64,000 nt of DNA from Ignavibacteriae bacterium HGW-Ignavibacteriae-1 (GCA_002839825.1 PGYU01000007.1:27165-91164), one strand, 5' to 3'. Positions 1-64,000 are shown, counted from the first letter of the stretch. The notes: a model not told the origin generated them from the sequence alone. Numbers and translations are program-made.

Positions 1-2328
1 AATGAAATAATTTATCAGTTTCGGTTGATATATTCTGATATTGCGGCAATGATTTGAGATTGAAAAATGCTCCACCGAGAATAGAATATTCAAATTGCTC
101 GGGTTTTCGATTTTGAATTATATAATCACTATATTTAATTGTAATGAATTGTCCTTCGCGACTTCTTTTGGTTGGTCCGAATAAATCATAAAAATCAGTT
201 TTATTATGTGCTACAGTTAATTCCCAGAACCAATAATTTAATTTAAGATATAAATGTAATCTTTCATTTTCGGGAATCAATTGATTATAAGAATATGAAA
301 TATTAAAATCCGTCATGCTTAAAAAAACTTTGTCAATTAACTTAGCCCGAAAACCAAATGAAGGAAAATCTTTGTAGCCTTCAACAATCGGTATTATTGA
401 TGCAAGGCGTTGACTTGTAAATGGTTCGTAAATACTTTCAGTAACGCCGATTGAATCCAAATTTATCTCGGAAATTGATGGTAAATTCCATTGTTTTAAT
501 TGTGGATTATTCTCCAGAACGTCCATACCCAAGAATTTTATCGAGTTTGCATTTGCATTGTAATTTTCTTTCATTATCACAGGGAGCATCCCATTAACTG
601 TATAGCTATACGCAATTATTGAATCGTTGCCGATTGGTAGTGGTCGGAAATATCCGCGTTCGGTATTGCTTATAACTTCAATTTCCTTGCTTTCAACATT
701 TATCTTAAAAATATTTGAAACACCTGTCAAATAGGAAGTGCCATACAAATATTTACCATCTTCGGAAAAAACGAAATTACTACCCGAATTTCCCTCAAAT
801 GCATAAATATCTTCAAAATTATTATTACCTTGAATTATATCTTTCAAAAGAAATAAAACTAATTTCTGAGTGCCGTCAGTTGAGGAATATGTCGCGGATA
901 AATAATTACCGTCCTTTGAAATATCTAGGTCGAATAAATTATTCCCGAATGGTAATGTATAAAATTCTTCTATTTTTTCATAGGGTGGTAAAAGCCGAGA
1001 TAAAATGCTTCTGCCATTATAAACCCTGATTCCCCAAATTGATTTGTCCGCTTTATTAAATGCAAAATCGCCAAATCTTTGAAAATCCAATGTTTTAATA
1101 ATCTTTCCATTATCTCTCGAAATTAGCACTAAATCGCGATAATTATTATTATTTTCGGTCATAAAAATTGTTCGTGAATCTTCGTCGTATGTAATTGCAG
1201 TTACAAAATGCAGTCTTGGAGACATCACCGGTACGATTTTGCGAATATCGCCTGTTCCCAGATTTATTTCTGCCAAATGTGCTAATTCGCCCGGGTAATT
1301 TATTGCTAAAATTATTGAATTAGTATTTTTATCGTAAAATTGCCGAGATGCCGAGCCGAGTGGTATATCAATAATTTCTCGATGTGTAGTTATTTCATTA
1401 TCGCGAACTCGATTTAAATTTTCATTTTGAAAGTTATTTTCAAAATCAATCCAATTTTTCCATTCTGAAATTAAATCATTGCCATAAATCTTTTTGAATT
1501 GTGTTGCAAAAAAACGACTACTCGAATCACTTCGGTTGTAAAAATCGAGTAGTTTATCAACACCATGCCTATTAGCAAGATAGTTGATAAATCGAGCTCC
1601 GTAAAGATAGGCATTCGAACCCACTTTAAAATCTATAGTTGTGCCCTCTGTTTCGAGCCCAACCGGCAAATAAAAATATGCACTATCCAATACCATTGTC
1701 CTGAACACCATCTCGTCATATCCGCTGAGAGCTCTTCCGTATCCACCATTCATGAAGGTTTCAGCAAAAATCGCCATACCTTCCAGATACCATCGTGGGC
1801 TGTACCATCGCGGTGTCGCCAAATAACTGTAAACCATCGAAAGAGGGTTGCTATTGTCATTTATCGGCTTGCCAAAGAAAACACTTCTAAAAAAAGAATC
1901 GCTTTTCCCTGGCTTGTCGCATACAACTATATGATTTAATTCATGCGTTGCGAGCCACTGCATTCGCTCATTTGCGGGCATAATTTCGTAGATATTATCG
2001 AAAGGATTAATACCCAAAGTTACAAAGTTATGAGGGAGCGTTATCGCACCACCGTTACCGTAATCGCTAAAATCGTGCACAAAAAAAAAATTATTTCCTT
2101 AGAATTATAATCAAACAGATTTTTATTCATTTCGTAAGCATTTACGAAAGCTTTGGCTGTATGTGGAATCAAGTATGAATAACCGCGACCGTAATAGATG
2201 AAATCAAAGTTCGCGACTTTAAAGCTATAAATGTCAATATTTTCACTGCCCTTGCAAATAGTTGGTTGCAAAGGAGTTATAATAAAAAAACAAACAATAC
2301 AGTACAAAATCCGGCTACGCTTATTCAT
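1..2328 (-). CDS. Secreted HExxH zinc-metallopeptidase-like protein with a C-terminal PD40/TolB-type beta-propeller. The 3' end runs off the window and the gene is interrupted by a frameshift at an A10 tract.
   Basis: The minus-strand frame is open from the window edge to ~2040 with no stop, which is why it is absent from the ORF track. My translation contains WLATHELNHIVV (HExxH), then EGMAIFAE ~45 aa later, followed by propeller-like repeats. The 95-aa ORF 2041-2328 supplies the signal peptide in another frame. Reading through the homopolymer at 2086-2095 gives ...KEIIFFF/VHDFSDYGNGGAITLPHN..., which is continuous. Confidence 0.5.
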
Positions 2329-2403
2329 TTATCCTTAGATTTAATATTCAATTTATTCTTTATTTTTATTTCGGGACATAATTGCTTGTGTTTTTGGTGG
2401 CGA

Positions 2404-3558
2404 TTAAAAGCTGATTATTCCTTGTGCACTCATATATACGATACCAATTTGAGAAGCATTATATACCCCAATACTAAATTGATTTGCAGCGGCTGTTCCA
2501 ATCCCTTGATTCATAGCGGCTTCCCCAATTAGTTGGTTTGATGCTGCACCTATACCCTGATTGTTGATAGCCATCCCCAAAGTCGTACCGACAGCATTCT
2601 GTTGCGAATTCGCCGCTGATTGGGGTATTCCTATACCAACTACTTCTTGATTGAAAGCCCCACAGAATTCCGAATTAAACGAAAACATGAATGCATAATT
2701 ACCAATATATTGATTGGTAGCGGATTGGGCACTTGATACTGAAAAAGATGATATAATATTATTTATTGCATTTACCGTATTCAAGCTTAGTCCGCTGTTT
2801 GAAATGCTCACAAAAGAAGTATAACCGGTATTTATCGCATTGATGATTTCTTGTGAATTCATGCCTTTGATATAATTAGGGTCATTCAGCACTTGCGATG
2901 CCGAATAGTACATTTTGCTCGAATCACCTGTGCTGACAGCGTAGATGAAATTATCAACTACTATTCTGTCTCGAAGCGCTTTCAGCCCGTCAAGCTCTTT
3001 TTTACGCAAATTATCATTTTGAATAGAATAGTCAATATTTGCAATAGTTGCCTCGAAAATTGAGTCACGAAGAAGGAATTGATTTGCAAAGTTGTAGAAT
3101 TGTTTCAGTTGTGATTCTACGTCTTTGTTCATTTCCTTAGTCTCGCCTGAATAAAATCCTGCTAATGTAACAATTGTGTTTTGGATGGTTGTCGTATTAT
3201 TTGTTATGAAATCTGAATAATCCCGTAATTCCGCAACTGAACTTGAAATTGTAGGTGATTGATTATATGTTTCAAGTACCGGAATCCACCATTCATTTAT
3301 CATCCCTTTCAAATATAAAGCAAAGTCGCCGAATTCTACTAAATCGTAAATTGTTTTCTTCACCATGTTTGTATCGTTCAATAAATCACTTCGTAAGACG
3401 ATGTTCTCGTCGCCAATTGTGCTTTCGCGGTATCTGTCAGCCTTGGTAAATGCTCCTGAAGCATCACTCTCGTCTACGGGGGACCAATATATTGAGAATA
3501 TAAGTATGGTAACAGCTACAAGAACGCCCAAAATAACTAATACGTATTTCTTATTCAT
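2404..3558 (-). CDS. Hypothetical N-terminally membrane-anchored protein with degenerate NQGIG/NQ.IG repeats at the C-terminus.
   Basis: 384-aa ORF with an ATG start. A hydrophobic helix spans residues 5-25. The C-terminal 100 aa are Gly/Asn/Gln-rich degenerate repeats ending in F. Confidence 0.5.
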   Translation of the reverse strand: MNKKYVLVILGVLVAVTILIFSIYWSPVDESDASGAFTKADRYRESTIGDENIVLRSDLLNDTNMVKKTIYDLVEFGDFALYLKGMINEWWIPVLETYNQSPTISSSVAELRDYSDFITNNTTTIQNTIVTLAGFYSGETKEMNKDVESQLKQFYNFANQFLLRDSIFEATIANIDYSIQNDNLRKKELDGLKALRDRIVVDNFIYAVSTGDSSKMYYSASQVLNDPNYIKGMNSQEIINAINTGYTSFVSISNSGLSLNTVNAINNIISSFSVSSAQSATNQYIGNYAFMFSFNSEFCGAFNQEVVGIGIPQSAANSQQNAVGTTLGMAINNQGIGAASNQLIGEAAMNQGIGTAAANQFSIGVYNASQIGIVYMSAQGIISF

Positions 3559-3653
3559 ACTAACGTCCCAAAATATAGTAACAAACTTTTAATTTATATT
3601 TGCAAATATCAACTATGTAAAGTATAACATTTCAATCAAATAAAAAAGTGATT

Positions 3654-4352
3654 TTAATCAAGCAGAAAATCTGTAATGTGTGTGATAATAATCTTCGGGC
3701 GAATCCTATCAATCGGATGAATGACATTGGGCAAAACAGCCAATGAGGCGTTTTTAAGTCTGCGATAAACTGCAATGCTTTCTTCGAGACTTACCATCAC
3801 ATCTTTGTCGCCTACCATGATTTGAACCGAGCATTCAATATCTCCGTAATCTTCAATTCTGAGAGCCGGATTGTCTCCAAGTTCAAGCATCATTTTCGCT
3901 GTGGCGTTGACAACATTTTCCCAATTATGTTCGCCAAATTTATCTATCAAAGTTTGGACAAATGCAGGGATTTTGTTTTTCATTTTTTGAGGTTTTAACA
4001 TTGACGCTTCCAAAGCAGAGCTATCGGGATTCCAATCGAACTTTGTGCCAAGAGTCATGATTTTGCCAATTCGTCCGGGACTGTTTCGCTCGTGGTGCAA
4101 AGCGACGTATCCGCCCATGCTGTACCCGAAAACGGCTATTTCATTGTATGTAATTCCAGCAAGGTTATTAGTAATATAGTTTCCCAGTTCGCCTGAATAT
4201 TGCTCTATAGTAAATGGAAGAACGGGTTGAGTACCGTCGTGACCGGGAAAGTCAAATCTATGTATATGGAACTGCTTTTCAAGCTCGGAAGCAAGAGTGT
4301 CGAATTGCTTATGATTGCCCAAAGCACCGTGTAAAAGTATTAAATTTTTCAT
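3654..4352 (-). CDS. Alpha/beta-fold hydrolase (esterase/lipase-like).
   Basis: 232 aa. Contains HG near the N-terminus and the GYSMGG nucleophile elbow (GxSxG). Confidence 0.75.
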   Translation of the reverse strand: MKNLILLHGALGNHKQFDTLASELEKQFHIHRFDFPGHDGTQPVLPFTIEQYSGELGNYITNNLAGITYNEIAVFGYSMGGYVALHHERNSPGRIGKIMTLGTKFDWNPDSSALEASMLKPQKMKNKIPAFVQTLIDKFGEHNWENVVNATAKMMLELGDNPALRIEDYGDIECSVQIMVGDKDVMVSLEESIAVYRRLKNASLAVLPNVIHPIDRIRPKIIITHITDFLLD

Positions 4353-4637
4353 CTAAGTTTATAATTAGTTTATCAATTTAGCTTTAACTAAAATACGTAA
4401 AAGCTAAGATTTTTGCAATTATATTTTGATTAAAAATTTAAATAAAAAATTCACACAAACTTAGAATATCCGCTTTGCATTATGGTTGAAATTTAGCATA
4501 ATAAACAAGATTGCTTTTATTAAACGATATTAACATAACAAGTGCAGGCAAAAAATTAAGAAAAATTAATTTGCGCAGAATTGTTTTTTGTTTTAATTTT
4601 ACATATCATTTTCAAAACATTTTTTCGGGAGCTAATT

Positions 4638-6554
4638 ATGCGCAATTTCCTACTAATTGTACTTTTGATTATCGTTTTCGGTAATATACATTTATCGGCG
4701 CAAGTGCCTAACCAAATCAGTTGGCAAGGTGTATTGACTGACTCTCAGGGTCAAGCTTTAGACGGCACATACAACCTAACGACTAAACTCTTTAACCAAT
4801 CCGTTGGTGGCGATGCTCTTTGGATAGAACTGCATAATTCTAAGCAAATTGAAGATGGTCAGGTGAATCTAATTCTCGGGAGTATAGAAAATTTGAACTT
4901 GCAATTTAATCAACCATACTGGCTCGAAATAACTGTGGGCGCCGGGACACCCTTGAGCAGAATTCAGCTTACTTCCGTACCCTATTCCTTATATTCGGCA
5001 AATTCAAATCCTGTTATAATTAATGATTCATTAGTTTTGAAAGACTCCTTAGGTGTGACGCGAATGGTATTCAATCCAAACACAGGAACTTTCAGCATGA
5101 TGGATAATGATACAGTTTGGTATAGTATGTCGGTAAATTCGCCTGTCAAAATAACTGAAAAAATTGCAAATGATAATACATTTGAAAGATATATTGACGG
5201 ACCTGGACTGACTGTAACTCGGGTTGTAAGACCTGACGGTACAATAGAAAGTGAATCAATTTCAGAAACATCTTCAGATGGATTGACTCATGAATATTTA
5301 TCTAAAATATATGATTCAGAAGGTAGATTGATATCTAGTACTTTTATTTTCATGTATTATGATGGAGTTGGTTTTAAGCTTAAGGAAGAAATTAATAAAA
5401 CTTTCGACCCAGAATCCGAAGAAGTAATATCTGAAACATCAACAAATGAAAATGTGACTAAGGATGAACTAGTTAGCAAAACAGAGCGTTTGAATGGTGT
5501 TATCATAAGAACTATTGAAAATGCAGACGGAAAAATTGAAACGTTGACTTATAATCAAGTTGGTGCGGTACAAACTCATATGATTAGTTCAAATAATGAA
5601 AATAAAACTGAAATTATCAGCGGGACGCAAAGTACAATCGTAGAACAAACGCCGATAGGACTGTTTATTTCTAACCCGGAAAGTGATTACTCGTGTGGTT
5701 TTACTATGGGAGCATTTGGAGGTTCGTATCCATCACCAATTTGTAGCTTAAGTGTTTCAACTCCAAATGGAAATTGGACTCCGATATCTATTAATGACCA
5801 AGGTGGCACGTCAGGTTGTAGAATACATATCAATGAGTTTCTGACTGTCAACAAAACAGCAAATTTTCTGGCAAACACATCGTTTTCGAGCAATCTTACT
5901 TTATTTGCCAACCTAACAATGAGTTCTGTATCCGGTACGGCTACGCTAAAAAATACAACTTGTTCAGGATTAACTGTTAATGGACCTACAGCTTTAAATG
6001 GTGCAGCCACATGTCAAGGTCTTACTGCTACCCAGGATATTACAACTTCAGCAACAGTAAACTGTGATGATTTTGATGCATCCGGGAACGGTGAGTTTGG
6101 AGGTAATGTTCAAATAGCCGGGGATTTAGATGTTACAGGTCTAAAGAAATTCAAGATTGACCACCCCGATGACCCGCTTAACAAATCTCTGTCTCATGTT
6201 TGTATCGAATCAAACGAAGCATTAAACCAATATTCAGGAAATGTTGTGACTGACGCAAGCGGCTATGCTGTTGTGACTTTACCCGATTACGTCGAAAAAA
6301 TTAACATTGATTTCCGCTTTCAATTGACTGTAATTGGCGATTTTGCTCAAGCAATTATCTCCAAAAAAATTCAGAATAATCAATTTGAAATCAGAACTGA
6401 CAAAGCAAACATGGAAGTTAGTTGGCTGATTACTGCCAAACGCAACGATTCATACGCCAAGAACAATCCTTTCCAGGCAGTGAGTGAAAAGATCGGTGAT
6501 GATAAAGGCAAATTACTTTATAACCCGAGTAAGTTTTCTAAGCTAGGAGAATAA
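4638..6554 (+). CDS. Large secreted surface protein whose N-terminal ~110-aa domain is paralogous to the tail-fibre-domain protein at 29569 (cassette 1, gene A).
   Basis: The ORF-track start at 4581 is TTG. The first ATG at 4638 follows GGGAG and gives the signal peptide MRNFLLIVLLIIVFGNIHLSAQ. The motif ISWQGVL..G..L.GT..LT.KL...GG.A.W.E.H...G.VNL.LGS...YWLEITVG.GTPL.RI.L.SVPY is shared with the 29569 protein. Confidence 0.6.
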   Translation: MRNFLLIVLLIIVFGNIHLSAQVPNQISWQGVLTDSQGQALDGTYNLTTKLFNQSVGGDALWIELHNSKQIEDGQVNLILGSIENLNLQFNQPYWLEITVGAGTPLSRIQLTSVPYSLYSANSNPVIINDSLVLKDSLGVTRMVFNPNTGTFSMMDNDTVWYSMSVNSPVKITEKIANDNTFERYIDGPGLTVTRVVRPDGTIESESISETSSDGLTHEYLSKIYDSEGRLISSTFIFMYYDGVGFKLKEEINKTFDPESEEVISETSTNENVTKDELVSKTERLNGVIIRTIENADGKIETLTYNQVGAVQTHMISSNNENKTEIISGTQSTIVEQTPIGLFISNPESDYSCGFTMGAFGGSYPSPICSLSVSTPNGNWTPISINDQGGTSGCRIHINEFLTVNKTANFLANTSFSSNLTLFANLTMSSVSGTATLKNTTCSGLTVNGPTALNGAATCQGLTATQDITTSATVNCDDFDASGNGEFGGNVQIAGDLDVTGLKKFKIDHPDDPLNKSLSHVCIESNEALNQYSGNVVTDASGYAVVTLPDYVEKINIDFRFQLTVIGDFAQAIISKKIQNNQFEIRTDKANMEVSWLITAKRNDSYAKNNPFQAVSEKIGDDKGKLLYNPSKFSKLGE

Positions 6555-6555
6555 A

Positions 6556-7269
6556 ATGAAAACTCTATTTATTCTAATTGTATTATTTTCATCATTTTTG
6601 ATGCTACATAGCCAAGATTATATAATTAAAAAGCATGTTTTCGGTTCAAGTGCACAAACGGCATCGAATGCGGAACATGTATTTAAAAGTACTGTCGGGC
6701 AATCAACTACCGGAAATGCTGAAAATGATGACATAAAGTTATTTTCAGGCTTCTGGAAATTAGAATCCCAAGCTATAAGTTTACAGTCCATCAATCTAAT
6801 TGCAGGTTGGAACATGATTTCCACCTATCTAACACCGACTGATACATCAATCGAAATGATATTTGCTCAAATTGTGGACGATATCGTAATTGTCAAAAAC
6901 AATATAGGTCAAATCTATTATCCGGAATTTAGTATTAACGATATTGGCAATTGGAGTATTTACGAAGGCTACCAAGTTTATACAAGCCAATCCAATACGC
7001 TGGAAATATCGGGACAAGTAATCTCGCCGCAAGATACGCCTATTAATTTAGGAATCGGCTGGAGTATTGTGCCGTATTTGCGTTCAGGACCGATGAATAT
7101 CGAAGATGCTATGCAATCTTTGACTGATGATGAAGCACTCGTCATTGCTAAGAATAATCTGGGGCAAATATATTACCCGGCTTTCGGTATCAACGACATC
7201 GGGAATATGCTCGCGGGACAAGGCTATCAGATTTATTTGATTAAAACGGGAACTCTGACATACCCGTAA
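6556..7269 (+). CDS. Small secreted partner protein (cassette 1, gene B) with an internally duplicated C-terminal module shared with 32651 and 34761.
   Basis: Begins 2 nt after the upstream gene and has a signal peptide. The C-terminal module carries two ~45-aa repeats: IVKNNIGQIYYPEFSINDIGNW...GYQVY and IAKNNLGQIYYPAFGINDIGNM...GYQIY. Confidence 0.6.
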   Translation: MKTLFILIVLFSSFLMLHSQDYIIKKHVFGSSAQTASNAEHVFKSTVGQSTTGNAENDDIKLFSGFWKLESQAISLQSINLIAGWNMISTYLTPTDTSIEMIFAQIVDDIVIVKNNIGQIYYPEFSINDIGNWSIYEGYQVYTSQSNTLEISGQVISPQDTPINLGIGWSIVPYLRSGPMNIEDAMQSLTDDEALVIAKNNLGQIYYPAFGINDIGNMLAGQGYQIYLIKTGTLTYP

Positions 7270-7294
7270 TTAATAGCGATTGTGAGATATGTAA

Positions 7295-9439
7295 TTACTT
7301 TTTACGGAAAAGCTTAGTTATTGTTGAACTGATTTCATCATAATCTTTTAAAGGAACTGACACTGAAGTTGAAAGGAAAGTATCTTCCGTCGAATCTATA
7401 AAGACAGATTGCTTCGGATAAATCACTATGAAACTATTTTTACTTGATAGCTCGTCGAGATATTCAGGTATTTTATTCATCTGGCTATTGTAAGAAATTC
7501 CGTTTTTACGGCTAAATACAATAATCAGATTATCATCAAATTTCAAATCTCCGGTAATAATAGGGAAATTTCTCCAATCATTCATAGTAATAAATTCAGA
7601 TGAGATTGGATGCAATTTGTTTATATTTTGGATATATTTCAACGTAACATCATGAGCATAGAATACTAATTTGGCGCCTGTATTACGTGCGATGTTCCAA
7701 ATTTTGATTAGCCAAAATGGGAAACCGATTTCCTTCTCGGCGTTTCTGGGTATTAGAATTAAATGCCGTTTAACGGTGTTCAATGGCTGAACAGAGTTGT
7801 AAATCAATGTTGTAGTATTGCAAGACTTTAGTATTTCTTCGGTTAATTCTCCTAAAAAGGAATTTGTCAATCCCTTGTGTTTATGCAATCCTATTATCAA
7901 ATCTGAGATTTTATTTTCTTTGACAACGTTTGTGATTCCGTTTACAATATCGAGGTCATATCTGAGAATTGGTTTGAAAACACTATCAGTTGAAGATGCA
8001 CATATAGCAGCTTTTTCTAAGATTTTCTTAGCTCTCCGTTCTGCATTCTCATCAGATAATGTATTGGAAATCACGTTCAAGCCATACAATGGTGTTAAAC
8101 TTTTCTTGGATTTTATTGTTACGCTCAGATTGATTAACTCGTTAGCATTTTCAATATTGTTCATCGGAATCAATATGCTTTCATCTAATTTATTCAATTT
8201 TGTATCGTTTTCTGTCAATTCTTGCAATGCTAAATTCTGTGCACCCTTTTGAGTATATAGCGAAGCAATAGTCGAAGTTACTAATATCATCAAAATCGTA
8301 CCATTAAGTACACTATCATTCAAGAGTCTTATTGGTTCTCCAAATGAATCGTAGCCCAAAATTATATTATACCCAACCAATACAGCCGCAAGCGTTGCCG
8401 AGGCTTTAGTATTACTAAGTCCAAAAATCAATCGGCGTTCATTAAGATTATACTTGAATGTCTTTTGTGCAAGCCACGAAGCTATATACTTGCCAGTTGT
8501 AGCAATTATTGTCATAGTTAGAGCAACAAAAATCGTATCGAAATCTTTGATAAAAGCTCTGAAATCCACCAACATCCCGACTCCGATTAAAAAGAAGGGA
8601 ATAAACAGAGCATTGCCGGCGAATTCAATCCTATTCATCAATGCTGAGGTTTGTGGAATCAAGCGATTAAGTGCCAAACCGGCTAAAAAGGCTCCAATTA
8701 TTGCTTCAACTCCTGCTACTTCGGCTAAGAATGCTGCTAAAAATACTAAACCGAGCACAAAAATATATTGCGATATATTATCAGTATAGTTTTTGAAAAA
8801 CCATCTTCCAATTATAGGAAATCCTATCATTACTATCAAAGCAAAAAACAATATAGACACAGGTAGTTGAATCCAAAAGTTTTCATCTAAAGTTCCGGTA
8901 GTCATATTAACAATTACTGCTAGCACTAATAGGGATAATGTGTCTGTGATTATCGTTCCGCCAATTGTGACTATAACCGCTCGATTTTTAGTAACACCAA
9001 ATTGACCGAGAATGGGATAAGTCAATATAGTGTGCGAAGCGAACATACTCGCTAATAGGACAGATGTAGGTAAAGAAAAGTTGAGAATATAGTACCCTGT
9101 CACAGTCCCCAAAATCATAGGTATCAGAAACGTATAAAGCCCGAATATTATACTTTTGTTACTGTTTCGTTTGAAATCTCCCATATCAATTTCCAAACAA
9201 GCAAGAAACATTATGTAGAGCAATCCTACCGTCCCAAACAAAGTTATACTGCTATCACGGAGCATTAGATTTAGACCATTGGGACCAATAATTGCACCGG
9301 CGATAATGAGACCGATTAGGTGTGGAATTTTTAGCTTGTTGAAAAGTATGGGCGCGAAGAGAATGATGAACAATATCAACGCAAATAATAAAACCGGATT
9401 ACTCAACGGCAAACTTAATTCTAAAAGCTTTTGGGGCAT
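7295..9439 (-). CDS. Cation:proton antiporter (CPA family Na+/H+ or K+/H+ exchanger) with a ~300-aa C-terminal cytoplasmic regulatory domain.
   Basis: 714 aa. The N-terminus has ~12 hydrophobic helices with an LIGLIIAGAIIGPNGLNL-type motif typical of Kef/NhaP exchangers. The C-terminal soluble domain is possibly USP-like. Confidence 0.7.
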   Translation of the reverse strand: MPQKLLELSLPLSNPVLLFALILFIILFAPILFNKLKIPHLIGLIIAGAIIGPNGLNLMLRDSSITLFGTVGLLYIMFLACLEIDMGDFKRNSNKSIIFGLYTFLIPMILGTVTGYYILNFSLPTSVLLASMFASHTILTYPILGQFGVTKNRAVIVTIGGTIITDTLSLLVLAVIVNMTTGTLDENFWIQLPVSILFFALIVMIGFPIIGRWFFKNYTDNISQYIFVLGLVFLAAFLAEVAGVEAIIGAFLAGLALNRLIPQTSALMNRIEFAGNALFIPFFLIGVGMLVDFRAFIKDFDTIFVALTMTIIATTGKYIASWLAQKTFKYNLNERRLIFGLSNTKASATLAAVLVGYNIILGYDSFGEPIRLLNDSVLNGTILMILVTSTIASLYTQKGAQNLALQELTENDTKLNKLDESILIPMNNIENANELINLSVTIKSKKSLTPLYGLNVISNTLSDENAERRAKKILEKAAICASSTDSVFKPILRYDLDIVNGITNVVKENKISDLIIGLHKHKGLTNSFLGELTEEILKSCNTTTLIYNSVQPLNTVKRHLILIPRNAEKEIGFPFWLIKIWNIARNTGAKLVFYAHDVTLKYIQNINKLHPISSEFITMNDWRNFPIITGDLKFDDNLIIVFSRKNGISYNSQMNKIPEYLDELSSKNSFIVIYPKQSVFIDSTEDTFLSTSVSVPLKDYDEISSTITKLFRKK

Positions 9440-9590
9440 ATTATATAATGTTTATTACTGTTGTCAAAATTAGCCCCTATTTTTTGAATTTTATTTCAAT
9501 ATTTTATATTAATTTTTTCATAATTTCATTTGACAAAGTTAATCATAAAATTTTTCTTTTCAAAATCCGAAATTATGTTTATTTTTACAT

Positions 9591-10281
9591 AATGGGATAT
9601 AATGAAAAAAATACTGCTGTTGTGCTTTTGAGTGGAGGAATGGATTCAGCTGTTTGTGCGGCATTAGCTGTTTACGAAGGTTATCAACCGGCTGTTTTGC
9701 ATTTGAATTACGGACAACGTACTCAAAAGCGAGAGCTCAAAGCATTTCATGAAGTTGCTGACCACTTTGAAATCAACAAACGAATGATTGTAGATGTTTC
9801 GTACTTGTCGCAAATTGGCGGTTCGAGCTTGACAGATGCATCAATTGAAATCGAAAAAGCAAAATTTGACAAAAACCATATTCCAAATACCTACGTGCCG
9901 TTTCGCAATGGAAATATTATAGCGATTGCAGTGAGTTGGGCAGAAGTAATTGGCGCCAGAGCGATTATCATTGGTGCAATGGAACAAGATTCCAGCGGCT
10001 ATCCGGATTGTCGCTCGACCTTCTTCGATGCGATTAATTTGGCGATAAAATTGGGCACTAAGCCCGAAACCGAAATCCGTGTGCTCACCCCGATTATTGA
10101 TATGACAAAATCTGAAATAATCAAACGAGGAACTGAGTTGGGCGTACCTTTCGAGAAAACTTGGAGTTGTTACAAAAATTCTGATTTGGCTTGTGGTGTA
10201 TGCGAATCTTGTGCTTTACGTCTGAAAGGATTTGCAGGAGCAGGTTATCGCGACCCAATCAAATACGAGCCAAAGAGCTAA
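9591..10281 (+). CDS. queC: 7-cyano-7-deazaguanine synthase.
   Basis: The sequence carries the LLSGGMDS PP-loop and the C-terminal zinc motif CYKNSDLACGVCESC. The track ORF begins at 9448, but the conserved protein starts at the ATG at 9591 (MGYNEKNTAVVLLSGG). Confidence 0.85.
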
Positions 10282-10860
10282 TTAAAAGGCGTACCGAATC
10301 CCGAATCCACCACCGATACCAATAAATGATGTTCCGCTTGGATTGCGGTCTATAAACTTAGTATCGTCCGACACTTCGGAAGTCTGATAATGCAATCCAA
10401 GTTCAAGATGCAAAACAAGTCTATCCATTACTTTGTGCTCTAATCCACCGATTAGACCAAAATTGTAGATTCGGTTCATATCCTTGTTGATGACTTTAGT
10501 AATAACGTCATTTTCGCGAATGATTTTGAAAGTCCTATCTTCAATATACCAAAATGATACAGCAGGTGCTACGTAGTATCGAGTATTTTCGGTTTTGTGC
10601 AAATTAAACTGATACTGAATTCCCAAACTTGCGTAAAAATCCAAGTCGTCGGGTGGAGCGTCTGATTGATAAAACGTAAAAAATGTGAATGCCAAAGCAT
10701 TGTGTGGGGAAGTTTCGACTTGGTAATTCAAGCCAATGCCGGAAATTGTTGAGAGTGCGATGCCGAATTGGTGCTTTGGATATGACCGCTTTTGACTCAT
10801 CGAATCATAAGTCGAAAAAATCATCAATATAATTATGGCTAACAGAAACTTTCTAAGCAT
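10282..10860 (-). CDS. Outer-membrane beta-barrel protein (OmpA/OmpW-like small barrel).
   Basis: The internal start MLRKFLLAIIILMIFS is a signal peptide. The protein has alternating amphipathic strands and a C-terminal aromatic ...GIRYAF. Confidence 0.5.
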   Translation of the reverse strand: MLRKFLLAIIILMIFSTYDSMSQKRSYPKHQFGIALSTISGIGLNYQVETSPHNALAFTFFTFYQSDAPPDDLDFYASLGIQYQFNLHKTENTRYYVAPAVSFWYIEDRTFKIIRENDVITKVINKDMNRIYNFGLIGGLEHKVMDRLVLHLELGLHYQTSEVSDDTKFIDRNPSGTSFIGIGGGFGIRYAF

Positions 10861-11012
10861 CGAATTCACTACGTTAAAAACTATTGTCACGAAAATAGAG
10901 GCTAAATATTGATATGGCATATTTTTATAATTCACTTATCCTTAACTCTTTTTAATGCAATTTTGCTTATTTTCGAGTTGAAAATAAATTAAATTTGCGA
11001 ATTGAGGTTTGA

Positions 11013-13703
11013 ATGAATAAAACGTTGATACTAATTGCTATAATTCTTATGATTTCTTGTGCCGAACTGTTGAGCCAAACAGGCGGAGTGAAAGGTGTAC
11101 TCAAGTCTGCCGAAGACGACAGCCCAATTATCGGCGCTTCCGTTATGGTGCAGGGCACTACAATGGGCACTCGAACCAATACTGTTGGCGAGTACAATTT
11201 AGAGGGAATTCCCCAAGGCAATCATCAAATTCTTTACAGGTCAATCGGCTATAAAGAGACAATAATTGATGTTGTTGTTAAGGCTCAGTCCATGGCTTTA
11301 GTAAATGTAAAGCTTGAACCCGCTGAAATAATGAGCGAAACTGTGCAAGTGATTGCATCCAGAGCCGAATTTCGCGAAACTCCGGTGGCATTTTCGAATG
11401 TTTCGAAGCAAGATTTGGAGTTAAACCCGGGAACGATGGAAATTCCGATGATTTTGAACGAAACACCAAGCCTTTATTCATCGGAAGGTGGCGGCGGTTA
11501 TGGCGATTCTCGAATGAATTTGCGTGGATTCAAGCAAAACAACGTTGCCGTAATGGTAAACGGTGTTCCGGTAAATGATATGGAAAACGGTTGGGTATAT
11601 TGGAGCAATTGGAACGCACTCCGTGATGCAAGTGCTTCTATTCAAGTACAACGCGGACTTGGTGCAAGCAGGATAGCTAATCCTTCAGTCGGCGGTACTG
11701 TCAATATCATTTCAGATGCTGCGGACAACAGACGTGGTGTAAAATTAAAGCAAGAATACGGCAGCTCCCAATTTCTTAAATCAACAATTGTTGCAAATTC
11801 CGGCAAAGTGGGCGATTTTGCAGTTACTTTTATGGGCTCGCGTACTACCGGAGACGGAGTTATAGACAAAACCTGGATTGATGATTGGTCTTACTACCTT
11901 GCTATGAGTTTCGATGTGAATAAAAATCATAAATTGGACTTCTATTTGGTCGGTACACCGCAACAACACGGGCAACGTTCATACAAACAAGGAATGGCAG
12001 TTTATGACAAAGAATTTGCACTGAAAAACGGCATGAATGAGGAGTTTGTGATTATCGAAAATGAACGTGGAATCACTTATAACGAAAATTGGGGAAAGAT
12101 TGCAAATCCGGGCAAAGAATATTATAACGGCGAAATTCATGATGCAAGATTCGAAGATATGCTCATGACTCGTCAGAATTATTATCATAAGCCGCAGATG
12201 AACTTGAATTGGCTTTGGACACCAAATGAATCTTTCAGCTTAACAAATGTGTTCTATGTTTCATTAGGCTCGGGTGGTGGTGTCGGCAATCAAAGAGTCG
12301 GGGGCACAAGTTTCCCGCTTGACTCGAATCGCCAAACGGATTTGCAAGGAGTTTACGAATTCAATTCAGGCGATAGCCGTATAGACCCGAATTACGACCC
12401 AACACGCAAGAAATCTAATTACATTCTGACAAACAGCGTAAACGAACATTTTTGGGTAGGATACCTTGGGACTGCGGATTTTACTATTTCGGAAAACAGC
12501 AAATTCCAAGGAGGGATTGATTTCAGATACTACGAAGGCTATCACTGGCGCGAAATTCGGAATTTATTAGGTGGTGATTATTACATTGATATGGCTGATT
12601 CCACAGTTGATTACAAATCCAATCCGCAAGCTGCTGTCAAAGGTCTGGGCGATAAGATTGGCTATCACAACGACGGAATTGTCCGCCAAGCCGGAGCATT
12701 TTTGCAATATGAATATAAAAAACGTAATCTGACAACATATGCTAACGTAACAACTTCGCTTAACAGCCAAAAAAGATTTGATTATTTCCGTCGGTCGGAT
12801 ATGCCGGGCTCTAATGAAAGTGATTGGCAGAACTTTTTGGGATTCACAGTAAAAACAGGTGCAAATTACAATCTGAGCAAGATTTTCAATATTTACGGCA
12901 ATGTTGGCTATTATAGTTTGCCCCCACTTATAGATGCTATTTTCAGACTCAATAATACTGTTTACAATACTGTCGGCAATGAAGAAGTTATGGGCTTTGA
13001 ATTAGGTGTAGGTTCTTGGACACGAGAATTAAAAACAAATTTGAATCTCTACTATACAATTTGGAATAATCAGACTTTGCGCTACAGACGCTTTGACGAA
13101 AATGATAATGAGTTCAATTTCACTCTTCCCGGGCTTGATGCTTTGCATATGGGAGCCGAATTTGATATGGAATGGCGACCAATTAGAGATTTGAGATTGC
13201 GTGGGATGGTTTCGATTGGAAATTGGACTTGGACAAGCGATATAATTGGGGAATATTCTCCTGAGGAATCGCCGACTACGATTTTCCCTGTTGAAGCATA
13301 TTTGGACGGAATTAAGGTTGGAGACGCTGCACAAACTTCGTTCTCCTTTTCAGCGACTTATTATCCAATCCGCCGTAGTTCTATAAGCTTGAGTTATCGC
13401 CATTTTTCAAACTATTTTGCAGATTTTGACCCAGAATTCAGAACTGCTGCACAAAAGGGGATTCAACCTTGGGAGCTGCCATCTTACGGAATATTTAACT
13501 TGTTTATGCGGTACACAATTCCGATGCGCTCTATTGTTGGTGTCAGTTTGATGGCTAACGTGTTGAATATGCTCGACACTAAATACATTGCCGATGCAGA
13601 AGATGCCAGAATCAATTCCGGTGGCGACCCTGCAGATAGAGCAAGAGTGTATTTCGGGCGTCCTCGAACATTTGTTATAGGTCTCGAACTCGAATTCAGA
13701 TAG
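11013..13703 (+). CDS. TonB-dependent outer-membrane receptor with an N-terminal carboxypeptidase-regulatory-like domain.
   Basis: 896 aa with a signal peptide. CarbopepD_reg-like region: GVKGVL...GASVMVQGTTMGTRTNTVGEYNLEGIPQG. Plug motifs: DSRMNLRGF and VMVNGVPVND. A long beta-barrel follows. Confidence 0.7.
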   Translation: MNKTLILIAIILMISCAELLSQTGGVKGVLKSAEDDSPIIGASVMVQGTTMGTRTNTVGEYNLEGIPQGNHQILYRSIGYKETIIDVVVKAQSMALVNVKLEPAEIMSETVQVIASRAEFRETPVAFSNVSKQDLELNPGTMEIPMILNETPSLYSSEGGGGYGDSRMNLRGFKQNNVAVMVNGVPVNDMENGWVYWSNWNALRDASASIQVQRGLGASRIANPSVGGTVNIISDAADNRRGVKLKQEYGSSQFLKSTIVANSGKVGDFAVTFMGSRTTGDGVIDKTWIDDWSYYLAMSFDVNKNHKLDFYLVGTPQQHGQRSYKQGMAVYDKEFALKNGMNEEFVIIENERGITYNENWGKIANPGKEYYNGEIHDARFEDMLMTRQNYYHKPQMNLNWLWTPNESFSLTNVFYVSLGSGGGVGNQRVGGTSFPLDSNRQTDLQGVYEFNSGDSRIDPNYDPTRKKSNYILTNSVNEHFWVGYLGTADFTISENSKFQGGIDFRYYEGYHWREIRNLLGGDYYIDMADSTVDYKSNPQAAVKGLGDKIGYHNDGIVRQAGAFLQYEYKKRNLTTYANVTTSLNSQKRFDYFRRSDMPGSNESDWQNFLGFTVKTGANYNLSKIFNIYGNVGYYSLPPLIDAIFRLNNTVYNTVGNEEVMGFELGVGSWTRELKTNLNLYYTIWNNQTLRYRRFDENDNEFNFTLPGLDALHMGAEFDMEWRPIRDLRLRGMVSIGNWTWTSDIIGEYSPEESPTTIFPVEAYLDGIKVGDAAQTSFSFSATYYPIRRSSISLSYRHFSNYFADFDPEFRTAAQKGIQPWELPSYGIFNLFMRYTIPMRSIVGVSLMANVLNMLDTKYIADAEDARINSGGDPADRARVYFGRPRTFVIGLELEFR

Positions 13704-13710
13704 TCAGATT

Positions 13711-15105
13711 CTATCGTTTTCGGCTTAAACTTATCGGCATAAGCCCTGAGCTATAACTGAGCATTTGCCAAATATAGGCAAAGGCATCCGTCATGTCGTC
13801 ATGGGTTGAATTTGGGAATGCAGTCAATTCATGCTCGAAATCGCTCAACCATGCCGCATTGGATTTGAAGAATACTTTGCCCGATTCGACAAGTGCCGAC
13901 ATCGGTATTGCTCGGCTGAATTTGTCCTTGTCGGGTCTCAATTCCTTTACGGGCAAGCCCATTTCGCGGGCATTTTGAATCAATGCCGTTTGATATTGCA
14001 CAGACTCAATCCCAATCAAAGTCAGATTATGTGATTGATATATATTTTTGATTAAATCAATATGCTTATTGGGTGCTATTCGCTCTGCAATCACATCAAC
14101 AATAAAAATGTCTCGCTCGGGCGAAACGGCAAATATGATTACAGCCGTAAAATCCGAGCGTTCGTTTGTGCTAATTGCTAAATCTAATGTTGCATATTTA
14201 GTGCAATTTGTCTTGATGACCCTTTCCAAAGTATTATTTTTGATGAAGAAATTCGCGTCATCGGTGAAGTAATTGAATTTTGTGCGCTTGAAAATTCCGT
14301 CGCCCATCGGAGTTGGGTTTTGCATATAAAGCGACGAGAACCAATAAGCTCCGATTGATTCTTTGATTTTCAGCAATTGTTCTTTCGAGAATCGCTCTTC
14401 CCACAGTGCATCACCAATTTCCCTGCCAATAGCATCCTTTTCTTGAGCTATCGCCGGTAACGAAATCAATTTCCATTCATCAGGATTATTCATCAGCAAT
14501 CGTCCTGTCAAATCGTCCTCGTGCCACCTTGTCATCACAAGTATGATGCAGCCCGCGGGTTCAATCCTTGTGAAAACCGTAGAGCGAAACCAATCCCAGA
14601 GCAAATCTCGTTGGTGTTTGCTGTTGGCTTCGGCATCATTTTTAATCGGGTCGTCAATTATTAGCAAATCGGCTCCGCGTCCTGTGAGTGCACCGCCTGC
14701 ACCAACGCAAATCATTCCACCGTGAGAGTCTTTCAATCTGAAAATATTTGCCGCAAACGATGATTTATCGGTTGATATGCCAAATCTTTCGCCATAATTA
14801 TCAACCAAATCTCTCACTTTTCTGCCCCAACTTGTAGCGAATTGAGATTCATAGGTGGTGAGTATTACCGTTTTATCGGGATGATTGACCAAAAACCAAA
14901 AGGGCAAATATTTGGAGATTAACTCCGATTTGCCATGTCTCGGCGGCATATTCACAATCATTTTGCCATTTCCTGCGGCAATCATCTTTGCTAATTCGGC
15001 ATTCAAGAATTGAATATGCTTCGGCAAATCGAAATTGGGCTCGAGATTGTATGCCAACCATGCCGGACTAAGTTTGGGGTCGAATATTTTTGTGTAATCT
15101 ATCAT
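13711..15105 (-). CDS. Phage terminase large-subunit (TerL)-like ATPase/nuclease, standing alone.
   Basis: Walker A: MPPRHGKS. Walker B: LLIIDDP. Coupling motif: TRWHEDDL. The C-terminus has an RNaseH-like nuclease region. The track start at 15144 is TTG, and the first ATG (MIDYTKIF) is at 15105. Confidence 0.7.
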   Translation of the reverse strand: MIDYTKIFDPKLSPAWLAYNLEPNFDLPKHIQFLNAELAKMIAAGNGKMIVNMPPRHGKSELISKYLPFWFLVNHPDKTVILTTYESQFATSWGRKVRDLVDNYGERFGISTDKSSFAANIFRLKDSHGGMICVGAGGALTGRGADLLIIDDPIKNDAEANSKHQRDLLWDWFRSTVFTRIEPAGCIILVMTRWHEDDLTGRLLMNNPDEWKLISLPAIAQEKDAIGREIGDALWEERFSKEQLLKIKESIGAYWFSSLYMQNPTPMGDGIFKRTKFNYFTDDANFFIKNNTLERVIKTNCTKYATLDLAISTNERSDFTAVIIFAVSPERDIFIVDVIAERIAPNKHIDLIKNIYQSHNLTLIGIESVQYQTALIQNAREMGLPVKELRPDKDKFSRAIPMSALVESGKVFFKSNAAWLSDFEHELTAFPNSTHDDMTDAFAYIWQMLSYSSGLMPISLSRKR

Positions 15106-15293
15106 TAAAAGCACAAAAATCCGACGATAACAGCCCAAATACAAATCATTGATTTTAAATTCATTGCTAATAATTGTACTTCTCGATTCAGAATAATTTA
15201 GAATTTTGCCGTAAATTACGTATTTTTAAATTTGAATATTTCATTACTTGAATTTTATATATTCGTTATTGAATTTGAATTTATGAGCTTATA

Positions 15294-15578
15294 ATGCAAG
15301 ATAATAAAGATAGTAAGATAAAAGTTGAGGCGATTATAGATAATTTGGCTGATTCGTTGGCGGAAAGCGTGTTTCACGCTACTCGGATATTGTCCAAAAT
15401 TGTCGAAACAACCGAAAGATACTACGACGGCATTCACTCTCGATTTGTAGCCACTGCACAACTTCATGACAATGGCAAAATTGGTATGCCCGATACTTCG
15501 TTGTTCCAGTATCAAAACGAGATGAGTGACAAGGAATTAAACCAACATAATGTTTTATCACTTGAAATCAAAAGTTAA
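15294..15578 (+). CDS. Hypothetical small protein.
   Basis: 94-aa ORF with an ATG start, lying 5 nt upstream of holA. No family was recognised. Confidence 0.3.
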   Translation: MQDNKDSKIKVEAIIDNLADSLAESVFHATRILSKIVETTERYYDGIHSRFVATAQLHDNGKIGMPDTSLFQYQNEMSDKELNQHNVLSLEIKS

Positions 15579-15583
15579 TAATA

Positions 15584-16684
15584 ATGCTTGAAGCTGCTAA
15601 AATAAATTCTATTGCCGATATACCAAATATAATACTTGTTTTTGGCGATGAAGAAATGCTGATTGAGGAATTCCGCAATAAATTACTTAATATATTAGTA
15701 GATGATGAAAATAAGAAATTCAATACTGATATTTTTGATGCTTCAAATACCGAATTGATGAAAATTATCGAAATTGCACGCGCTTACCCGATGATGAGCG
15801 ATTATCGAGTAATTGTTGTCAAAAATTTCGAGAAATTATTTTCGGGCAGAGCTTCTAAAAAAATCGAAGAAAATTCCCCAATAAATAAATTAATTGATAA
15901 TCCGCCACCCACGACTTATCTTATAATGGAAGCCAAAATTGATTCGGCAAGCGGTATTTCCAAAGGCTCAAAAAATGGAGTGCTTTCGGCTGCAGGGCAA
16001 AAAAAACTATCATCAGTCAAATTCCCTTTCAAAAGATTCATCAACGAAACAGCTTGGATTGAATTTCCGCGAATTTACGAAAGTGCATATCCGAGATGGA
16101 TTATTGAAAGAGTGAAATTGCACGGAAAAACTATCAACGAGAAGGGCGCCGAACTGATTGCTGCCCGTGCTAAACGTAATTTGCGCGATATTAATTCGGA
16201 AATTGACAAATTAATGATTTATGCCAATGGAAAAACTAATATCTCGCTCGAAGACGTCTTGTTCGTAACGGGCTACAATCATGACTATAATGTGTTTGAA
16301 TTGCAAAACCAAATCGGCAGAAAAAATATTGGGAAATCAATCGAAATATTGACCAGATTGCTCGCTGATGACCCTCAAGAAATGCTGATTTTGAGCATCT
16401 TGACAAGATATTTTGTGATACTGTTCAAGTATTCCGAACTCAAAACTAAGGGCATGAACGAATACAGCTTGGCAAGTGCATTGGGCGTATATCCCGGGCA
16501 ATTAGGAGATTATTCAGTTGCCGCCGAAAAATACTCGCTGAATGAAATTACAAATGCACTTCAAGTGCTGTGCGATACTGACGAAATGCTCAAATCCGGC
16601 AAGGGCGAGAGCATCACAACAATGATTATGATGATTGATTCGATTATCAATGCAAATAACAAAAGCGAAGCAGGTGTGCGATGA
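15584..16684 (+). CDS. holA: DNA polymerase III delta subunit.
   Basis: 366 aa with an AAA+-lid-like N-terminus (IILVFGDEEMLIEE...). Its length and the 4-bp ATGA overlap with nadB fit holA. Confidence 0.55.
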   Translation: MLEAAKINSIADIPNIILVFGDEEMLIEEFRNKLLNILVDDENKKFNTDIFDASNTELMKIIEIARAYPMMSDYRVIVVKNFEKLFSGRASKKIEENSPINKLIDNPPPTTYLIMEAKIDSASGISKGSKNGVLSAAGQKKLSSVKFPFKRFINETAWIEFPRIYESAYPRWIIERVKLHGKTINEKGAELIAARAKRNLRDINSEIDKLMIYANGKTNISLEDVLFVTGYNHDYNVFELQNQIGRKNIGKSIEILTRLLADDPQEMLILSILTRYFVILFKYSELKTKGMNEYSLASALGVYPGQLGDYSVAAEKYSLNEITNALQVLCDTDEMLKSGKGESITTMIMMIDSIINANNKSEAGVR

Positions 16685-18225
16685 AAAAAACTGAAATATT
16701 AGTGCTCGGTTCGGGATTAGCCGGATGTATTGCGGCTTTGGCAGCGGCTGATTACGGGCGCGAAGTGACAATTGTCACCAAAGAAGACGATTTGTTGAGC
16801 GGAAATACGCCTTGGGCTCAAGGTGGAATAATCTACAAAGGCGTTCGCGACACGCCCAAAAAGCTTAAAGCCGACATCATGGCTGCGGGCGACGGGCATT
16901 GTTGGGAAACTGCAGTCAATCAATTATGCGAGTTGGGTCCCAAATTAATCGAAAAATATCTATTCGACCGTTTGAATGTTGATTTCGACCACGATAAAGA
17001 AGGCAAACTCCATCTTACTGCCGAAGGAGCGCATTCGGAGCCACGTATTATTCATTCCAAAGATAGTACCGGACATTCGATTCACGAAGCTGTTATTCGC
17101 GAAGTTAAAAAAAATCCGCATATTAAAATACTGACAAATCAGACTGTTGTTGATTTGCTGACCTTGTCGCATCATTCGACAAATACATTGGATATTTACA
17201 AAAAGCCTGCGTGTTTCGGGGCTTACGTTATTGATAACACTTCTTCAAAATTATATTCCATTTATGCCAACGAGACTATTCTTGCTCTCGGTGGTCTTGG
17301 GCAGATTTATTTGCATACAACAAATCCGGCAGAAACCACAGGCGACGGCATTGGAGTGGCATGGCGCGCAGGTGCTCGGTGCTTCAATTTGCAATTTATT
17401 CAGTTCCACCCGACAACTTTTTACAATCAGCGTGACAGATTCCTAATCTCCGAAGCTGTTCGTGGAGAAGGTGGCGTTTTGATTGACAAATCCGGCAAAG
17501 ATTTCATGAAAGATTATCACGAAATGGGCTCGCTGGCGCCGCGTGATATCGTTGCCCGTGCCATTCACCAAACTATGCTCGAAACGCATCATCCCTGCGT
17601 TTATTTAGATATTAGTTCCAAAGATTCGGCTTGGGTGAAGGACAGATTTCCGTCAATTTACAAGCATTGCCTCACCGGTGGTGTAGATATGACAAGTGAG
17701 CCTATTCCTGTCGTTCCGGCAGCACACTACCTTTGTGGCGGTGTTGGAGTCAGCCTCAAAGGCAAAACATCTCTCCAACGGCTGTACGCAGTGGGCGAAG
17801 TGTCTTGCACAGGCGTTCACGGTGCGAACAGACTTGCCTCTACATCATTGCTCGAGTGCGTTGTTTGGGGGCATATTGCGGGTTCGCAAGCGGCATTGAA
17901 TAGCGAGGACAATGATTATTTCCCCGATATTTACGATTGGAAAGAAGAAACTGAATTCATTGACCCTGCCTTGATTTCCCAAGATTGGCTCACGATTAAA
18001 AATACAATGTGGAACTACGTTGGATTGGTACGCACAAGGCAAAGATTGCTCCGTGCAACTACAATTTTGCGACATTTGCAAACCGAAATCGAGCAATTTT
18101 ACCAAAAAGCGCGTATGACCAAAAAAATCATCGAATTGCGTAATGGTGTCCAAACTGCTATTGCCGTAACATCTGCCACTTTGGAAACCAGAGTTAGCAA
18201 AGGCACGCATTATATCACCGATTAA
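16681..18225 (+). CDS. nadB: L-aspartate oxidase.
   Basis: FAD motif VLGSGLAGCIAALAAA. IQFHPT and RGEGG motifs match the fumarate reductase/L-aspartate oxidase family. The protein is 514 aa. Confidence 0.75.
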   Translation: MKKTEILVLGSGLAGCIAALAAADYGREVTIVTKEDDLLSGNTPWAQGGIIYKGVRDTPKKLKADIMAAGDGHCWETAVNQLCELGPKLIEKYLFDRLNVDFDHDKEGKLHLTAEGAHSEPRIIHSKDSTGHSIHEAVIREVKKNPHIKILTNQTVVDLLTLSHHSTNTLDIYKKPACFGAYVIDNTSSKLYSIYANETILALGGLGQIYLHTTNPAETTGDGIGVAWRAGARCFNLQFIQFHPTTFYNQRDRFLISEAVRGEGGVLIDKSGKDFMKDYHEMGSLAPRDIVARAIHQTMLETHHPCVYLDISSKDSAWVKDRFPSIYKHCLTGGVDMTSEPIPVVPAAHYLCGGVGVSLKGKTSLQRLYAVGEVSCTGVHGANRLASTSLLECVVWGHIAGSQAALNSEDNDYFPDIYDWKEETEFIDPALISQDWLTIKNTMWNYVGLVRTRQRLLRATTILRHLQTEIEQFYQKARMTKKIIELRNGVQTAIAVTSATLETRVSKGTHYITD

Positions 18226-18258
18226 AATATTTTTTGCTCTCGACACTCAATATTCTTT

Positions 18259-19032
18259 ATGATTGAAATTCATAACATATCGAAAAGCTTCGGACCAAAA
18301 GTTGTCCTCCAGGGAGTCAATTTGACTATTCCCGAGGGCGATTCTATTTGCATTATCGGCAAATCCGGCTCCGGCAAAAGCGTATTGCTCAAGCATATCG
18401 TCGGTTTGCTATCGTCGAACGAAGGCTACGTCAAGGTGGATGGCGAGCGTATGGACCAACTCACAAAATGGCAGCTTTTCATTCTCCGCCGCACAATGGG
18501 ATTCGTATTCCAAGGCGCGGCATTATTCGACTCGCTGACTGTTTTCGAGAATGTGATTCTGGGGCTTTACGAACATGGCGAGCGCGACATTGAAACCCTT
18601 GAAAACGAGGCTAAGAGAGTGCTATCGGCAGTTCAGCTATTGCCTGAGCTAAACAGCATCGGCGATTATGAATTTTCGCGTGAATGGAATATTTTGAAAA
18701 ATATCAAGCCCTCCGATTTATCGGGTGGTATGAAAAAGCGTGTTGGTGTGGCTCGTGCACTTGTCGGCAATCCCAAATATATTTTCTACGACGAGCCGAC
18801 CACAGGGCTTGACCCCGTGACTTCCGAACAGATTGACTTGCTGATAGCAGATTTGACCAACAAATTGAATGTGACTTCAGTTGTCATCACTCACGATATG
18901 TTTTCGGTGTTTAAAATTGCGAAATCGGTAGCAATGCTACACGATGGAAAAGTCAGATTTTCAGGTACGGCAGAAGAATTACAAAAATCGGAAGACCCCG
19001 TAGTAATCGAATTTATCAGTAGGTTTATGTAA
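18259..19032 (+). CDS. ABC transporter ATP-binding protein (MlaF-like).
   Basis: Walker A: GKSGSGKS. ABC signature: LSGGMKKRVGVARAL. Walker B: IFYDEPTTGLD. Confidence 0.8.
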   Translation: MIEIHNISKSFGPKVVLQGVNLTIPEGDSICIIGKSGSGKSVLLKHIVGLLSSNEGYVKVDGERMDQLTKWQLFILRRTMGFVFQGAALFDSLTVFENVILGLYEHGERDIETLENEAKRVLSAVQLLPELNSIGDYEFSREWNILKNIKPSDLSGGMKKRVGVARALVGNPKYIFYDEPTTGLDPVTSEQIDLLIADLTNKLNVTSVVITHDMFSVFKIAKSVAMLHDGKVRFSGTAEELQKSEDPVVIEFISRFM

Positions 19033-19033
19033 A

Positions 19034-19507
19034 ATGGCAAATATAGAAGCAGTTAGAGAGCGAAAGCAAAGGCTCATCACATCCAATCGCAAAGCAAGGT
19101 TCGAGTACGAAGTGGTCAGTACGCTCGAATGTGGAATAGTCTTGACCGGCACGGAAGTTAAATCATTGCGTACCGGGCGATGCAGTTTGCAGGATTCGTA
19201 CGCCGCTGTCGAAGTAAACGAATTGATTATTTACAACATGCACATCAACGAATATGAGCACGGCAATCGCCAAAATCACATACCCAAGCGTGACCGTAAG
19301 TTGCTTGTTCATGAGCGAGAATTGAATAAATTGCGGAATGCCGTCAACGAGAAAAGCATGACACTTGTGCCGCTTTCAATTTACTTTTCCGGGCATCTTG
19401 TCAAAGTGGAGCTTGCATTAGTGCGGGCAAAACGCAAATATGACAAACGCGAAACCACGAAAAAGCGCGAAACAGAACGCGAAATCAGGCGCAGTTTTAA
19501 GAGATGA
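19034..19507 (+). CDS. smpB: SsrA-binding protein.
   Basis: 157 aa. Contains the NRKARFEY..., GTEVKSLR and LLVHERE motifs and a basic C-terminal tail. Confidence 0.9.
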   Translation: MANIEAVRERKQRLITSNRKARFEYEVVSTLECGIVLTGTEVKSLRTGRCSLQDSYAAVEVNELIIYNMHINEYEHGNRQNHIPKRDRKLLVHERELNKLRNAVNEKSMTLVPLSIYFSGHLVKVELALVRAKRKYDKRETTKKRETEREIRRSFKR

Positions 19508-19635
19508 GAAGGCTCTAAAATCAGATTTTAAAAAAAAATAGCATCAAAATGTAACAAAACGCATTTTGATTTGTTACTTACATATAGAGATGTGAATTTT
19601 TTGAAATTTTATTTTTGAAATTTTGAGGAGTCTTT

Positions 19636-20025
19636 ATGAATATATCTAATAAATTCGCCAGTGTACCGAGTACAACTTTAAGCAACCGCTTACTTCGGAG
19701 GCTTGAGATGGTAAGGATTGCCCTTCCAATTGTCCTCTTGTTTACATTTTGGGTGAGCTTCTCAGGTATTGCAAACAGCCAAACATACAACCCAACTGAT
19801 GGCAATGTTATTGTATCATTTGATTTGCCTGAGAAAGGTATTTATACATTATCAGTTTATGATAATCTTGGAATAGAAATATTCAAACAAGAAATCAATG
19901 CTGGAGCAAATTTGAATATAGAATTTGAATTGAAATCTAATGCATATCCTGCAGGTATGTATAATGTTTTGATTTCGGGTTTTAGTGGCGAAATAATAAA
20001 TGGTAAATTTATTAAAATAAAATAG
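19636..20025 (+). CDS. Small secreted protein that is essentially a T9SS C-terminal sorting domain only.
   Basis: C-terminal ~80 aa read GIYTLSVYDNLGIEIFKQ...GMYNVLISGFSGEIINGKFIKIK (Por_Secre_tail-like). The start may be the internal ATG at 19708. Confidence 0.45.
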   Translation: MNISNKFASVPSTTLSNRLLRRLEMVRIALPIVLLFTFWVSFSGIANSQTYNPTDGNVIVSFDLPEKGIYTLSVYDNLGIEIFKQEINAGANLNIEFELKSNAYPAGMYNVLISGFSGEIINGKFIKIK

Positions 20026-20096
20026 AAATTATTTATTAATATCTCCTGCTCATATTTTTAACATTATGGGCAGGAGTTTTAAAAAGGAACATAATA

Positions 20097-21488
20097 GTGA
20101 AAACTTTTTTATACATAATATTTATTACCGCTATTTTAAATGTCAATTTATTTTCAAATAATATTACTTATAAAGTTGAACATTTTTATAATTTTAATAA
20201 AAATGTTTTAACTTTTGCAAAGGAAATATCTTGTTTAGATGAAAATAATTGTATTTTTTTAAAAACTGACAATAATGGTACAGGCCTTATGCTTGAAAAA
20301 ACCACTGATGCAGGCAATTCTTGGACATTAATTTATGCCGATACTTCTTTTAAATCATCCGATTCTGTTTATTATCCAAAATATTATGGAGTGGCGTGTA
20401 AATATTTTTCAGATGGAACAATTGTTATTCTGACCGATATGGGTAAAATAATACGTTCAGATAATTTTGGTGTATCATTTGTCGAAATACAAATAAATAA
20501 TTATTATTATCAATCTTTTATTATGTTAGATTCTGAAAATGCCCTAACAAATTCATCTGCAATGGAAAATTATCCTGATTCCGAATACCAAATATTGAAG
20601 TCAACTGATGGTTGTAATAATTGGGAAGATTTTCCTGTTCCAGATTCTATTTCTCAACGTTGGGATTTCGGATCTTTGATGTTGCAAAAAGATCATAGTG
20701 TTATAATTAGGTGCCATGTTAAATACGGACTTGAGCGTGATTCTACAAAGAATTACTTTTATCATACAGATTTCGAAGGTAGCTTTTGGAAATATTTTGA
20801 ATTGCCTAAATATATTAGAGATATTTATTTTTTTGATGAAAACGAAGGATTTGCTACAGGTAGAATTGTTCTCCCCGGTATTCAAGATGATACTGCGATA
20901 GTTGTTAAAACCTATGATGGAGGAATTACTTGGGAATTCAAATCTAAAACAACTTGGCCCACTGAATGGTTTTCTTCTCGATTAGTTCATAATGATTCAA
21001 TTATATTTGTAGCTGGTTCTTTATTCGGATTTCATCAGTCAACAGATAAAGGCGAAAGCTGGTTCCAACCGGAATATCAAATTCCTACGGAAGTATTTGA
21101 TATACCCTATGTATCAAGTATTGAAGCCTATTTTGACAGCGGAATTGCATATTTTTTGACTGGTTTTAATACACAATGCCTCAAAGGCACAAGAGTCTTG
21201 TCTTCCGTCGCTTCGCCATCTGTGAAGCCGAAACGGATATACCCTAATCCCGTTACTTACGGCTCGGACTTCATAGCCGAATATGAAATTGCGACTTCCG
21301 GGCATCTGAAAATGTATCTGTCCGATTTGTCAGGTCGCGAAGTTTGCCCTCTTTATAGCGATTTCGCCGAATCAGGCTCTTACTCGACATCTTTCCGTTT
21401 GCCGGAGAATATCAGTTCGGGCAGCTATTGGCTCGTCTCCGAACAAAACGGCTTCAAACATGTCCAACTACTGAATGTGGTGAAATAG
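20097..21488 (+). CDS. BNR/Asp-box repeat beta-propeller protein (Ycf48/sortilin-like) with a T9SS C-terminal domain.
   Basis: Repeated TDAGNSW, SDNFGVSF, STDGCNNW, YDGGITW and STDKGESW. The C-terminus is RIYPNPVTYG...SGSYWLVSEQNGFKHVQLLNVVK. Confidence 0.6.
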   Translation: MKTFLYIIFITAILNVNLFSNNITYKVEHFYNFNKNVLTFAKEISCLDENNCIFLKTDNNGTGLMLEKTTDAGNSWTLIYADTSFKSSDSVYYPKYYGVACKYFSDGTIVILTDMGKIIRSDNFGVSFVEIQINNYYYQSFIMLDSENALTNSSAMENYPDSEYQILKSTDGCNNWEDFPVPDSISQRWDFGSLMLQKDHSVIIRCHVKYGLERDSTKNYFYHTDFEGSFWKYFELPKYIRDIYFFDENEGFATGRIVLPGIQDDTAIVVKTYDGGITWEFKSKTTWPTEWFSSRLVHNDSIIFVAGSLFGFHQSTDKGESWFQPEYQIPTEVFDIPYVSSIEAYFDSGIAYFLTGFNTQCLKGTRVLSSVASPSVKPKRIYPNPVTYGSDFIAEYEIATSGHLKMYLSDLSGREVCPLYSDFAESGSYSTSFRLPENISSGSYWLVSEQNGFKHVQLLNVVK

Positions 21489-21650
21489 CAATGATTGATT
21501 TGCTCAATGAGCTTTATTGATGCTCATTGAGTTGCAAAAAAAGGATGAATATTTTTACATATTTTTCCAATCAAAGTACAACTTTATCGTATAATATTTA
21601 TATTAGTATTTTGAAAAATGATAGAAGTTAAATACTTTTTGAGGTGATTT

Positions 21651-22499
21651 ATGATTAAGAGAATTCTTTTGCCTTTAGATGACTCAGAATATAGCAAGAA
21701 GGCGCTCGAACTTGCGATTTGGCTTGCCAAATATCACGATGCAGAATTGACCGGCATGGTAATCTTAGATGTGCCGGGCATCAGACATTCATTTGGTTCG
21801 ATTCCGCTGGGAGCAACGTATTACACCAAATTGTTGAGCGATACGCGTTTGGCAACTGCAAAAGAACGCATTAACGGGCTAATTCATAATTTTAATGCAG
21901 AGTGTGAAAAGCACGCCGTTCGTTACGCTAACTACAAAATCGAAGGCGTCCCGAGTGATGCCATTCTCGACGCATCTAAATATTACGATGTGATGATAGT
22001 CGGCAAACGGACATTCTTTGAGTTTGATAGCGAGGAAACCGATGGGCTGTCTTTCGAAAAGCTCTTGGATTACTCGATTACACCTGTGATTGCAGTCCCT
22101 AAGGAGCTAAATTTGGAAAAACATACCAAAGAAGAGCGCAAATATCTAATAATGTTCGATGCAAGTATTCCTTCATGTCGTGCCTTGCAAAGATTTGCTC
22201 AAATGGCTGCGACGGGCAATATCGAACTCAAAATCTTTATGTCACATGATGACGAAGACTACCGTAATCACGAGTTAAATCAAGCAAAAGAACTGCTCAA
22301 TGCTCATGGTTTCGAGAATGTTACAACCGAAGGTTCGGACATTGACATCAAGAAGCTGTTCACACCGGAAGAAATGAAGAAATATGACGGTGTAGTGCTG
22401 GGTTCCAATTCAAAAAGCACAATCGCTACCTTTTTCACCGGCAGCTTCACTCGTTACGTTATCGAAAACAGCAAGAGAGTTGTATTCGTAGGGCAGTAG
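21651..22499 (+). CDS. Universal stress protein (tandem UspA domains).
   Basis: The motif ILLPLDDSEYSKKALELAIWLA opens one domain and a second USP-like half follows. The protein is 282 aa. Confidence 0.6.
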   Translation: MIKRILLPLDDSEYSKKALELAIWLAKYHDAELTGMVILDVPGIRHSFGSIPLGATYYTKLLSDTRLATAKERINGLIHNFNAECEKHAVRYANYKIEGVPSDAILDASKYYDVMIVGKRTFFEFDSEETDGLSFEKLLDYSITPVIAVPKELNLEKHTKEERKYLIMFDASIPSCRALQRFAQMAATGNIELKIFMSHDDEDYRNHELNQAKELLNAHGFENVTTEGSDIDIKKLFTPEEMKKYDGVVLGSNSKSTIATFFTGSFTRYVIENSKRVVFVGQ

Positions 22500-22583
22500 T
22501 CAGAATTTTTGAAAATAGAAAAGAAGCTGTTACCTCTCCAAAGGAGAGGGCGAAAGAAAAACAAAAATACCCCGAAAGCCTTT

Positions 22584-22603
22584 CCCCCTCTTGCAAGAGG
22601 GGG
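22584..22603. terminator. GC-rich perfect 20-bp palindrome (CCCCCTCTTGCAAGAGGGGG) between convergent genes. A second hairpin CCTCTCCAAAGGAGAGG lies at 22533-22549.
   Basis: Read directly from the sequence. A T-run (22618-22624) follows on the + strand. It is strikingly GC-rich for this genome. Confidence 0.4.
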
Positions 22604-22697
22604 TTAGGGGGTGTTCGGTTTTTGTAAATTATCTGCGTGTTTTCTGTCAACATATTTTAGGACTGTGCAATATTCCAAAAAATATGTTGATTCGACA

Positions 22698-23768
22698 CTA
22701 AATTATTTTTTTGTCTATGTACTTTGAATTGATAATTCGCAAAGTACCCATGTAATCCATCTTGAATTGCAGGAAATCGCCAACTTTGTACTTATTTTCG
22801 TTGTCGCCAAGGTCAATCACCAACATATCCGAGCTTGCACCAACAAAACTCATATCGGGATCAATCGGAGTAATGTGCCGTTCATCAACATCGAGTAAAC
22901 CAATGTCAATAATTGCTCGATAGGACTTTTGCCCCACCAAATCTTGGTTAAATTCAAAGCTGTGCCCGTCAACATTTGTCCCGAAATCACCCATCGGCAC
23001 AACCGGTTTCTCGATTAATTCGATAATTTCGGCATAAAGTCTGAACACGTCTGTGTCCATCTTACTCAGTGGCTTGTCGTTATAGACATCAGTCCCAAGG
23101 AACAAGGTTTCGCCAACGCGAAAGTGATTGATTCCTTTGGGCAGCAATTTCTGAAAAATCAACGGTATTGTAACTGATGAGCCTCCCGACACAAATGGCA
23201 ATGCTCGGTTGAATTTTGCTTCAATCAACTGCTTGTACAAACTGAGCTGAATCAGCTTGTCGGGATTTGGCAGCACGCCGTACAAACAGGATAAATTGGT
23301 GCCGATTCCGACAACTTCGATATTTTTGAGCTTGAATACATTTGAATAGAAGTTTACAAAATCATCGCCCATGACGCCTTCACGAAGCTCGCCAAGCTCA
23401 ATCATGATTATGATTTTATGCTTTTTTTGCTGCTTTTGTGCTTCTGCGGATAACAAACGTATGGTTTCAATCTGAGTGTTCATGCTGATGTCAGCATATT
23501 TGATGACGCTACTTACAACGTTGCTTGCCGGAGGCTTGATGTAAACAGTTTCAATTTCGGGATTGATAGATTTTACCATTCTCAGATTTGAGATTCGTGA
23601 ATCGCAAACCTGCTTGATATCCAACTTCAATAATTCAGCAAGATAATCTTTATTACCGCATAGCATCTTAGTCACCACAGACCATTGTATGCCGTGCTTC
23701 TTGAATAATTTTTCGAGATAATCGAAATTATATTTCAACTTTTTAGAATCTAAAGTAACATAAGCCAT
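22698..23768 (-). CDS. PLP-dependent alanine-racemase-N-domain family enzyme (amino-acid racemase/D-serine deaminase-like).
   Basis: N-terminal ...WSVVTKMLCGN... is a lysine-containing TIM-barrel motif like AVVKANAYG. The protein is 356 aa, and a GNAT gene follows 2 nt downstream. Confidence 0.5.
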   Translation of the reverse strand: MAYVTLDSKKLKYNFDYLEKLFKKHGIQWSVVTKMLCGNKDYLAELLKLDIKQVCDSRISNLRMVKSINPEIETVYIKPPASNVVSSVIKYADISMNTQIETIRLLSAEAQKQQKKHKIIIMIELGELREGVMGDDFVNFYSNVFKLKNIEVVGIGTNLSCLYGVLPNPDKLIQLSLYKQLIEAKFNRALPFVSGGSSVTIPLIFQKLLPKGINHFRVGETLFLGTDVYNDKPLSKMDTDVFRLYAEIIELIEKPVVPMGDFGTNVDGHSFEFNQDLVGQKSYRAIIDIGLLDVDERHITPIDPDMSFVGASSDMLVIDLGDNENKYKVGDFLQFKMDYMGTLRIINSKYIDKKII

Positions 23769-23769
23769 T

Positions 23770-24210
23770 TTATTTTATCAGTCTCATTTCTAAATATTTA
23801 CTCGTAAACCCAAGCTTTTCATAGAGATACCTTGCAGGGTTTTCCGGTTCGACATGTAGCGCTATATTGCCGTTTGCCGCATTGATTGCTTTTGTCATCA
23901 ATTCCTTGCCGACACCCTTGCCGCGCATGTTTTTGTGCGTAGCGATATAAACGAGAATATTTTCGGGAATATAACCCTCCATGCCTGTTTCGTTTACAAC
24001 GACCGCACATGACATTTCTGCGCCGTGGTGGCTCACCATAACAAATCCACCCGGAGATTGGCTCTCTTTGATAGCATAATTGATAGCTTTTTCGATATCC
24101 TCTTTCTTGTCACCGAATTGGTCTAAATTGTGAAACAAGAAATCAACAATTTCTTGCTTTTCAGCCACTGATGGCTTCTTTTCGGAGTTAAATAATTTCG
24201 TTTCTGTCAT
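23770..24210 (-). CDS. GNAT family N-acetyltransferase.
   Basis: Acetyl-CoA binding motif: HKNMRGKGVGKELMTKAI. The protein is 146 aa. Confidence 0.75.
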   Translation of the reverse strand: MTETKLFNSEKKPSVAEKQEIVDFLFHNLDQFGDKKEDIEKAINYAIKESQSPGGFVMVSHHGAEMSCAVVVNETGMEGYIPENILVYIATHKNMRGKGVGKELMTKAINAANGNIALHVEPENPARYLYEKLGFTSKYLEMRLIK

Positions 24211-24454
24211 AATAAATTTTCTCTCAAATTAATAATATTATCTAAACAAATAGCATATAATATAATTTCCGACACTAATAAAAAAATATTAATATCAAAA
24301 TTATGTATATGAAAATGAATAGATTACTAAAATACGCATAATAATTGGATTAACCAAATAATTCACGAATAATCACCATAATTATCCCTATTTATTGGGG
24401 ATTTTCAGGGATATTATGATAATTATTTATGAAATATTATCAATAAATATTTTC

Positions 24455-24814
24455 TTAAATTCGCTCCAAATTCTCCCTTGTGAATTCGCCTTTGGTGTCA
24501 CCTGTGTTGAGCGTGGTCGCAGGCTCGAACAACATTAAGGCAACCTCTTTCTCCGCAACCGGGCGATGCTCGATTCCACGCAGTACAATCAGGAATTCAT
24601 CCTTTTTGATTGTCACAGTCTTGTCGCGAAACTCCATCTTCAGCTCTCCGTCGAGTACGTAGAAGAGCTCGTCCTCATTTTCGTGCTTGTGCCAGACGAA
24701 TTCGCCTAATAGCTTTGCGAGCTTGACATGTTGCCCGTTCAATTCTCCAACGATTCGCGGATTGTAATAATCGCCAAACATCGCAAGTTTTTCAGATATA
24801 TTTACTTTTTCCAT
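24455..24814 (-). CDS. Cupin domain protein.
   Basis: Cupin motifs: WHKHENEDELFYVLDGELKMEF and ...GIEHRP. The track start at 24826 is TTG, and the ATG at 24814 is preceded by GGAG. Confidence 0.7.
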   Translation of the reverse strand: MEKVNISEKLAMFGDYYNPRIVGELNGQHVKLAKLLGEFVWHKHENEDELFYVLDGELKMEFRDKTVTIKKDEFLIVLRGIEHRPVAEKEVALMLFEPATTLNTGDTKGEFTRENLERI

Positions 24815-24952
24815 ACTATTCTCCAAAATTATTCAATATTGCTAAATCAAAAATGCAATATAAGGGATTATCGCAAAACGAGAGAAATATATAAAAGAAA
24901 GGAGAGCATTTGCCCTCCTTTTTGTGGTTATTATCATGAATTATTAGCAATA

Positions 24953-26554
24953 TTACTCAATTACAATTCTTTGCAAAGTCTGCTCTCCGTAATGCGTTTG
25001 GGCTACGAGCAAATACATTCCGGGCGTTAATTTATTCAAATTGAAATTTTCGCGAAACTCGCCTTTGCGAATTAGAGTTTCCGGCGATAGCGTCATTAAT
25101 AATTTCCCTGTAAGGTCATGAATCGAAAGTTTCACTTTTCTATCCTCTTTCAGTTGGAAATTGACAGAAACCGGACCGTTTGTAGGATTTGGGTACACTA
25201 ACATGTTTTCGATTGCTCCACTACACGAGCGCCAAACGTCCATTATAGTTTCCGAGCCTGTTTCGGGAGCCGCTTTGCAAATATCTTCGCTGCTGTTAAT
25301 CGCTGCAATCTCGGCTTGGAGACGCGATTTGATGTTTTCCGGCACAACTTTAAGAAGTTCATCCGTGGGTTCAAACCAGAAGATTAAGTCTGCGCCGCCA
25401 TCCGGAACATCGAATCGGACAGGAATTAATTTGTTGACAGTCAATTCTGTCATCATTTTGATGCGTTTATTAATATGAGGAAAATGCTCTATGGGAATCG
25501 TAATTTTCTCATTTAATTTAGTATTGGGCCACATAAATAGGATTTGGTCTATTTTGGTAGTATCTAAGGGATCAAATTCGCTATCTATACGTTTAATTTT
25601 GATTTTTTGTTCTACTTTTCGGTCATTTTCAGAATCATCAAAATCAATTTGAATTCTCTTAGATTTGAAACGTAATGAATCTACATCACTATTATTCATG
25701 GAATTATTCAATAAGAAAGATAATTTATTCCTATCCACTTTGAATTTACCAGAATTATCTGTATCACTAGATTGTGATAAGAATGAATCAATTTGTGCAG
25801 GAGACAACTGATTTAAAATATCTATATCTAAAGTTGTATTTTCTTCAATTGTTTCTGTATATAGTACTTGATTCGGTTTGTTCTCGCTTCCTTCGGGATT
25901 ATTTTTATTAGTCATAAACGCTATTTTTACATTTCCATTGGCAGAAGTAATAAGCTTAGGAACTAATTTATGGTCAGTATCAGAAGACTCCGAATTAGAA
26001 AGAAACTGTGTTTTCATATTCGGAGCTATCGAAACTTTCATATTACCACTTGTAACTTCATAATTATTCGTTTTCGAGTTGAATTTAATATTATATAAAT
26101 CTAAATAATCATTCGGCAAAGTAATGGTATTTATTCCGCTTATTTTGTCTGATGAGTTGGGCACATCGACTTTATCATCTACATTGTAAGTATTCATAGC
26201 GACATCATCTGGCTTAAAATTGCGTTTATTGATGTCTTTATCGCCATCGTCTGGTAGTATTTCTTTGACATTGGGGGTGGATTTTGCTGTTGATATTTCA
26301 ACTGAAGTTTGCTTATTTTCGGGCACTTGTTTATCAGAATCAATTACATTAAATAGTACCAATCCTGATATTACAAGAGCCGCCATTGAACTTAAAATAG
26401 TCATTTTATTTGCTCCGTAATTAAAAATACCTGTACTCACCGGATTTACGGTACTTGCGCTAATGAGTTCGCGAACCTCATTATCCTTCAAAACCGGCTC
26501 CAGATTTCGAGCTTTATCAAAAATATTATCAATATTTGTATAATTATTATTCAT
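24953..26554 (-). CDS. Anti-sigma-like single-pass membrane protein with a C-terminal T9SS sorting domain (paralogue of 40572-42200).
   Basis: A ~50-aa N-terminal cytoplasmic segment precedes the TM helix KMTILSSMAALVISGLVLFNV. A large extracytoplasmic region follows. The C-terminus is VYPNPTNGPVSVNF...GMYLLVAQTHYGEQTLQRIVIE. It starts 2 nt after the sigma gene. Confidence 0.5.
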   Translation of the reverse strand: MNNNYTNIDNIFDKARNLEPVLKDNEVRELISASTVNPVSTGIFNYGANKMTILSSMAALVISGLVLFNVIDSDKQVPENKQTSVEISTAKSTPNVKEILPDDGDKDINKRNFKPDDVAMNTYNVDDKVDVPNSSDKISGINTITLPNDYLDLYNIKFNSKTNNYEVTSGNMKVSIAPNMKTQFLSNSESSDTDHKLVPKLITSANGNVKIAFMTNKNNPEGSENKPNQVLYTETIEENTTLDIDILNQLSPAQIDSFLSQSSDTDNSGKFKVDRNKLSFLLNNSMNNSDVDSLRFKSKRIQIDFDDSENDRKVEQKIKIKRIDSEFDPLDTTKIDQILFMWPNTKLNEKITIPIEHFPHINKRIKMMTELTVNKLIPVRFDVPDGGADLIFWFEPTDELLKVVPENIKSRLQAEIAAINSSEDICKAAPETGSETIMDVWRSCSGAIENMLVYPNPTNGPVSVNFQLKEDRKVKLSIHDLTGKLLMTLSPETLIRKGEFRENFNLNKLTPGMYLLVAQTHYGEQTLQRIVIE

Positions 26555-26555
26555 A

Positions 26556-27164
26556 TTATATACCTATTTTCATTAATTTATCATTATTTTTTGAAAATTC
26601 ACTTCGTTCTGCAGAGTAATTATTGTTCATTTTATGTGTAATTTTATCATTCATCAATTCGCTTAATTTCTCCCGACCTCTTTTCAATCTGGATTTTACT
26701 CCCGAAATTGTTCCGCCTTGAATCTCTTTGATTTCTTCGATTGAAAATCCCGAAATTTCGTACAAAATGATTGCTTCTTTCATTTTTTCAGGTAATTTGT
26801 CCAAAGTGTCGTAAAGCACTTTTATATCGTGAGAAATATCGGGCATCGGGTCGTGAGCTATCAAATTATCCAAAGCCATATCATCTAATTCCTCGAAATT
26901 CTTCATTTTTGACTTACGCTTACGATGCAATCTGACCGCTATGGTAAAGATATAACTGCTGAAAGCCTCTTTGTTCTTAATCTTGTCAAAGTTTTCGTAC
27001 GCAGCCAACACGGTATCGCTAACCAAGTCACGCGCATTCTCGGTATTGCGAGTGATTGCTCTCGCAAAACCCGAGAGTTTGAATTTCACTCGGTCATAAT
27101 AAATCATGAACTCATTTTGTTTACTATCTTTCAAATCAATTTCCAAATTTTGTTCTCTACTCAT
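26556..27164 (-). CDS. ECF-type RNA polymerase sigma-70 family factor.
   Basis: Region 2 (DLVSDTVLAAYENF) and region 4 (EAIILYEISGFSIEEIKEIQGGTISGVKSRLKRGREKL) are present. An alternative start MIYYDRV at 27107 is possible. Confidence 0.8.
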   Translation of the reverse strand: MSREQNLEIDLKDSKQNEFMIYYDRVKFKLSGFARAITRNTENARDLVSDTVLAAYENFDKIKNKEAFSSYIFTIAVRLHRKRKSKMKNFEELDDMALDNLIAHDPMPDISHDIKVLYDTLDKLPEKMKEAIILYEISGFSIEEIKEIQGGTISGVKSRLKRGREKLSELMNDKITHKMNNNYSAERSEFSKNNDKLMKIGI

Positions 27165-27198
27165 AATATAAGTGCTACAAATTCTAAAAAAGTTTCAT
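27163..27198 (-). promoter_or_regulatory. Conserved ~35-bp motif found upstream of ECF sigma genes (copy 1). Further copies lie at 27348-27383 and 42712-42743.
   Basis: Minus-strand reads: ATGAAACTTTTTTAGAATTTGTAGCACTTATATTAT, ATGAAACTTTTTACGGAATTGCACCACTTATATTAT and ATGCACCCTTTTTTTAATATTGAAGCACTTACTCAC. Confidence 0.35.
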
Positions 27199-27410
27199 CT
27201 GATAAGTAAAATACTCAAAATATTTTTACTAAGAGCTATTCCAATGAATTAGAATCCTGTTACCATTCATAAAATGATTAGACTCATTTCTTCAAAACAA
27301 ATTTTTCAAATTTTCTTTCAATATAAAATATTTTTCGCTGCACTCTAATAATATAAGTGGTGCAATTCCGTAAAAAGTTTCATGAAAGTTTATAATTTAA
27401 TAAAGTTAAT

Positions 27411-28286
27411 ATGAAATTTACAAAATACGCTTTTTTCACAATGATTTTAGCTTTCGTAGCTTGTTCGTCTGTAGATTCGGCTCCGAAGAAGAAGAATTTG
27501 CTTTGGAAGGTTGAGTCAGGCGGCAATGTCGTCTATTTGCTTGGCTCGATTCACATCGCCGATGAGAGCTTGTACCCCTTGGATACAGTAATAATCGAAT
27601 CTTTCGAGGAATGTGAATATCTCGTGCTGGAGCTCGACCCAAGTGCCCATAGTGCATTCGACATTTACAAATATATGTCCTACGAAGGCGATACCTTGCT
27701 GAAGAATATGATTACAGCCGACCAATACGCCAAAATCAAAGAATATATGGATAAGCATAATGTGCCCGAGATGGCTTTCGGGAGCTTCAAACCTTGGGCA
27801 GCTGTGATGACGCTGCAATCTTTGGAAATGTTGAGCAGCGGCTTTTCCCAACACGAAGGGATTGACTTGCACTTCCTCGAAAGAGCCAAATCATCCGGCA
27901 AAATGGTGAAAGAGCTAGAATCATTAGAATTTCAAATGTCAATGATGAATAAATTGAACGATTATACGGGCGAGTATTTGGATTATACATTAGCCGAGCT
28001 TGATGATACCAAAAAGTATGTAGATGAGTTGCTTGACGCATGGAAACAAGGCGATTCGGATAAGATTTACAATATTTCGCAAGAAGGCAATCAGCATGAG
28101 GGATTTGACGAAGTGATGGAAGATTTGAATTACTCGAGAAATGTCACTATGACTCAGAAAGTTGAAGAATATATCGCAACAGGAGAGAAGCATTTCATCG
28201 TCGTTGGCTCGCTGCATTTATTAGGTGAACGTGGAATAGTACAGCTTTTAGAAAGCAAAAATATATATAAAATTAAACAATTATAG
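27411..28286 (+). CDS. TraB/GumN family protein.
   Basis: Signal peptide plus LLWKVESGGNVVYLLGSIHIADES, which is typical of the TraB/GumN (pheromone shutdown-like) family. Confidence 0.6.
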   Translation: MKFTKYAFFTMILAFVACSSVDSAPKKKNLLWKVESGGNVVYLLGSIHIADESLYPLDTVIIESFEECEYLVLELDPSAHSAFDIYKYMSYEGDTLLKNMITADQYAKIKEYMDKHNVPEMAFGSFKPWAAVMTLQSLEMLSSGFSQHEGIDLHFLERAKSSGKMVKELESLEFQMSMMNKLNDYTGEYLDYTLAELDDTKKYVDELLDAWKQGDSDKIYNISQEGNQHEGFDEVMEDLNYSRNVTMTQKVEEYIATGEKHFIVVGSLHLLGERGIVQLLESKNIYKIKQL

Positions 28287-28299
28287 GAAGAGTCATTAA

Positions 28300-29070
28300 A
28301 TGTTAAAAAACAAAATCACTTTAATCACCGGTGCATCAGCCGGAATTGGTAAAGCGTGTGCGGAAGTATTCGCAGAAGCAGGCTCGGACCTGATATTAGT
28401 TGCCCGAAGAATTGAATTGGCAGAAGATTTGGCAAGCAAGTTAAGTGAAAAATATGGCGTTGACTGCATCGCCATCCAACTTGATGTCCGAAATTACGAC
28501 GAAGTTGCTGACCAACTCGGGAATTTGCCCGAAAAAAGGCAGAACGTGGACATTTTAATCAATAATGCCGGATTAGCGCGCGGATTAGATAAAATTCAAG
28601 ATGGCAGCCTTGATGATTGGGAAGAAATGATTGACACTAATGTAAAGGGTTTGCTCTATGTGTCGAAATTGATTTTGCCCGGAATGGTAGCACGCGACAG
28701 CGGGATGGTAATCAATATTGGCTCGATTGCGGGCAGAGAAGTCTATCCCAAAGGCAATGTTTACTGTGCCACAAAACACGCTGTCAGAGCGATTTCCCAA
28801 TCAATGGTAATAGACCTCAACGGTACAAATGTCCGCACTTGCAACTTAGATCCGGGAATGGTCGAAACCGAATTTTCGCTCGTCCGATTTCGCGGAGATG
28901 CACCAAAAGCGGAGCAAGTTTACAAAAGTTTCAAACCATTAAGTGGGGAGGACGTTGCCCAAATTGCACTGTTTGCAGCCAGCAGACCGCCACATGTCAA
29001 CATTCAGGACATCATGGTGACAGCGATATCGCAAGCGAGCGCCCAAATAGTAAATCGTACAGGCGTCTAA
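28300..29070 (+). CDS. SDR family NAD(P)-dependent oxidoreductase (YdfG-like).
   Basis: Cofactor motif: TGASAGIGKA. Also NNAG and the catalytic YCATKHAV. Confidence 0.85.
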   Translation: MLKNKITLITGASAGIGKACAEVFAEAGSDLILVARRIELAEDLASKLSEKYGVDCIAIQLDVRNYDEVADQLGNLPEKRQNVDILINNAGLARGLDKIQDGSLDDWEEMIDTNVKGLLYVSKLILPGMVARDSGMVINIGSIAGREVYPKGNVYCATKHAVRAISQSMVIDLNGTNVRTCNLDPGMVETEFSLVRFRGDAPKAEQVYKSFKPLSGEDVAQIALFAASRPPHVNIQDIMVTAISQASAQIVNRTGV

Positions 29071-29144
29071 AAATTTCATTTGGAAATAACAAAATTTTGT
29101 TATATTTTTGCTAACTGCATTTAAGCCAATGTTTCTTTAGAAAC

Positions 29145-29234
29145 GGAGAGGTGGCAGAGAGGCTGAATGCACCGGTTTGCTAAACCGACGTAGTGGTACA
29201 ACCGCTACCGAGGGTTCGAATCCCTCCCTCTCCG
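29145..29234 (+). tRNA. tRNA-Ser (anticodon GCU) with a long variable arm.
   Basis: The cloverleaf folds by eye: acceptor GGAGAGG/CCTCTCC, anticodon stem-loop CCGGT-TTGCTAA-ACCGG, long variable arm, T-loop GGTTCGAATCC. Confidence 0.8.
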
Positions 29235-29332
29235 CTGAGTGAAATCATAAGCCCTTGTAATATACAATGTTACGAGGGCTTGTTTTTTGTTTCCAACATA
29301 TTACCAAAAGAATGCCAAACCGTCATTTTTGT

Positions 29333-29357
29333 CCCGTCAGGTGTTACACCTGACGGG
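29333..29357. repeat. Perfect palindrome CCCGTCAGGTGTTACACCTGACGGG. An identical copy lies at 33397-33421 with a half copy at 33370-33386. Related CCGTCAG hairpins lie at 46946-46969 and 46991-47013, with a degenerate copy at 56797-56816.
   Basis: Read directly from the sequence. All copies lie in 3' intergenic positions. Confidence 0.6.
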
Positions 29358-29568
29358 AGGATACAGTGTTGTTTAAATGAATTAATATTTTTAAATAACT
29401 TAAGTTATGTAAAATAATGAATCTACAAAATCTGATAATTTTATAATTTAATTCAAATTTCTCTTGTTTATATCCAAAAGTTTACTATTTTTAAAACATC
29501 TAATTTATTAATATGTAGACAATTATACGTTCTTTGATTTTAATAAATTTCAAATAGGGAGTCTAAGT

Positions 29569-32500
29569 ATGAAACAATGTACTTTCCTTGCAGCAATACT
29601 TTTTTGTATTACGAGCTCTTTATATTCTCAAATTCCCCAAACCATTAGCTGGCAGGGAATTTTGCAGGATGCTGATTCAAAAAATCTTTCAGGCACCTTT
29701 AGCCTGACTGTCAAGTTATACGATGTCGCTTCAGGCGGCACCGCTATTTGGAACGAAACACACAGCAGCGTAGTTATCGCTGACGGACTTGTCAATCTTA
29801 CTCTTGGAAGCGTTACACCTTTTAGTATTAATTTCGGCGATGAATACTGGCTCGAAATCACCGTAGGAACCGGCACTCCGCTTCCAAGGATTAAACTCAG
29901 TTCTGTGCCGTATGCAATGCATTCAAAGACGGCTGAATCTGCAAATGAAACTGACCCGACATGGAGTGGAAATGCCAATACAACGGGTACTATAAGTAGA
30001 AGCGGTAAAGTTGGTATTGGAACATCATCCCCAACGGCTTTACTGCATATTTTTGATTCAGAAACTACTGCGGGAGATGTTCTATTTGTGGGGAATATTG
30101 ATTGGACAACGCCTAGGAATCCTCCCACTTCCGGTGCAGGTACACGCATGATGTGGTATCCGGATAAAGCGGCAATTAGAGCAGGCTATATTTCGGGAAA
30201 TCACTGGGATATGAGCAATATTGGGATGTCATCAGTTGCTATGGGTTACAACACTATTGCAAGCGATCACGGAGCCACGGCTTTTGGTTCAGGAACTGAA
30301 GCTTCTGGATATGGTTCTACTGCTTTTGGAATTTTGACTACAGCACCGGGGAACGTCGCAACTGCTTTCGGAAATAATACGTCTTCAACAGGAATTGCTA
30401 CCACCGCAACGGGACACAGCACTACAGCATCGGGTGATTATTCATTTAGCATGGGATATGGAACCCAAGCCTTGGGTCAATTTTCATTATCAATGGGAAA
30501 AGAAACTTCGGCTCTATCAGGCTATGAAGTAGTTTTAGGGTCATATAATACTGAATACGTGCCCGAAAATGCATTCGGTTGGAGTGAAAATGACCGCTTA
30601 TTTGTAATAGGAAACGGCGTGGGTGATTTTGCTCCAAGCAATGCAATGACCGTGTTAAAAAACGGCAAGGTGGGAATTGGAACCGACAACCCACAATATC
30701 CGCTTCACGTGAATACTCCGGGAGTATTTACCGGAATACAGATGACCACTGATGCAGCGGGTACCACCATGAGTGATGGCTTGATTATTGGCATGCAGTA
30801 CCAGTCAAATGAACCTTCCAATCGTTATGCAACAGTACTGAACAAGGAAAATTCACCATTGCTTTTAGGAACAAATAATAATTATCAGGGCGACTTGACC
30901 ATCCTACCAGGTGGGAATATTGGGATTGGCATTAATCCGCCCACTACGCGGCTCGACATCAACGGTCAAGTTCGTATTCGTGGTGGCAGTCCGGGCGCAG
31001 GAAAAGTGTTGACAAGTAGTGCTAATGGCACTGCTACTTGGCAAACTAAAAGTTTAGAATTGCCATTTTCTTCAACAATATCAAGCAGTGGAACGCTTTT
31101 CTATATTAAGAATAATGAATATTTAGGTTCAGGAATTTATGGCTACGGTGTATTTGGTGTAACCGGCGAAGCTCATGATGGCGGTATTGGAGTAGGTGGA
31201 TACGGTGGATTAGGAGTAGAAGGTGTGTCAAAATCTGCAGGAGGGGTTGGAGTTTATGGACGAGTTCAAATTTCAGGAACAGCAATCAAGGGTAAGGTAG
31301 ATAATCCCAATGATTTTTCAGGATACTTTTTGGGTGGAAAATTTTATACTTCAAGTCAGGTTGGAATAGGCACAGAAAGTCCCTCGGCTCTTCTGCATGT
31401 TCATGGAACTGGTTATAGTGGAGGTAATGTTGTTTTTACGGGCGAATATTTAGATTCGTATATTAGCCAAGCACCCGTTGAGGGCTCGGGTACGCGCATG
31501 ATGTGGTACCCAAATAAGGGTTCATTCCGAGCGGGACGTGTAACAAGCACGCAATGGAATAAAAGTAATATGGGAGATTATTCCACAGCATTTGGATACG
31601 ACACTAAGGCATCCGGATATGGCTCTATTGCTTTAGGATACTCATCTACTGCATCTAACACTGCTGCATCGGCAATCGGATTTAATACTATTGCCTCCGG
31701 TAATGTTTCCACTGCAATTGGTTATTCCGCCACAGCTTCAGGATATGCTTCCACTGCAATTGGTTATTACGCCACAGCTTCAGGGTTTGCTTCCACTGGA
31801 ATGGGGTATAACACTACCGCGAAATCAGGATATGAAACTGTAGTCGGTAGTTGGAATACGGATTACACTCCTGTTTCAACATCAGGTTGGAATTCTAGTG
31901 ATAGACTGTTTGTAATTGGAAATGGCACTGCAAGTACATCACGTAGTAACGCCATGACAGTATTAAAGAATGGGAAAATAGGCATAGGAACAGCATCACC
32001 TAGCGAACTATTGCATATAAATAATTCTACCGGAACTGCTAAATTGCGAGTTTCATCAGCGTCCACAGCCCTATCGGAGCTTACTTTTTATAGCGGGAGC
32101 ACTTATCTTGGCGCAATAGGTAGTGACAATACAAGTAATTATTTATTTATTTATCATGGTGGAAATATTATTTTCAAAAATGGCAGAATTGGTATTCAAA
32201 CTGAAACAAATCCCACATTTGCCCTACATTTACCAAATAGTACAAGTGATGGTACCGGCAGAGGACGCGCAAATGCATGGACAACTTACAGCGATAGAAG
32301 GATTAAAACAGCCACTGAAGAAATTCAATATGGACTTAGCGAAATAATGCAACTTCAACCGGTAAAATATTTCCAACATAATTCAATATTTGACGATGGT
32401 AAATTAGTAATTTCCGATATTGGGGCAAGCGATATTGGTTTTATCGCACAAGATATTTTCAAAATAATTCCTGAAATTGTCAGCGTTCCCGATAATGAAA

Positions 32501-32637
32501 ACGCTGAACTTTGGGGGTTGAATTATGAAAAGCTCACTCCAATACTTGTAAAAGCTATTCAAGAGCAACAAATGAAAATAGACGAACTCGAGCGGAAACT
32601 CGAACTACTTTTGCAAAAATTTTCTGAAAATAAATAA
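29569..32637 (+). CDS. Tail-fibre-domain surface protein with a shared N-terminal domain, Gly/Ser/Thr-rich repeats and a C-terminal S74-type intramolecular chaperone domain (cassette 2, gene A).
   Basis: The signal peptide and N-terminal domain are paralogous to 4638-6554. Repeats include YGSTAFG and GYSATASGYASTAIGY. The C-terminus DIGFIAQDIFKIIPEIVS...LNYEKLTPILVKAIQEQQMKIDELE matches the chaperone-of-endosialidase (peptidase S74) signature. Confidence 0.75.
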   Translation: MKQCTFLAAILFCITSSLYSQIPQTISWQGILQDADSKNLSGTFSLTVKLYDVASGGTAIWNETHSSVVIADGLVNLTLGSVTPFSINFGDEYWLEITVGTGTPLPRIKLSSVPYAMHSKTAESANETDPTWSGNANTTGTISRSGKVGIGTSSPTALLHIFDSETTAGDVLFVGNIDWTTPRNPPTSGAGTRMMWYPDKAAIRAGYISGNHWDMSNIGMSSVAMGYNTIASDHGATAFGSGTEASGYGSTAFGILTTAPGNVATAFGNNTSSTGIATTATGHSTTASGDYSFSMGYGTQALGQFSLSMGKETSALSGYEVVLGSYNTEYVPENAFGWSENDRLFVIGNGVGDFAPSNAMTVLKNGKVGIGTDNPQYPLHVNTPGVFTGIQMTTDAAGTTMSDGLIIGMQYQSNEPSNRYATVLNKENSPLLLGTNNNYQGDLTILPGGNIGIGINPPTTRLDINGQVRIRGGSPGAGKVLTSSANGTATWQTKSLELPFSSTISSSGTLFYIKNNEYLGSGIYGYGVFGVTGEAHDGGIGVGGYGGLGVEGVSKSAGGVGVYGRVQISGTAIKGKVDNPNDFSGYFLGGKFYTSSQVGIGTESPSALLHVHGTGYSGGNVVFTGEYLDSYISQAPVEGSGTRMMWYPNKGSFRAGRVTSTQWNKSNMGDYSTAFGYDTKASGYGSIALGYSSTASNTAASAIGFNTIASGNVSTAIGYSATASGYASTAIGYYATASGFASTGMGYNTTAKSGYETVVGSWNTDYTPVSTSGWNSSDRLFVIGNGTASTSRSNAMTVLKNGKIGIGTASPSELLHINNSTGTAKLRVSSASTALSELTFYSGSTYLGAIGSDNTSNYLFIYHGGNIIFKNGRIGIQTETNPTFALHLPNSTSDGTGRGRANAWTTYSDRRIKTATEEIQYGLSEIMQLQPVKYFQHNSIFDDGKLVISDIGASDIGFIAQDIFKIIPEIVSVPDNENAELWGLNYEKLTPILVKAIQEQQMKIDELERKLELLLQKFSENK

Positions 32638-32650
32638 ATAGGAATTAATT

Positions 32651-33367
32651 ATGAAAATAATATTTATTGTTTTATTAATGAGCGTAATTAGTTTGCATTC
32701 ACAGACATATAAAATTAAAAATTATGTGATGGGTAGCTCTGCTGCGACTGTTTCCAATGACGATTTTAATTTTAGAAACACATTAGGACAGCCCGCAATT
32801 GGCAAAATCCAGAACGTAGATAATATTATAGGTTCGGGGTTTTGGTACACAATCGGTAAAACGGCTGATGGTATGCATATTATATATTTAAACCTCGGTT
32901 GGAATCTGATTTCCACCTATGTAGAGCCGGAAATAGCTGCACTTGAAAACATTTTTTCCGAAATTGAAGGTAGCACTGTCATCGTGAAGAATAATTCCGG
33001 GCAGATTTACTATCCCGAGTTTGATATCAATGACATTGGGAATTGGGACGTCAAGCAGGCTTATCAAGTCTATATGTCGAAGGCTGAGATGCTCACGATT
33101 CCGGGCGAGAAAGTGGTGCCTGAAACGACCGAAATAACTCTTTCGACGGGTTGGAATATGCTCGCATATCTCCGAGATAATGCATTGGATATTGAGATTG
33201 CACTTGCTTCACTCGTTGCGGATGACAAGCTCGTCATCGCAAAGGACAACATGGGCAACGTCTTCTATCCCGCTTTCGATATCAATATGATTGGCAATAT
33301 GCTCCCCGGGCAGGGCTACCAGATATATCTGATAAGCGGAGCAACGCTGACGTATCCGGAGAATTAG
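32651..33367 (+). CDS. Small secreted partner protein (cassette 2, gene B) with a shared, internally duplicated C-terminal module.
   Basis: Paralogue of 6556-7269. The C-terminal ~155 aa are ~94% identical to the C-terminus of 34761-36545. Confidence 0.6.
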   Translation: MKIIFIVLLMSVISLHSQTYKIKNYVMGSSAATVSNDDFNFRNTLGQPAIGKIQNVDNIIGSGFWYTIGKTADGMHIIYLNLGWNLISTYVEPEIAALENIFSEIEGSTVIVKNNSGQIYYPEFDINDIGNWDVKQAYQVYMSKAEMLTIPGEKVVPETTEITLSTGWNMLAYLRDNALDIEIALASLVADDKLVIAKDNMGNVFYPAFDINMIGNMLPGQGYQIYLISGATLTYPEN

Positions 33368-33698
33368 AACCCGTCAGGTGTGAGACTTAAATCGTCCCGT
33401 CAGGTGTTACACCTGACGGGAGGAATTTTATTACTACCTAATTCATACCCCGAACTCCCAGTCTTCAAGCTCAATCTAATATGCTGCTACAAAATAAAAT
33501 ATTCAGATGATTAGTTATGTATAATATTATTTTAAGTGTTAATGAGAAAATAGATTTGCATTTAATAAAATAATAGTTATATTTGCCTAAGTGTTTTGTT
33601 CATAAGTGTGAAAGTATATGTGAATTATAAATACAAGTCCGCTAAATGATTAATACACAGAGTTTTAATATATTCTTAAAAATATTGGGAGTGCTTTT

Positions 33699-34751
33699 AT
33701 GAATAGGGTTTTGATGATTTTGATAATTATTGTCATTTCGACAATTAATTTGTATTCTTACAAAGCTATTATTGTTCAGAATGGCAATGATGCAAAATTG
33801 TACCAAGTTACCGAGTTGCAAAAAGCACTTGATTCGGCAGCAGTTGGTTCGGACGTGTATCTTCCCGGCTATGATTTTTCCGGCACAACTATCACAATTA
33901 GAAAAAAGCTTAACATATACGGAACAGGTTTTTATTCATCTGCAACAAATGAAACAGGAAAGACCATTCTGGGAACCCTAACTTATAATACGGGAAGCGA
34001 CAGCACTTTATTAGAAGGCGTTTATATAGATAACGTACTCAGAATTTCATATACTGCAACTCACAAAGTTTCAAACTTGATGTTTAGAAAATGTAATATA
34101 AGGGGACTGAATTTAGCAAATGGTGATACAAGCAAATTTCACACTTTCAAAGATTGCATTTTGTATAATCCAACAATCTCCTCGAAAGCAGTAGGTATCA
34201 AAGTTTACAATTCGATAATTGACCCCAATCCAGGTGCTACAATTTATGGGCTTATTTTTGAATCATATAATACAAGTTATATTAATTGTATACTGCATTA
34301 TCCTGATGTCAATGGTTCAAAAGGTTTATTTTGGGCGTCTAATTCTGCTTTTAACCTTTTTGAGAATTGCATATTCTTGAATACTTATGAACTTAAAAGT
34401 CTGGGCTTAAATAACGGATTTGTAAATTGTTTGTCTGTCTATAATCAGACTGACTGGGGAGTTGATAATTACAATGTAGATTGCCTTATTAATCAAAACA
34501 AGGATTCGATATTTGTTGATACATTGGATATTTATAGTTTTTCTGAAGATTTCGATTATCACCTCAATAATAATTGTTTAGGAAAGGATTATGGAACTGA
34601 TGGAACAGATCTAGGGATTTATGGTGGTACTTATCCATACAAAGAATTAGGTATTCCAATTATTCCATATATTAAGAATTATAATTCAGCTAATAAAACT
34701 GTGAATGGAACGCTTGAAGTGAACGTAGAAGTTGAATCTCAAACTGAATAA
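33699..34751 (+). CDS. Hypothetical secreted protein, possibly a right-handed beta-helix fold.
   Basis: Signal peptide. Repetitive N/G/T-rich ~22-aa segments with regularly spaced hydrophobics and Cys (CNIRG, CILYN, CILHY, CIFLN). Confidence 0.4.
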   Translation: MNRVLMILIIIVISTINLYSYKAIIVQNGNDAKLYQVTELQKALDSAAVGSDVYLPGYDFSGTTITIRKKLNIYGTGFYSSATNETGKTILGTLTYNTGSDSTLLEGVYIDNVLRISYTATHKVSNLMFRKCNIRGLNLANGDTSKFHTFKDCILYNPTISSKAVGIKVYNSIIDPNPGATIYGLIFESYNTSYINCILHYPDVNGSKGLFWASNSAFNLFENCIFLNTYELKSLGLNNGFVNCLSVYNQTDWGVDNYNVDCLINQNKDSIFVDTLDIYSFSEDFDYHLNNNCLGKDYGTDGTDLGIYGGTYPYKELGIPIIPYIKNYNSANKTVNGTLEVNVEVESQTE

Positions 34752-34760
34752 GGATAAAAA

Positions 34761-36545
34761 ATGAGAAACATTTTACTTTATTCCTTTATTTTTCTTTCCG
34801 TTAATGTTGTTTTTGCAAATAAAATAACAAATTATGAATATTGGATTGATTACGCTTTTGCAAATAGAATTCAAAATGTAATTAACGATGCAGATTCAAA
34901 TCTAAATTTATCAGAAAGTATAGATTTAACATATTTAGTCCAAGGAATTCACACATTCAATATACGTTTTAAGGATAGTTTAAATAAATGGTCTGTTGCT
35001 CAAACAAGTTTTTTCTACAAGCCGGCTAATGATTCACTAATGGATAATTATAATTACCCAAATAATACTCTCACAGCTTATGAATATTGGGTTGATGATG
35101 ATTTTGTAAATAGAAAATATGGGGTGATAAACCCAAATACATCTCTTTTGAATATTGATTCTTTCTTCTTATTTGAGAATATAAATTCAGGAATTCATAA
35201 ATTCGTAATCAGATTCAAAGATAACTATGGAAAGTGGTCTGTTGCGCAAACAAGTTATTTCTACCATAGGGCAAATGATTCATTAATGGATAATTATAAT
35301 TATCCAAATAACACTCTAATCGCTTATGAATATTGGGTTGATGATAATTATATTGATAAAAAATATGAGACGTTAAATCCTAATACATCAATAATGAATC
35401 TTGATTCTAACTTTTTGTTGGAAAATTTAAATTCAGGAATCCACAAATTTGTAATCAGGTTCAAAGATAACTATGGCAAATGGTCTATTTCTCAAACCAG
35501 TTATTTTTATATTCCTGATAATTCTGAATTTACGGATGTCAGTTATACATCGAACAAAATTTACGGATATCGCTATTGGTTTGATAACAAGCCGGAAACA
35601 ATTTTTACATTGATATTAGATAATAAAGAAGAAACATTTTCCGAAATAATTAATTTGCAATGTCCCGAATTGGATACATTGGGATTGCACGTGCTACACA
35701 TGCAATATATGGATTCAGTTGGGAAATGGAGTGTAGCAGTATCGGATACTTTTATTTATGAAGGATTTGAGGTATCAAAACCAATATTAAAATCCCCGAC
35801 AGATAATGCAAATGTAAAAGCTGATACAATTTTAAAATGGAATATTATCCCATATATTAGCAAATATTATATTCAAATCTCAGATACAAATGATTTTTCT
35901 AATATTTTGGTGTATGATTCACTTACAAATGCAACACAATATGAAATAAATTTTATTGATTTAAAAACTTATTATTGGCGAGTTAAAGCAGAATATGAGG
36001 GCATTTATAGTGAATGGTCGGATGTTTGGGCATTTACAACTGTTGATGCTGCGCAAATTATTTCACTCAACCTTGGTTGGAATCTGATTTCCACCTATGT
36101 AGAGCCGGAATTTGCTGCACTCGAAAACATTTTCTCCGAAATTGAAGGAAGCACTGTCATCGTGAAGAATAATTCCGGGCAGATTTATTATCCTGAGTTT
36201 GATATTAATGATATCGGCGATTGGGACGTGAAGCAGGCTTATCAAGTTTATATGTCGAAGGCTGAAATGCTCACGATTCCGGGCGAGATGGTGGTGCCTG
36301 AAACGACCGAAATCACCCTCACAACGGGATGGAATATGCTTGCATATCTCCGCGATAATGCTATGGATATTGAGAATGCTCTTGCCACGCTCGTTGCGGA
36401 CGACAAACTCGTCATCGCAAAGGACAACATGGGCAACGTCTTCTATCCCGCATTTGAAATCAACATGATAGGCGACATGCTACCCGGGCAGGGCTATCAA
36501 ATATATCTGACAAGCGGAGCAACGCTGACCTATCCGGAGAATTAG
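34761..36545 (+). CDS. Multi-repeat secreted protein with four ~81-aa tandem repeats, an FN3-like domain and the shared C-terminal module.
   Basis: Repeats carry YEYWVDD...NSGIHKFVIRFKDNYGKWSVAQTSYFY. The FN3-like stretch reads YYWRVKAEYEGIYSEWSDVWAFTT. The C-terminal 160 aa match 32651-33367. Confidence 0.6.
   Translation: MRNILLYSFIFLSVNVVFANKITNYEYWIDYAFANRIQNVINDADSNLNLSESIDLTYLVQGIHTFNIRFKDSLNKWSVAQTSFFYKPANDSLMDNYNYPNNTLTAYEYWVDDDFVNRKYGVINPNTSLLNIDSFFLFENINSGIHKFVIRFKDNYGKWSVAQTSYFYHRANDSLMDNYNYPNNTLIAYEYWVDDNYIDKKYETLNPNTSIMNLDSNFLLENLNSGIHKFVIRFKDNYGKWSISQTSYFYIPDNSEFTDVSYTSNKIYGYRYWFDNKPETIFTLILDNKEETFSEIINLQCPELDTLGLHVLHMQYMDSVGKWSVAVSDTFIYEGFEVSKPILKSPTDNANVKADTILKWNIIPYISKYYIQISDTNDFSNILVYDSLTNATQYEINFIDLKTYYWRVKAEYEGIYSEWSDVWAFTTVDAAQIISLNLGWNLISTYVEPEFAALENIFSEIEGSTVIVKNNSGQIYYPEFDINDIGDWDVKQAYQVYMSKAEMLTIPGEMVVPETTEITLTTGWNMLAYLRDNAMDIENALATLVADDKLVIAKDNMGNVFYPAFEINMIGDMLPGQGYQIYLTSGATLTYPEN
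34830..35790. repeat. Tandem ~243-bp (81-aa) intragenic repeats, about four units. Units 2 and 3 are near-identical at the DNA level.
   Basis: For example, aatgattcactaatggataattataattacccaaataatactct (35027) against aatgattcattaatggataattataattatccaaataacactct (35270). Confidence 0.6.
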
Positions 36546-36553
36546 AATGATTC

Positions 36554-36594
36554 AAAGCTTCCGAAGGAGTAAAACCTTCGGAAGCTTTTTTTCT
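36554..36594 (+). terminator. Rho-independent terminator.
   Basis: AAAGCTTCCGAAGG-agtaaaa-CCTTCGGAAGCTTT followed by TTTTT. It lies directly after the stop at 36545. Confidence 0.75.
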
Positions 36595-36707
36595 CTTTTC
36601 CAAACAAAATTTCCACCCTATGAAAAAAGTTCTTTACAAAAATTTCTTGTTTACGTCATTACTTATGGTCATTTTTGTAAGCGTGTTGGCTGTAAATTGA
36701 GGATAAT

Positions 36708-37751
36708 ATGAAAATTTTGATAGTGGTACTTTTGTTTTTAGGGGCTTTTGATGTGTTCGCACAGAGCAGGGAGGTGAATCAACATCTGCAGATGCTGGCG
36801 AACGGCAAAACTGATGAGGTGAGGTCGGCGATTCCGGAACTTTTGGCTCGCTATCCGAATGACCCGGGCATCATGTTGCTGCATGGTAGTGTGGTCGAGG
36901 ATATGAAGCTGTCGCTGGATATTTATCGGCGTATCGTCACTGATTACGCAGGGAGCGAGTGGGCGGACGATGCTCAATGGCGCATTGTGCAGCATTATGC
37001 TATTTGGGGCGACACGAGCAAGGCTAAGTCCGAGCTCGATATTCTGCGTGCCAAGCATCCCTATTCGACATACTTAACAGTTGCTGCAGATGTAGTCAGG
37101 AGTTCAGTCGCATATGCCAAGAGCAACACGAAAGCTATAGCACGAACCGAAAATCAGCGCCCAATTATTGACGAACCCGCCAAACAAGATTTCAAGCCGC
37201 TTACAAGTGAAGCATCGCCTAACAGATTAGCTGATTCAAAACCCGCTGATAATGTTGCGATTGACAATAAATTGAAAGAAATTTCACCTGACATCAATGC
37301 AGAACCAACTCCAACGAGAACAGAACCCACTCCATCGAGAACGGAAACCGCTCCATCGAGAACGGAAACCGCTCCATCGAGAACTGAAACCACTCCCACA
37401 AGAACTGAACCCACTCAAACCAGAACTGAACCAGTTTCAGCGCAAGAAGTTAAACCGGTCACGCAAATTGACTCGCCTGAAATAAGCGATGTGACGATTG
37501 TGGAAGATGTGCCGAAAGAGATATTTTACGGCTTGCAGGTAGGGATTTATAGCGAGAAAGCTACTGCGGAATCTGAAAAGGAGAAGTTTTTGGCAAAGCG
37601 TATGCGGACAACGGTTGCGGAGAAAAATGTCGCCGGAAGACTGAGATATGCGGTTGTGATTGGGCATTATTCCTCGCTCGAAGCTGCCGAAGCTGCTAAA
37701 ATAATCGTCGGGCAACAGTGCGAATGCGAGCCTTTGATTTACGAAAAATAG
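36708..37751 (+). CDS. SPOR-domain protein with a TPR-like N-terminal region and a low-complexity TPSRTE hexapeptide tandem repeat linker.
   Basis: Signal peptide. The C-terminus FYGLQVGIYSEKATAESEKEKF...YAVVIGHYSSLEAAEAA is SPOR-like. An 18-bp DNA period runs through 37310-37430. Confidence 0.55.
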   Translation: MKILIVVLLFLGAFDVFAQSREVNQHLQMLANGKTDEVRSAIPELLARYPNDPGIMLLHGSVVEDMKLSLDIYRRIVTDYAGSEWADDAQWRIVQHYAIWGDTSKAKSELDILRAKHPYSTYLTVAADVVRSSVAYAKSNTKAIARTENQRPIIDEPAKQDFKPLTSEASPNRLADSKPADNVAIDNKLKEISPDINAEPTPTRTEPTPSRTETAPSRTETAPSRTETTPTRTEPTQTRTEPVSAQEVKPVTQIDSPEISDVTIVEDVPKEIFYGLQVGIYSEKATAESEKEKFLAKRMRTTVAEKNVAGRLRYAVVIGHYSSLEAAEAAKIIVGQQCECEPLIYEK

Positions 37752-37781
37752 TATGTTATTTTTTATATATGGGTATAAACT

Positions 37782-38363
37782 ATGAATTTTAAAAAAATGT
37801 TTTTAGTTGTATTGCTGCCAGTATTGATGGTGAGTTTTTCTTGTACGAGCGAAACAAAGGACGCGGAACAAATGGTAAGCGAGAATATCTACGGATTCAT
37901 CGTCACAGATATTGATGGGAATGAAGTCACATTGAGTGCTTATGAGGGCAAGGTTTTGCTAATTGTCAATGTAGCGTCGAAATGTGGCTATACTAAGCAA
38001 TATACAGGGCTTCAGGCGATTTACGAAAAGTACAAAGACCAAGGGTTTGTAGTTTTGGGATTCCCTTGTAATCAGTTTGGCGGTCAAGAACCCGGAACTG
38101 AGAAGGAAATAAAGGAGTTTTGCGAATCGAATTTCGATGTCACTTTCCCGATGTTTTCCAAAGTTGATGTCAATGGCGACAACACTCATCCGCTTTACAA
38201 ATATTTGAAAAGCAACGCTAAGGGCACGATGGGAACTCAGGATATTAAGTGGAATTTCGCAAAATTTTTGGTGGATAAAAAAGGCGTGGTGCAAGACCGC
38301 ATCGGCACTCAAACTACTCCCGAATCAATGACCGAACAAATCGAAAAGCTGTTAGCCGAATAA
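37782..38363 (+). CDS. gpx: Glutathione peroxidase (lipoprotein-like signal).
   Basis: Motifs VASKCGYT, LGFPCNQFGGQEPG and WNFAKFLV. Confidence 0.85.
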   Translation: MNFKKMFLVVLLPVLMVSFSCTSETKDAEQMVSENIYGFIVTDIDGNEVTLSAYEGKVLLIVNVASKCGYTKQYTGLQAIYEKYKDQGFVVLGFPCNQFGGQEPGTEKEIKEFCESNFDVTFPMFSKVDVNGDNTHPLYKYLKSNAKGTMGTQDIKWNFAKFLVDKKGVVQDRIGTQTTPESMTEQIEKLLAE

Positions 38364-38387
38364 ATTCTGAACTTTTGAGAATATTTC

Positions 38388-38424
38388 AAAGCCGCTCCAT
38401 TTTTGGGGCGGCTTTTTGTTTTAT
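38388..38424. terminator. Bidirectional intrinsic terminator between convergent genes.
   Basis: AAAGCCGCTCC-atttttg-GGGCGGCTTTTTGTTTT. Confidence 0.6.
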
Positions 38425-38432
38425 TTATACAA

Positions 38433-39620
38433 TTATTCTTTTATGGCAAATTTTATTGCTTGTATGTCATTATTTGAAGTAACATTGAGAATATAAATAC
38501 CAATTGGTAGATTCAATGTACTTAAATCTAAATTATAATCATTATTCATAACATCTCTGTTATAAATTTGTTCACCCATTAAGTTGAATATATTTATAGA
38601 AAAGGGTTGAATTGAATTGACTTCTATAAGATTATTGATATAATCAACATTTATTTTTGAATTATTATCTACTTCGGCATTTTTCACACTAACCGTTGTT
38701 AAACCTCTATATAATTTACCGCCTTCAAAAGCAGCGTACAAGCTATTGTCAACATAATCCATTCCCTGCAAATGAGCATTAATAGGCGTATCTATGAATT
38801 CCCACGTCACTCCTCCATCGGAAGTGAAAAGTACAGAATTTTTATCAAAGCCAGCCCATCCAATTTGGCTATTTAACATCTTAAAGTTGCCGACTATAAA
38901 AATTGTAGTTTGAATTGTAGTTAACCAACTTTCACCACCATCAGTAGTTTTGATAATGAAACCAAATCCGGCAACCCATCCTGTAGATTTATCAATGAAT
39001 TGAACAGCTAAATTCCTATAAATTGCAGGAGTCTTGTGCGATTTCCAACTTTCGCCACCATTCGTCGTACTCAGTACTGCACCCATATCACCGACTACCC
39101 AGCCATTCATTTCATCAATAAAATATATTGACCATAAATGCAGATTGGGAATTTCATGCTGAAGTATGAACCAATTCTCGCCACCATCAATAGTTTTAAG
39201 CACAATACCGTTTTCTCCTGTTACCCAGCCAATATTTTTATCAAGAAAAAAAACAGAATTAAACTGCAGTTTAGAATTGCTTTCAAGCTTTCTCACTTCT
39301 CCATTGGAATTTACTTTAGATATCGCTCCATCAGTACCAACTATCCAACCGGTACCATCGGAGAATAAAAATATATCCACAAAAATATTACTTGTATCGG
39401 TACTGTGATCAATCCATGTGACGCCGGCATCCGTAGTTCTGAAAATGGTCCCGCTGTATCCCGCCATCCAACCATTATTACTATTATAAAATTTAATGCA
39501 ATTCATATCAGCAGCGCTTTCTATTTTAATTTCCTGCCAATCAATTTCTACCGAAAAAGTTGGGATAGTGCTTAAAAATAGCATAAAGGAAAGCAAAGTT
39601 GTCTTAAATTTCAGTTTCAT
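38433..39620 (-). CDS. BNR/Ycf48-like beta-propeller protein with a T9SS C-terminal domain.
   Basis: Repeats TTDAGVTW, TIDGGENW, TTNGGESW, TTDGGESW and TSDGGVTW. The C-terminus reads ...LNLPIGIYILNVTSNNDIQAIKFAIKE. The ATG at 39620 is preceded by AAAGGTGA, whereas the track start at 39659 would overlap the upstream gene. Confidence 0.6.
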   Translation of the reverse strand: MKLKFKTTLLSFMLFLSTIPTFSVEIDWQEIKIESAADMNCIKFYNSNNGWMAGYSGTIFRTTDAGVTWIDHSTDTSNIFVDIFLFSDGTGWIVGTDGAISKVNSNGEVRKLESNSKLQFNSVFFLDKNIGWVTGENGIVLKTIDGGENWFILQHEIPNLHLWSIYFIDEMNGWVVGDMGAVLSTTNGGESWKSHKTPAIYRNLAVQFIDKSTGWVAGFGFIIKTTDGGESWLTTIQTTIFIVGNFKMLNSQIGWAGFDKNSVLFTSDGGVTWEFIDTPINAHLQGMDYVDNSLYAAFEGGKLYRGLTTVSVKNAEVDNNSKINVDYINNLIEVNSIQPFSINIFNLMGEQIYNRDVMNNDYNLDLSTLNLPIGIYILNVTSNNDIQAIKFAIKE

Positions 39621-39631
39621 TATTTCACCTT

Positions 39632-40561
39632 TTATTTTAAATTTGAAATCTCTTTCCATTTAATAACACCGTGATAATTCTCTGCAACAAATAGTTTATT
39701 TTGATATAGAAACATTGCCCCCGGATATTCGCATTCTGAGCGGTCAAATTCTGTCCAATTCGCTCCGAAGTCTTGCGAATTTAAAATAATTCGTTCATTG
39801 TTTAATTTGCAATAAAGCCATATATTATTCTTGTCGCTCACAAATCCATTTATTGAATAATTAGTTTGCGTATTTATCCAATTCCAAGTTAAACAGTTAT
39901 CAGTGGAATTACAAAGTAAGCCATCGAACCCTAATGCCCATATCTTATTTCCATCATAATGAAGGTTCCAAATTTGTTCTCCTTCAAATATATTAATTAA
40001 TTTCCATGTTTCGCCTTCATCGTTTGATTCGTAAATAGCAGAAGCATTGTCATTATATGCTGATAAATATATTTTATCATGTACTTTTGCAATCGAAGTT
40101 AAGTTGGGATGTTCGATTATTGAAACTGCCTTCCATGTTTCTCCTTTATCTGTACTTCGCAATATGTAGGAATTTTGTGATAATATCAATAAGGTGTTTG
40201 GGTTGACATATGTGAATTTCGCTAAATTAAAAACAGGGTCAATACTCAAATCTTCAAACTCATTACCGGGTTTAGAAAAATATACAATTGTTCCGTAATA
40301 GCCAGTAATTAAAATTCCTCCATCCGGTGTAAAATCTATGTTCATCAAAGGGTAATGTGTTCCGACGTATTGTCTCTTCCAACTCAATCCGGCGTCTGTT
40401 GAATATAAATAATTATTCCTGGGTCCTAATACAATGCCTATTCCATTATCATTAAATTTGATTTTCGTTAATGGCTCGTTATTTAAATTTGCAACTGTAT
40501 TCCAATCTTCCGCTTCTGCACTAAGATGCATTATTAGCATAAATAAAATTAATATTTTCAT
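39632..40561 (-). CDS. BNR-repeat beta-propeller protein (secreted).
   Basis: Signal peptide. Repeats STDAGLSW, STDKGETW, SNDEGETW, DNCLTW and FGANW. Confidence 0.5.
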   Translation of the reverse strand: MKILILFMLIMHLSAEAEDWNTVANLNNEPLTKIKFNDNGIGIVLGPRNNYLYSTDAGLSWKRQYVGTHYPLMNIDFTPDGGILITGYYGTIVYFSKPGNEFEDLSIDPVFNLAKFTYVNPNTLLILSQNSYILRSTDKGETWKAVSIIEHPNLTSIAKVHDKIYLSAYNDNASAIYESNDEGETWKLINIFEGEQIWNLHYDGNKIWALGFDGLLCNSTDNCLTWNWINTQTNYSINGFVSDKNNIWLYCKLNNERIILNSQDFGANWTEFDRSECEYPGAMFLYQNKLFVAENYHGVIKWKEISNLK

Positions 40562-40571
40562 CGTTATTTCC

Positions 40572-42200
40572 TTAATTGATTATTATTCGTTGCGAAACAA
40601 ATTCATTCTTATCGGATTTGAGACCAATTAAATATGTGCCTGTAGTCAAATTAATCAGATTTAGTTTTATATGATGTTCTCCGGCATTCAAATTATTGAT
40701 ATTTGATAGTCTGCCAATGAATGCGCCCTGAATATCATATATATTTATCTCAATATTTCGCACTTCAGTTGTTTTGAATTTCATTGTAATAGAACCGTTG
40801 TATACCGGATTAGGATATAAATTCTGTATTTCGATTGCACCATTGGCAAATCGGCAATAATCGTAAAATGACTCTTCTTCAATGAAATTGCACGCTTCTT
40901 CTAAGCTTAATGTGCCGGACTCTATTGATGAAATAATTTCAATTTCATTTTTCAAAGCTTTTTTGTAGCGTTCCGGTAGTGATTCGATAAATTCATCTGT
41001 AGGATAATACCACAAAACTAATTTTTCAATCAAATCATTTTTATTAAATTTGATTTCGATTGGCAAAAGCTTCGAGTAATCCATGTTTTCAATATATTTC
41101 TGACTTATTGGCGAATCATGCGAAATAAATACATATTTATGGTCAGTATTATTGTATTTAAAAGCGGCAATTATCGGAACAACTTTGCTGTAGGAATCTT
41201 TTGCCCAATTACCGAATTGTGCAATATTATTTACAAAACCTTGTAAAGCCCGCGTCTTCCAATCTTCATAAGCGACTGCATAATCCATTCCAATGTATTC
41301 ATGAACCGAGCTATGCAATATTACATTTTTCAAATTGTAATATATTTTTCCGTCAATAGTGTCTGAGGTGGTTGCCGTTCTATATGCAGTAGCATGAATT
41401 GTGGCTTTAACCAATATAGATTCATCAAGTTTATCCTTCAAATCTATCTCATGGCGGGTTTTTATGAGTAGTGTATCGCCATTTACAGGGTAATTTCGTT
41501 CAACTAATTCATAATTCGCCGGAAGATTGCTATAAGATTTATTGTTCCTCATTGGAATTGGATGCAACTGATGAAAGTATTCGATAGGATATGATACAGT
41601 ATTTTCATTCAATTGAATATTTAATTTTGCTAATTCATTTTTTGTCAGATTTAAAGTTATTAGCCCCGGTATTGGGCTTCCTTCAGCATCGGTTTGAATA
41701 GAGCCTGGTTCGAGGAAATCTATAGATGTACTTTTGTTTCCAATTGTAAATACATTTTGCGGACGTTGAAGTGCTTCGGTTCTAAATGGATTTTTAATGT
41801 AAATAGGATAGTTTGTCAATTCCTCTTGAGATATGATTTGAGTTTTTCCTTCAATATGTTTGGATTTGGTACTACTTTCGGTTAATACTGCAATTTCTGA
41901 ATTGTCAATCAAATCATGTTCTGTGTGTTCAATTTCTGACGTATGGATACTGGATTTTGAACTAATTTCAATAATTTCAAGAATATTTGAAATCTCAAAG
42001 TATTGATTCATACTTAGAAAACTAAACACTACTAAAAAAGTCAACATTGCGATACTCCCCAACAGTTCGACATTCAGTGGTGAATTATGAGCAAATTTAT
42101 TCACTGCTAAAATTGAATTCAATTCCTTATCATCTAAAGGCTCTTTAAACTGATTCATTTCCTTAGCAGCAGCAAAATATTTATTTAACTCTGTATTCAT
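40572..42200 (-). CDS. Anti-sigma-like single-pass membrane protein with a T9SS C-terminal domain (paralogue of 24953-26554).
   Basis: A 45-aa N-terminal segment precedes TM helix LLGSIAMLTFLVVFSFL. The central domain shares WYYPTDEFIESLPERYK with the paralogue's WFEPTDELLKVVPENIK. The C-terminus is LYPNPVYNGSITMKF...GTYLIGLKSDKNEFVSQRIIIN. It overlaps the sigma gene by 20 nt. Confidence 0.5.
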   Translation of the reverse strand: MNTELNKYFAAAKEMNQFKEPLDDKELNSILAVNKFAHNSPLNVELLGSIAMLTFLVVFSFLSMNQYFEISNILEIIEISSKSSIHTSEIEHTEHDLIDNSEIAVLTESSTKSKHIEGKTQIISQEELTNYPIYIKNPFRTEALQRPQNVFTIGNKSTSIDFLEPGSIQTDAEGSPIPGLITLNLTKNELAKLNIQLNENTVSYPIEYFHQLHPIPMRNNKSYSNLPANYELVERNYPVNGDTLLIKTRHEIDLKDKLDESILVKATIHATAYRTATTSDTIDGKIYYNLKNVILHSSVHEYIGMDYAVAYEDWKTRALQGFVNNIAQFGNWAKDSYSKVVPIIAAFKYNNTDHKYVFISHDSPISQKYIENMDYSKLLPIEIKFNKNDLIEKLVLWYYPTDEFIESLPERYKKALKNEIEIISSIESGTLSLEEACNFIEEESFYDYCRFANGAIEIQNLYPNPVYNGSITMKFKTTEVRNIEINIYDIQGAFIGRLSNINNLNAGEHHIKLNLINLTTGTYLIGLKSDKNEFVSQRIIIN

Positions 42201-42609
42201 CTTTCACTCCAATTAATTCAGCCAATTGCTTTTTCGCTCTGTATAATCTTGATTTAATAGTTTCTTCGCTTACATTCATAATTATACTCGCTTCCTTTCG
42301 TGAAAAGCCCTCAATTTCTGATAAAATCAGCGTTTCTCTGTAATCCGGCTTCAACTTATTCATTGCTTGTCGCAAAAATTGAATATCAATCATTACATCG
42401 GGATGCAATGAGTTGTCCATTAAATTGTCAAAATCAAAATCCTTTTCAAAGTTGGATTGAAATTTGATTGATTTGTAAAACACTCTACTTGCGATAGTAA
42501 ATACATAGCTTAAGAAAGCATCTTCACTCTTGAGTTTGGCAAATCCTAAGAAAGCCTGATAAAGAGTTTCGCTCAGTAATTCCTTTGCATCGTCGGTATT
42601 TCTAGTCAT
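42181..42609 (-). CDS. ECF-type RNA polymerase sigma-70 family factor (short).
   Basis: Region 2 (LLSETLYQAFLGFAKL) and region 4 (ETLILSEIEGFSRKEASIIMNVSEETIKSRLYRAKKQL) are present. Confidence 0.7.
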   Translation of the reverse strand: MTRNTDDAKELLSETLYQAFLGFAKLKSEDAFLSYVFTIASRVFYKSIKFQSNFEKDFDFDNLMDNSLHPDVMIDIQFLRQAMNKLKPDYRETLILSEIEGFSRKEASIIMNVSEETIKSRLYRAKKQLAELIGVKDEYRVK

Positions 42610-42768
42610 GAAGAGACAATATCTCCACAGACTATCTTTGTTCCGACGATAACATTCGGTAAAATGTGCTTTTAAATCATTCAGTTTTCTATCCTTTTTT
42701 ATATTCTGTGAGTAAGTGCTTCAATATTAAAAAAAGGGTGCATTAATGAACAAATTTGCTCTCCACTC

Positions 42769-43680
42769 TCACGGCTTATAGCTTTTTATTGCTTTAATGC
42801 GGGAATTAATGCCATCTATCACGGTATTGATTGGTGGCGAAGTGCCAAAGCCAAGCTCATTATGTTCGTCAATCAGATTGCCATTCTCGATTGGGTATAT
42901 GGACCTAACTGCCGAACCTGATGTGCTGAGAGGCAACAAACTGAAAAATGTCGAGGCTTCCGTTATACATATCATTCTGTATTCGAAGAAAATGAGGTAG
43001 GATTTGTTGAGTTCCATCTCGAAATTGGGATTTGTATCTTCAAACCATTCCTTGACATAGTCAAATTTCAAGCAATTGAAAGTGTCTGAGGAGTTTGAGC
43101 CTTCCTCTCCACATGTCAGAAGTTGTTTCCCTTTGAAAATGGTGTCAACTGTTGCAATTACTTCTCGAACTGTTTTGGGCTGTACTTTGTACGATGTGGC
43201 TCTCATCAAAATCGAATTTACCGTCACTCGTGCAACTAAGTATGACGAGGTCAATGATGCATCAATAATCGGAGTGGGCGATGCTCGCCGAATTTGTTCG
43301 ATAAAGGTGAAATAATAGTTCATCACAGATTGCTTATTCAGTTCGCCATAAATCATGTAATTGAGAAAATTTTCCGGACTATATTCGATAGTTTTATACA
43401 AATATTTCATCACGGTTTGGAGTGTATCATTATAGTCTTGTCTCAGTAAGCTACCATAAAATTCCTCGAAATCAGAGTTTTTAGTCAAGCTATCCAAGAA
43501 TCTGTATGCTCTTGCGACATCTTCAGGCATATCATCGGAATAGGGCGGATTGGAGGCATTTACCTCAGTCTCATAGTGAGTGCCGATAAAATCCGGTAAG
43601 CAGGGCAAATCCTGACCAAATATAGATTGGGTGAATATGAAATTCAGGCACAAAACAAGCAGTATAACTAATAACTTCAT
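42769..43680 (-). CDS. Hypothetical secreted protein.
   Basis: 303-aa ORF with signal peptide MKLLVILLVLCLNFIFTQSIFGQ. No family was recognised. Confidence 0.45.
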   Translation of the reverse strand: MKLLVILLVLCLNFIFTQSIFGQDLPCLPDFIGTHYETEVNASNPPYSDDMPEDVARAYRFLDSLTKNSDFEEFYGSLLRQDYNDTLQTVMKYLYKTIEYSPENFLNYMIYGELNKQSVMNYYFTFIEQIRRASPTPIIDASLTSSYLVARVTVNSILMRATSYKVQPKTVREVIATVDTIFKGKQLLTCGEEGSNSSDTFNCLKFDYVKEWFEDTNPNFEMELNKSYLIFFEYRMICITEASTFFSLLPLSTSGSAVRSIYPIENGNLIDEHNELGFGTSPPINTVIDGINSRIKAIKSYKP

Positions 43681-43969
43681 GACTTTTCCTCAATTAATCA
43701 AGCGACACTCACTACAATTCAAATGAAAGAAACGAACGAATTCAGCTTTTGTTTATCATGCAAAAAAATCTTAAATTCAATATGAAATACTTTTAGTTAA
43801 AATATTAACATAATAATATAAAAAACATGTACAATCAATTCAATATGTTACAAAAGTGACAAAAATACATTTATATATAGAGATTACGATGATTTTCTTG
43901 CATGAATAAAAAATAATACTTAATTTCACAACTGTATTGATTGTAAAAATAAAATAATTATTTTAATAT

Positions 43970-46801
43970 ATGAACATAATAAGTCATTTTAAAGATAGAG
44001 GAAAAGCAGTCACCATAACTTATAGCTTGGTTTTTGCTTTAATTGCCTACTTAGCATTTACGACACTCAACTCTGCGGTACAAGTAACAATGCCCGAAGA
44101 GAACGACGAATGCATGATGTGCCATGACGACAAAGATTTGAAAGGTACGCGCAAAGGCAAGAATATTTCGATGTATGTCAATCCCAATCACGTTTTGGGT
44201 TCAGTTCACGCTGAAGTAAAATGCGTTGATTGCCATACAGATTTAGCAGGAGTGGAATTGCCTCACGAGGACGATTTGAAGCCCGCAACTTGTGGTAAAT
44301 GCCACACTAAGCAGCAAAAGGATTTCGACATGAGCTTTCATGGTGTAGCACTCAAAAAAGGCGACCCTTTGGCGCCTAATTGTCAGTACTGCCACGGTAG
44401 CCACCAAATTGTTGATGCAAAGCACGAAAAATCGCCCGTGCAACCCCTCAAAATACCATTCATGTGTGGGAAATGCCACCAAGAAGGTGCACCCGTACAA
44501 ATGTCTAGGAATATTCCCCAATCGCATATCTTGGAAAATTATTCTGAGAGTATTCATGGTGAAGGTCTTTTCAAGCGCGGTTTAGTTGTGACTGCTACTT
44601 GCGTTTCGTGTCATACTGCACATGCGATTTTGCCACATACTGATAAGAGGTCTTCGATTGCACGTAATAATATTGCCGCAACGTGCTCTCAATGTCATGC
44701 GAGAATTGAAGATGTGCACAAAAAAATCATTGATGGCGAATTATGGGAGAAAGAAGCTCATACGCTGCCTGCTTGTGTTGATTGCCACCAACCTCATAAA
44801 GTTCGGAAATCGTTTTATGATGTAGGTTTAGCAAAAGCCGAGTGTTTGAATTGTCACCAAGATAAAAATATTAAAGCAAGCAAAGGCGGTCGCTCTCTGC
44901 ATGTTGATATAAGCAAATTAGACCATTCGGTACATTCAGACCTTGCTTGCAGTAAATGCCATATTGAGGTTCGCCCATCTAAAATTCGCTCTTGCGAAAC
45001 AATTACAACAAAAGTTAATTGTGGAAGTTGCCATGACAAAGTAAACGATAATTATATGCAAAGCAGCCATGGGAAGCTATTCTTAAGTGGTGAAAGTGAT
45101 GCTCCAACTTGTGTAACATGCCACAATGACCACGAAGTGCTCCCGAAGATTAATCCAATGTCTAAAACTTTTGCTATAAATATTCCTAACCTATGCTCAG
45201 AGTGTCACCAAGACGGACATCAAGCAGCGGTCAGGATGGAAGACAAGGTACAACATCTTACAGAAACTTATTCGGAGAGTATTCACGGGCAGGGCTTGAA
45301 ATCCGGCAGACTCAAAGTAACGGCGAATTGTTCGGATTGTCACTCTGCGCATATGGAAGCAAATCATGAAAATCCCGTATCCTCGACTCATAAGGACAAT
45401 ATTAGCACCACTTGTGGCAAGTGCCATTGGGGAATTCAGACTCAATTCGATAAAAGTATCCACTCGCCAATGGTATCAAAATCGGAAGATGACTTGCCAA
45501 ATTGTAACACATGCCATGTGGCTCACTCAGTAGTTGACCCATCAAAAGATGAGTTCAGATTGTCCATGTTGAATACCTGCGGCAAATGCCATGAAAAAAT
45601 TACTCACTTATATTTCGATACATATCACGGGAAGGCGTCACTTCTTGGTTCGGGCAAAGCTGCTAAATGCCAAGATTGCCATAGCGCCCATATGATATTA
45701 CCAACATCACACGCAAATTCGACACTTTCACGAGACAACATTGTCGAAACATGTGCAAAATGCCATCCCGCAGCTAATAAAGGCTTTACAAGGTATTTAA
45801 CTCATGCAACTCATCACGACCCGGAAAAATACCCACTGCTTTTCATCACATTTTGGGGTATGACAATACTTCTTCTCGGCACATTTCTGGTTTCATGGTT
45901 GCACACATTATTGTGGTTGCCAAAGTCATTAAAGATGCGAAAAGAGATGATGGTACTCAAAGCCGCTGGGCATTCTGGCAAACGCGTTAGGAGATTTACA
46001 CCATTGAACCGAATTTTGCACGTCACAATGATATTATGCTTCCTGACTCTTGCCGCCACAGGGATGATGCTCAAATTCTCATATGCTTGGTGGGCACAAT
46101 TCAGCGTTAAGTTGATTGGCGGAGTGGAAGTTACAGGCTTCTTCCATCGCTTTGCTGCAATAGTATTGTTCGGTGTATTCTTTACTCATATTTTCGATTT
46201 AATATTCAACAAACGTAAAGAATTTAGTTCATGGAAAGAAATGCTTTTGGGTTCGGATTCTCTTTTGCCAAATAAAAAAGATTGGGAAGATTTTATCGGC
46301 TCAATGAAATGGTTCTTCAACAAAGGACCGCGCCCGCAATACGGAAGATGGACTTATTGGGAAAAATTCGACTATTTTGCAGTATTTTGGGGGATTTTCG
46401 TAATTGGCTCAACCGGGCTTATGCTCTGGATACCCGAGTTTTTCACCAAATTTATGTCCGGACAATTCATTAACGTTGCTACTATTATTCATAGTGACGA
46501 GGCATTGCTTGCAGCAGGATTCATTTTCACCATACATTTCTTCAATACGCACTTCCGTCCGGAAAAATTCCCTATGGATACCGTAATTTTCTCAGGAAGT
46601 TATGATGTAGAAGAATTCAAATTCGACAGACCCGCCGAATATGAAAAATTGGTCGAAGAAGGGAAATTGGAAGAACTTTACGTTGACGCACCGACTCCGA
46701 CACAAAAGAAAGTTCATTCAATCTTTGGATGGGCAGCTTTATTAACCGGATTATTAATAGTCTTTTTAATAATTTATTCGATTATTAGCATTAACTTTTA
46801 A
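43970..46801 (+). CDS. Membrane-anchored 19-heme c-type cytochrome fused to a C-terminal FdnI/HydC-like diheme cytochrome b domain (CbcL-like).
   Basis: I count 19 CxxCH motifs between residues 48 and 600. The C-terminal 330 aa hold 4-5 TM helices with [25 protein letters not shown] and [18 protein letters not shown], matching the Ni/Fe-hydrogenase/formate-dehydrogenase b-type cytochrome family. Confidence 0.8.
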
Positions 46802-46812
46802 ATGTAAGTATA

Positions 46813-46945
46813 TCAATTCATCCGATGACTCCAAGTCATCGGATGAATATTGTAGATTAAAATATTGTAGGGACAGCAACAGCGTTCTGTCCAAAATATC
46901 GTCATACTTAGCTGCATGCGAAGAATCAAGTTTTCAAAAAAACAT
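46813..46945. repeat. ~130-bp intergenic repeat element, copy A (copy B at 55284-55412). It opens with a 14-bp-stem hairpin.
   Basis: Copy A reads caATTCATCCGATGACTccaAGTCATCGGATGAATAt...GGACAGCAACAGCGTTCTGTCC...GAAGAATCAAGTTTTCA, and copy B is nearly identical. Confidence 0.65.
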
Positions 46946-47378
46946 TCCGTCAGGTCTACAACTGACGGACTGAAATGAAGAACATGTTTACCGTCAGTTA
47001 TAACAACTGACGGGACAATAAAACGAATGATATTGTATAAATTGTTGCAGTGAATAAGGTAGGTGACGTTTGGGTGATAAAACTTGGAGAGACTTCTGTT
47101 TTGCAGTTCTCAAATGTTCATCATATAGTGTTTTCCATATCTCAAGCACTTTTTAACTAATTTTAAGGACGTTATTAGTATTTACCCATAAATCAGAAAA
47201 TAGTATCAAAGAAATTATTAATTTTTAGAAATATAGTACAAACTAAAAATAAATGTTGAAATTTAATTCAATTTGTTTATCTTTGTTTGTTGACTTTTTG
47301 GATGTTTATATATAGTTATATATATATGTTGTTTTTTAGATATAAATAATCTTACAATAATATTCTGATAAGGTAAAT

Positions 47379-48545
47379 ATGAAAGACAAGAAGCATATAG
47401 TAATAGTATTCTCAATAGTTTTTGGGAGTATAATTATAGCGTTGATTGCTGACAGATTATTGCAACCTACAAGTTTCGGCAAATACGGACATTACCGTTG
47501 GGATGCCGTTAATGAGCTTCAGACTCAGAAAATCATAAATCAAAATACTAATACATGTAGTGAATGTCATAATGATATATATCAGTTGCATCAGAAGGAC
47601 GCTCATTTTAGTGTGCCTTGTGTTGACTGCCACGGTGCGGGAGATTTGCACGTTTCATTCTATAGAAAAGATGAAAACTCGAAGAATATCACCAAATTAC
47701 AAGCTGTACTGAAAAAAGAATTTGATTTCGAAGGTTGTCTTTATTGCCACCGGAAATTAAATGCTCGACCTTCTGACTTCCCTCAGATAAATCAGGAAGA
47801 GCATTACAAATTTATGCACGTAATTGATTCAACTACAAAATGTATTGCCTGCCATGATCCTCACGAGCCTATATTTCTATTGACTGAATCAAGACAGGCT
47901 CGTCTGCATCCAATAGTTTACAAATGTACTGATTGCCACAGTAAAAGACCCGAAAAGAATTATTATGATGTTGCCGACCATCCTAAGATATTCGAATGTA
48001 AAGATTGTCATTCCGAAATTGTCAAGGATTTCAACACTAAATCTCACAGTAACGCAGTTGAATGTCGAACATGCCATTTATTTCATAAAGAAGATGAGAC
48101 AATTGGACGAATGTATAAAAACGGAAACATGGAATTCTGTTTGCTTTGTCATGAAAAGAAACCCTTCAAAGATGCAGACTTTCCTCCTAAAGTTGAGTGG
48201 CCTTCCCACATTGGCAGTCTAAAACATATAGAAAAGACAGATACGAAATTATGTCTTGACTGTCACGCAAAGGATATTCATAAAATGGATTTAAGATTGA
48301 GGGGGAATCCGCATCCCGGAAATTGGAAAGCCGAACATAAGAAATATGCAAAGAGAACTTTTGCTTCTAATGACAAATCTGATTGTAAAAATTGTCATAC
48401 AAAGGATTATTGTATGTCCTGTCATTTGACAGAAATGCCACACCCGGTTGATTTTATGGATAATCACAAATTCACTGTTGAGAAAAAAGGGAAAAAAATG
48501 TGTGCAAACTGCCATAATACTGATTTCTGCGGTCAATGTCATTAA
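47379..48545 (+). CDS. Membrane-anchored 13-heme c-type cytochrome.
   Basis: An N-terminal TM helix precedes 13 CxxCH motifs, the last being CGQCH at the C-terminus. Confidence 0.8.
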   Translation: MKDKKHIVIVFSIVFGSIIIALIADRLLQPTSFGKYGHYRWDAVNELQTQKIINQNTNTCSECHNDIYQLHQKDAHFSVPCVDCHGAGDLHVSFYRKDENSKNITKLQAVLKKEFDFEGCLYCHRKLNARPSDFPQINQEEHYKFMHVIDSTTKCIACHDPHEPIFLLTESRQARLHPIVYKCTDCHSKRPEKNYYDVADHPKIFECKDCHSEIVKDFNTKSHSNAVECRTCHLFHKEDETIGRMYKNGNMEFCLLCHEKKPFKDADFPPKVEWPSHIGSLKHIEKTDTKLCLDCHAKDIHKMDLRLRGNPHPGNWKAEHKKYAKRTFASNDKSDCKNCHTKDYCMSCHLTEMPHPVDFMDNHKFTVEKKGKKMCANCHNTDFCGQCH

Positions 48546-48620
48546 ACGTATTTGAAATAAAATGTTTACGTATTATCAAGAGAAACAAATTGATTAAACA
48601 GTAAAATAAGGACATTTAAA

Positions 48621-49376
48621 ATGGATAATATAGAAAGAAGGCAATTCATAAAATGCGGTTTGTACAGTACAGCCGGAATACTTGTCGGGTCATTTTTTGC
48701 TTTCAGTAAAAGCAGCGACCCTATTGAAGTTCTAAAATATGAGGATTTGCTAAAGTTCGACTGGGGCTATATAGTTGATACTACAAGATGTATCGGCTGC
48801 GGTGCGTGCGTAAGAGCTTGTTCGGTAGAAAATAATGTACCTGATACATTTTTCAGAACGTGGGTTGAAAGATTTGAAATTAATAAGGATGAGCAGGTAA
48901 GGGTTGATTCACCGAACGGAGCAATGGAAGGTTTCAAAAATGACAATTTTGATACCGATATTGTTAAAGCATTCTTTGTACCAAAAATCTGTAACCACTG
49001 TCAAAATTCAGCCTGTACACAGGTTTGTCCTGTCGGAGCATCATACCATTCACCGGATGGTGTTGTACTGATAGACAAAGAACATTGCATTGGGTGCGGA
49101 TACTGCGTTCAGGCTTGCCCGTATAGCTGTAGATATATAGACCATAAAGTCGGTGTTGCGGATAAATGTACATTATGTTATCATAGGATTCACAAAGGCG
49201 AACTACCGGCTTGTGTAAATGCCTGTCCCCGTAATGCTCGGATTTTCGGCAATCTGAAAGACCCCGAAAGTAATATTCGTAAAATTCTACACAAAAGAAG
49301 ATATGGTATACTTAAACCTGAATTAGGAACTAATCCTAAATGCTTTTACATCGGACTTGATATGGAGGTTAAATAA
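48621..49376 (+). CDS. Tat-exported 4x[4Fe-4S] ferredoxin subunit (NrfC/PsrB/HybA family).
   Basis: Tat motif RRQFIK. Four Cys clusters: CIGCGACVRAC, CNHCQNSACTQVCP, CIGCGYCVQACP and CTLC...CVNACP. Confidence 0.85.
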   Translation: MDNIERRQFIKCGLYSTAGILVGSFFAFSKSSDPIEVLKYEDLLKFDWGYIVDTTRCIGCGACVRACSVENNVPDTFFRTWVERFEINKDEQVRVDSPNGAMEGFKNDNFDTDIVKAFFVPKICNHCQNSACTQVCPVGASYHSPDGVVLIDKEHCIGCGYCVQACPYSCRYIDHKVGVADKCTLCYHRIHKGELPACVNACPRNARIFGNLKDPESNIRKILHKRRYGILKPELGTNPKCFYIGLDMEVK

Positions 49377-50524
49377 TGGAAACGGCACAAAATTTCCTTT
49401 TCCCCAATGAAATGCATATTTACTGGACAGTTATGATTGTCTTATATCCATATATCACAGGTATGGTTGCAGGTGCTTTTATAGTATCGTCATTTTATCA
49501 TGTTTTTGGTATGGAAAAACTCAAGCCAATCGCAAAATATGCACTTGTTTCATCACTTGCATTTTTACTTTTCGCGACAGTACCGCTCCTTAATCATCTC
49601 GGCAGACCCGAAAGAGCATTTAATATTATGCTGACGCCGAATTTTAATTCTGCTATGAGCGGTTTTGGCTTTGTTTATGCATTTTATATGTTAATTGTTG
49701 TATTGGAAATCTGGTTCAGTTACAGAAAGGAATTTATAGAAAAGTATAAGCAGTCAAAGGGATTTGTAAAGTTCATTTATAAGGTCCTTATTCTCGGCAA
49801 TACAAATGATAATCTTAATACAAGAAGATATGACAATAAAATGGTTGTTGTCTTGGGTGCAATCGGAATACCGGTGGCGTGTATTCTGCACGGATATGTT
49901 GGTTTTCTATTCGGTTCTTTAAAGGCAAATCTATGGTGGTCAACTCCTCTGATGTTTATTATTTTCATATTTTCGGCAATTGTTTCCGGCTTGGCGGTTC
50001 TGACATTTCTATATTTGTTTGTACATTGGAAAAGAAAACTTAAAATCAATCAGGAAGCTATTGATTTAATGTCAAAATGGCTTTGGGGGTTTATGATAAT
50101 AGCAGTTACACTCGAACTAATGGAGGTTTTGTCTATTGCTTATGAACAAACAGAAAAATGGGAAATCCTACATCAACTAATATACGGCAAACTTAAGGTC
50201 TCGTATTTATATCTACAGATTGGACTGTTTTCCATTGTGCCGTTTTTAATTCTTACAATTACATCATTAGTGAAATTTGATAACAGAATAAGAAATTTTT
50301 TGATTTGGCTCTCATCCGGCATGTTGTTAATTCAGGTTTTGCTGATGCGCTGGAATGTAGTTATCGGAGGACAGTTAGTATCCAAAAGTATGAGAGGATT
50401 TACAGAATATTTTCCGGGCTTATTAGATAAAGAGGGTTTATTAGTTTCATTTTTACTGATATTTATTCCATTTTTATTATTAAGAGCTTTTGATAAATTT
50501 TTCCCGTTTTTCGAGAAACAATAG
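49376..50524 (+). CDS. NrfD/PsrC-family integral membrane quinol-interacting subunit.
   Basis: 382 aa with ~9-10 TM helices and an NrfD-like N-terminus (HIYWTVMIVLYPYITGMVAGAFIV). The start overlaps the upstream stop (ATAATGG). Confidence 0.8.
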   Translation: METAQNFLFPNEMHIYWTVMIVLYPYITGMVAGAFIVSSFYHVFGMEKLKPIAKYALVSSLAFLLFATVPLLNHLGRPERAFNIMLTPNFNSAMSGFGFVYAFYMLIVVLEIWFSYRKEFIEKYKQSKGFVKFIYKVLILGNTNDNLNTRRYDNKMVVVLGAIGIPVACILHGYVGFLFGSLKANLWWSTPLMFIIFIFSAIVSGLAVLTFLYLFVHWKRKLKINQEAIDLMSKWLWGFMIIAVTLELMEVLSIAYEQTEKWEILHQLIYGKLKVSYLYLQIGLFSIVPFLILTITSLVKFDNRIRNFLIWLSSGMLLIQVLLMRWNVVIGGQLVSKSMRGFTEYFPGLLDKEGLLVSFLLIFIPFLLLRAFDKFFPFFEKQ

Positions 50525-50858
50525 GTTGATACAACAAATTAAATTAAGTCAATCAAATAAAATATTTCACTTTGCATAATTTTATTCTTACATTTTATAA
50601 AATATTAATAGATGTTGAACTACACATTATTATAAGGCATATTCAGCATCAAAAATAAAATATTCGAATATCAGTTCTAATTCTCAGGATAAGTAAGCGT
50701 TGCACCGCTTATCAGATATATTTGATAGTCGTAACAAATTATAATTTAACAATTCATTCTATAGCTTTAAGTCATCGGTCCTTTCAGTTGTTACAAAGAC
50801 AGGACGAAACAAAAGAGCATGCTTTACGGGCTTGTAGCAACAGAACGGACATAAATTC

Positions 50859-51434
50859 TTAGGGGAGCCGATTAACATTGTAGTTGAGCAAGACAATCCC
50901 ACAATCGAATGATTTGGCTTGAATAAGTTTTAGATTGTGAATTGCTCCGAGCTTGTCGAAAATCTGCATACCGCTCCCAATTGCTGCCGGGTTGACGAAA
51001 ATATGATAATCGTCTATCAGATTATGCTTTATTAAATTCGATACGAATTCTGCTCCTCCATAAGCGATTATGTCTTTTCCGGGAATATTTTTCAAAGCAT
51101 TAATTTCACTTACTAAATCATTTTTAGCTAAAATAGTATTGTCCCACTCAGAATTTTTTAAAGTATTTGAAAAAACTACTTTCGGTGTTTCGGTAAATTT
51201 AATTCCTGCAGCATTTTCAGGATTGTCGGGGTCAGATGCTACACCAGCCCAATATGGGATAAAACCGGTTGCGAGCTTTCTGCCAAGCACGATGCAATCT
51301 ATACTATCTGTAAGCTCCTGAACGTAGGACATAAGTTCCTTGTCCCAATTCCAAGTAACCCAATCCATTTCGCCATTTGGACCAGCAATAAAACCATCTA
51401 TAGTCATCTGTACTTGCAATTTCAATTTACGCAT
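50859..51434 (-). CDS. Dihydrofolate-reductase-like (RibD C-terminal domain) family protein.
   Basis: N-terminus: KLQVQMTIDGFIAGPNGEMDW. Also IAYGGAEFVSNLIKHNLIDDYHIFVNP. Confidence 0.75.
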   Translation of the reverse strand: MRKLKLQVQMTIDGFIAGPNGEMDWVTWNWDKELMSYVQELTDSIDCIVLGRKLATGFIPYWAGVASDPDNPENAAGIKFTETPKVVFSNTLKNSEWDNTILAKNDLVSEINALKNIPGKDIIAYGGAEFVSNLIKHNLIDDYHIFVNPAAIGSGMQIFDKLGAIHNLKLIQAKSFDCGIVLLNYNVNRLP

Positions 51435-51680
51435 AATCTTTCCTTAATCTTTATAGTTCACAAAAAATTACTACTTTAGTCGAAAATGATATGTGAATAT
51501 TGGAAGAATTCCCTCAAAATGACTGACCTGTCCATCGTATTTATCTTTTAAATCCAATTCGGATATTCATCTCATCACACCGATTCTATTTGGTCAATTG
51601 AGATATTTTTTGTAATTTTAATATTGTATTTATGTCATGTTGGAAATTGATAATTGCTTACAAATTAAGAGTGCAAATAT

Positions 51681-53111
51681 ATGAAAATACTATACTTTGT
51701 TGTTACATTTATGTTGATAATCGCCAATTATGGGACTTTAAGTTCGATAGAAAACGATGATTGCATGATGTGTCATTCTGATCCCGATATGTATATGGAA
51801 AAGGGGCGTTCAAAAATTTCTCTATGGGTGGATAATTCAAAGTTTATGTTTTCTGCCCATAAAAATGTGAAATGTATAGACTGCCACAAGGGATTCGACC
51901 CCGATGATATCCCGCATAAAGAAAATATTGGGAAAATTGATTGCAACTCATGTCATCAAGGAGTCGAAAAAAAGCATACCTTCCACCCATGGATGGCAGA
52001 TGCTCCTTTGCAAAACGATTGCAAAAAATGTCATGGCTATCATTATGCAACTCCGGCTAAGGGCAAAGGCAGCAAGGTCTCCGGCATTCATTCTCTTCAA
52101 CAATGCGGCACTTGCCATCAAGATGTGGTTGACGAATATATGAAATCGGAGCATTACAAAGCATTATTGAGCATCTCGGACGAAAATGCCCCCGATTGCA
52201 ATTATTGCCATAGTAAACCCATCACTAAGGGCTGGATTGGAAATTATATTGAGCGAAAAGCAAACCAAAACCAAGTTTGTACAGATTGCCATAGTCACGA
52301 CACCAAAAATCCCTCGGTCATCAAAACGATAACAAATTCTAATTCGAGGCATTTCCAACTGAAAGCTGAAGGTAAAGAGCACGCTGCAGTATGTACGGAT
52401 TGCCACGGATTTCATAATATTAAGAAAAATGAGGATTTTGAAGCTCGTCTCAGTGTCAAAAATTCATTCTCTGCGTGTGGCAAATGCCACGTTCATATCG
52501 CCCAAGAATATCAAAACAGTATCCACGGGTTGGCTCAAATCAAAGGCAATATGGATGCTGCATCGTGCGTCAGTTGCCATTTCGAACATGATTTGAAAAA
52601 GGTTCCACACGTAGATGAAGCCATTTTCAAAAGTAATAAATTAAACAAACAATTTGCCATAGACAGCAAAATGATTTATTGCGTTTCTTGCCATGGCGAT
52701 TCGGAATTAATGGGCAAAAGCAATATCAAATCATTGTTGGAATCACATTCGTGGTTGCCGGAACTCGAAAGCCATTTTTCCGCAGTATCTTGTTTCGATT
52801 GTCATTCGAGTTATACGGTACCGTATTTATCGCATAATATATTACCTTTGGAAAAAAGTGTCAAAACTTGCAATCCATGCCACGAGCAGGACATGAATTT
52901 GAAATCTAAATTGGCAAATTATTACAAGACACGAAAAACCGGAGAATCCGGAATAATTGACGGCACAATAGGCGGTGGCAGTTACGTTGGCTTGTCTCGG
53001 AGTGTAATTCTTGATAATCTAAGTTTTATACTTCTGGGAGGCGTATTTATTGGTTTACTCGCTCATGGTTATATTAGATGGTACTTCAGAAGCAAAAAGG
53101 AATCAAAATGA
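51681..53111 (+). CDS. 13-heme c-type cytochrome with N- and C-terminal membrane anchors.
   Basis: I count 13 CxxCH motifs. The N-terminus CMMCHSD resembles the 43970 protein's CMMCHDD. A C-terminal hydrophobic helix is present. Confidence 0.8.
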   Translation: MKILYFVVTFMLIIANYGTLSSIENDDCMMCHSDPDMYMEKGRSKISLWVDNSKFMFSAHKNVKCIDCHKGFDPDDIPHKENIGKIDCNSCHQGVEKKHTFHPWMADAPLQNDCKKCHGYHYATPAKGKGSKVSGIHSLQQCGTCHQDVVDEYMKSEHYKALLSISDENAPDCNYCHSKPITKGWIGNYIERKANQNQVCTDCHSHDTKNPSVIKTITNSNSRHFQLKAEGKEHAAVCTDCHGFHNIKKNEDFEARLSVKNSFSACGKCHVHIAQEYQNSIHGLAQIKGNMDAASCVSCHFEHDLKKVPHVDEAIFKSNKLNKQFAIDSKMIYCVSCHGDSELMGKSNIKSLLESHSWLPELESHFSAVSCFDCHSSYTVPYLSHNILPLEKSVKTCNPCHEQDMNLKSKLANYYKTRKTGESGIIDGTIGGGSYVGLSRSVILDNLSFILLGGVFIGLLAHGYIRWYFRSKKESK

Positions 53112-55270
53112 AAAAGTTAGAACTATACCCGATTTGGATTAGAATTTGGCATATTTTGCAAGGTATTTTATTTCTTCTTCTTTTGATTTCCGGTGTTGGT
53201 ATGCATTTTGGGATTGTACCGATTGGCTTTTCATTGCCAATCCATATTTATTCCGGTATCACGATGTCGGTACTATATATACTATTTTTCGTAATGAATT
53301 TCGCAACCGGGAATGCAAAACATTATTTCAAAATTCAAAAAGGGACAGTAAAGAAATTTTTTGTAGAATTAAAATATTATTTTTGGGATATATTTATTCA
53401 GCAAGAATTGGCATACGACCCGGAAATCATTAAATTCGGTGTTTTCAAGCAATTATTATATTTGAAAATAATGTATATAGTTATTCCATGTATTATTATT
53501 ACAGGATTAATTATTTTGATACCAAATCTGATGCCTGAAACGATTTTTGGTAGCTCAGGTGTTTGGGTTATTACGCTGATTCACACGATAATGGGATTCT
53601 TCCTGACTGCGTTTTTCCTTTTGCACTTATATTTGGGTACAACAGGCAAGACAGTTGGTCAATTATATAAAGCAATTGCAAGCGGTAGTCTGGAATACGA
53701 AGAAAAAATACCGGAACAAGAATTACCATCGGATTTAGTAAAGAAAAAGAAATTCTTCCCGACATCATTTTATAATCCGCTTACAATGCTCGGCTCATTA
53801 TTAGCATTAATGGCATTTGTAGTGATTATCGGACTATTATTTGTTGACATAATTGCAGGATTTGACAATCCCTATATCGGCATTGTTACATTCATTTTCT
53901 TACCTATAATTCTTGGTCTCGGTATAGTATTGATATTTCTCGGGGCTTTATGGGAAAGCAAAAAACGTTTTCTTGCCCAAAAGAAAGATAAACCATTGCC
54001 AATAATAGATTTAAATAGTCCCAAAACCCAAAGAATAATAGCATTTATGTCAATTATTGGTGTGATTTTGTTATTATTCACAGTATTCGGCTCGTTTAAA
54101 GCTTACGAATATACGGAATCTGATGAGTTTTGCGGCGAGGCATGTCATCAGGTTATGCACCCTGAATATTTGGCATATCAAGATTCTCCGCATTCAAATG
54201 TGGGATGCGTCAAATGCCACATCGGTTCAGGTGCAGATTGGTTTGTCAAAGCCAAGTTGTCCGGTAGTTGGCAGCTGATTTCGGTTATGTTTGATTTGTA
54301 TTCAAAACCGATTCAAGTGCCTGTTGCTCATCTACGTCCTGCCCAAGAGACTTGTGAGCAGTGCCATTGGCCCGCTAATTTCAATAGCGAAAAGAAAATA
54401 GTCTATGATTTTTTCCAATCGGACGAAGTCAATTCCGAAACGATGTTGACAATGTTACTCAAAACCGGTGGTGGTACACCTGAAAGCGGTAGGCAATCCG
54501 GGATTCATTGGCATATGAATCTCGCTAATGAGATTCATTATATTGCAAATGATTACGAGCGCCAAGATATTCCTTGGGTGAGAGTGGTTTCAAAATTGAC
54601 CGGCGATACGACTATTTATATCAGAGAAGACGACGAAATAACACCGGATATGCTCGAGCCCGAAAAATTACGGAAAATGGATTGTATTGATTGCCACAAC
54701 AGACCATCGCACATTTACAAGATTCCTTACAAGGAAGTAAATACATATATGTCGAATCGCAAAATTGACAATTCACTGCCATTTATCAAAAATCTCGCCG
54801 TCCAAATACTCGAATCATATTCGATTAATCGCGAAAATTCATTGGCGGAAATTAGTAATTATATAAATAATTTTTATAATAAATATTACCCTGAAACAGC
54901 GAAGGGGAAAAAGCATCAGATTCAGCAATCAATCCACCACATTAACACAATTTATTTGCGAAATTATTTCCCGGAAATGCATACAAATTGGAAACGATTC
55001 CCGAATAATTTGGGGCATATGTATTCCGATGGGTGCTTCAGATGCCACGACGGTAAACACAAATCAGCTGACGGGAAAGTGGTGAGCCACGATTGCAATG
55101 TTTGTCATACAATTATTTCACAAAAAACGCCCGGTCAAATTGAAGAAACACGCGGTTTAGACTTGGAATTCAAGCATCCCGGTGGCGAAAATCTCAACAT
55201 CGAAAACAGACTTTGTTCCGACTGTCATGGCATTAAACAAGTGAAAAACATACAGGCATTCAAAAAATAA
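53108..55270 (+). CDS. Fusion of an FdnI/HydC-like cytochrome b (N-terminal) with a periplasmic 7-heme NapC/NirT/ImcH-like c-type cytochrome (C-terminal).
   Basis: The ATG at 53108 follows AAGGAA and overlaps the upstream stop by 4 nt. N-terminal motifs: IWIRIWHILQGILFLLLLISGVGMH and ITLIHTIMGFFLTAFFLLHLYLG. Seven CxxCH motifs follow, including CVKCHIGSGADWFVKAK, which is NapC/NrfH-like. Confidence 0.75.
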   Translation: MKKLELYPIWIRIWHILQGILFLLLLISGVGMHFGIVPIGFSLPIHIYSGITMSVLYILFFVMNFATGNAKHYFKIQKGTVKKFFVELKYYFWDIFIQQELAYDPEIIKFGVFKQLLYLKIMYIVIPCIIITGLIILIPNLMPETIFGSSGVWVITLIHTIMGFFLTAFFLLHLYLGTTGKTVGQLYKAIASGSLEYEEKIPEQELPSDLVKKKKFFPTSFYNPLTMLGSLLALMAFVVIIGLLFVDIIAGFDNPYIGIVTFIFLPIILGLGIVLIFLGALWESKKRFLAQKKDKPLPIIDLNSPKTQRIIAFMSIIGVILLLFTVFGSFKAYEYTESDEFCGEACHQVMHPEYLAYQDSPHSNVGCVKCHIGSGADWFVKAKLSGSWQLISVMFDLYSKPIQVPVAHLRPAQETCEQCHWPANFNSEKKIVYDFFQSDEVNSETMLTMLLKTGGGTPESGRQSGIHWHMNLANEIHYIANDYERQDIPWVRVVSKLTGDTTIYIREDDEITPDMLEPEKLRKMDCIDCHNRPSHIYKIPYKEVNTYMSNRKIDNSLPFIKNLAVQILESYSINRENSLAEISNYINNFYNKYYPETAKGKKHQIQQSIHHINTIYLRNYFPEMHTNWKRFPNNLGHMYSDGCFRCHDGKHKSADGKVVSHDCNVCHTIISQKTPGQIEETRGLDLEFKHPGGENLNIENRLCSDCHGIKQVKNIQAFKK

Positions 55271-55283
55271 ATTCATAATTAAA

Positions 55284-55412
55284 CAATTCATCCGATGACT
55301 TTCGAGTCATCGGATGAATATAGAATGGATATTTCTTATGGACATCAACAGCGTTCTATCCAAATTTCCGTCATTTTTAGCCACCGACGAAGAATCAAGT
55401 TTTCATAAAAAT
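55284..55412. repeat. ~130-bp intergenic repeat element, copy B.
   Basis: caATTCATCCGATGACTttcgAGTCATCGGATGAATAt...GGACATCAACAGCGTTCTATCC...GAAGAATCAAGTTTTCA. Confidence 0.65.
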
Positions 55413-55596
55413 ACATGAATTACTCATTTCGTTCAAAATGACAAATGGAGCTTGATACTGCGTATGTATAAGTCCCTGAATTATTATTATGATGCTTAAC
55501 TTATATAATTTACAAATAGAAAGTTAGTATTAAATATAATAGTTTAAGATTTTATTCGTAATGCTTTCTAATTTTAAAACAAGGAAGTATTTAATT

Positions 55597-56790
55597 ATGT
55601 TTAGATTATTATTACTAATAGTTTTTCTTTTTACAGTAATAAACTCCTATGCTCAATGGGTGAGAGTAGAGCAATTGCCGCAGATTTATATAACCGGTAT
55701 TGCCCTTAATGATGAAACAATATTTGTGGCAGCAGATACATGCATTATTTTCAAAAGTACCGACAATGGGCAAAATTGGCAAAGTATAAACTTTGACTAT
55801 AATGAAGCCGGAGCTTCAAATATATCATATCTGAATGGTAAAATTTATGTGGGAACTATTGCCCATGGCGTTTATGTCAGTACTGATAACGGTAATTCGT
55901 GGAATAATAAAGGTCCCTCAATGATGCCTGTCTCCGGTTTTTCAGAATTTAAAGGTGAAATTTATTGCTCAACATTAGGAGACGGTGTTTTTGTTGAGAC
56001 TACAAGCTCTTGGGTGCGAATGAATAACGAATTACCTACCTATTCCCAACAAATATACACAATGACTTCGACTCCTAATAATTTACTAATATCAGCGGGG
56101 TCTAACGGTGTTTGGTACAGATACGATTTTGAAATTGGTAAATGGATTGAAGGGTATTTTGACGAGGGTTTATCTCCCGGAATGGAAATCTGGAAGATGA
56201 TTTATGATAACGGTATCTGTTACGCTTCAGCACGAAATAGAATATTTTCGAGTACAAATGATGGAGAAAAATGGGTACAGGATATTGTGGGTACAAAGAA
56301 TGGTACAGATAGGATAATGTACGCAGGAAAAGAACATATATACGCACTCACAAATTCAAGCATGGTTGGTGTCTGGATTCAGAAGCGTTATAAGAATTTG
56401 CCCGCCGGCTCTACTTGGAGCAACGATGAGGAGTTTGTAAATAATGTTTACGCTTTCGACATCCTCGAATACGACGACAAGCTGTTCCTTGCAACCGACA
56501 GAGGACTTTATATAAAGCCCTTAAGTAATACTCATGTTGACTATGAAAATTCAAGCCAGGTTGAAATTTTTCCCAATCCGACTTCAGACGGTTTTGTTCA
56601 AATCAGGAATTCAGAAATAATTAATAAATATGAAATTTTCGATATAACAGGCAGAATTGTCCATAAAGAAAACATCAATGATAATGAGCTTGTTCTTTCT
56701 TTAGACCTCGATTCGGGATTGTATTACGTATCCATAAATTGTTTAAACGGACAAAATTTCTTTATCCCTCTATTAGTTGGCAAATACTGA
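55597..56790 (+). CDS. BNR-like beta-propeller protein with a T9SS C-terminal domain.
   Basis: The ATG at 55597 follows AAGGAAG and the signal peptide reads MFRLLLLIVFLFTVINSYAQ. Repeats STDNGQNW, STDNGNSW and STNDGEKW. C-terminus: EIFPNPTSDGFVQI...GLYYVSINCLNGQNFFIPLLVGKY. Confidence 0.5.
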   Translation: MFRLLLLIVFLFTVINSYAQWVRVEQLPQIYITGIALNDETIFVAADTCIIFKSTDNGQNWQSINFDYNEAGASNISYLNGKIYVGTIAHGVYVSTDNGNSWNNKGPSMMPVSGFSEFKGEIYCSTLGDGVFVETTSSWVRMNNELPTYSQQIYTMTSTPNNLLISAGSNGVWYRYDFEIGKWIEGYFDEGLSPGMEIWKMIYDNGICYASARNRIFSSTNDGEKWVQDIVGTKNGTDRIMYAGKEHIYALTNSSMVGVWIQKRYKNLPAGSTWSNDEEFVNNVYAFDILEYDDKLFLATDRGLYIKPLSNTHVDYENSSQVEIFPNPTSDGFVQIRNSEIINKYEIFDITGRIVHKENINDNELVLSLDLDSGLYYVSINCLNGQNFFIPLLVGKY

Positions 56791-57117
56791 TTTTTCGCCC
56801 CGTCAGTGTTACAATTGTGAAATAAAGAGCCTGTTTTACAGTATTTCAACTGATTGAAAAAGCAAATTCTCGTCAGTAATAACAAAGACAGGACAAAATC
56901 CTGTCCAGTCATTACTCTTCTACTTATTGCAATAACTTATTTACTCGAACGTGCTTTTTTTTATGAAAAATGAATGTATCATGATTATATCAAATCATGC
57001 AACTAACTCTTGTTGCGGCTTTAAGTATTCCGGATTATCAGACATGTATAGAGGAGAAATCCACTAAGGTTTAACTTATTTTAGTTCATTTTGAGGTATG
57101 GTAGGATGTATGCTTGT

Positions 57118-59454
57118 ATGAAAAAAAGCTTATTAATTGTTCTAATTATGTTCCTATCCTCCGTTTACGGTCGTACTCAGGTTCTGTATATCAACGAAGT
57201 CATGTCGTCCAACAACCAATTCTACTTTGACGAAGACGGGGACGATAGTGATTGGATTGAAATTTACAACAATTCCGGCGAGCCTGTCAATCTCGCAGGA
57301 TACTGCTTATCTGATAAAGCATCGCAACTTAATTGCTGGAGTTTCCCCAATGTAGTGATTGAAGGATATGACTACCTTGTTGTATTTGCATCGAACAAGA
57401 ATCGCGCTGAAATAGGCAAAGAGTTGCATACGAATTTTGCAATAGCTGCCGATGGCGAGGACCTCTTTCTTAGCTACGGCGGGCAAATTGTTCATATGTT
57501 GCCGGCGAAGACGCTTGAGAGCAACACAAGCTATGGACTTTTCCCGGATGGTCATGACCAAACCTTCGTCTTTGCAAACCCCACTCCCGGTGCAGCCAAT
57601 TTTTACCAAGAATCAAATGAACAAGTGCATTTTTCGCATGTGGGTGGGATTTACGACCAAGTTTTTAATTTGGAGTTAGCAAGTAATCATCCTGAAAATA
57701 GAATATTTTATACAACGGATGGTAGCACTCCTACTGCCGAATCAATGTTATACGAATCCGCTCTTGAACTCGATACATCATTTCATTCTCAACGAAACAT
57801 ATCTCAAATTTTGGTTACACCACCATCGGCGCACCAAGCACCCGCCATTACTGATGTCCCAAAGGCTATAATCATCAAAGCAGCTGTTTTTGACGATAAA
57901 GGCAACATGATTAGCGAAGTTACAACTCATTCGTACTTTTTCCAATCATTAAATATAAATCATAATAGCCTTCCAATAATCTCGATTTCAGCGGATTATG
58001 ATGATTTGTTTGATTACCACACCGGAATTTTGGTTCCCGGAGTTAATTGGGATGCATCTAACCCCAATATTACCGGTAATTACGTACTTAGAGGAATTAA
58101 TTGGGAACGCGAAGCGTATGCCGAATTTTATGAATCAAATAATCAAATAGGATTTAAACAAAAGGTAGGTTTAAGAACTCATGGGGCAAATTCCCGTCTT
58201 AAATCACAAAAGGGGCTTAAAATTTATGCAAGAAGTAAGTATGTATTGTCTAAATTTAATTATAAGCTCTTCGATGATAGGACCACTAATATTTTTAACA
58301 CACTTATATTAAAACCATTTTCTGTATCATGGAATCTCACAGGTGCAGAAGATTACACTGCAAATAAATTGGTAGTAGGGTTGGATGTTGATGGTGTGGC
58401 ATCGCGTCCTGTGGTATTGTATCTCAATGGCGAATATTGGGGCGTATATTATATTTCTGAGAGAATTGATGAAGATTATTTAGAGACATATCACGATGTT
58501 GACCCGGATAATGTTGATATTATTGGAACTTGGTATGGTACTCCCGAAAGCGGAGACAATACAGCTTATCTGGAAATGTATGAATTTGTCAAAAACAATG
58601 ATTTCTCCGATGATGCAAATTACAAGGAAATTTGCAAAATAATTGATATTGATAATTTTATTGATTATCAGATTTTTCAAATATATATTGCCAATTATGA
58701 TTGGCCCGCAAATAATTTCAGATGTTGGCGTTCAAAAACTCCCGGTAGCAAGTGGAGATTTGCTTTCTTTGATGGTGATGCTTGTTTTATGAGTCATAAG
58801 AAAGATATGTTTGAACATGCTACAGATACATCCGACAACGTCTGGCCCACTAATGCCGGGTCTACTATGATTTTCAGGAAAATGTTGGAAAATGATATTT
58901 TCTTAAATAAATTCCTAATTAGAATAGAAAACATTTTAAATCAATTTTTATATTATAATAAATCTTCTGTTTTTCAAAAAACTGTATTTCATTTTTTAGA
59001 GCCGGAAATTACTAAACAAATTAAACGCTTTTCACATCCTATGGATTACGATGATTGGACATATATGATGATTGTATTAAATTATTTTTTAGAAGGAAGA
59101 ACATGTTCGCTAAAGGAACAAATTTACGAAAAATATGGAATTGACCTTTATATCATTGAATGTTTACATGATTCAGTTAAAGATGATCCCAAGTTCAACA
59201 ACACTCTCAAAATCTTCCCCAATCTGACAACAGGCAACTTTCGGATTAAATTTATTCCCAAGTATTCAGGTAATTATGAATTTTATCTGACAAATTTAAT
59301 GGGTGAAAAGATTTATTTAGAAAGTAGATATTTACATCAAGAGTTAGCACATACCGGCTTGTATAACATATCCTTATCACCCGGAATTTATTATATTGCA
59401 ATCCAAGGCGATAAGGAGTATTGTTCGGGGAAAATAATTATTATTACTGAATAA
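57118..59454 (+). CDS. CotH-kinase-family protein with an N-terminal lamin-tail domain and a C-terminal T9SS sorting domain.
   Basis: The track start at 57091 is TTG, and MKKSLLIVLIMFLSSVYG at 57118 is a signal peptide. The LTD region reads INEVMSSN...DWIEIYNNSGEPVNLAGYCLSD. The CotH-like region reads NGEYWGVYYISERIDEDYL...DWPANNFRCW. C-terminus: KIFPNLTTGNFRIKF...GIYYIAIQGDKEYCSGKIIIITE. Confidence 0.55.
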   Translation: MKKSLLIVLIMFLSSVYGRTQVLYINEVMSSNNQFYFDEDGDDSDWIEIYNNSGEPVNLAGYCLSDKASQLNCWSFPNVVIEGYDYLVVFASNKNRAEIGKELHTNFAIAADGEDLFLSYGGQIVHMLPAKTLESNTSYGLFPDGHDQTFVFANPTPGAANFYQESNEQVHFSHVGGIYDQVFNLELASNHPENRIFYTTDGSTPTAESMLYESALELDTSFHSQRNISQILVTPPSAHQAPAITDVPKAIIIKAAVFDDKGNMISEVTTHSYFFQSLNINHNSLPIISISADYDDLFDYHTGILVPGVNWDASNPNITGNYVLRGINWEREAYAEFYESNNQIGFKQKVGLRTHGANSRLKSQKGLKIYARSKYVLSKFNYKLFDDRTTNIFNTLILKPFSVSWNLTGAEDYTANKLVVGLDVDGVASRPVVLYLNGEYWGVYYISERIDEDYLETYHDVDPDNVDIIGTWYGTPESGDNTAYLEMYEFVKNNDFSDDANYKEICKIIDIDNFIDYQIFQIYIANYDWPANNFRCWRSKTPGSKWRFAFFDGDACFMSHKKDMFEHATDTSDNVWPTNAGSTMIFRKMLENDIFLNKFLIRIENILNQFLYYNKSSVFQKTVFHFLEPEITKQIKRFSHPMDYDDWTYMMIVLNYFLEGRTCSLKEQIYEKYGIDLYIIECLHDSVKDDPKFNNTLKIFPNLTTGNFRIKFIPKYSGNYEFYLTNLMGEKIYLESRYLHQELAHTGLYNISLSPGIYYIAIQGDKEYCSGKIIIITE

Positions 59455-59474
59455 ATAATAAAATTTGTTAAAAA

Positions 59475-60692
59475 TTACTGCCTCGGTACCATGCGAATGT
59501 TTTGTCCCCAGCGATTTTGTTCTTCCATTCGGCATGACCATACGAGCTCGTCGTTCCAAACTGTTATGTCGGGGCATCCGTCGCACATGTTGATTCGTCC
59601 GTCCTTGTGAATGTCGGCGGGTTGGATTATCATCACTGATTGAAAATGTAGTCGCGAGAAGAATGCACGCGGATTTGCAATGATGGAGCGGAAATAATTT
59701 TTAGCCACTTCGCGAATGCCTTTGTCAAAGGGCATTAACAAGAAATAGAGTCGTCCCATTTTCAAAAGTGAAGGGTTTGAATATGCCAAATAGCTGCCTG
59801 TGAATAGGTGCTTGAAAGTTTGGACAATTTCCATGAATTTTGGTCCGATATGCCCGAAAACTTGATGCTTATTGCCCATCCTTCCGGTGAAAAGCCATTT
59901 GTAGCTGTCAACTTTTTCGGTACCGTTCAAAAATGCCGAGGGAGTAAAATTCGGGTCATATTGTCTGATGATTTCGACAAGCTCGGGCGACGTAATGTCG
60001 GTACGGCGATTATCATCATTTTTCGAATACATCATTTCGTCGAATTCCACTTTTTCTGCGCCTACATAAAAATCGAAATCTTTGCCCAATATTGCCATTC
60101 TATAAAGTATGAAGACCATCACGTGGATTTTATCTATGTGTTGTTGCGCAAATTTCATCAAATCCGGCACATATTGAATGTTGTCGGGATAAATCGTAGC
60201 ATTGAATGAGCAAGATAGCCCGCCCACTTCGGCTATCATATTGGCATAAGTAAGTCGCAATTCGTTCAGTTCAATTTCGTTTTTGCCAGTCCATCCCTGA
60301 CGTTTTTGACCGCTATCAACATGGAAAGTGAATCCTTCGCAACCAGCTTTCTTCAACTCTTTCAGCATTTCAATTGTCAGCAAAGCGCCGTTTGAATTGA
60401 TAATCGGTTTCCAGCCGCGTTTGCGAACCATTCGGACGATTTCGACAATATCGGGGTGAGTAAGCGGCTCGCCGCCCGCGACTGAAACGCCATCGGTTTT
60501 GCGGTAACGTTCGAGCACATCGAGCTCGTGATTAATCTCTTCGAGAGTTTTGTGTGAGTTGTTGCGGTTTTCGCGGTAACATCCGTCGCAGTATAAGTTG
60601 CATTTGCTGGTCGGTTCGAGCCACGAAATTGAATTATCGGCAAAGTTCCAAGGGAGCCTGTAGAGATTTGTGGGAGAAAAGACTGTGTTCAT
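59475..60692 (-). CDS. Radical SAM protein (HpnH/DUF3463-like architecture).
   Basis: Cluster motif: EPTSKCNLYCDGCYRE (CxxxCxxC). GGEPL. A C-terminal Cys-containing extension reads MCDGCPD...WSC. Confidence 0.65.
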   Translation of the reverse strand: MNTVFSPTNLYRLPWNFADNSISWLEPTSKCNLYCDGCYRENRNNSHKTLEEINHELDVLERYRKTDGVSVAGGEPLTHPDIVEIVRMVRKRGWKPIINSNGALLTIEMLKELKKAGCEGFTFHVDSGQKRQGWTGKNEIELNELRLTYANMIAEVGGLSCSFNATIYPDNIQYVPDLMKFAQQHIDKIHVMVFILYRMAILGKDFDFYVGAEKVEFDEMMYSKNDDNRRTDITSPELVEIIRQYDPNFTPSAFLNGTEKVDSYKWLFTGRMGNKHQVFGHIGPKFMEIVQTFKHLFTGSYLAYSNPSLLKMGRLYFLLMPFDKGIREVAKNYFRSIIANPRAFFSRLHFQSVMIIQPADIHKDGRINMCDGCPDITVWNDELVWSCRMEEQNRWGQNIRMVPRQ

Positions 60693-60899
60693 TGCTTATC
60701 TCAATTTTATATTTTTAAAAAACACTTTTTTTACGAACTTAAAAATAAGAAAAAATCTCAAAGTGAAAAAATTTGGGGAGAGAAAAGGAAGAGTAGGGAC
60801 ACAGCGTCATGAATAAAACCATGGGCTATGATTTATCTGTGGAATGGTTTCCCTAAAACAAAAAAAGAGGGCTTTGATGCCCTCTTTCAGTGTGAATCG

Positions 60900-60972
60900 T
60901 GGTCAGAGAGGGAGTTGAACCCCCGACACGTGGATTTTCAGTCCACTGCTCTACCAACTGAGCTACCTGACC
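60900..60972 (-). tRNA. tRNA-Phe (anticodon GAA).
   Basis: The reverse complement GGTCAGGTAGCTCAGTTGGTAGAGCAGTGGACTGAAAATCCACGTGTCGGGGGTTCAACTCCCTCTCTGACCA folds into a cloverleaf. A hairpin plus T-run terminator lies downstream at 60862-60895 on the minus strand. Confidence 0.85.
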
Positions 60973-61053
60973 AAAATACAAGAATACAAAAGTAGTAATT
61001 TGAATTGAAATCACCAAATTTGTTCTGAAAATAGTGCTGAATTTTTTGTTGAA

Positions 61054-62202
61054 TTATACTTTTATATGCAAAATTTCCAATTTTTTGGATTCTGCCATTA
61101 CGAAAAGTATGATGTTTAGCTCGTCGCTGCTTGTTTCGGATAGAGTGATTTTCGTGGTTCTGTCTTTGTATGGCATCAGCGATGACTCGAGTAATGCGGT
61201 GTTCACGGGTTGTCCGCCTGTGGCTCCGGCAATTCCGTTGTCGAAAAGCACTATTTTGAGCGGGATATCGCGGTTGATTGCCTCTTGCAAGCCGATTATG
61301 CCGCATGATAAAAAGGCGAAATCACCGAGCACTGCCCACGCTTTGGTATGCCCGGCAAGGTAGGCTCCGATTGCGGTTGGGATGCTTCCGCCCATGTGGA
61401 GCGTGATGTCTATGCACGAATACGGTTCCAGTGCGAACAATGTTGGCAGGCTTGTGTCGCCGATTGTGACATCGCGTTTGATTGTCTTGAAAATCTCGAA
61501 AAATGGGATGTAGTCCTTTGTGACTCTTTGCCATTCGGGTGGCAATTGGGCTATTTGCGGCAATGTTGGCTTTGGGATGTCATCATGCGGCAGCGATGCA
61601 ATGCGGCGTTGCAGGACTTGGTATTGGTAATCTGCGAGTATCGGTGTGACCAGGTTTTTGTATATGTTGCGGCTATAGGGTTTGGTGCACGGCTTGTGTG
61701 TCATTTCGATATATTCGACATCGCTCTCAATATCGGCTGCATCAATCACTATAACGCAGGGCAGTCCGCTATTTTCGGATTTTTCGGTAGATTCTAACAA
61801 TGATTGCTGAATGTTTGCGGGCGTTGCGATGACTGTCTGAAGATTTGCACCTTTGACGATTGGCACTATATCAAAAATATTATCGGAATGAGTTCCGGTC
61901 TTGTCATCGAAAATGATAAATAGGAGTGAAGCGTTGACTCCGGACGTCATCACATCAATTATGCAGTTCATAGATTTGAGCAAACCGTGAGTTTTGATAA
62001 TGACTGCTGCTCTTGTTCCGGTGATTGCCACTCCTGCTGCCACTGCCGAAGCAATTTCCTCGTGATAACTGATTGTTAGTTGATTGCCAAATTTTTCGTT
62101 CAAGAGCTCAAATGTCTGATTAGCGCCATATCCCGGAACATATGTAATGACTCGGTAATCCAAATTGTACAAAGTTTCGGCGATTATTTTGGCTGTTGTC
62201 AT
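61054..62202 (-). CDS. Thiamine-pyrophosphate-dependent enzyme, ~380 aa, with fused Pyr and PP domains (phosphonopyruvate/sulfopyruvate decarboxylase-like).
   Basis: C-terminal TPP-binding motif: VLGDFAFLSCG...LFDNGIAGATGGQ. The N-terminal half looks like a Pyr domain. Confidence 0.45.
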   Translation of the reverse strand: MTTAKIIAETLYNLDYRVITYVPGYGANQTFELLNEKFGNQLTISYHEEIASAVAAGVAITGTRAAVIIKTHGLLKSMNCIIDVMTSGVNASLLFIIFDDKTGTHSDNIFDIVPIVKGANLQTVIATPANIQQSLLESTEKSENSGLPCVIVIDAADIESDVEYIEMTHKPCTKPYSRNIYKNLVTPILADYQYQVLQRRIASLPHDDIPKPTLPQIAQLPPEWQRVTKDYIPFFEIFKTIKRDVTIGDTSLPTLFALEPYSCIDITLHMGGSIPTAIGAYLAGHTKAWAVLGDFAFLSCGIIGLQEAINRDIPLKIVLFDNGIAGATGGQPVNTALLESSLMPYKDRTTKITLSETSSDELNIILFVMAESKKLEILHIKV

Positions 62203-62203
62203 T

Positions 62204-62917
62204 TTATGTCCTGTGGTCGAGGTGTTGTTTCATCAAATCGAAAGTTTCATTCATCAAGGTGTTTATTCCGGCTTCTCGGATGTACTCAATGTCAAATTGC
62301 TTTACAAATGTGAGTGTAACAGTTTGTGGGTTGATTTCAAATTTTCCTTTGGGCATCACATCGGCTGTACCTTTAATTGCAAGTGTTACGATGGCTTTGC
62401 CGCTTTTGGTTGCCAGCAGGAAGGCACCTTTTTTAAATTGCCCCAATGTGCCGTCTTCGGAGCGAGTACCTTCGGGGAAGATAATCACTGAATCTCCGTC
62501 GCTAATTGATTGGACTGCATGGCGAAAGCTTTGCATGGCATTTTGTGGGTCTTCTCGTTTGACCGAAATAAAGGGTGAAATCTTCAGGCACCACCCGAAA
62601 ATCGGGATTTTCTCGAGCTCTTCCTTGTACATGATTCGCGCATTATCTTTCAGCGATGAGAGCAGAACGGGTATATCGTAAAGCGAAGTATGGTTGGAAA
62701 TATAAACTACGTTTGAAATTGGGTAATGCACTTCTTGAGTGTTTAATTTGACTTTTATGCCGGAAATATCGAGCAATAATTTAGACCAAATGGCTGCGAG
62801 ACGGTGAAAATGATGTTTGCCAAAGACGAGCATAAGCAAAGTTGTAGTCAATGCAAAGAAAATCGTAACAATTGCAATCAGAATTAATCGCGATATTGTA
62901 ACGATTTTTTTTACCAT
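62204..62917 (-). CDS. plsC: 1-acyl-sn-glycerol-3-phosphate acyltransferase.
   Basis: N-terminal TM helix. Catalytic HxxxxD: NHTSLYD. Motif III: FPEGTRS. Confidence 0.8.
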   Translation of the reverse strand: MVKKIVTISRLILIAIVTIFFALTTTLLMLVFGKHHFHRLAAIWSKLLLDISGIKVKLNTQEVHYPISNVVYISNHTSLYDIPVLLSSLKDNARIMYKEELEKIPIFGWCLKISPFISVKREDPQNAMQSFRHAVQSISDGDSVIIFPEGTRSEDGTLGQFKKGAFLLATKSGKAIVTLAIKGTADVMPKGKFEINPQTVTLTFVKQFDIEYIREAGINTLMNETFDLMKQHLDHRT

Positions 62918-62935
62918 TCTTACCCAAACCTAATG

Positions 62936-63259
62936 CTAATTTTTACTCAATCCATTAGCACACATGACGTGACAAATCTTAAGAATTGTATAATCTCTGA
63001 TAGTATAGTATCTTAGCAAGCCCTGAGCGCGCGAATCTAAGAAACCGCAAGATTGGAGCACCTTGAGTTGCTTAGAAACATTTGCTTGTAATAGTCCTGT
63101 GGCACTGATAATATCGGTTACACATTTCTCGCCGGCAAATAAGCATCGTAAAATCTTGAGTCGCGATGGCTCAGATAAGGCTTTGAACACTTTCGATAAG
63201 TGCTCGATTTCAATATCGGTCAAGTCTGCTTGAGCAGTTTCTAATAAAGTTGCTTTCAT
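62936..63259 (-). CDS. ArsR/SmtB family transcriptional regulator.
   Basis: LSEPSRLKILRCLFAGEKCVTDIISATGLLQANVSKQLKVL is a winged HTH typical of ArsR. Confidence 0.8.
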   Translation of the reverse strand: MKATLLETAQADLTDIEIEHLSKVFKALSEPSRLKILRCLFAGEKCVTDIISATGLLQANVSKQLKVLQSCGFLDSRAQGLLRYYTIRDYTILKICHVMCANGLSKN

Positions 63260-63474
63260 ATCTTATACGCCTGTAACAATAAAAGTCAAATTTTGTCAAT
63301 TTATGTTTCAAATATACTAAAAAAAGGACAAATAGAGGGAGTAATAACAGTTTTAAAGGATATTTTATACTAAAAAAGTATAAAAATAATTCGTCATGCC
63401 TATAAAATAATTTTGGTTTATATCGTGTTAAATGTTTGGTAACTATAATTATGTAAAATTAATTTTGAAAAAAG

Positions 63475-63675
63475 ATGAATACCCATATACATACATGCGA
63501 TTCTTGTGGTGATGCAAAAGAAATCTATCTATTGCCAAACGAAAAGGCAGAAGATCTGGACGGTTGCGTTTGTTCACGAGATATTAAAAAAATCGGCAGA
63601 CATGACGAATCAAGTTTATTACGTATGATTGACCGCGATATCCGCCGTAAAGAAAGAAAAGAAAGCTCTCTATAA
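63475..63675 (+). CDS. Hypothetical small Cys-containing protein.
   Basis: 66-aa ORF with CDSCG...CVC. No family was recognised. Confidence 0.25.
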   Translation: MNTHIHTCDSCGDAKEIYLLPNEKAEDLDGCVCSRDIKKIGRHDESSLLRMIDRDIRRKERKESSL

Positions 63676-63708
63676 TTTTGTAGCTTTTTCAATTATCATA
63701 AGTTTTAT

Positions 63709-64000
63709 CTAAAAGTCTTTGGCGTTTGGATAAAACTTTTCATTTGTTTTAGCCATTTTCGCTATAATTGGCGATGTTCTGTAACGATCTTCGTGATACA
63801 TTTCGTACAAATCACTAAGCCTTGAAGCTACAAAATCCAATCCTAATTCATCAGCCCATTTAAACAATCCTTTCGGATAATTTACGCCGTTAAGCATTGC
63901 CAAATCTATGTCTTCTTTGCTTGCGATATTATACATCAATGTGTCTGCGGCTTCGTTGATGAGCATCACAATAATCCTTTCAAAAATCATACTATCGAGT
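63709..64000 (-). CDS. 3-hydroxyacyl-CoA dehydrogenase C-terminal domain (5' end beyond the window).
   Basis: ERIIVMLINEAADTL...ASKEDIDLAMLNGVNYPKG...GLD matches the 3HCDH_C signature. The ORF continues past the window end. Confidence 0.75.
   Translation of the reverse strand, partial: LDSMIFERIIVMLINEAADTLMYNIASKEDIDLAMLNGVNYPKGLFKWADELGLDFVASRLSDLYEMYHEDRYRTSPIIAKMAKTNEKFYPNAKDF

What the first reader, a model, noticed from the sequence alone, without database searches (positions are those of the whole stretch)
51681..55270. Translationally coupled 13-heme cytochrome plus a novel cytochrome b::7-heme NapC/ImcH-like fusion
The second gene starts at an ATG inside the upstream stop (ATGA overlap at 53108-53111) with AAGGAA 6 nt upstream. 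Its N-terminus is an FdnI/HydC-type b cytochrome (IWIRIWHILQG..., ITLIHTIMGFF...HLYLG). Its C-terminus has 7 CxxCH, including CVKCHIGSGADWFVKAK that is reminiscent of the NapC/NrfH quinol-dehydrogenase heme 2 region. A b-type domain fused to an ImcH-like 7-heme domain combines the two Geobacter inner-membrane EET entry points in one polypeptide.
Basis: partly seen in the sequence, partly recalled or inferred. Interest (0 to 1): 0.65.

Follow-up and report, generated by a model that had tools for sequence, protein, structure and literature searches.

The report
CbcB-type cytochrome b fused to ImcH
Two overlapping genes encode a membrane complex that joins, in one assembly, two quinol-oxidising cytochrome modules that the model metal-reducer Geobacter keeps separate (CbcBA-like and ImcH), so the finding is real, conserved in a bacterial lineage, and a new variant of known parts rather than a new kind of system.

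Summary
Gene A (51681-53111) encodes a 476-aa protein with 13 CxxCH motifs, a signal peptide and a C-terminal membrane helix. Gene B (53108-55270, 720 aa) starts in an ATGA overlap with A's stop codon.

B is a true fusion, not a frameshift. There are 73 full-length relatives in independent assemblies of Ignavibacteria, Kapabacteria and related groups.

- **N-terminal part (residues 1-195):** a four-helix dihaem cytochrome b with all four His ligands. It is closest to stand-alone ~204-aa "thiosulfate-reductase-like" cytochromes b. Those are encoded just after 7-haem cytochromes with a His-bearing C-terminal helix, the arrangement published for Geobacter CbcBA.
- **Gene A:** its C-terminal half aligns with those 7-haem proteins.
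- **C-terminal part (residues 214-720):** a complete ImcH. It has three helices, CX3CH plus six CXXCH, and the conserved Lys and Gln of the quinol site. It is 42% identical (E 2e-147) to a Geobacter ImcH.

One correction: the first motif is CX3CH, the ImcH hallmark, not CxxCH.

The best reading is a CbcA-like/CbcB::ImcH menaquinol:cytochrome c oxidoreductase with two quinol sites. Direction and coupling are inferred.

I found no description of this fusion in the searched literature. It is a new variant of a known kind, of moderate to high interest.

The parts
51681..53111 (+). Gene A: a 476-aa periplasmic 13-haem c-type cytochrome with a signal peptide and a C-terminal membrane anchor. It reads as an extended CbcA-like protein.
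   Evidence: 13 CxxCH, with all 26 Cys in these motifs. Multihaem Pfam families match. Residues 191-476 align with whole 7-haem CbcA-like proteins at 27-30% identity, E 1e-20 to 8e-28. A 13-haem homologue lies directly upstream of every other fusion locus examined.
53001..53075 (+). C-terminal transmembrane helix of A (residues ~441-465, LSFILLGGVFIGLLAHGYIRWYF), carrying a conserved His.
   Evidence: Detected by Kyte-Doolittle scan. The His and the preceding SYV(I/V)G.TR...LD motif are shared with the 7-haem cytochromes encoded upstream of stand-alone CbcB-like genes. The published CbcA description places a b-haem His ligand in this helix (10.1101/2021.04.15.440034).
53097..53111 (+). Coupling junction: AAGGAA (53097-53102), a 5-nt spacer, then ATGA (53108-53111) in which B's start overlaps A's stop.
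   Evidence: Read directly from the sequence. TAATG overlaps occur in L001/L002, L004 and L005, and an ATGA overlap in the cbcA/cbcB-like pair of L089.
53108..55270 (+). Gene B: a 720-aa, seven-helix fusion protein of cytochrome b and ImcH.
53108..53692 (+). CbcB-like dihaem cytochrome b domain (residues 1-195) with four helices. Proposed His ligands are H15, H46, H159 and H173.
   Evidence: PF01292 E 3.5e-15. Best NCBIfam match is PhsC, 104 bits, below its 204-bit cut-off. HyaC hit in the PDB profile search. FdnI by Foldseek. The four His are 97-100% conserved in 40 fusions and 43 stand-alone relatives.
53693..53767 (+). Cytoplasmic linker (residues ~196-220), variable in sequence and Lys-rich.
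   Evidence: pLDDT is below 50 for residues 199-217. The alignment has no consensus here. K+R count is 7 in the loop 177-223.
53768..54115 (+). The three ImcH transmembrane helices (residues ~221-336).
   Evidence: AF2 helices at 224-250, 255-290 and 305-336. This region aligns with residues 10 onward of Geobacter ImcH.
54116..55267 (+). ImcH periplasmic 7-haem domain (residues 337-720). Motifs: CX3CH at 342-347 (DNA 54131-54148), then CXXCH starting at residues 367, 416, 526, 643, 663 and 703. Quinol-site residues are E337, K383, Q389 and Y398.
   Evidence: Motifs. Residue spacing is identical to the published ImcH E127/K173/Q179/Y188. K and Q are conserved in 73/73 fusions. NrfH matches are TIGR03153 E 5.8e-13 and PDB 2j7a_C E 8.5e-5.
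55286..55319 (.). Perfect 15-bp-stem hairpin 16 nt after B's stop codon. It is the likely end of the two-gene operon.
   Evidence: No clear T-run follows on the + strand, so its function as a terminator is inferred only.

Best explanation
The two genes form one operon encoding an inner-membrane menaquinol:periplasmic-cytochrome oxidoreductase built from three known modules.

**Shown**
- **Gene A** is a 13-haem periplasmic cytochrome. Its last seven haems and its His-bearing C-terminal helix are CbcA-like.
- **Gene B** begins with a CbcB-like four-helix dihaem cytochrome b.
- B continues, through a ~25-residue cytoplasmic linker, into a complete ImcH with three helices and seven c haems.
- Both redox modules keep their cofactor ligands and the ImcH quinol-site residues.
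- The topology places all 20 c haems in the periplasm.

**Inferred**
- A's anchor helix packs on the b domain, as FdnH/HyaA anchors do on FdnI/HyaC and as proposed for CbcA on CbcB.
- The complex then has two quinol sites.
  - **ImcH site:** on the periplasmic face, next to the His/Gln haem 1. It is electroneutral and releases protons outside.
  - **b-domain site:** near the cytoplasmic b haem. Electrons there are driven outward by the membrane potential, at an energy cost.
- Both routes load a shared periplasmic pool of c haems (7 + 13), which hands electrons to periplasmic or extracellular acceptors.
- Which route carries current would depend on acceptor potential. Geobacter achieves this with separate ImcH (high potential) and CbcBA (lowest potential) proteins.
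- The fusion fixes 1:1 stoichiometry and proximity.
For: **Fusion and conservation**
- 73 full-length fusions exist.
- They form one clade nested among Ignavibacteria ImcH sequences.

**ImcH part**
- 42% identity, E 2e-147, across the whole of a 507-aa Geobacter ImcH orthologue.
- CX3CH plus six CXXCH in 72/73 fusions.
- K+36 and Q+42 conserved in 73/73, and an acidic residue at -10 in 72/73.
- These match the residues proposed for the ImcH menaquinol site.

**b part**
- PF01292, PhsC-like, HyaC and FdnI matches.
- Four His conserved.

**CbcBA-like pairing**
- The three nearest stand-alone relatives whose contigs I examined (P0401, P0404, P0425), 32-42% identical and ~204 aa, each follow an overlapping 7-haem gene.
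- That gene's C-terminal helix and motif match A's.
- A residues 191-476 align with these 7-haem proteins.
- This fits the published description of CbcBA.

**Functional linkage of ImcH with b-type modules in general**
- 47 of 80 stand-alone ImcH loci from species-representative genomes have a gene containing a cytochrome b ending within 200 nt upstream on the same strand. The figure is 52 of 80 within 3 kb.
- A second, independent cyt b::ImcH fusion exists in a [NiFe]-hydrogenase operon.

**Topology**
- K+R counts are 2, 7, 7 and 3 in the inside loops and 0, 0 and 0 in the outside loops.
Against: - There is no experimental datum for any member of this fusion family.
- I could not compare the b domain or A directly with Geobacter CbcB/CbcA (GSU0593/0594). 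The CbcBA assignment rests on architecture, the published description and intermediate relatives.
- The AF2 model of B is only moderate (pLDDT 69, pTM 0.51). No coordinates were available, so contacts between the b domain, the ImcH helices and A are not shown.
- The position of a quinol site in the b domain is extrapolated from FdnI/PhsC-class proteins.
- No outer-membrane conduit gene is evident next to the operon in the window, so an extracellular acceptor is not shown.
- If both sites were reversible and electronically connected, the complex would risk a proton-leaking short circuit. The simple two-route model does not explain how this is avoided.
Confidence: 0.6

Rival explanations
1. The b domain has no quinol site of its own. 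It is a docking platform and electron relay. It binds A's anchor helix and passes electrons between the ImcH haems and the 13-haem chain. ImcH is then the only quinol-oxidising site.
For: In L009 and L012, sister loci to the fusion clade, an anchored 13-haem cytochrome is encoded right before a stand-alone ImcH with no cytochrome b. ImcH and such a cytochrome may therefore work together without b haems.
Against: All four b-haem ligands are conserved across fusions and stand-alone relatives, along with many other residues. A transmembrane pair of haems is unnecessary for a purely periplasmic relay. The stand-alone CbcB-like/CbcA-like pairs function without ImcH.
Confidence: 0.15
2. The complex runs in the uptake direction. 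Electrons from a periplasmic or extracellular donor enter through the c haems and reduce menaquinone at the b domain, as proposed for MtoC/CbcL-family proteins of iron oxidisers.
For: FdnI/HyaC-class cytochromes b normally reduce quinone. CbcL/MtoC homologues occur in both reducers and oxidisers (PMC6295460). The hydrogenase-linked fusion in L090 must take electrons in through its b domain.
Against: ImcH has been implicated only in quinol oxidation (PMC6295460; preprint). Nothing in the window points to lithotrophic iron oxidation.
Confidence: 0.12
3. An internal redox loop or bc1-like Q cycle. Quinol is oxidised at the ImcH site on the outer face. One electron goes to the c-haem chain and one crosses the membrane through the b haems to re-reduce quinone on the inner face. 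This raises the number of protons exported per electron.
For: The parts needed are present in one polypeptide. There is an outer-face quinol site next to a high-spin-prone haem, a transmembrane haem b pair and a c-haem exit chain. Two independent fusions of a cytochrome b to the N-terminus of ImcH exist.
Against: There is no evidence for haem bP lying close to the ImcH quinol site. ImcH haems are all low-potential (-150 to -350 mV), which gives little driving force for bifurcation. CbcBA use in Geobacter gives the lowest yields.
Confidence: 0.08
4. B is the membrane anchor of a catalytic reductase (thiosulfate/polysulfide reductase, formate dehydrogenase or hydrogenase) rather than part of a cytochrome-only electron-export module.
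For: The best NCBIfam hit of the b domain is PhsC. The unrelated fusion P0179 does sit in a hydrogenase operon.
Against: No molybdopterin, Fe-S or hydrogenase gene lies in the A-B operon, either in the window or in L001-L005 and L007. The PhsC score is 104 against a cut-off of 204. The nearby Fe-S/NrfD genes at 48621-50524 have their own membrane subunit and are separated from the operon by an opposite-strand gene.
Confidence: 0.03
5. The fusion is an artefact: two adjacent genes joined by a sequencing frameshift or mis-assembly.
Against: There are 73 full-length fusions of 640-750 aa in independent assemblies from NCBI, JGI, ENA and Logan. The linker and helix topology are consistent.
Confidence: 0.01

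Closest known systems
ImcH (GSU3259) of Geobacter sulfurreducens, a 7-haem inner-membrane menaquinol oxidase for high-potential acceptors
   Same: Residues 214-720 of B are a complete homologue. They share three helices, a first motif of CX3CH followed by six CXXCH, and the Lys, Gln, acidic and Tyr residues around haem 1 at identical spacing. Identity to a 507-aa Geobacter orthologue is 42%.
   Different: Here ImcH is the C-terminal two-thirds of a larger protein, preceded by a dihaem cytochrome b. Its gene is coupled to a 13-haem cytochrome gene. Geobacter imcH is monocistronic and stand-alone.
CbcBA (GSU0593-0594) of Geobacter sulfurreducens, a bc-type quinol oxidase needed near -0.21 V
   Same: A multihaem cytochrome with a His-bearing C-terminal helix is encoded immediately before a ~200-aa, four-helix, "thiosulfate-reductase-like" dihaem cytochrome b.
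   Different: A has 13 haems, not 7. The b subunit is fused to ImcH. No sigma-54 regulator lies next to the operon in the window. Direct sequence comparison with GSU0593/0594 was not possible.
CbcL (GSU0274), a 9-haem cytochrome c fused to a six-helix HydC/FdnI-like cytochrome b
   Same: It is also a natural b-c fusion acting at the quinone pool. A's haem domain is 33% identical to the haem domain of CbcL-like proteins encoded upstream of stand-alone ImcH genes.
   Different: The domain order is opposite (c then b). The b subfamily is different: hhalign gives 16% identity and probability 89%. The window has a separate CbcL-like gene at 43970-46801.
NrfH/NapC/CymA (NapC/NirT family tetrahaem quinol dehydrogenases)
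   Same: The region from the last helix through haems 1-3 is homologous. Matches are PF03264, TIGR03153 E 5.8e-13 and PDB 2j7a_C E 8.5e-5. The conserved Lys after haem 2 is included.
   Different: B's ImcH part has seven haems, three helices, CX3CH and a Gln distal residue. NrfH has CXXCHxM with Met/Asp coordination. The NrfH equivalog cut-off is not reached (49 against 134 bits).
FdnI / HyaC / PhsC (PF01292 dihaem cytochrome b anchors of formate dehydrogenase-N, hydrogenase-1 and thiosulfate reductase)
   Same: A four-helix fold, four His ligands with two of them 14 residues apart in helix 4, and a partner subunit contributing a C-terminal helix.
   Different: There is no catalytic partner. 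The periplasmic partner is a multihaem cytochrome.

Membership tests
ImcH | Full-length sequence homology to Geobacter ImcH | tested here: met
   B residues 221-707 align with residues 10-491 of P0367 at 42% identity, E 1.9e-147. P0367 is a 507-aa "cytochrome c3 family protein [Geobacter]" with H137, E127, K173, Q179 and Y188, as published for GSU3259. P0367 differs from GSU3259 in at least one C-terminal residue inferred from a published primer, so it is an orthologue and not necessarily the PCA protein.
ImcH | Three transmembrane helices preceding the haem domain | tested here: met
   AF2 helices at 224-250, 255-290 and 305-336. Hydropathy peaks at 221-257, 253-285 and 306-334.
ImcH | Atypical CX3CH first motif followed by six CXXCH | tested here: met
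   CGEACH at 342-347 followed by six CXXCH. The same pattern occurs in 72/73 fusions. The feature is defined in PMC4251993 and PMC6295460.
ImcH | Conserved haem-1 / quinol-site residues (Gln distal ligand, Lys, Glu, Tyr) | tested here: met
   E337, K383, Q389 and Y398 lie at -10, +36, +42 and +51 from the haem-1 His, as in ImcH. K and Q are conserved in 73/73 fusions, D/E in 72/73 and Y in 58/73.
ImcH | Stand-alone ~500-aa protein from a monocistronic gene (Geobacter type) | tested here: not met
   Here it is fused behind a cytochrome b and coupled to gene A.
ImcH | Required for reduction of acceptors above about -0.1 V | not testable with these tools
   This needs genetics or electrochemistry.
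CbcBA | ~200-aa four-helix dihaem cytochrome b annotated as thiosulfate-reductase-like | tested here: met
   Residues 1-195. The best NCBIfam match is PhsC. There are four helices. Stand-alone relatives are 202-220 aa.
CbcBA | Partner multihaem cytochrome with a C-terminal helix carrying a His, encoded immediately upstream | tested here: met
   A's helix is LLAHGYIRWYF. The same His and motif occur in all eight partner proteins compared: gene A, the four upstream 13-haem proteins of L001, L003, L004 and L005, and the three 7-haem proteins of L087-L089. Starts overlap.
CbcBA | Seven-haem CbcA | tested here: not met
   A has 13 CxxCH. Only its last seven align with the 7-haem relatives.
CbcBA | Direct sequence similarity to GSU0593/GSU0594 | not tested
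   The sequences could not be fetched.
CbcL | N-terminal multihaem domain fused to a six-helix cytochrome b with His in helices 1-3 and two in helix 5 | tested here: not met
   The domain order in B is reversed and the b domain has four helices. A profile of CbcL-like b domains does not hit B. hhalign gives probability 89% and 16% identity.
NapC/NirT (NrfH, CymA) | Pfam PF03264 match above the gathering score | tested here: met
   34.6 bits against 24.1, at residues 307-396.
NapC/NirT (NrfH, CymA) | Single N-terminal helix and four (or five) haems; NrfH equivalog score | tested here: not met
   Three helices and seven haems. TIGR03153 scores 49 bits against a cut-off of 134.
PF01292 dihaem cytochrome b (FdnI/HyaC/PhsC) | Four helices with four His ligands, two of them 14 residues apart in helix 4 | tested here: met
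   H15, H46, H159 and H173 are conserved at 97-100%. FdnI is the top Foldseek hit. HyaC aligns over the whole domain.
PF01292 dihaem cytochrome b (FdnI/HyaC/PhsC) | Adjacent genes for the catalytic subunits | tested here: not met
   No such genes occur in the operon, in the window or in related loci.

The most novel reading that the evidence does not exclude
The fusion builds a self-contained energy-conserving device. The outer-face quinol site (ImcH) and the inner-face quinone site (cytochrome b) are wired by a transmembrane haem pair.

Electron export to extracellular acceptors would then proceed through a bc1-like Q cycle or internal redox loop. In the hydrogenase-linked sister fusion of L090, the path would be H2 -> b haems -> quinone -> ImcH -> periplasm.

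This would be the first non-Rieske, all-haem Q-cycle machine. It would imply that ImcH generally works together with a bc partner.
Probability: 0.08. Interest if true: 0.85.

Novelty: new variant of a known kind. Interest (0 to 1): 0.6.

Why it matters
In Geobacter, three separate inner-membrane quinol oxidases (ImcH, CbcL, CbcBA) are used in different windows of acceptor potential. How the cell gates them, and how much energy each conserves, is unresolved.

This locus shows that another lineage has welded an ImcH to a CbcB-type cytochrome b and coupled it to a CbcA-like cytochrome.

The related loci show a wider pattern. Outside Geobacter, ImcH genes usually sit directly behind a gene containing a cytochrome b: 47 of 80 loci. 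In a sample biased toward Ignavibacteria- and Acidobacteriota-type relatives, that linkage was the commonest arrangement (47 of 80 loci), though 21 loci showed no detectable upstream partner.

It gives a concrete, testable system for three questions:
- Do the two quinol sites talk to each other?
- Does potential-dependent route switching happen inside one complex?
- Does Geobacter ImcH also need a bc partner?

Practically, the family is mis-annotated or under-annotated as "cytochrome b/b6 domain-containing protein". It could serve as a marker of electron-export capacity in Ignavibacteria/Kapabacteria genomes.

Tried and rejected
- **Fetching G. sulfurreducens imcH by primer sequence.** I searched genome contigs for a 27-mer rebuilt from published primers. 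It gave no match. I reached a Geobacter orthologue another way: representative search, then cluster look-up, then a second homologue search.
- **Foldseek against the PDB with a better model of the ImcH part alone.** The model had pLDDT 75.6 and pTM 0.67. There was no hit with E <= 0.001, not even NrfH. The haem 1-3 region is poorly modelled without haems, so this neither supports nor weakens the assignment. The NrfH relationship rests on HMMs.
- **Sigma-70 promoter scan of the operon.** 21 sites were found against 19.4 expected, which is no signal.
- **Simple boundary-shift origin.** I considered that B's b domain arose by a gene-boundary shift from the CbcL-like::cyt b + ImcH operons common in relatives. 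I rejected this because the b domains belong to different subfamilies.
- **L011.** tblastn suggested a second fusion in the genome scan. ORF analysis shows two separate genes 12 nt apart.
- **Strict check for E/K/Q/Y.** It first seemed to fail, with 18/73 passing. Per-position counts show this is only E/D and Y/F variation.
- **Literature searches for a described cyt b::ImcH fusion or cbcL-imcH adjacency.** They found none. Absence from that library is not proof.

Full report
**1. Observation**

The ORF at 51681-53111 (+) encodes 476 aa.
- It has exactly 13 CxxCH motifs. These use all 26 of its cysteines.
- It has a hydrophobic N-terminal signal-like segment and one C-terminal hydrophobic helix at ~441-465.

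The next gene starts at ATG 53108.
- The sequence AAGGAATCAAAATGA shows AAGGAA at 53097-53102, a 5-nt spacer, and ATGA at 53108-53111 in which the start overlaps A's TGA.
- An upstream in-frame ATG at 53078 is listed by the ORF tool. The homologue consensus begins at the 53108 position.

B is 720 aa.
- Its C-terminal half has one CxxxCH (CGEACH, residues 342-347) followed by six CxxCH.
- Pfam finds PF01292 (cytochrome b) at residues 7-185 and PF03264 (NapC/NirT) at residues 307-396.
- NCBIfam finds PhsC-like at residues 2-193 and NrfH-like at residues 316-423, both below the equivalog cut-offs.

**2. Is the fusion real?**

A search of 5.8 billion proteins returned 73 full-length two-domain homologues of 640-750 aa at 42-94% identity.
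- They come from NCBI, JGI, ENA and Logan assemblies.
- Where named, they are from Kapabacteria, Ignavibacteria, Chloroherpetonaceae or Bacteroidota MAGs.
- They are annotated only as "cytochrome b/b6 domain-containing protein", [quoted passage not shown], or hypothetical.

In a 40-sequence alignment the invariant residues include:
- His33, His46, His159 and His173;
- the cysteines and histidines of haem motifs 1, 2 and 4-7 (motif 3, C416/C419/H420, is conserved in at least 90% of sequences);
- Lys383 and Gln389.

The segment between the domains (~196-220) has no consensus and has pLDDT below 50 in the AF2 model.

AF2 secondary structure and hydropathy give seven helices. Lys+Arg counts are 2, 7, 7 and 3 in the predicted cytoplasmic segments and 0, 0 and 0 in the periplasmic loops. 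The b domain's C-terminus and the ImcH N-terminus are therefore both cytoplasmic, and the haem c domain is periplasmic. A frameshift artefact is excluded.

At 50% clustering, only one full-length representative of this fusion (P0121) appears among the best 150 of 666 strong ImcH-family representatives. In an NJ tree of the ImcH part, the fusions other than L003 form a single clade. L003 sits apart on a long branch, which I attribute to domain extraction. That clade is nested within Ignavibacteria stand-alone ImcH sequences. The fusion is thus a lineage-specific invention.

**3. The C-terminal part is ImcH**

The papers defining ImcH give these features (PMC4251993; PMC6295460):
- three transmembrane helices;
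- a NapC/NirT-like region;
- seven haem motifs, of which the first is CXXXCH.

A biochemical study adds a His137/Gln179 haem 1 and conserved E127, K173 and Y188 at the proposed menaquinol site (10.1101/2023.05.03.539133).

In B, E337, K383, Q389 and Y398 lie at exactly the same offsets (-10, +36, +42, +51) from the haem-1 His347.

I obtained a Geobacter orthologue, P0367. It is 507 aa, named "cytochrome c3 family protein [Geobacter]", with H137, E127, K173, Q179 and Y188. B residues 221-707 align with its residues 10-491 at 42% identity, E 1.9e-147.

Conservation of the site residues:

| Position | Fusions (73) | Ignavibacteria stand-alone (45) | Geobacter-type (119) |
|---|---|---|---|
| Lys (+36) | 73 | 45 | 119 |
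| Gln (+42) | 73 | 45 | 119 |

The acidic position is D or E in 72/73 fusions.

Foldseek with a separate model of this part found no solved relative. A sequence search of the PDB found no ImcH structure.

**4. The N-terminal part is a CbcB-type cytochrome b, and A is CbcA-like**

The b domain matches:
- HyaC over its whole length in the PDB profile search;
- FdnI as top Foldseek hit, probability 1.0, TM 0.62.

H15, H46, H159 and H173 are 97-100% conserved, with the last two 14 residues apart as in FdnI.

It is not the b domain of the CbcL-like proteins found next to most ImcH genes. hhalign between the two families gives probability 89% and 16% identity. A profile of the CbcL-like type does not hit B.

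A search with residues 1-205 returned 43 stand-alone proteins of 202-220 aa. The three whose contigs I examined each follow, with overlapping start, a 291-328-aa cytochrome with 7 CxxCH. The C-termini of those cytochromes share with A:
- the motif SYV(I/V)G.TR...LD;
- a transmembrane helix with a conserved His.

A residues 191-476 align with these whole proteins at 27-30% identity, E 1e-20 to 8e-28.

This is the architecture published for Geobacter CbcBA (10.1101/2021.04.15.440034):
- a seven-haem CbcA anchored by a C-terminal helix that is thought to donate a b-haem His;
- a four-helix "thiosulfate reductase-like" CbcB.

I could not obtain GSU0593/0594 for a direct comparison, so membership is not proven.

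A 13-haem A-like gene lies directly upstream of every other fusion locus examined.
- These are L001/L002 (one locus, two assemblies), L003, L004, L005 and L007.
- The junction is a 1-nt overlap in L001/L002, L004 and L005.

**5. Wider pattern**

The best 80 were kept. Of those 80, one is a fusion locus (L007) and the rest, together with L006, make the 80 stand-alone ImcH loci counted below.

| Nearest same-strand upstream gene detected by my queries | Within 3 kb | Ending within 200 nt |
|---|---|---|
| Multihaem::cytochrome b gene of CbcL-like architecture | 39 | 37 |
| Cytochrome b gene (itself preceded by a 19-haem gene) | 13 | 10 |
| Anchored multihaem cytochrome only | 7 | 4 |
| None detected | 21 | - |

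So 47 of 80 have a b-containing gene ending within 200 nt upstream. These loci come from Ignavibacteriota, Acidobacteriota, KSB1, Verrucomicrobiota, Omnitrophota and others. The sample is biased toward relatives of the query. It does not include Geobacter, where imcH is monocistronic.

Among the family representatives, P0179 (771 aa) is a second, independent fusion. It is a HyaC-type b domain joined to ImcH, encoded between a [NiFe]-hydrogenase large subunit (PF00374, E 7e-185) and a HycI protease.

Two independent fusions at the same junction, plus the common adjacency, argue that ImcH modules work physically together with dihaem b modules.

**6. Mechanism**

Shown:
- the parts and their cofactor ligands;
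- the topology;
- the conservation;
- the gene coupling.

Inferred from FdnGHI/Hya-class structures and the published proposals for ImcH and CbcBA:
- A's anchor helix binds the b domain.
- ImcH oxidises menaquinol at the periplasmic face, which is electroneutral.
- The b domain oxidises menaquinol near its cytoplasmic haem and sends electrons outward with the help of the membrane potential.
- Both routes fill a 20-haem periplasmic network that reduces periplasmic carriers or extracellular acceptors.
- The acceptor potential decides which route runs.

Alternatives I cannot exclude are a relay-only b domain, reverse (uptake) operation, and an internal Q cycle or redox loop. They are listed with refuting tests under rival explanations. 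The two-site model leaves open how a proton-leaking short circuit between the sites is prevented.

**7. Context in the window**

All four haem-rich ORFs of the 64-kb window lie between 43.9 and 55.3 kb:
- a CbcL-like protein of 19 haems plus a six-helix b domain (43970-46801);
- a 13-haem cytochrome with a TAT Fe-S protein and an NrfD-like subunit (47379-50524). This is similar in make-up to Geobacter Cbc4;
- the A-B operon.

A RibD_C gene on the opposite strand (50859-51434) separates the operon from the upstream genes. A perfect 15-bp hairpin at 55286-55319 follows B.

Flanking genes carry type IX secretion sorting domains. This fits a member of the Bacteroidota/Ignavibacteriota group. The window's G+C content is 37%.

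**8. Novelty and verdict**

- A survey of ImcH homologues reported only three-helix or one-helix forms and no b fusion (PMC6295460).
- None of my five literature searches found a description of a cytochrome b::ImcH fusion or of cbcL-imcH operons.
- The proteins exist in public databases under generic names.

The finding is therefore real and conserved. It is a new variant (a domain fusion and operon architecture) of known quinol-oxidising cytochrome modules. It is of moderate to high interest to people working on extracellular electron transfer. It is not categorically new.

Noticed in passing
window 43970-46801 (+): A 943-aa protein with 19 CxxCH motifs fused to a CbcL-type cytochrome b domain (residues ~611-905, plus a further C-terminal helix). 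It hits my profile of the b domains found upstream of stand-alone ImcH genes at E 1e-100. The organism therefore also has a CbcL-like protein, 5 kb from the operon.
   Followed up: partly
window 47379-50524 (+): Three tightly packed genes. They encode a 388-aa cytochrome with 13 CxxCH, a 251-aa four-cluster Fe-S protein (NrfC/DsrO/TtrB-like) and a 382-aa NrfD-family membrane protein. This is a third type of quinol:cytochrome module, similar in make-up to Geobacter Cbc4 (CbcSTU). All four haem-rich ORFs of the window, with 52 c-haem motifs in total, lie within 11.3 kb.
   Followed up: partly
L090 1-4297 (Logan SRR22507543 contig): An independent cytochrome b::ImcH fusion (P0179, 771 aa). It has a HyaC-type b domain, CX3CH plus six CXXCH, and comes from a high-G+C organism. 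It is encoded between a [NiFe]-hydrogenase large subunit and a HycI maturation protease. The hydrogenase membrane anchor is fused to ImcH.
   Followed up: partly
L006-L086 (80 stand-alone ImcH loci): In 47 of 80 loci, a gene containing a cytochrome b ends within 200 nt upstream of the ImcH homologue on the same strand. In 37 of these it is a multihaem::cytochrome b protein of CbcL-like architecture with 9-19 haems. The loci span Ignavibacteriota, Acidobacteriota, KSB1 and others. I found no paper describing this adjacency.
   Followed up: partly
L009 8536-11524 and L012 8536-11521: In these sister loci to the fusion clade, an anchored 13-haem cytochrome is followed 34 nt later by a stand-alone ImcH with no cytochrome b between them. 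The cytochrome's C-terminal helix has no His. This may be an intermediate or a loss form.
   Followed up: no
L088 1735-6615; L089 1-9954: Stand-alone cbcA/cbcB-like pairs occur in telling company. In L088 they sit next to an MtrA-like decahaem-type cytochrome and an MtrB/PioB porin. In L089 they sit next to a sigma-54 activator with a histidine kinase and a molybdopterin oxidoreductase with an EB_dh haem subunit.
   Followed up: no
P0215 (JGI, 645 aa): An ImcH homologue with an N-terminal Macro domain (PF01661, E 1e-22), from a 3.7-kb contig. It may be a gene-call merger or an odd fusion.
   Followed up: no
window 29569-32637 (+): A 1022-aa protein with YadA-head repeats and a C-terminal Peptidase_S74 (endosialidase chaperone) domain. 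It is an adhesin-like or tail-fibre-like protein, followed by three ORFs with no Pfam match.
   Followed up: no
window 38433-42200 (-), 55561-56790 (+), 57091-59454 (+): Several secreted proteins carry type IX secretion C-terminal sorting domains. They include BNR/Ycf48-like beta-propellers and a CotH-domain protein. They flank the cytochrome region. An ECF sigma factor lies at 42181-42609 (-).
   Followed up: no
L003 3166-8000: Upstream of one fusion operon lie a 357-aa multihaem cytochrome, a 394-aa protein with no Pfam match, a Rieske protein and a monohaem cytochrome c. Another fusion locus (L005) has the ccm haem-attachment genes immediately upstream, and MarR plus two more multihaem cytochromes downstream.
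   Followed up: no
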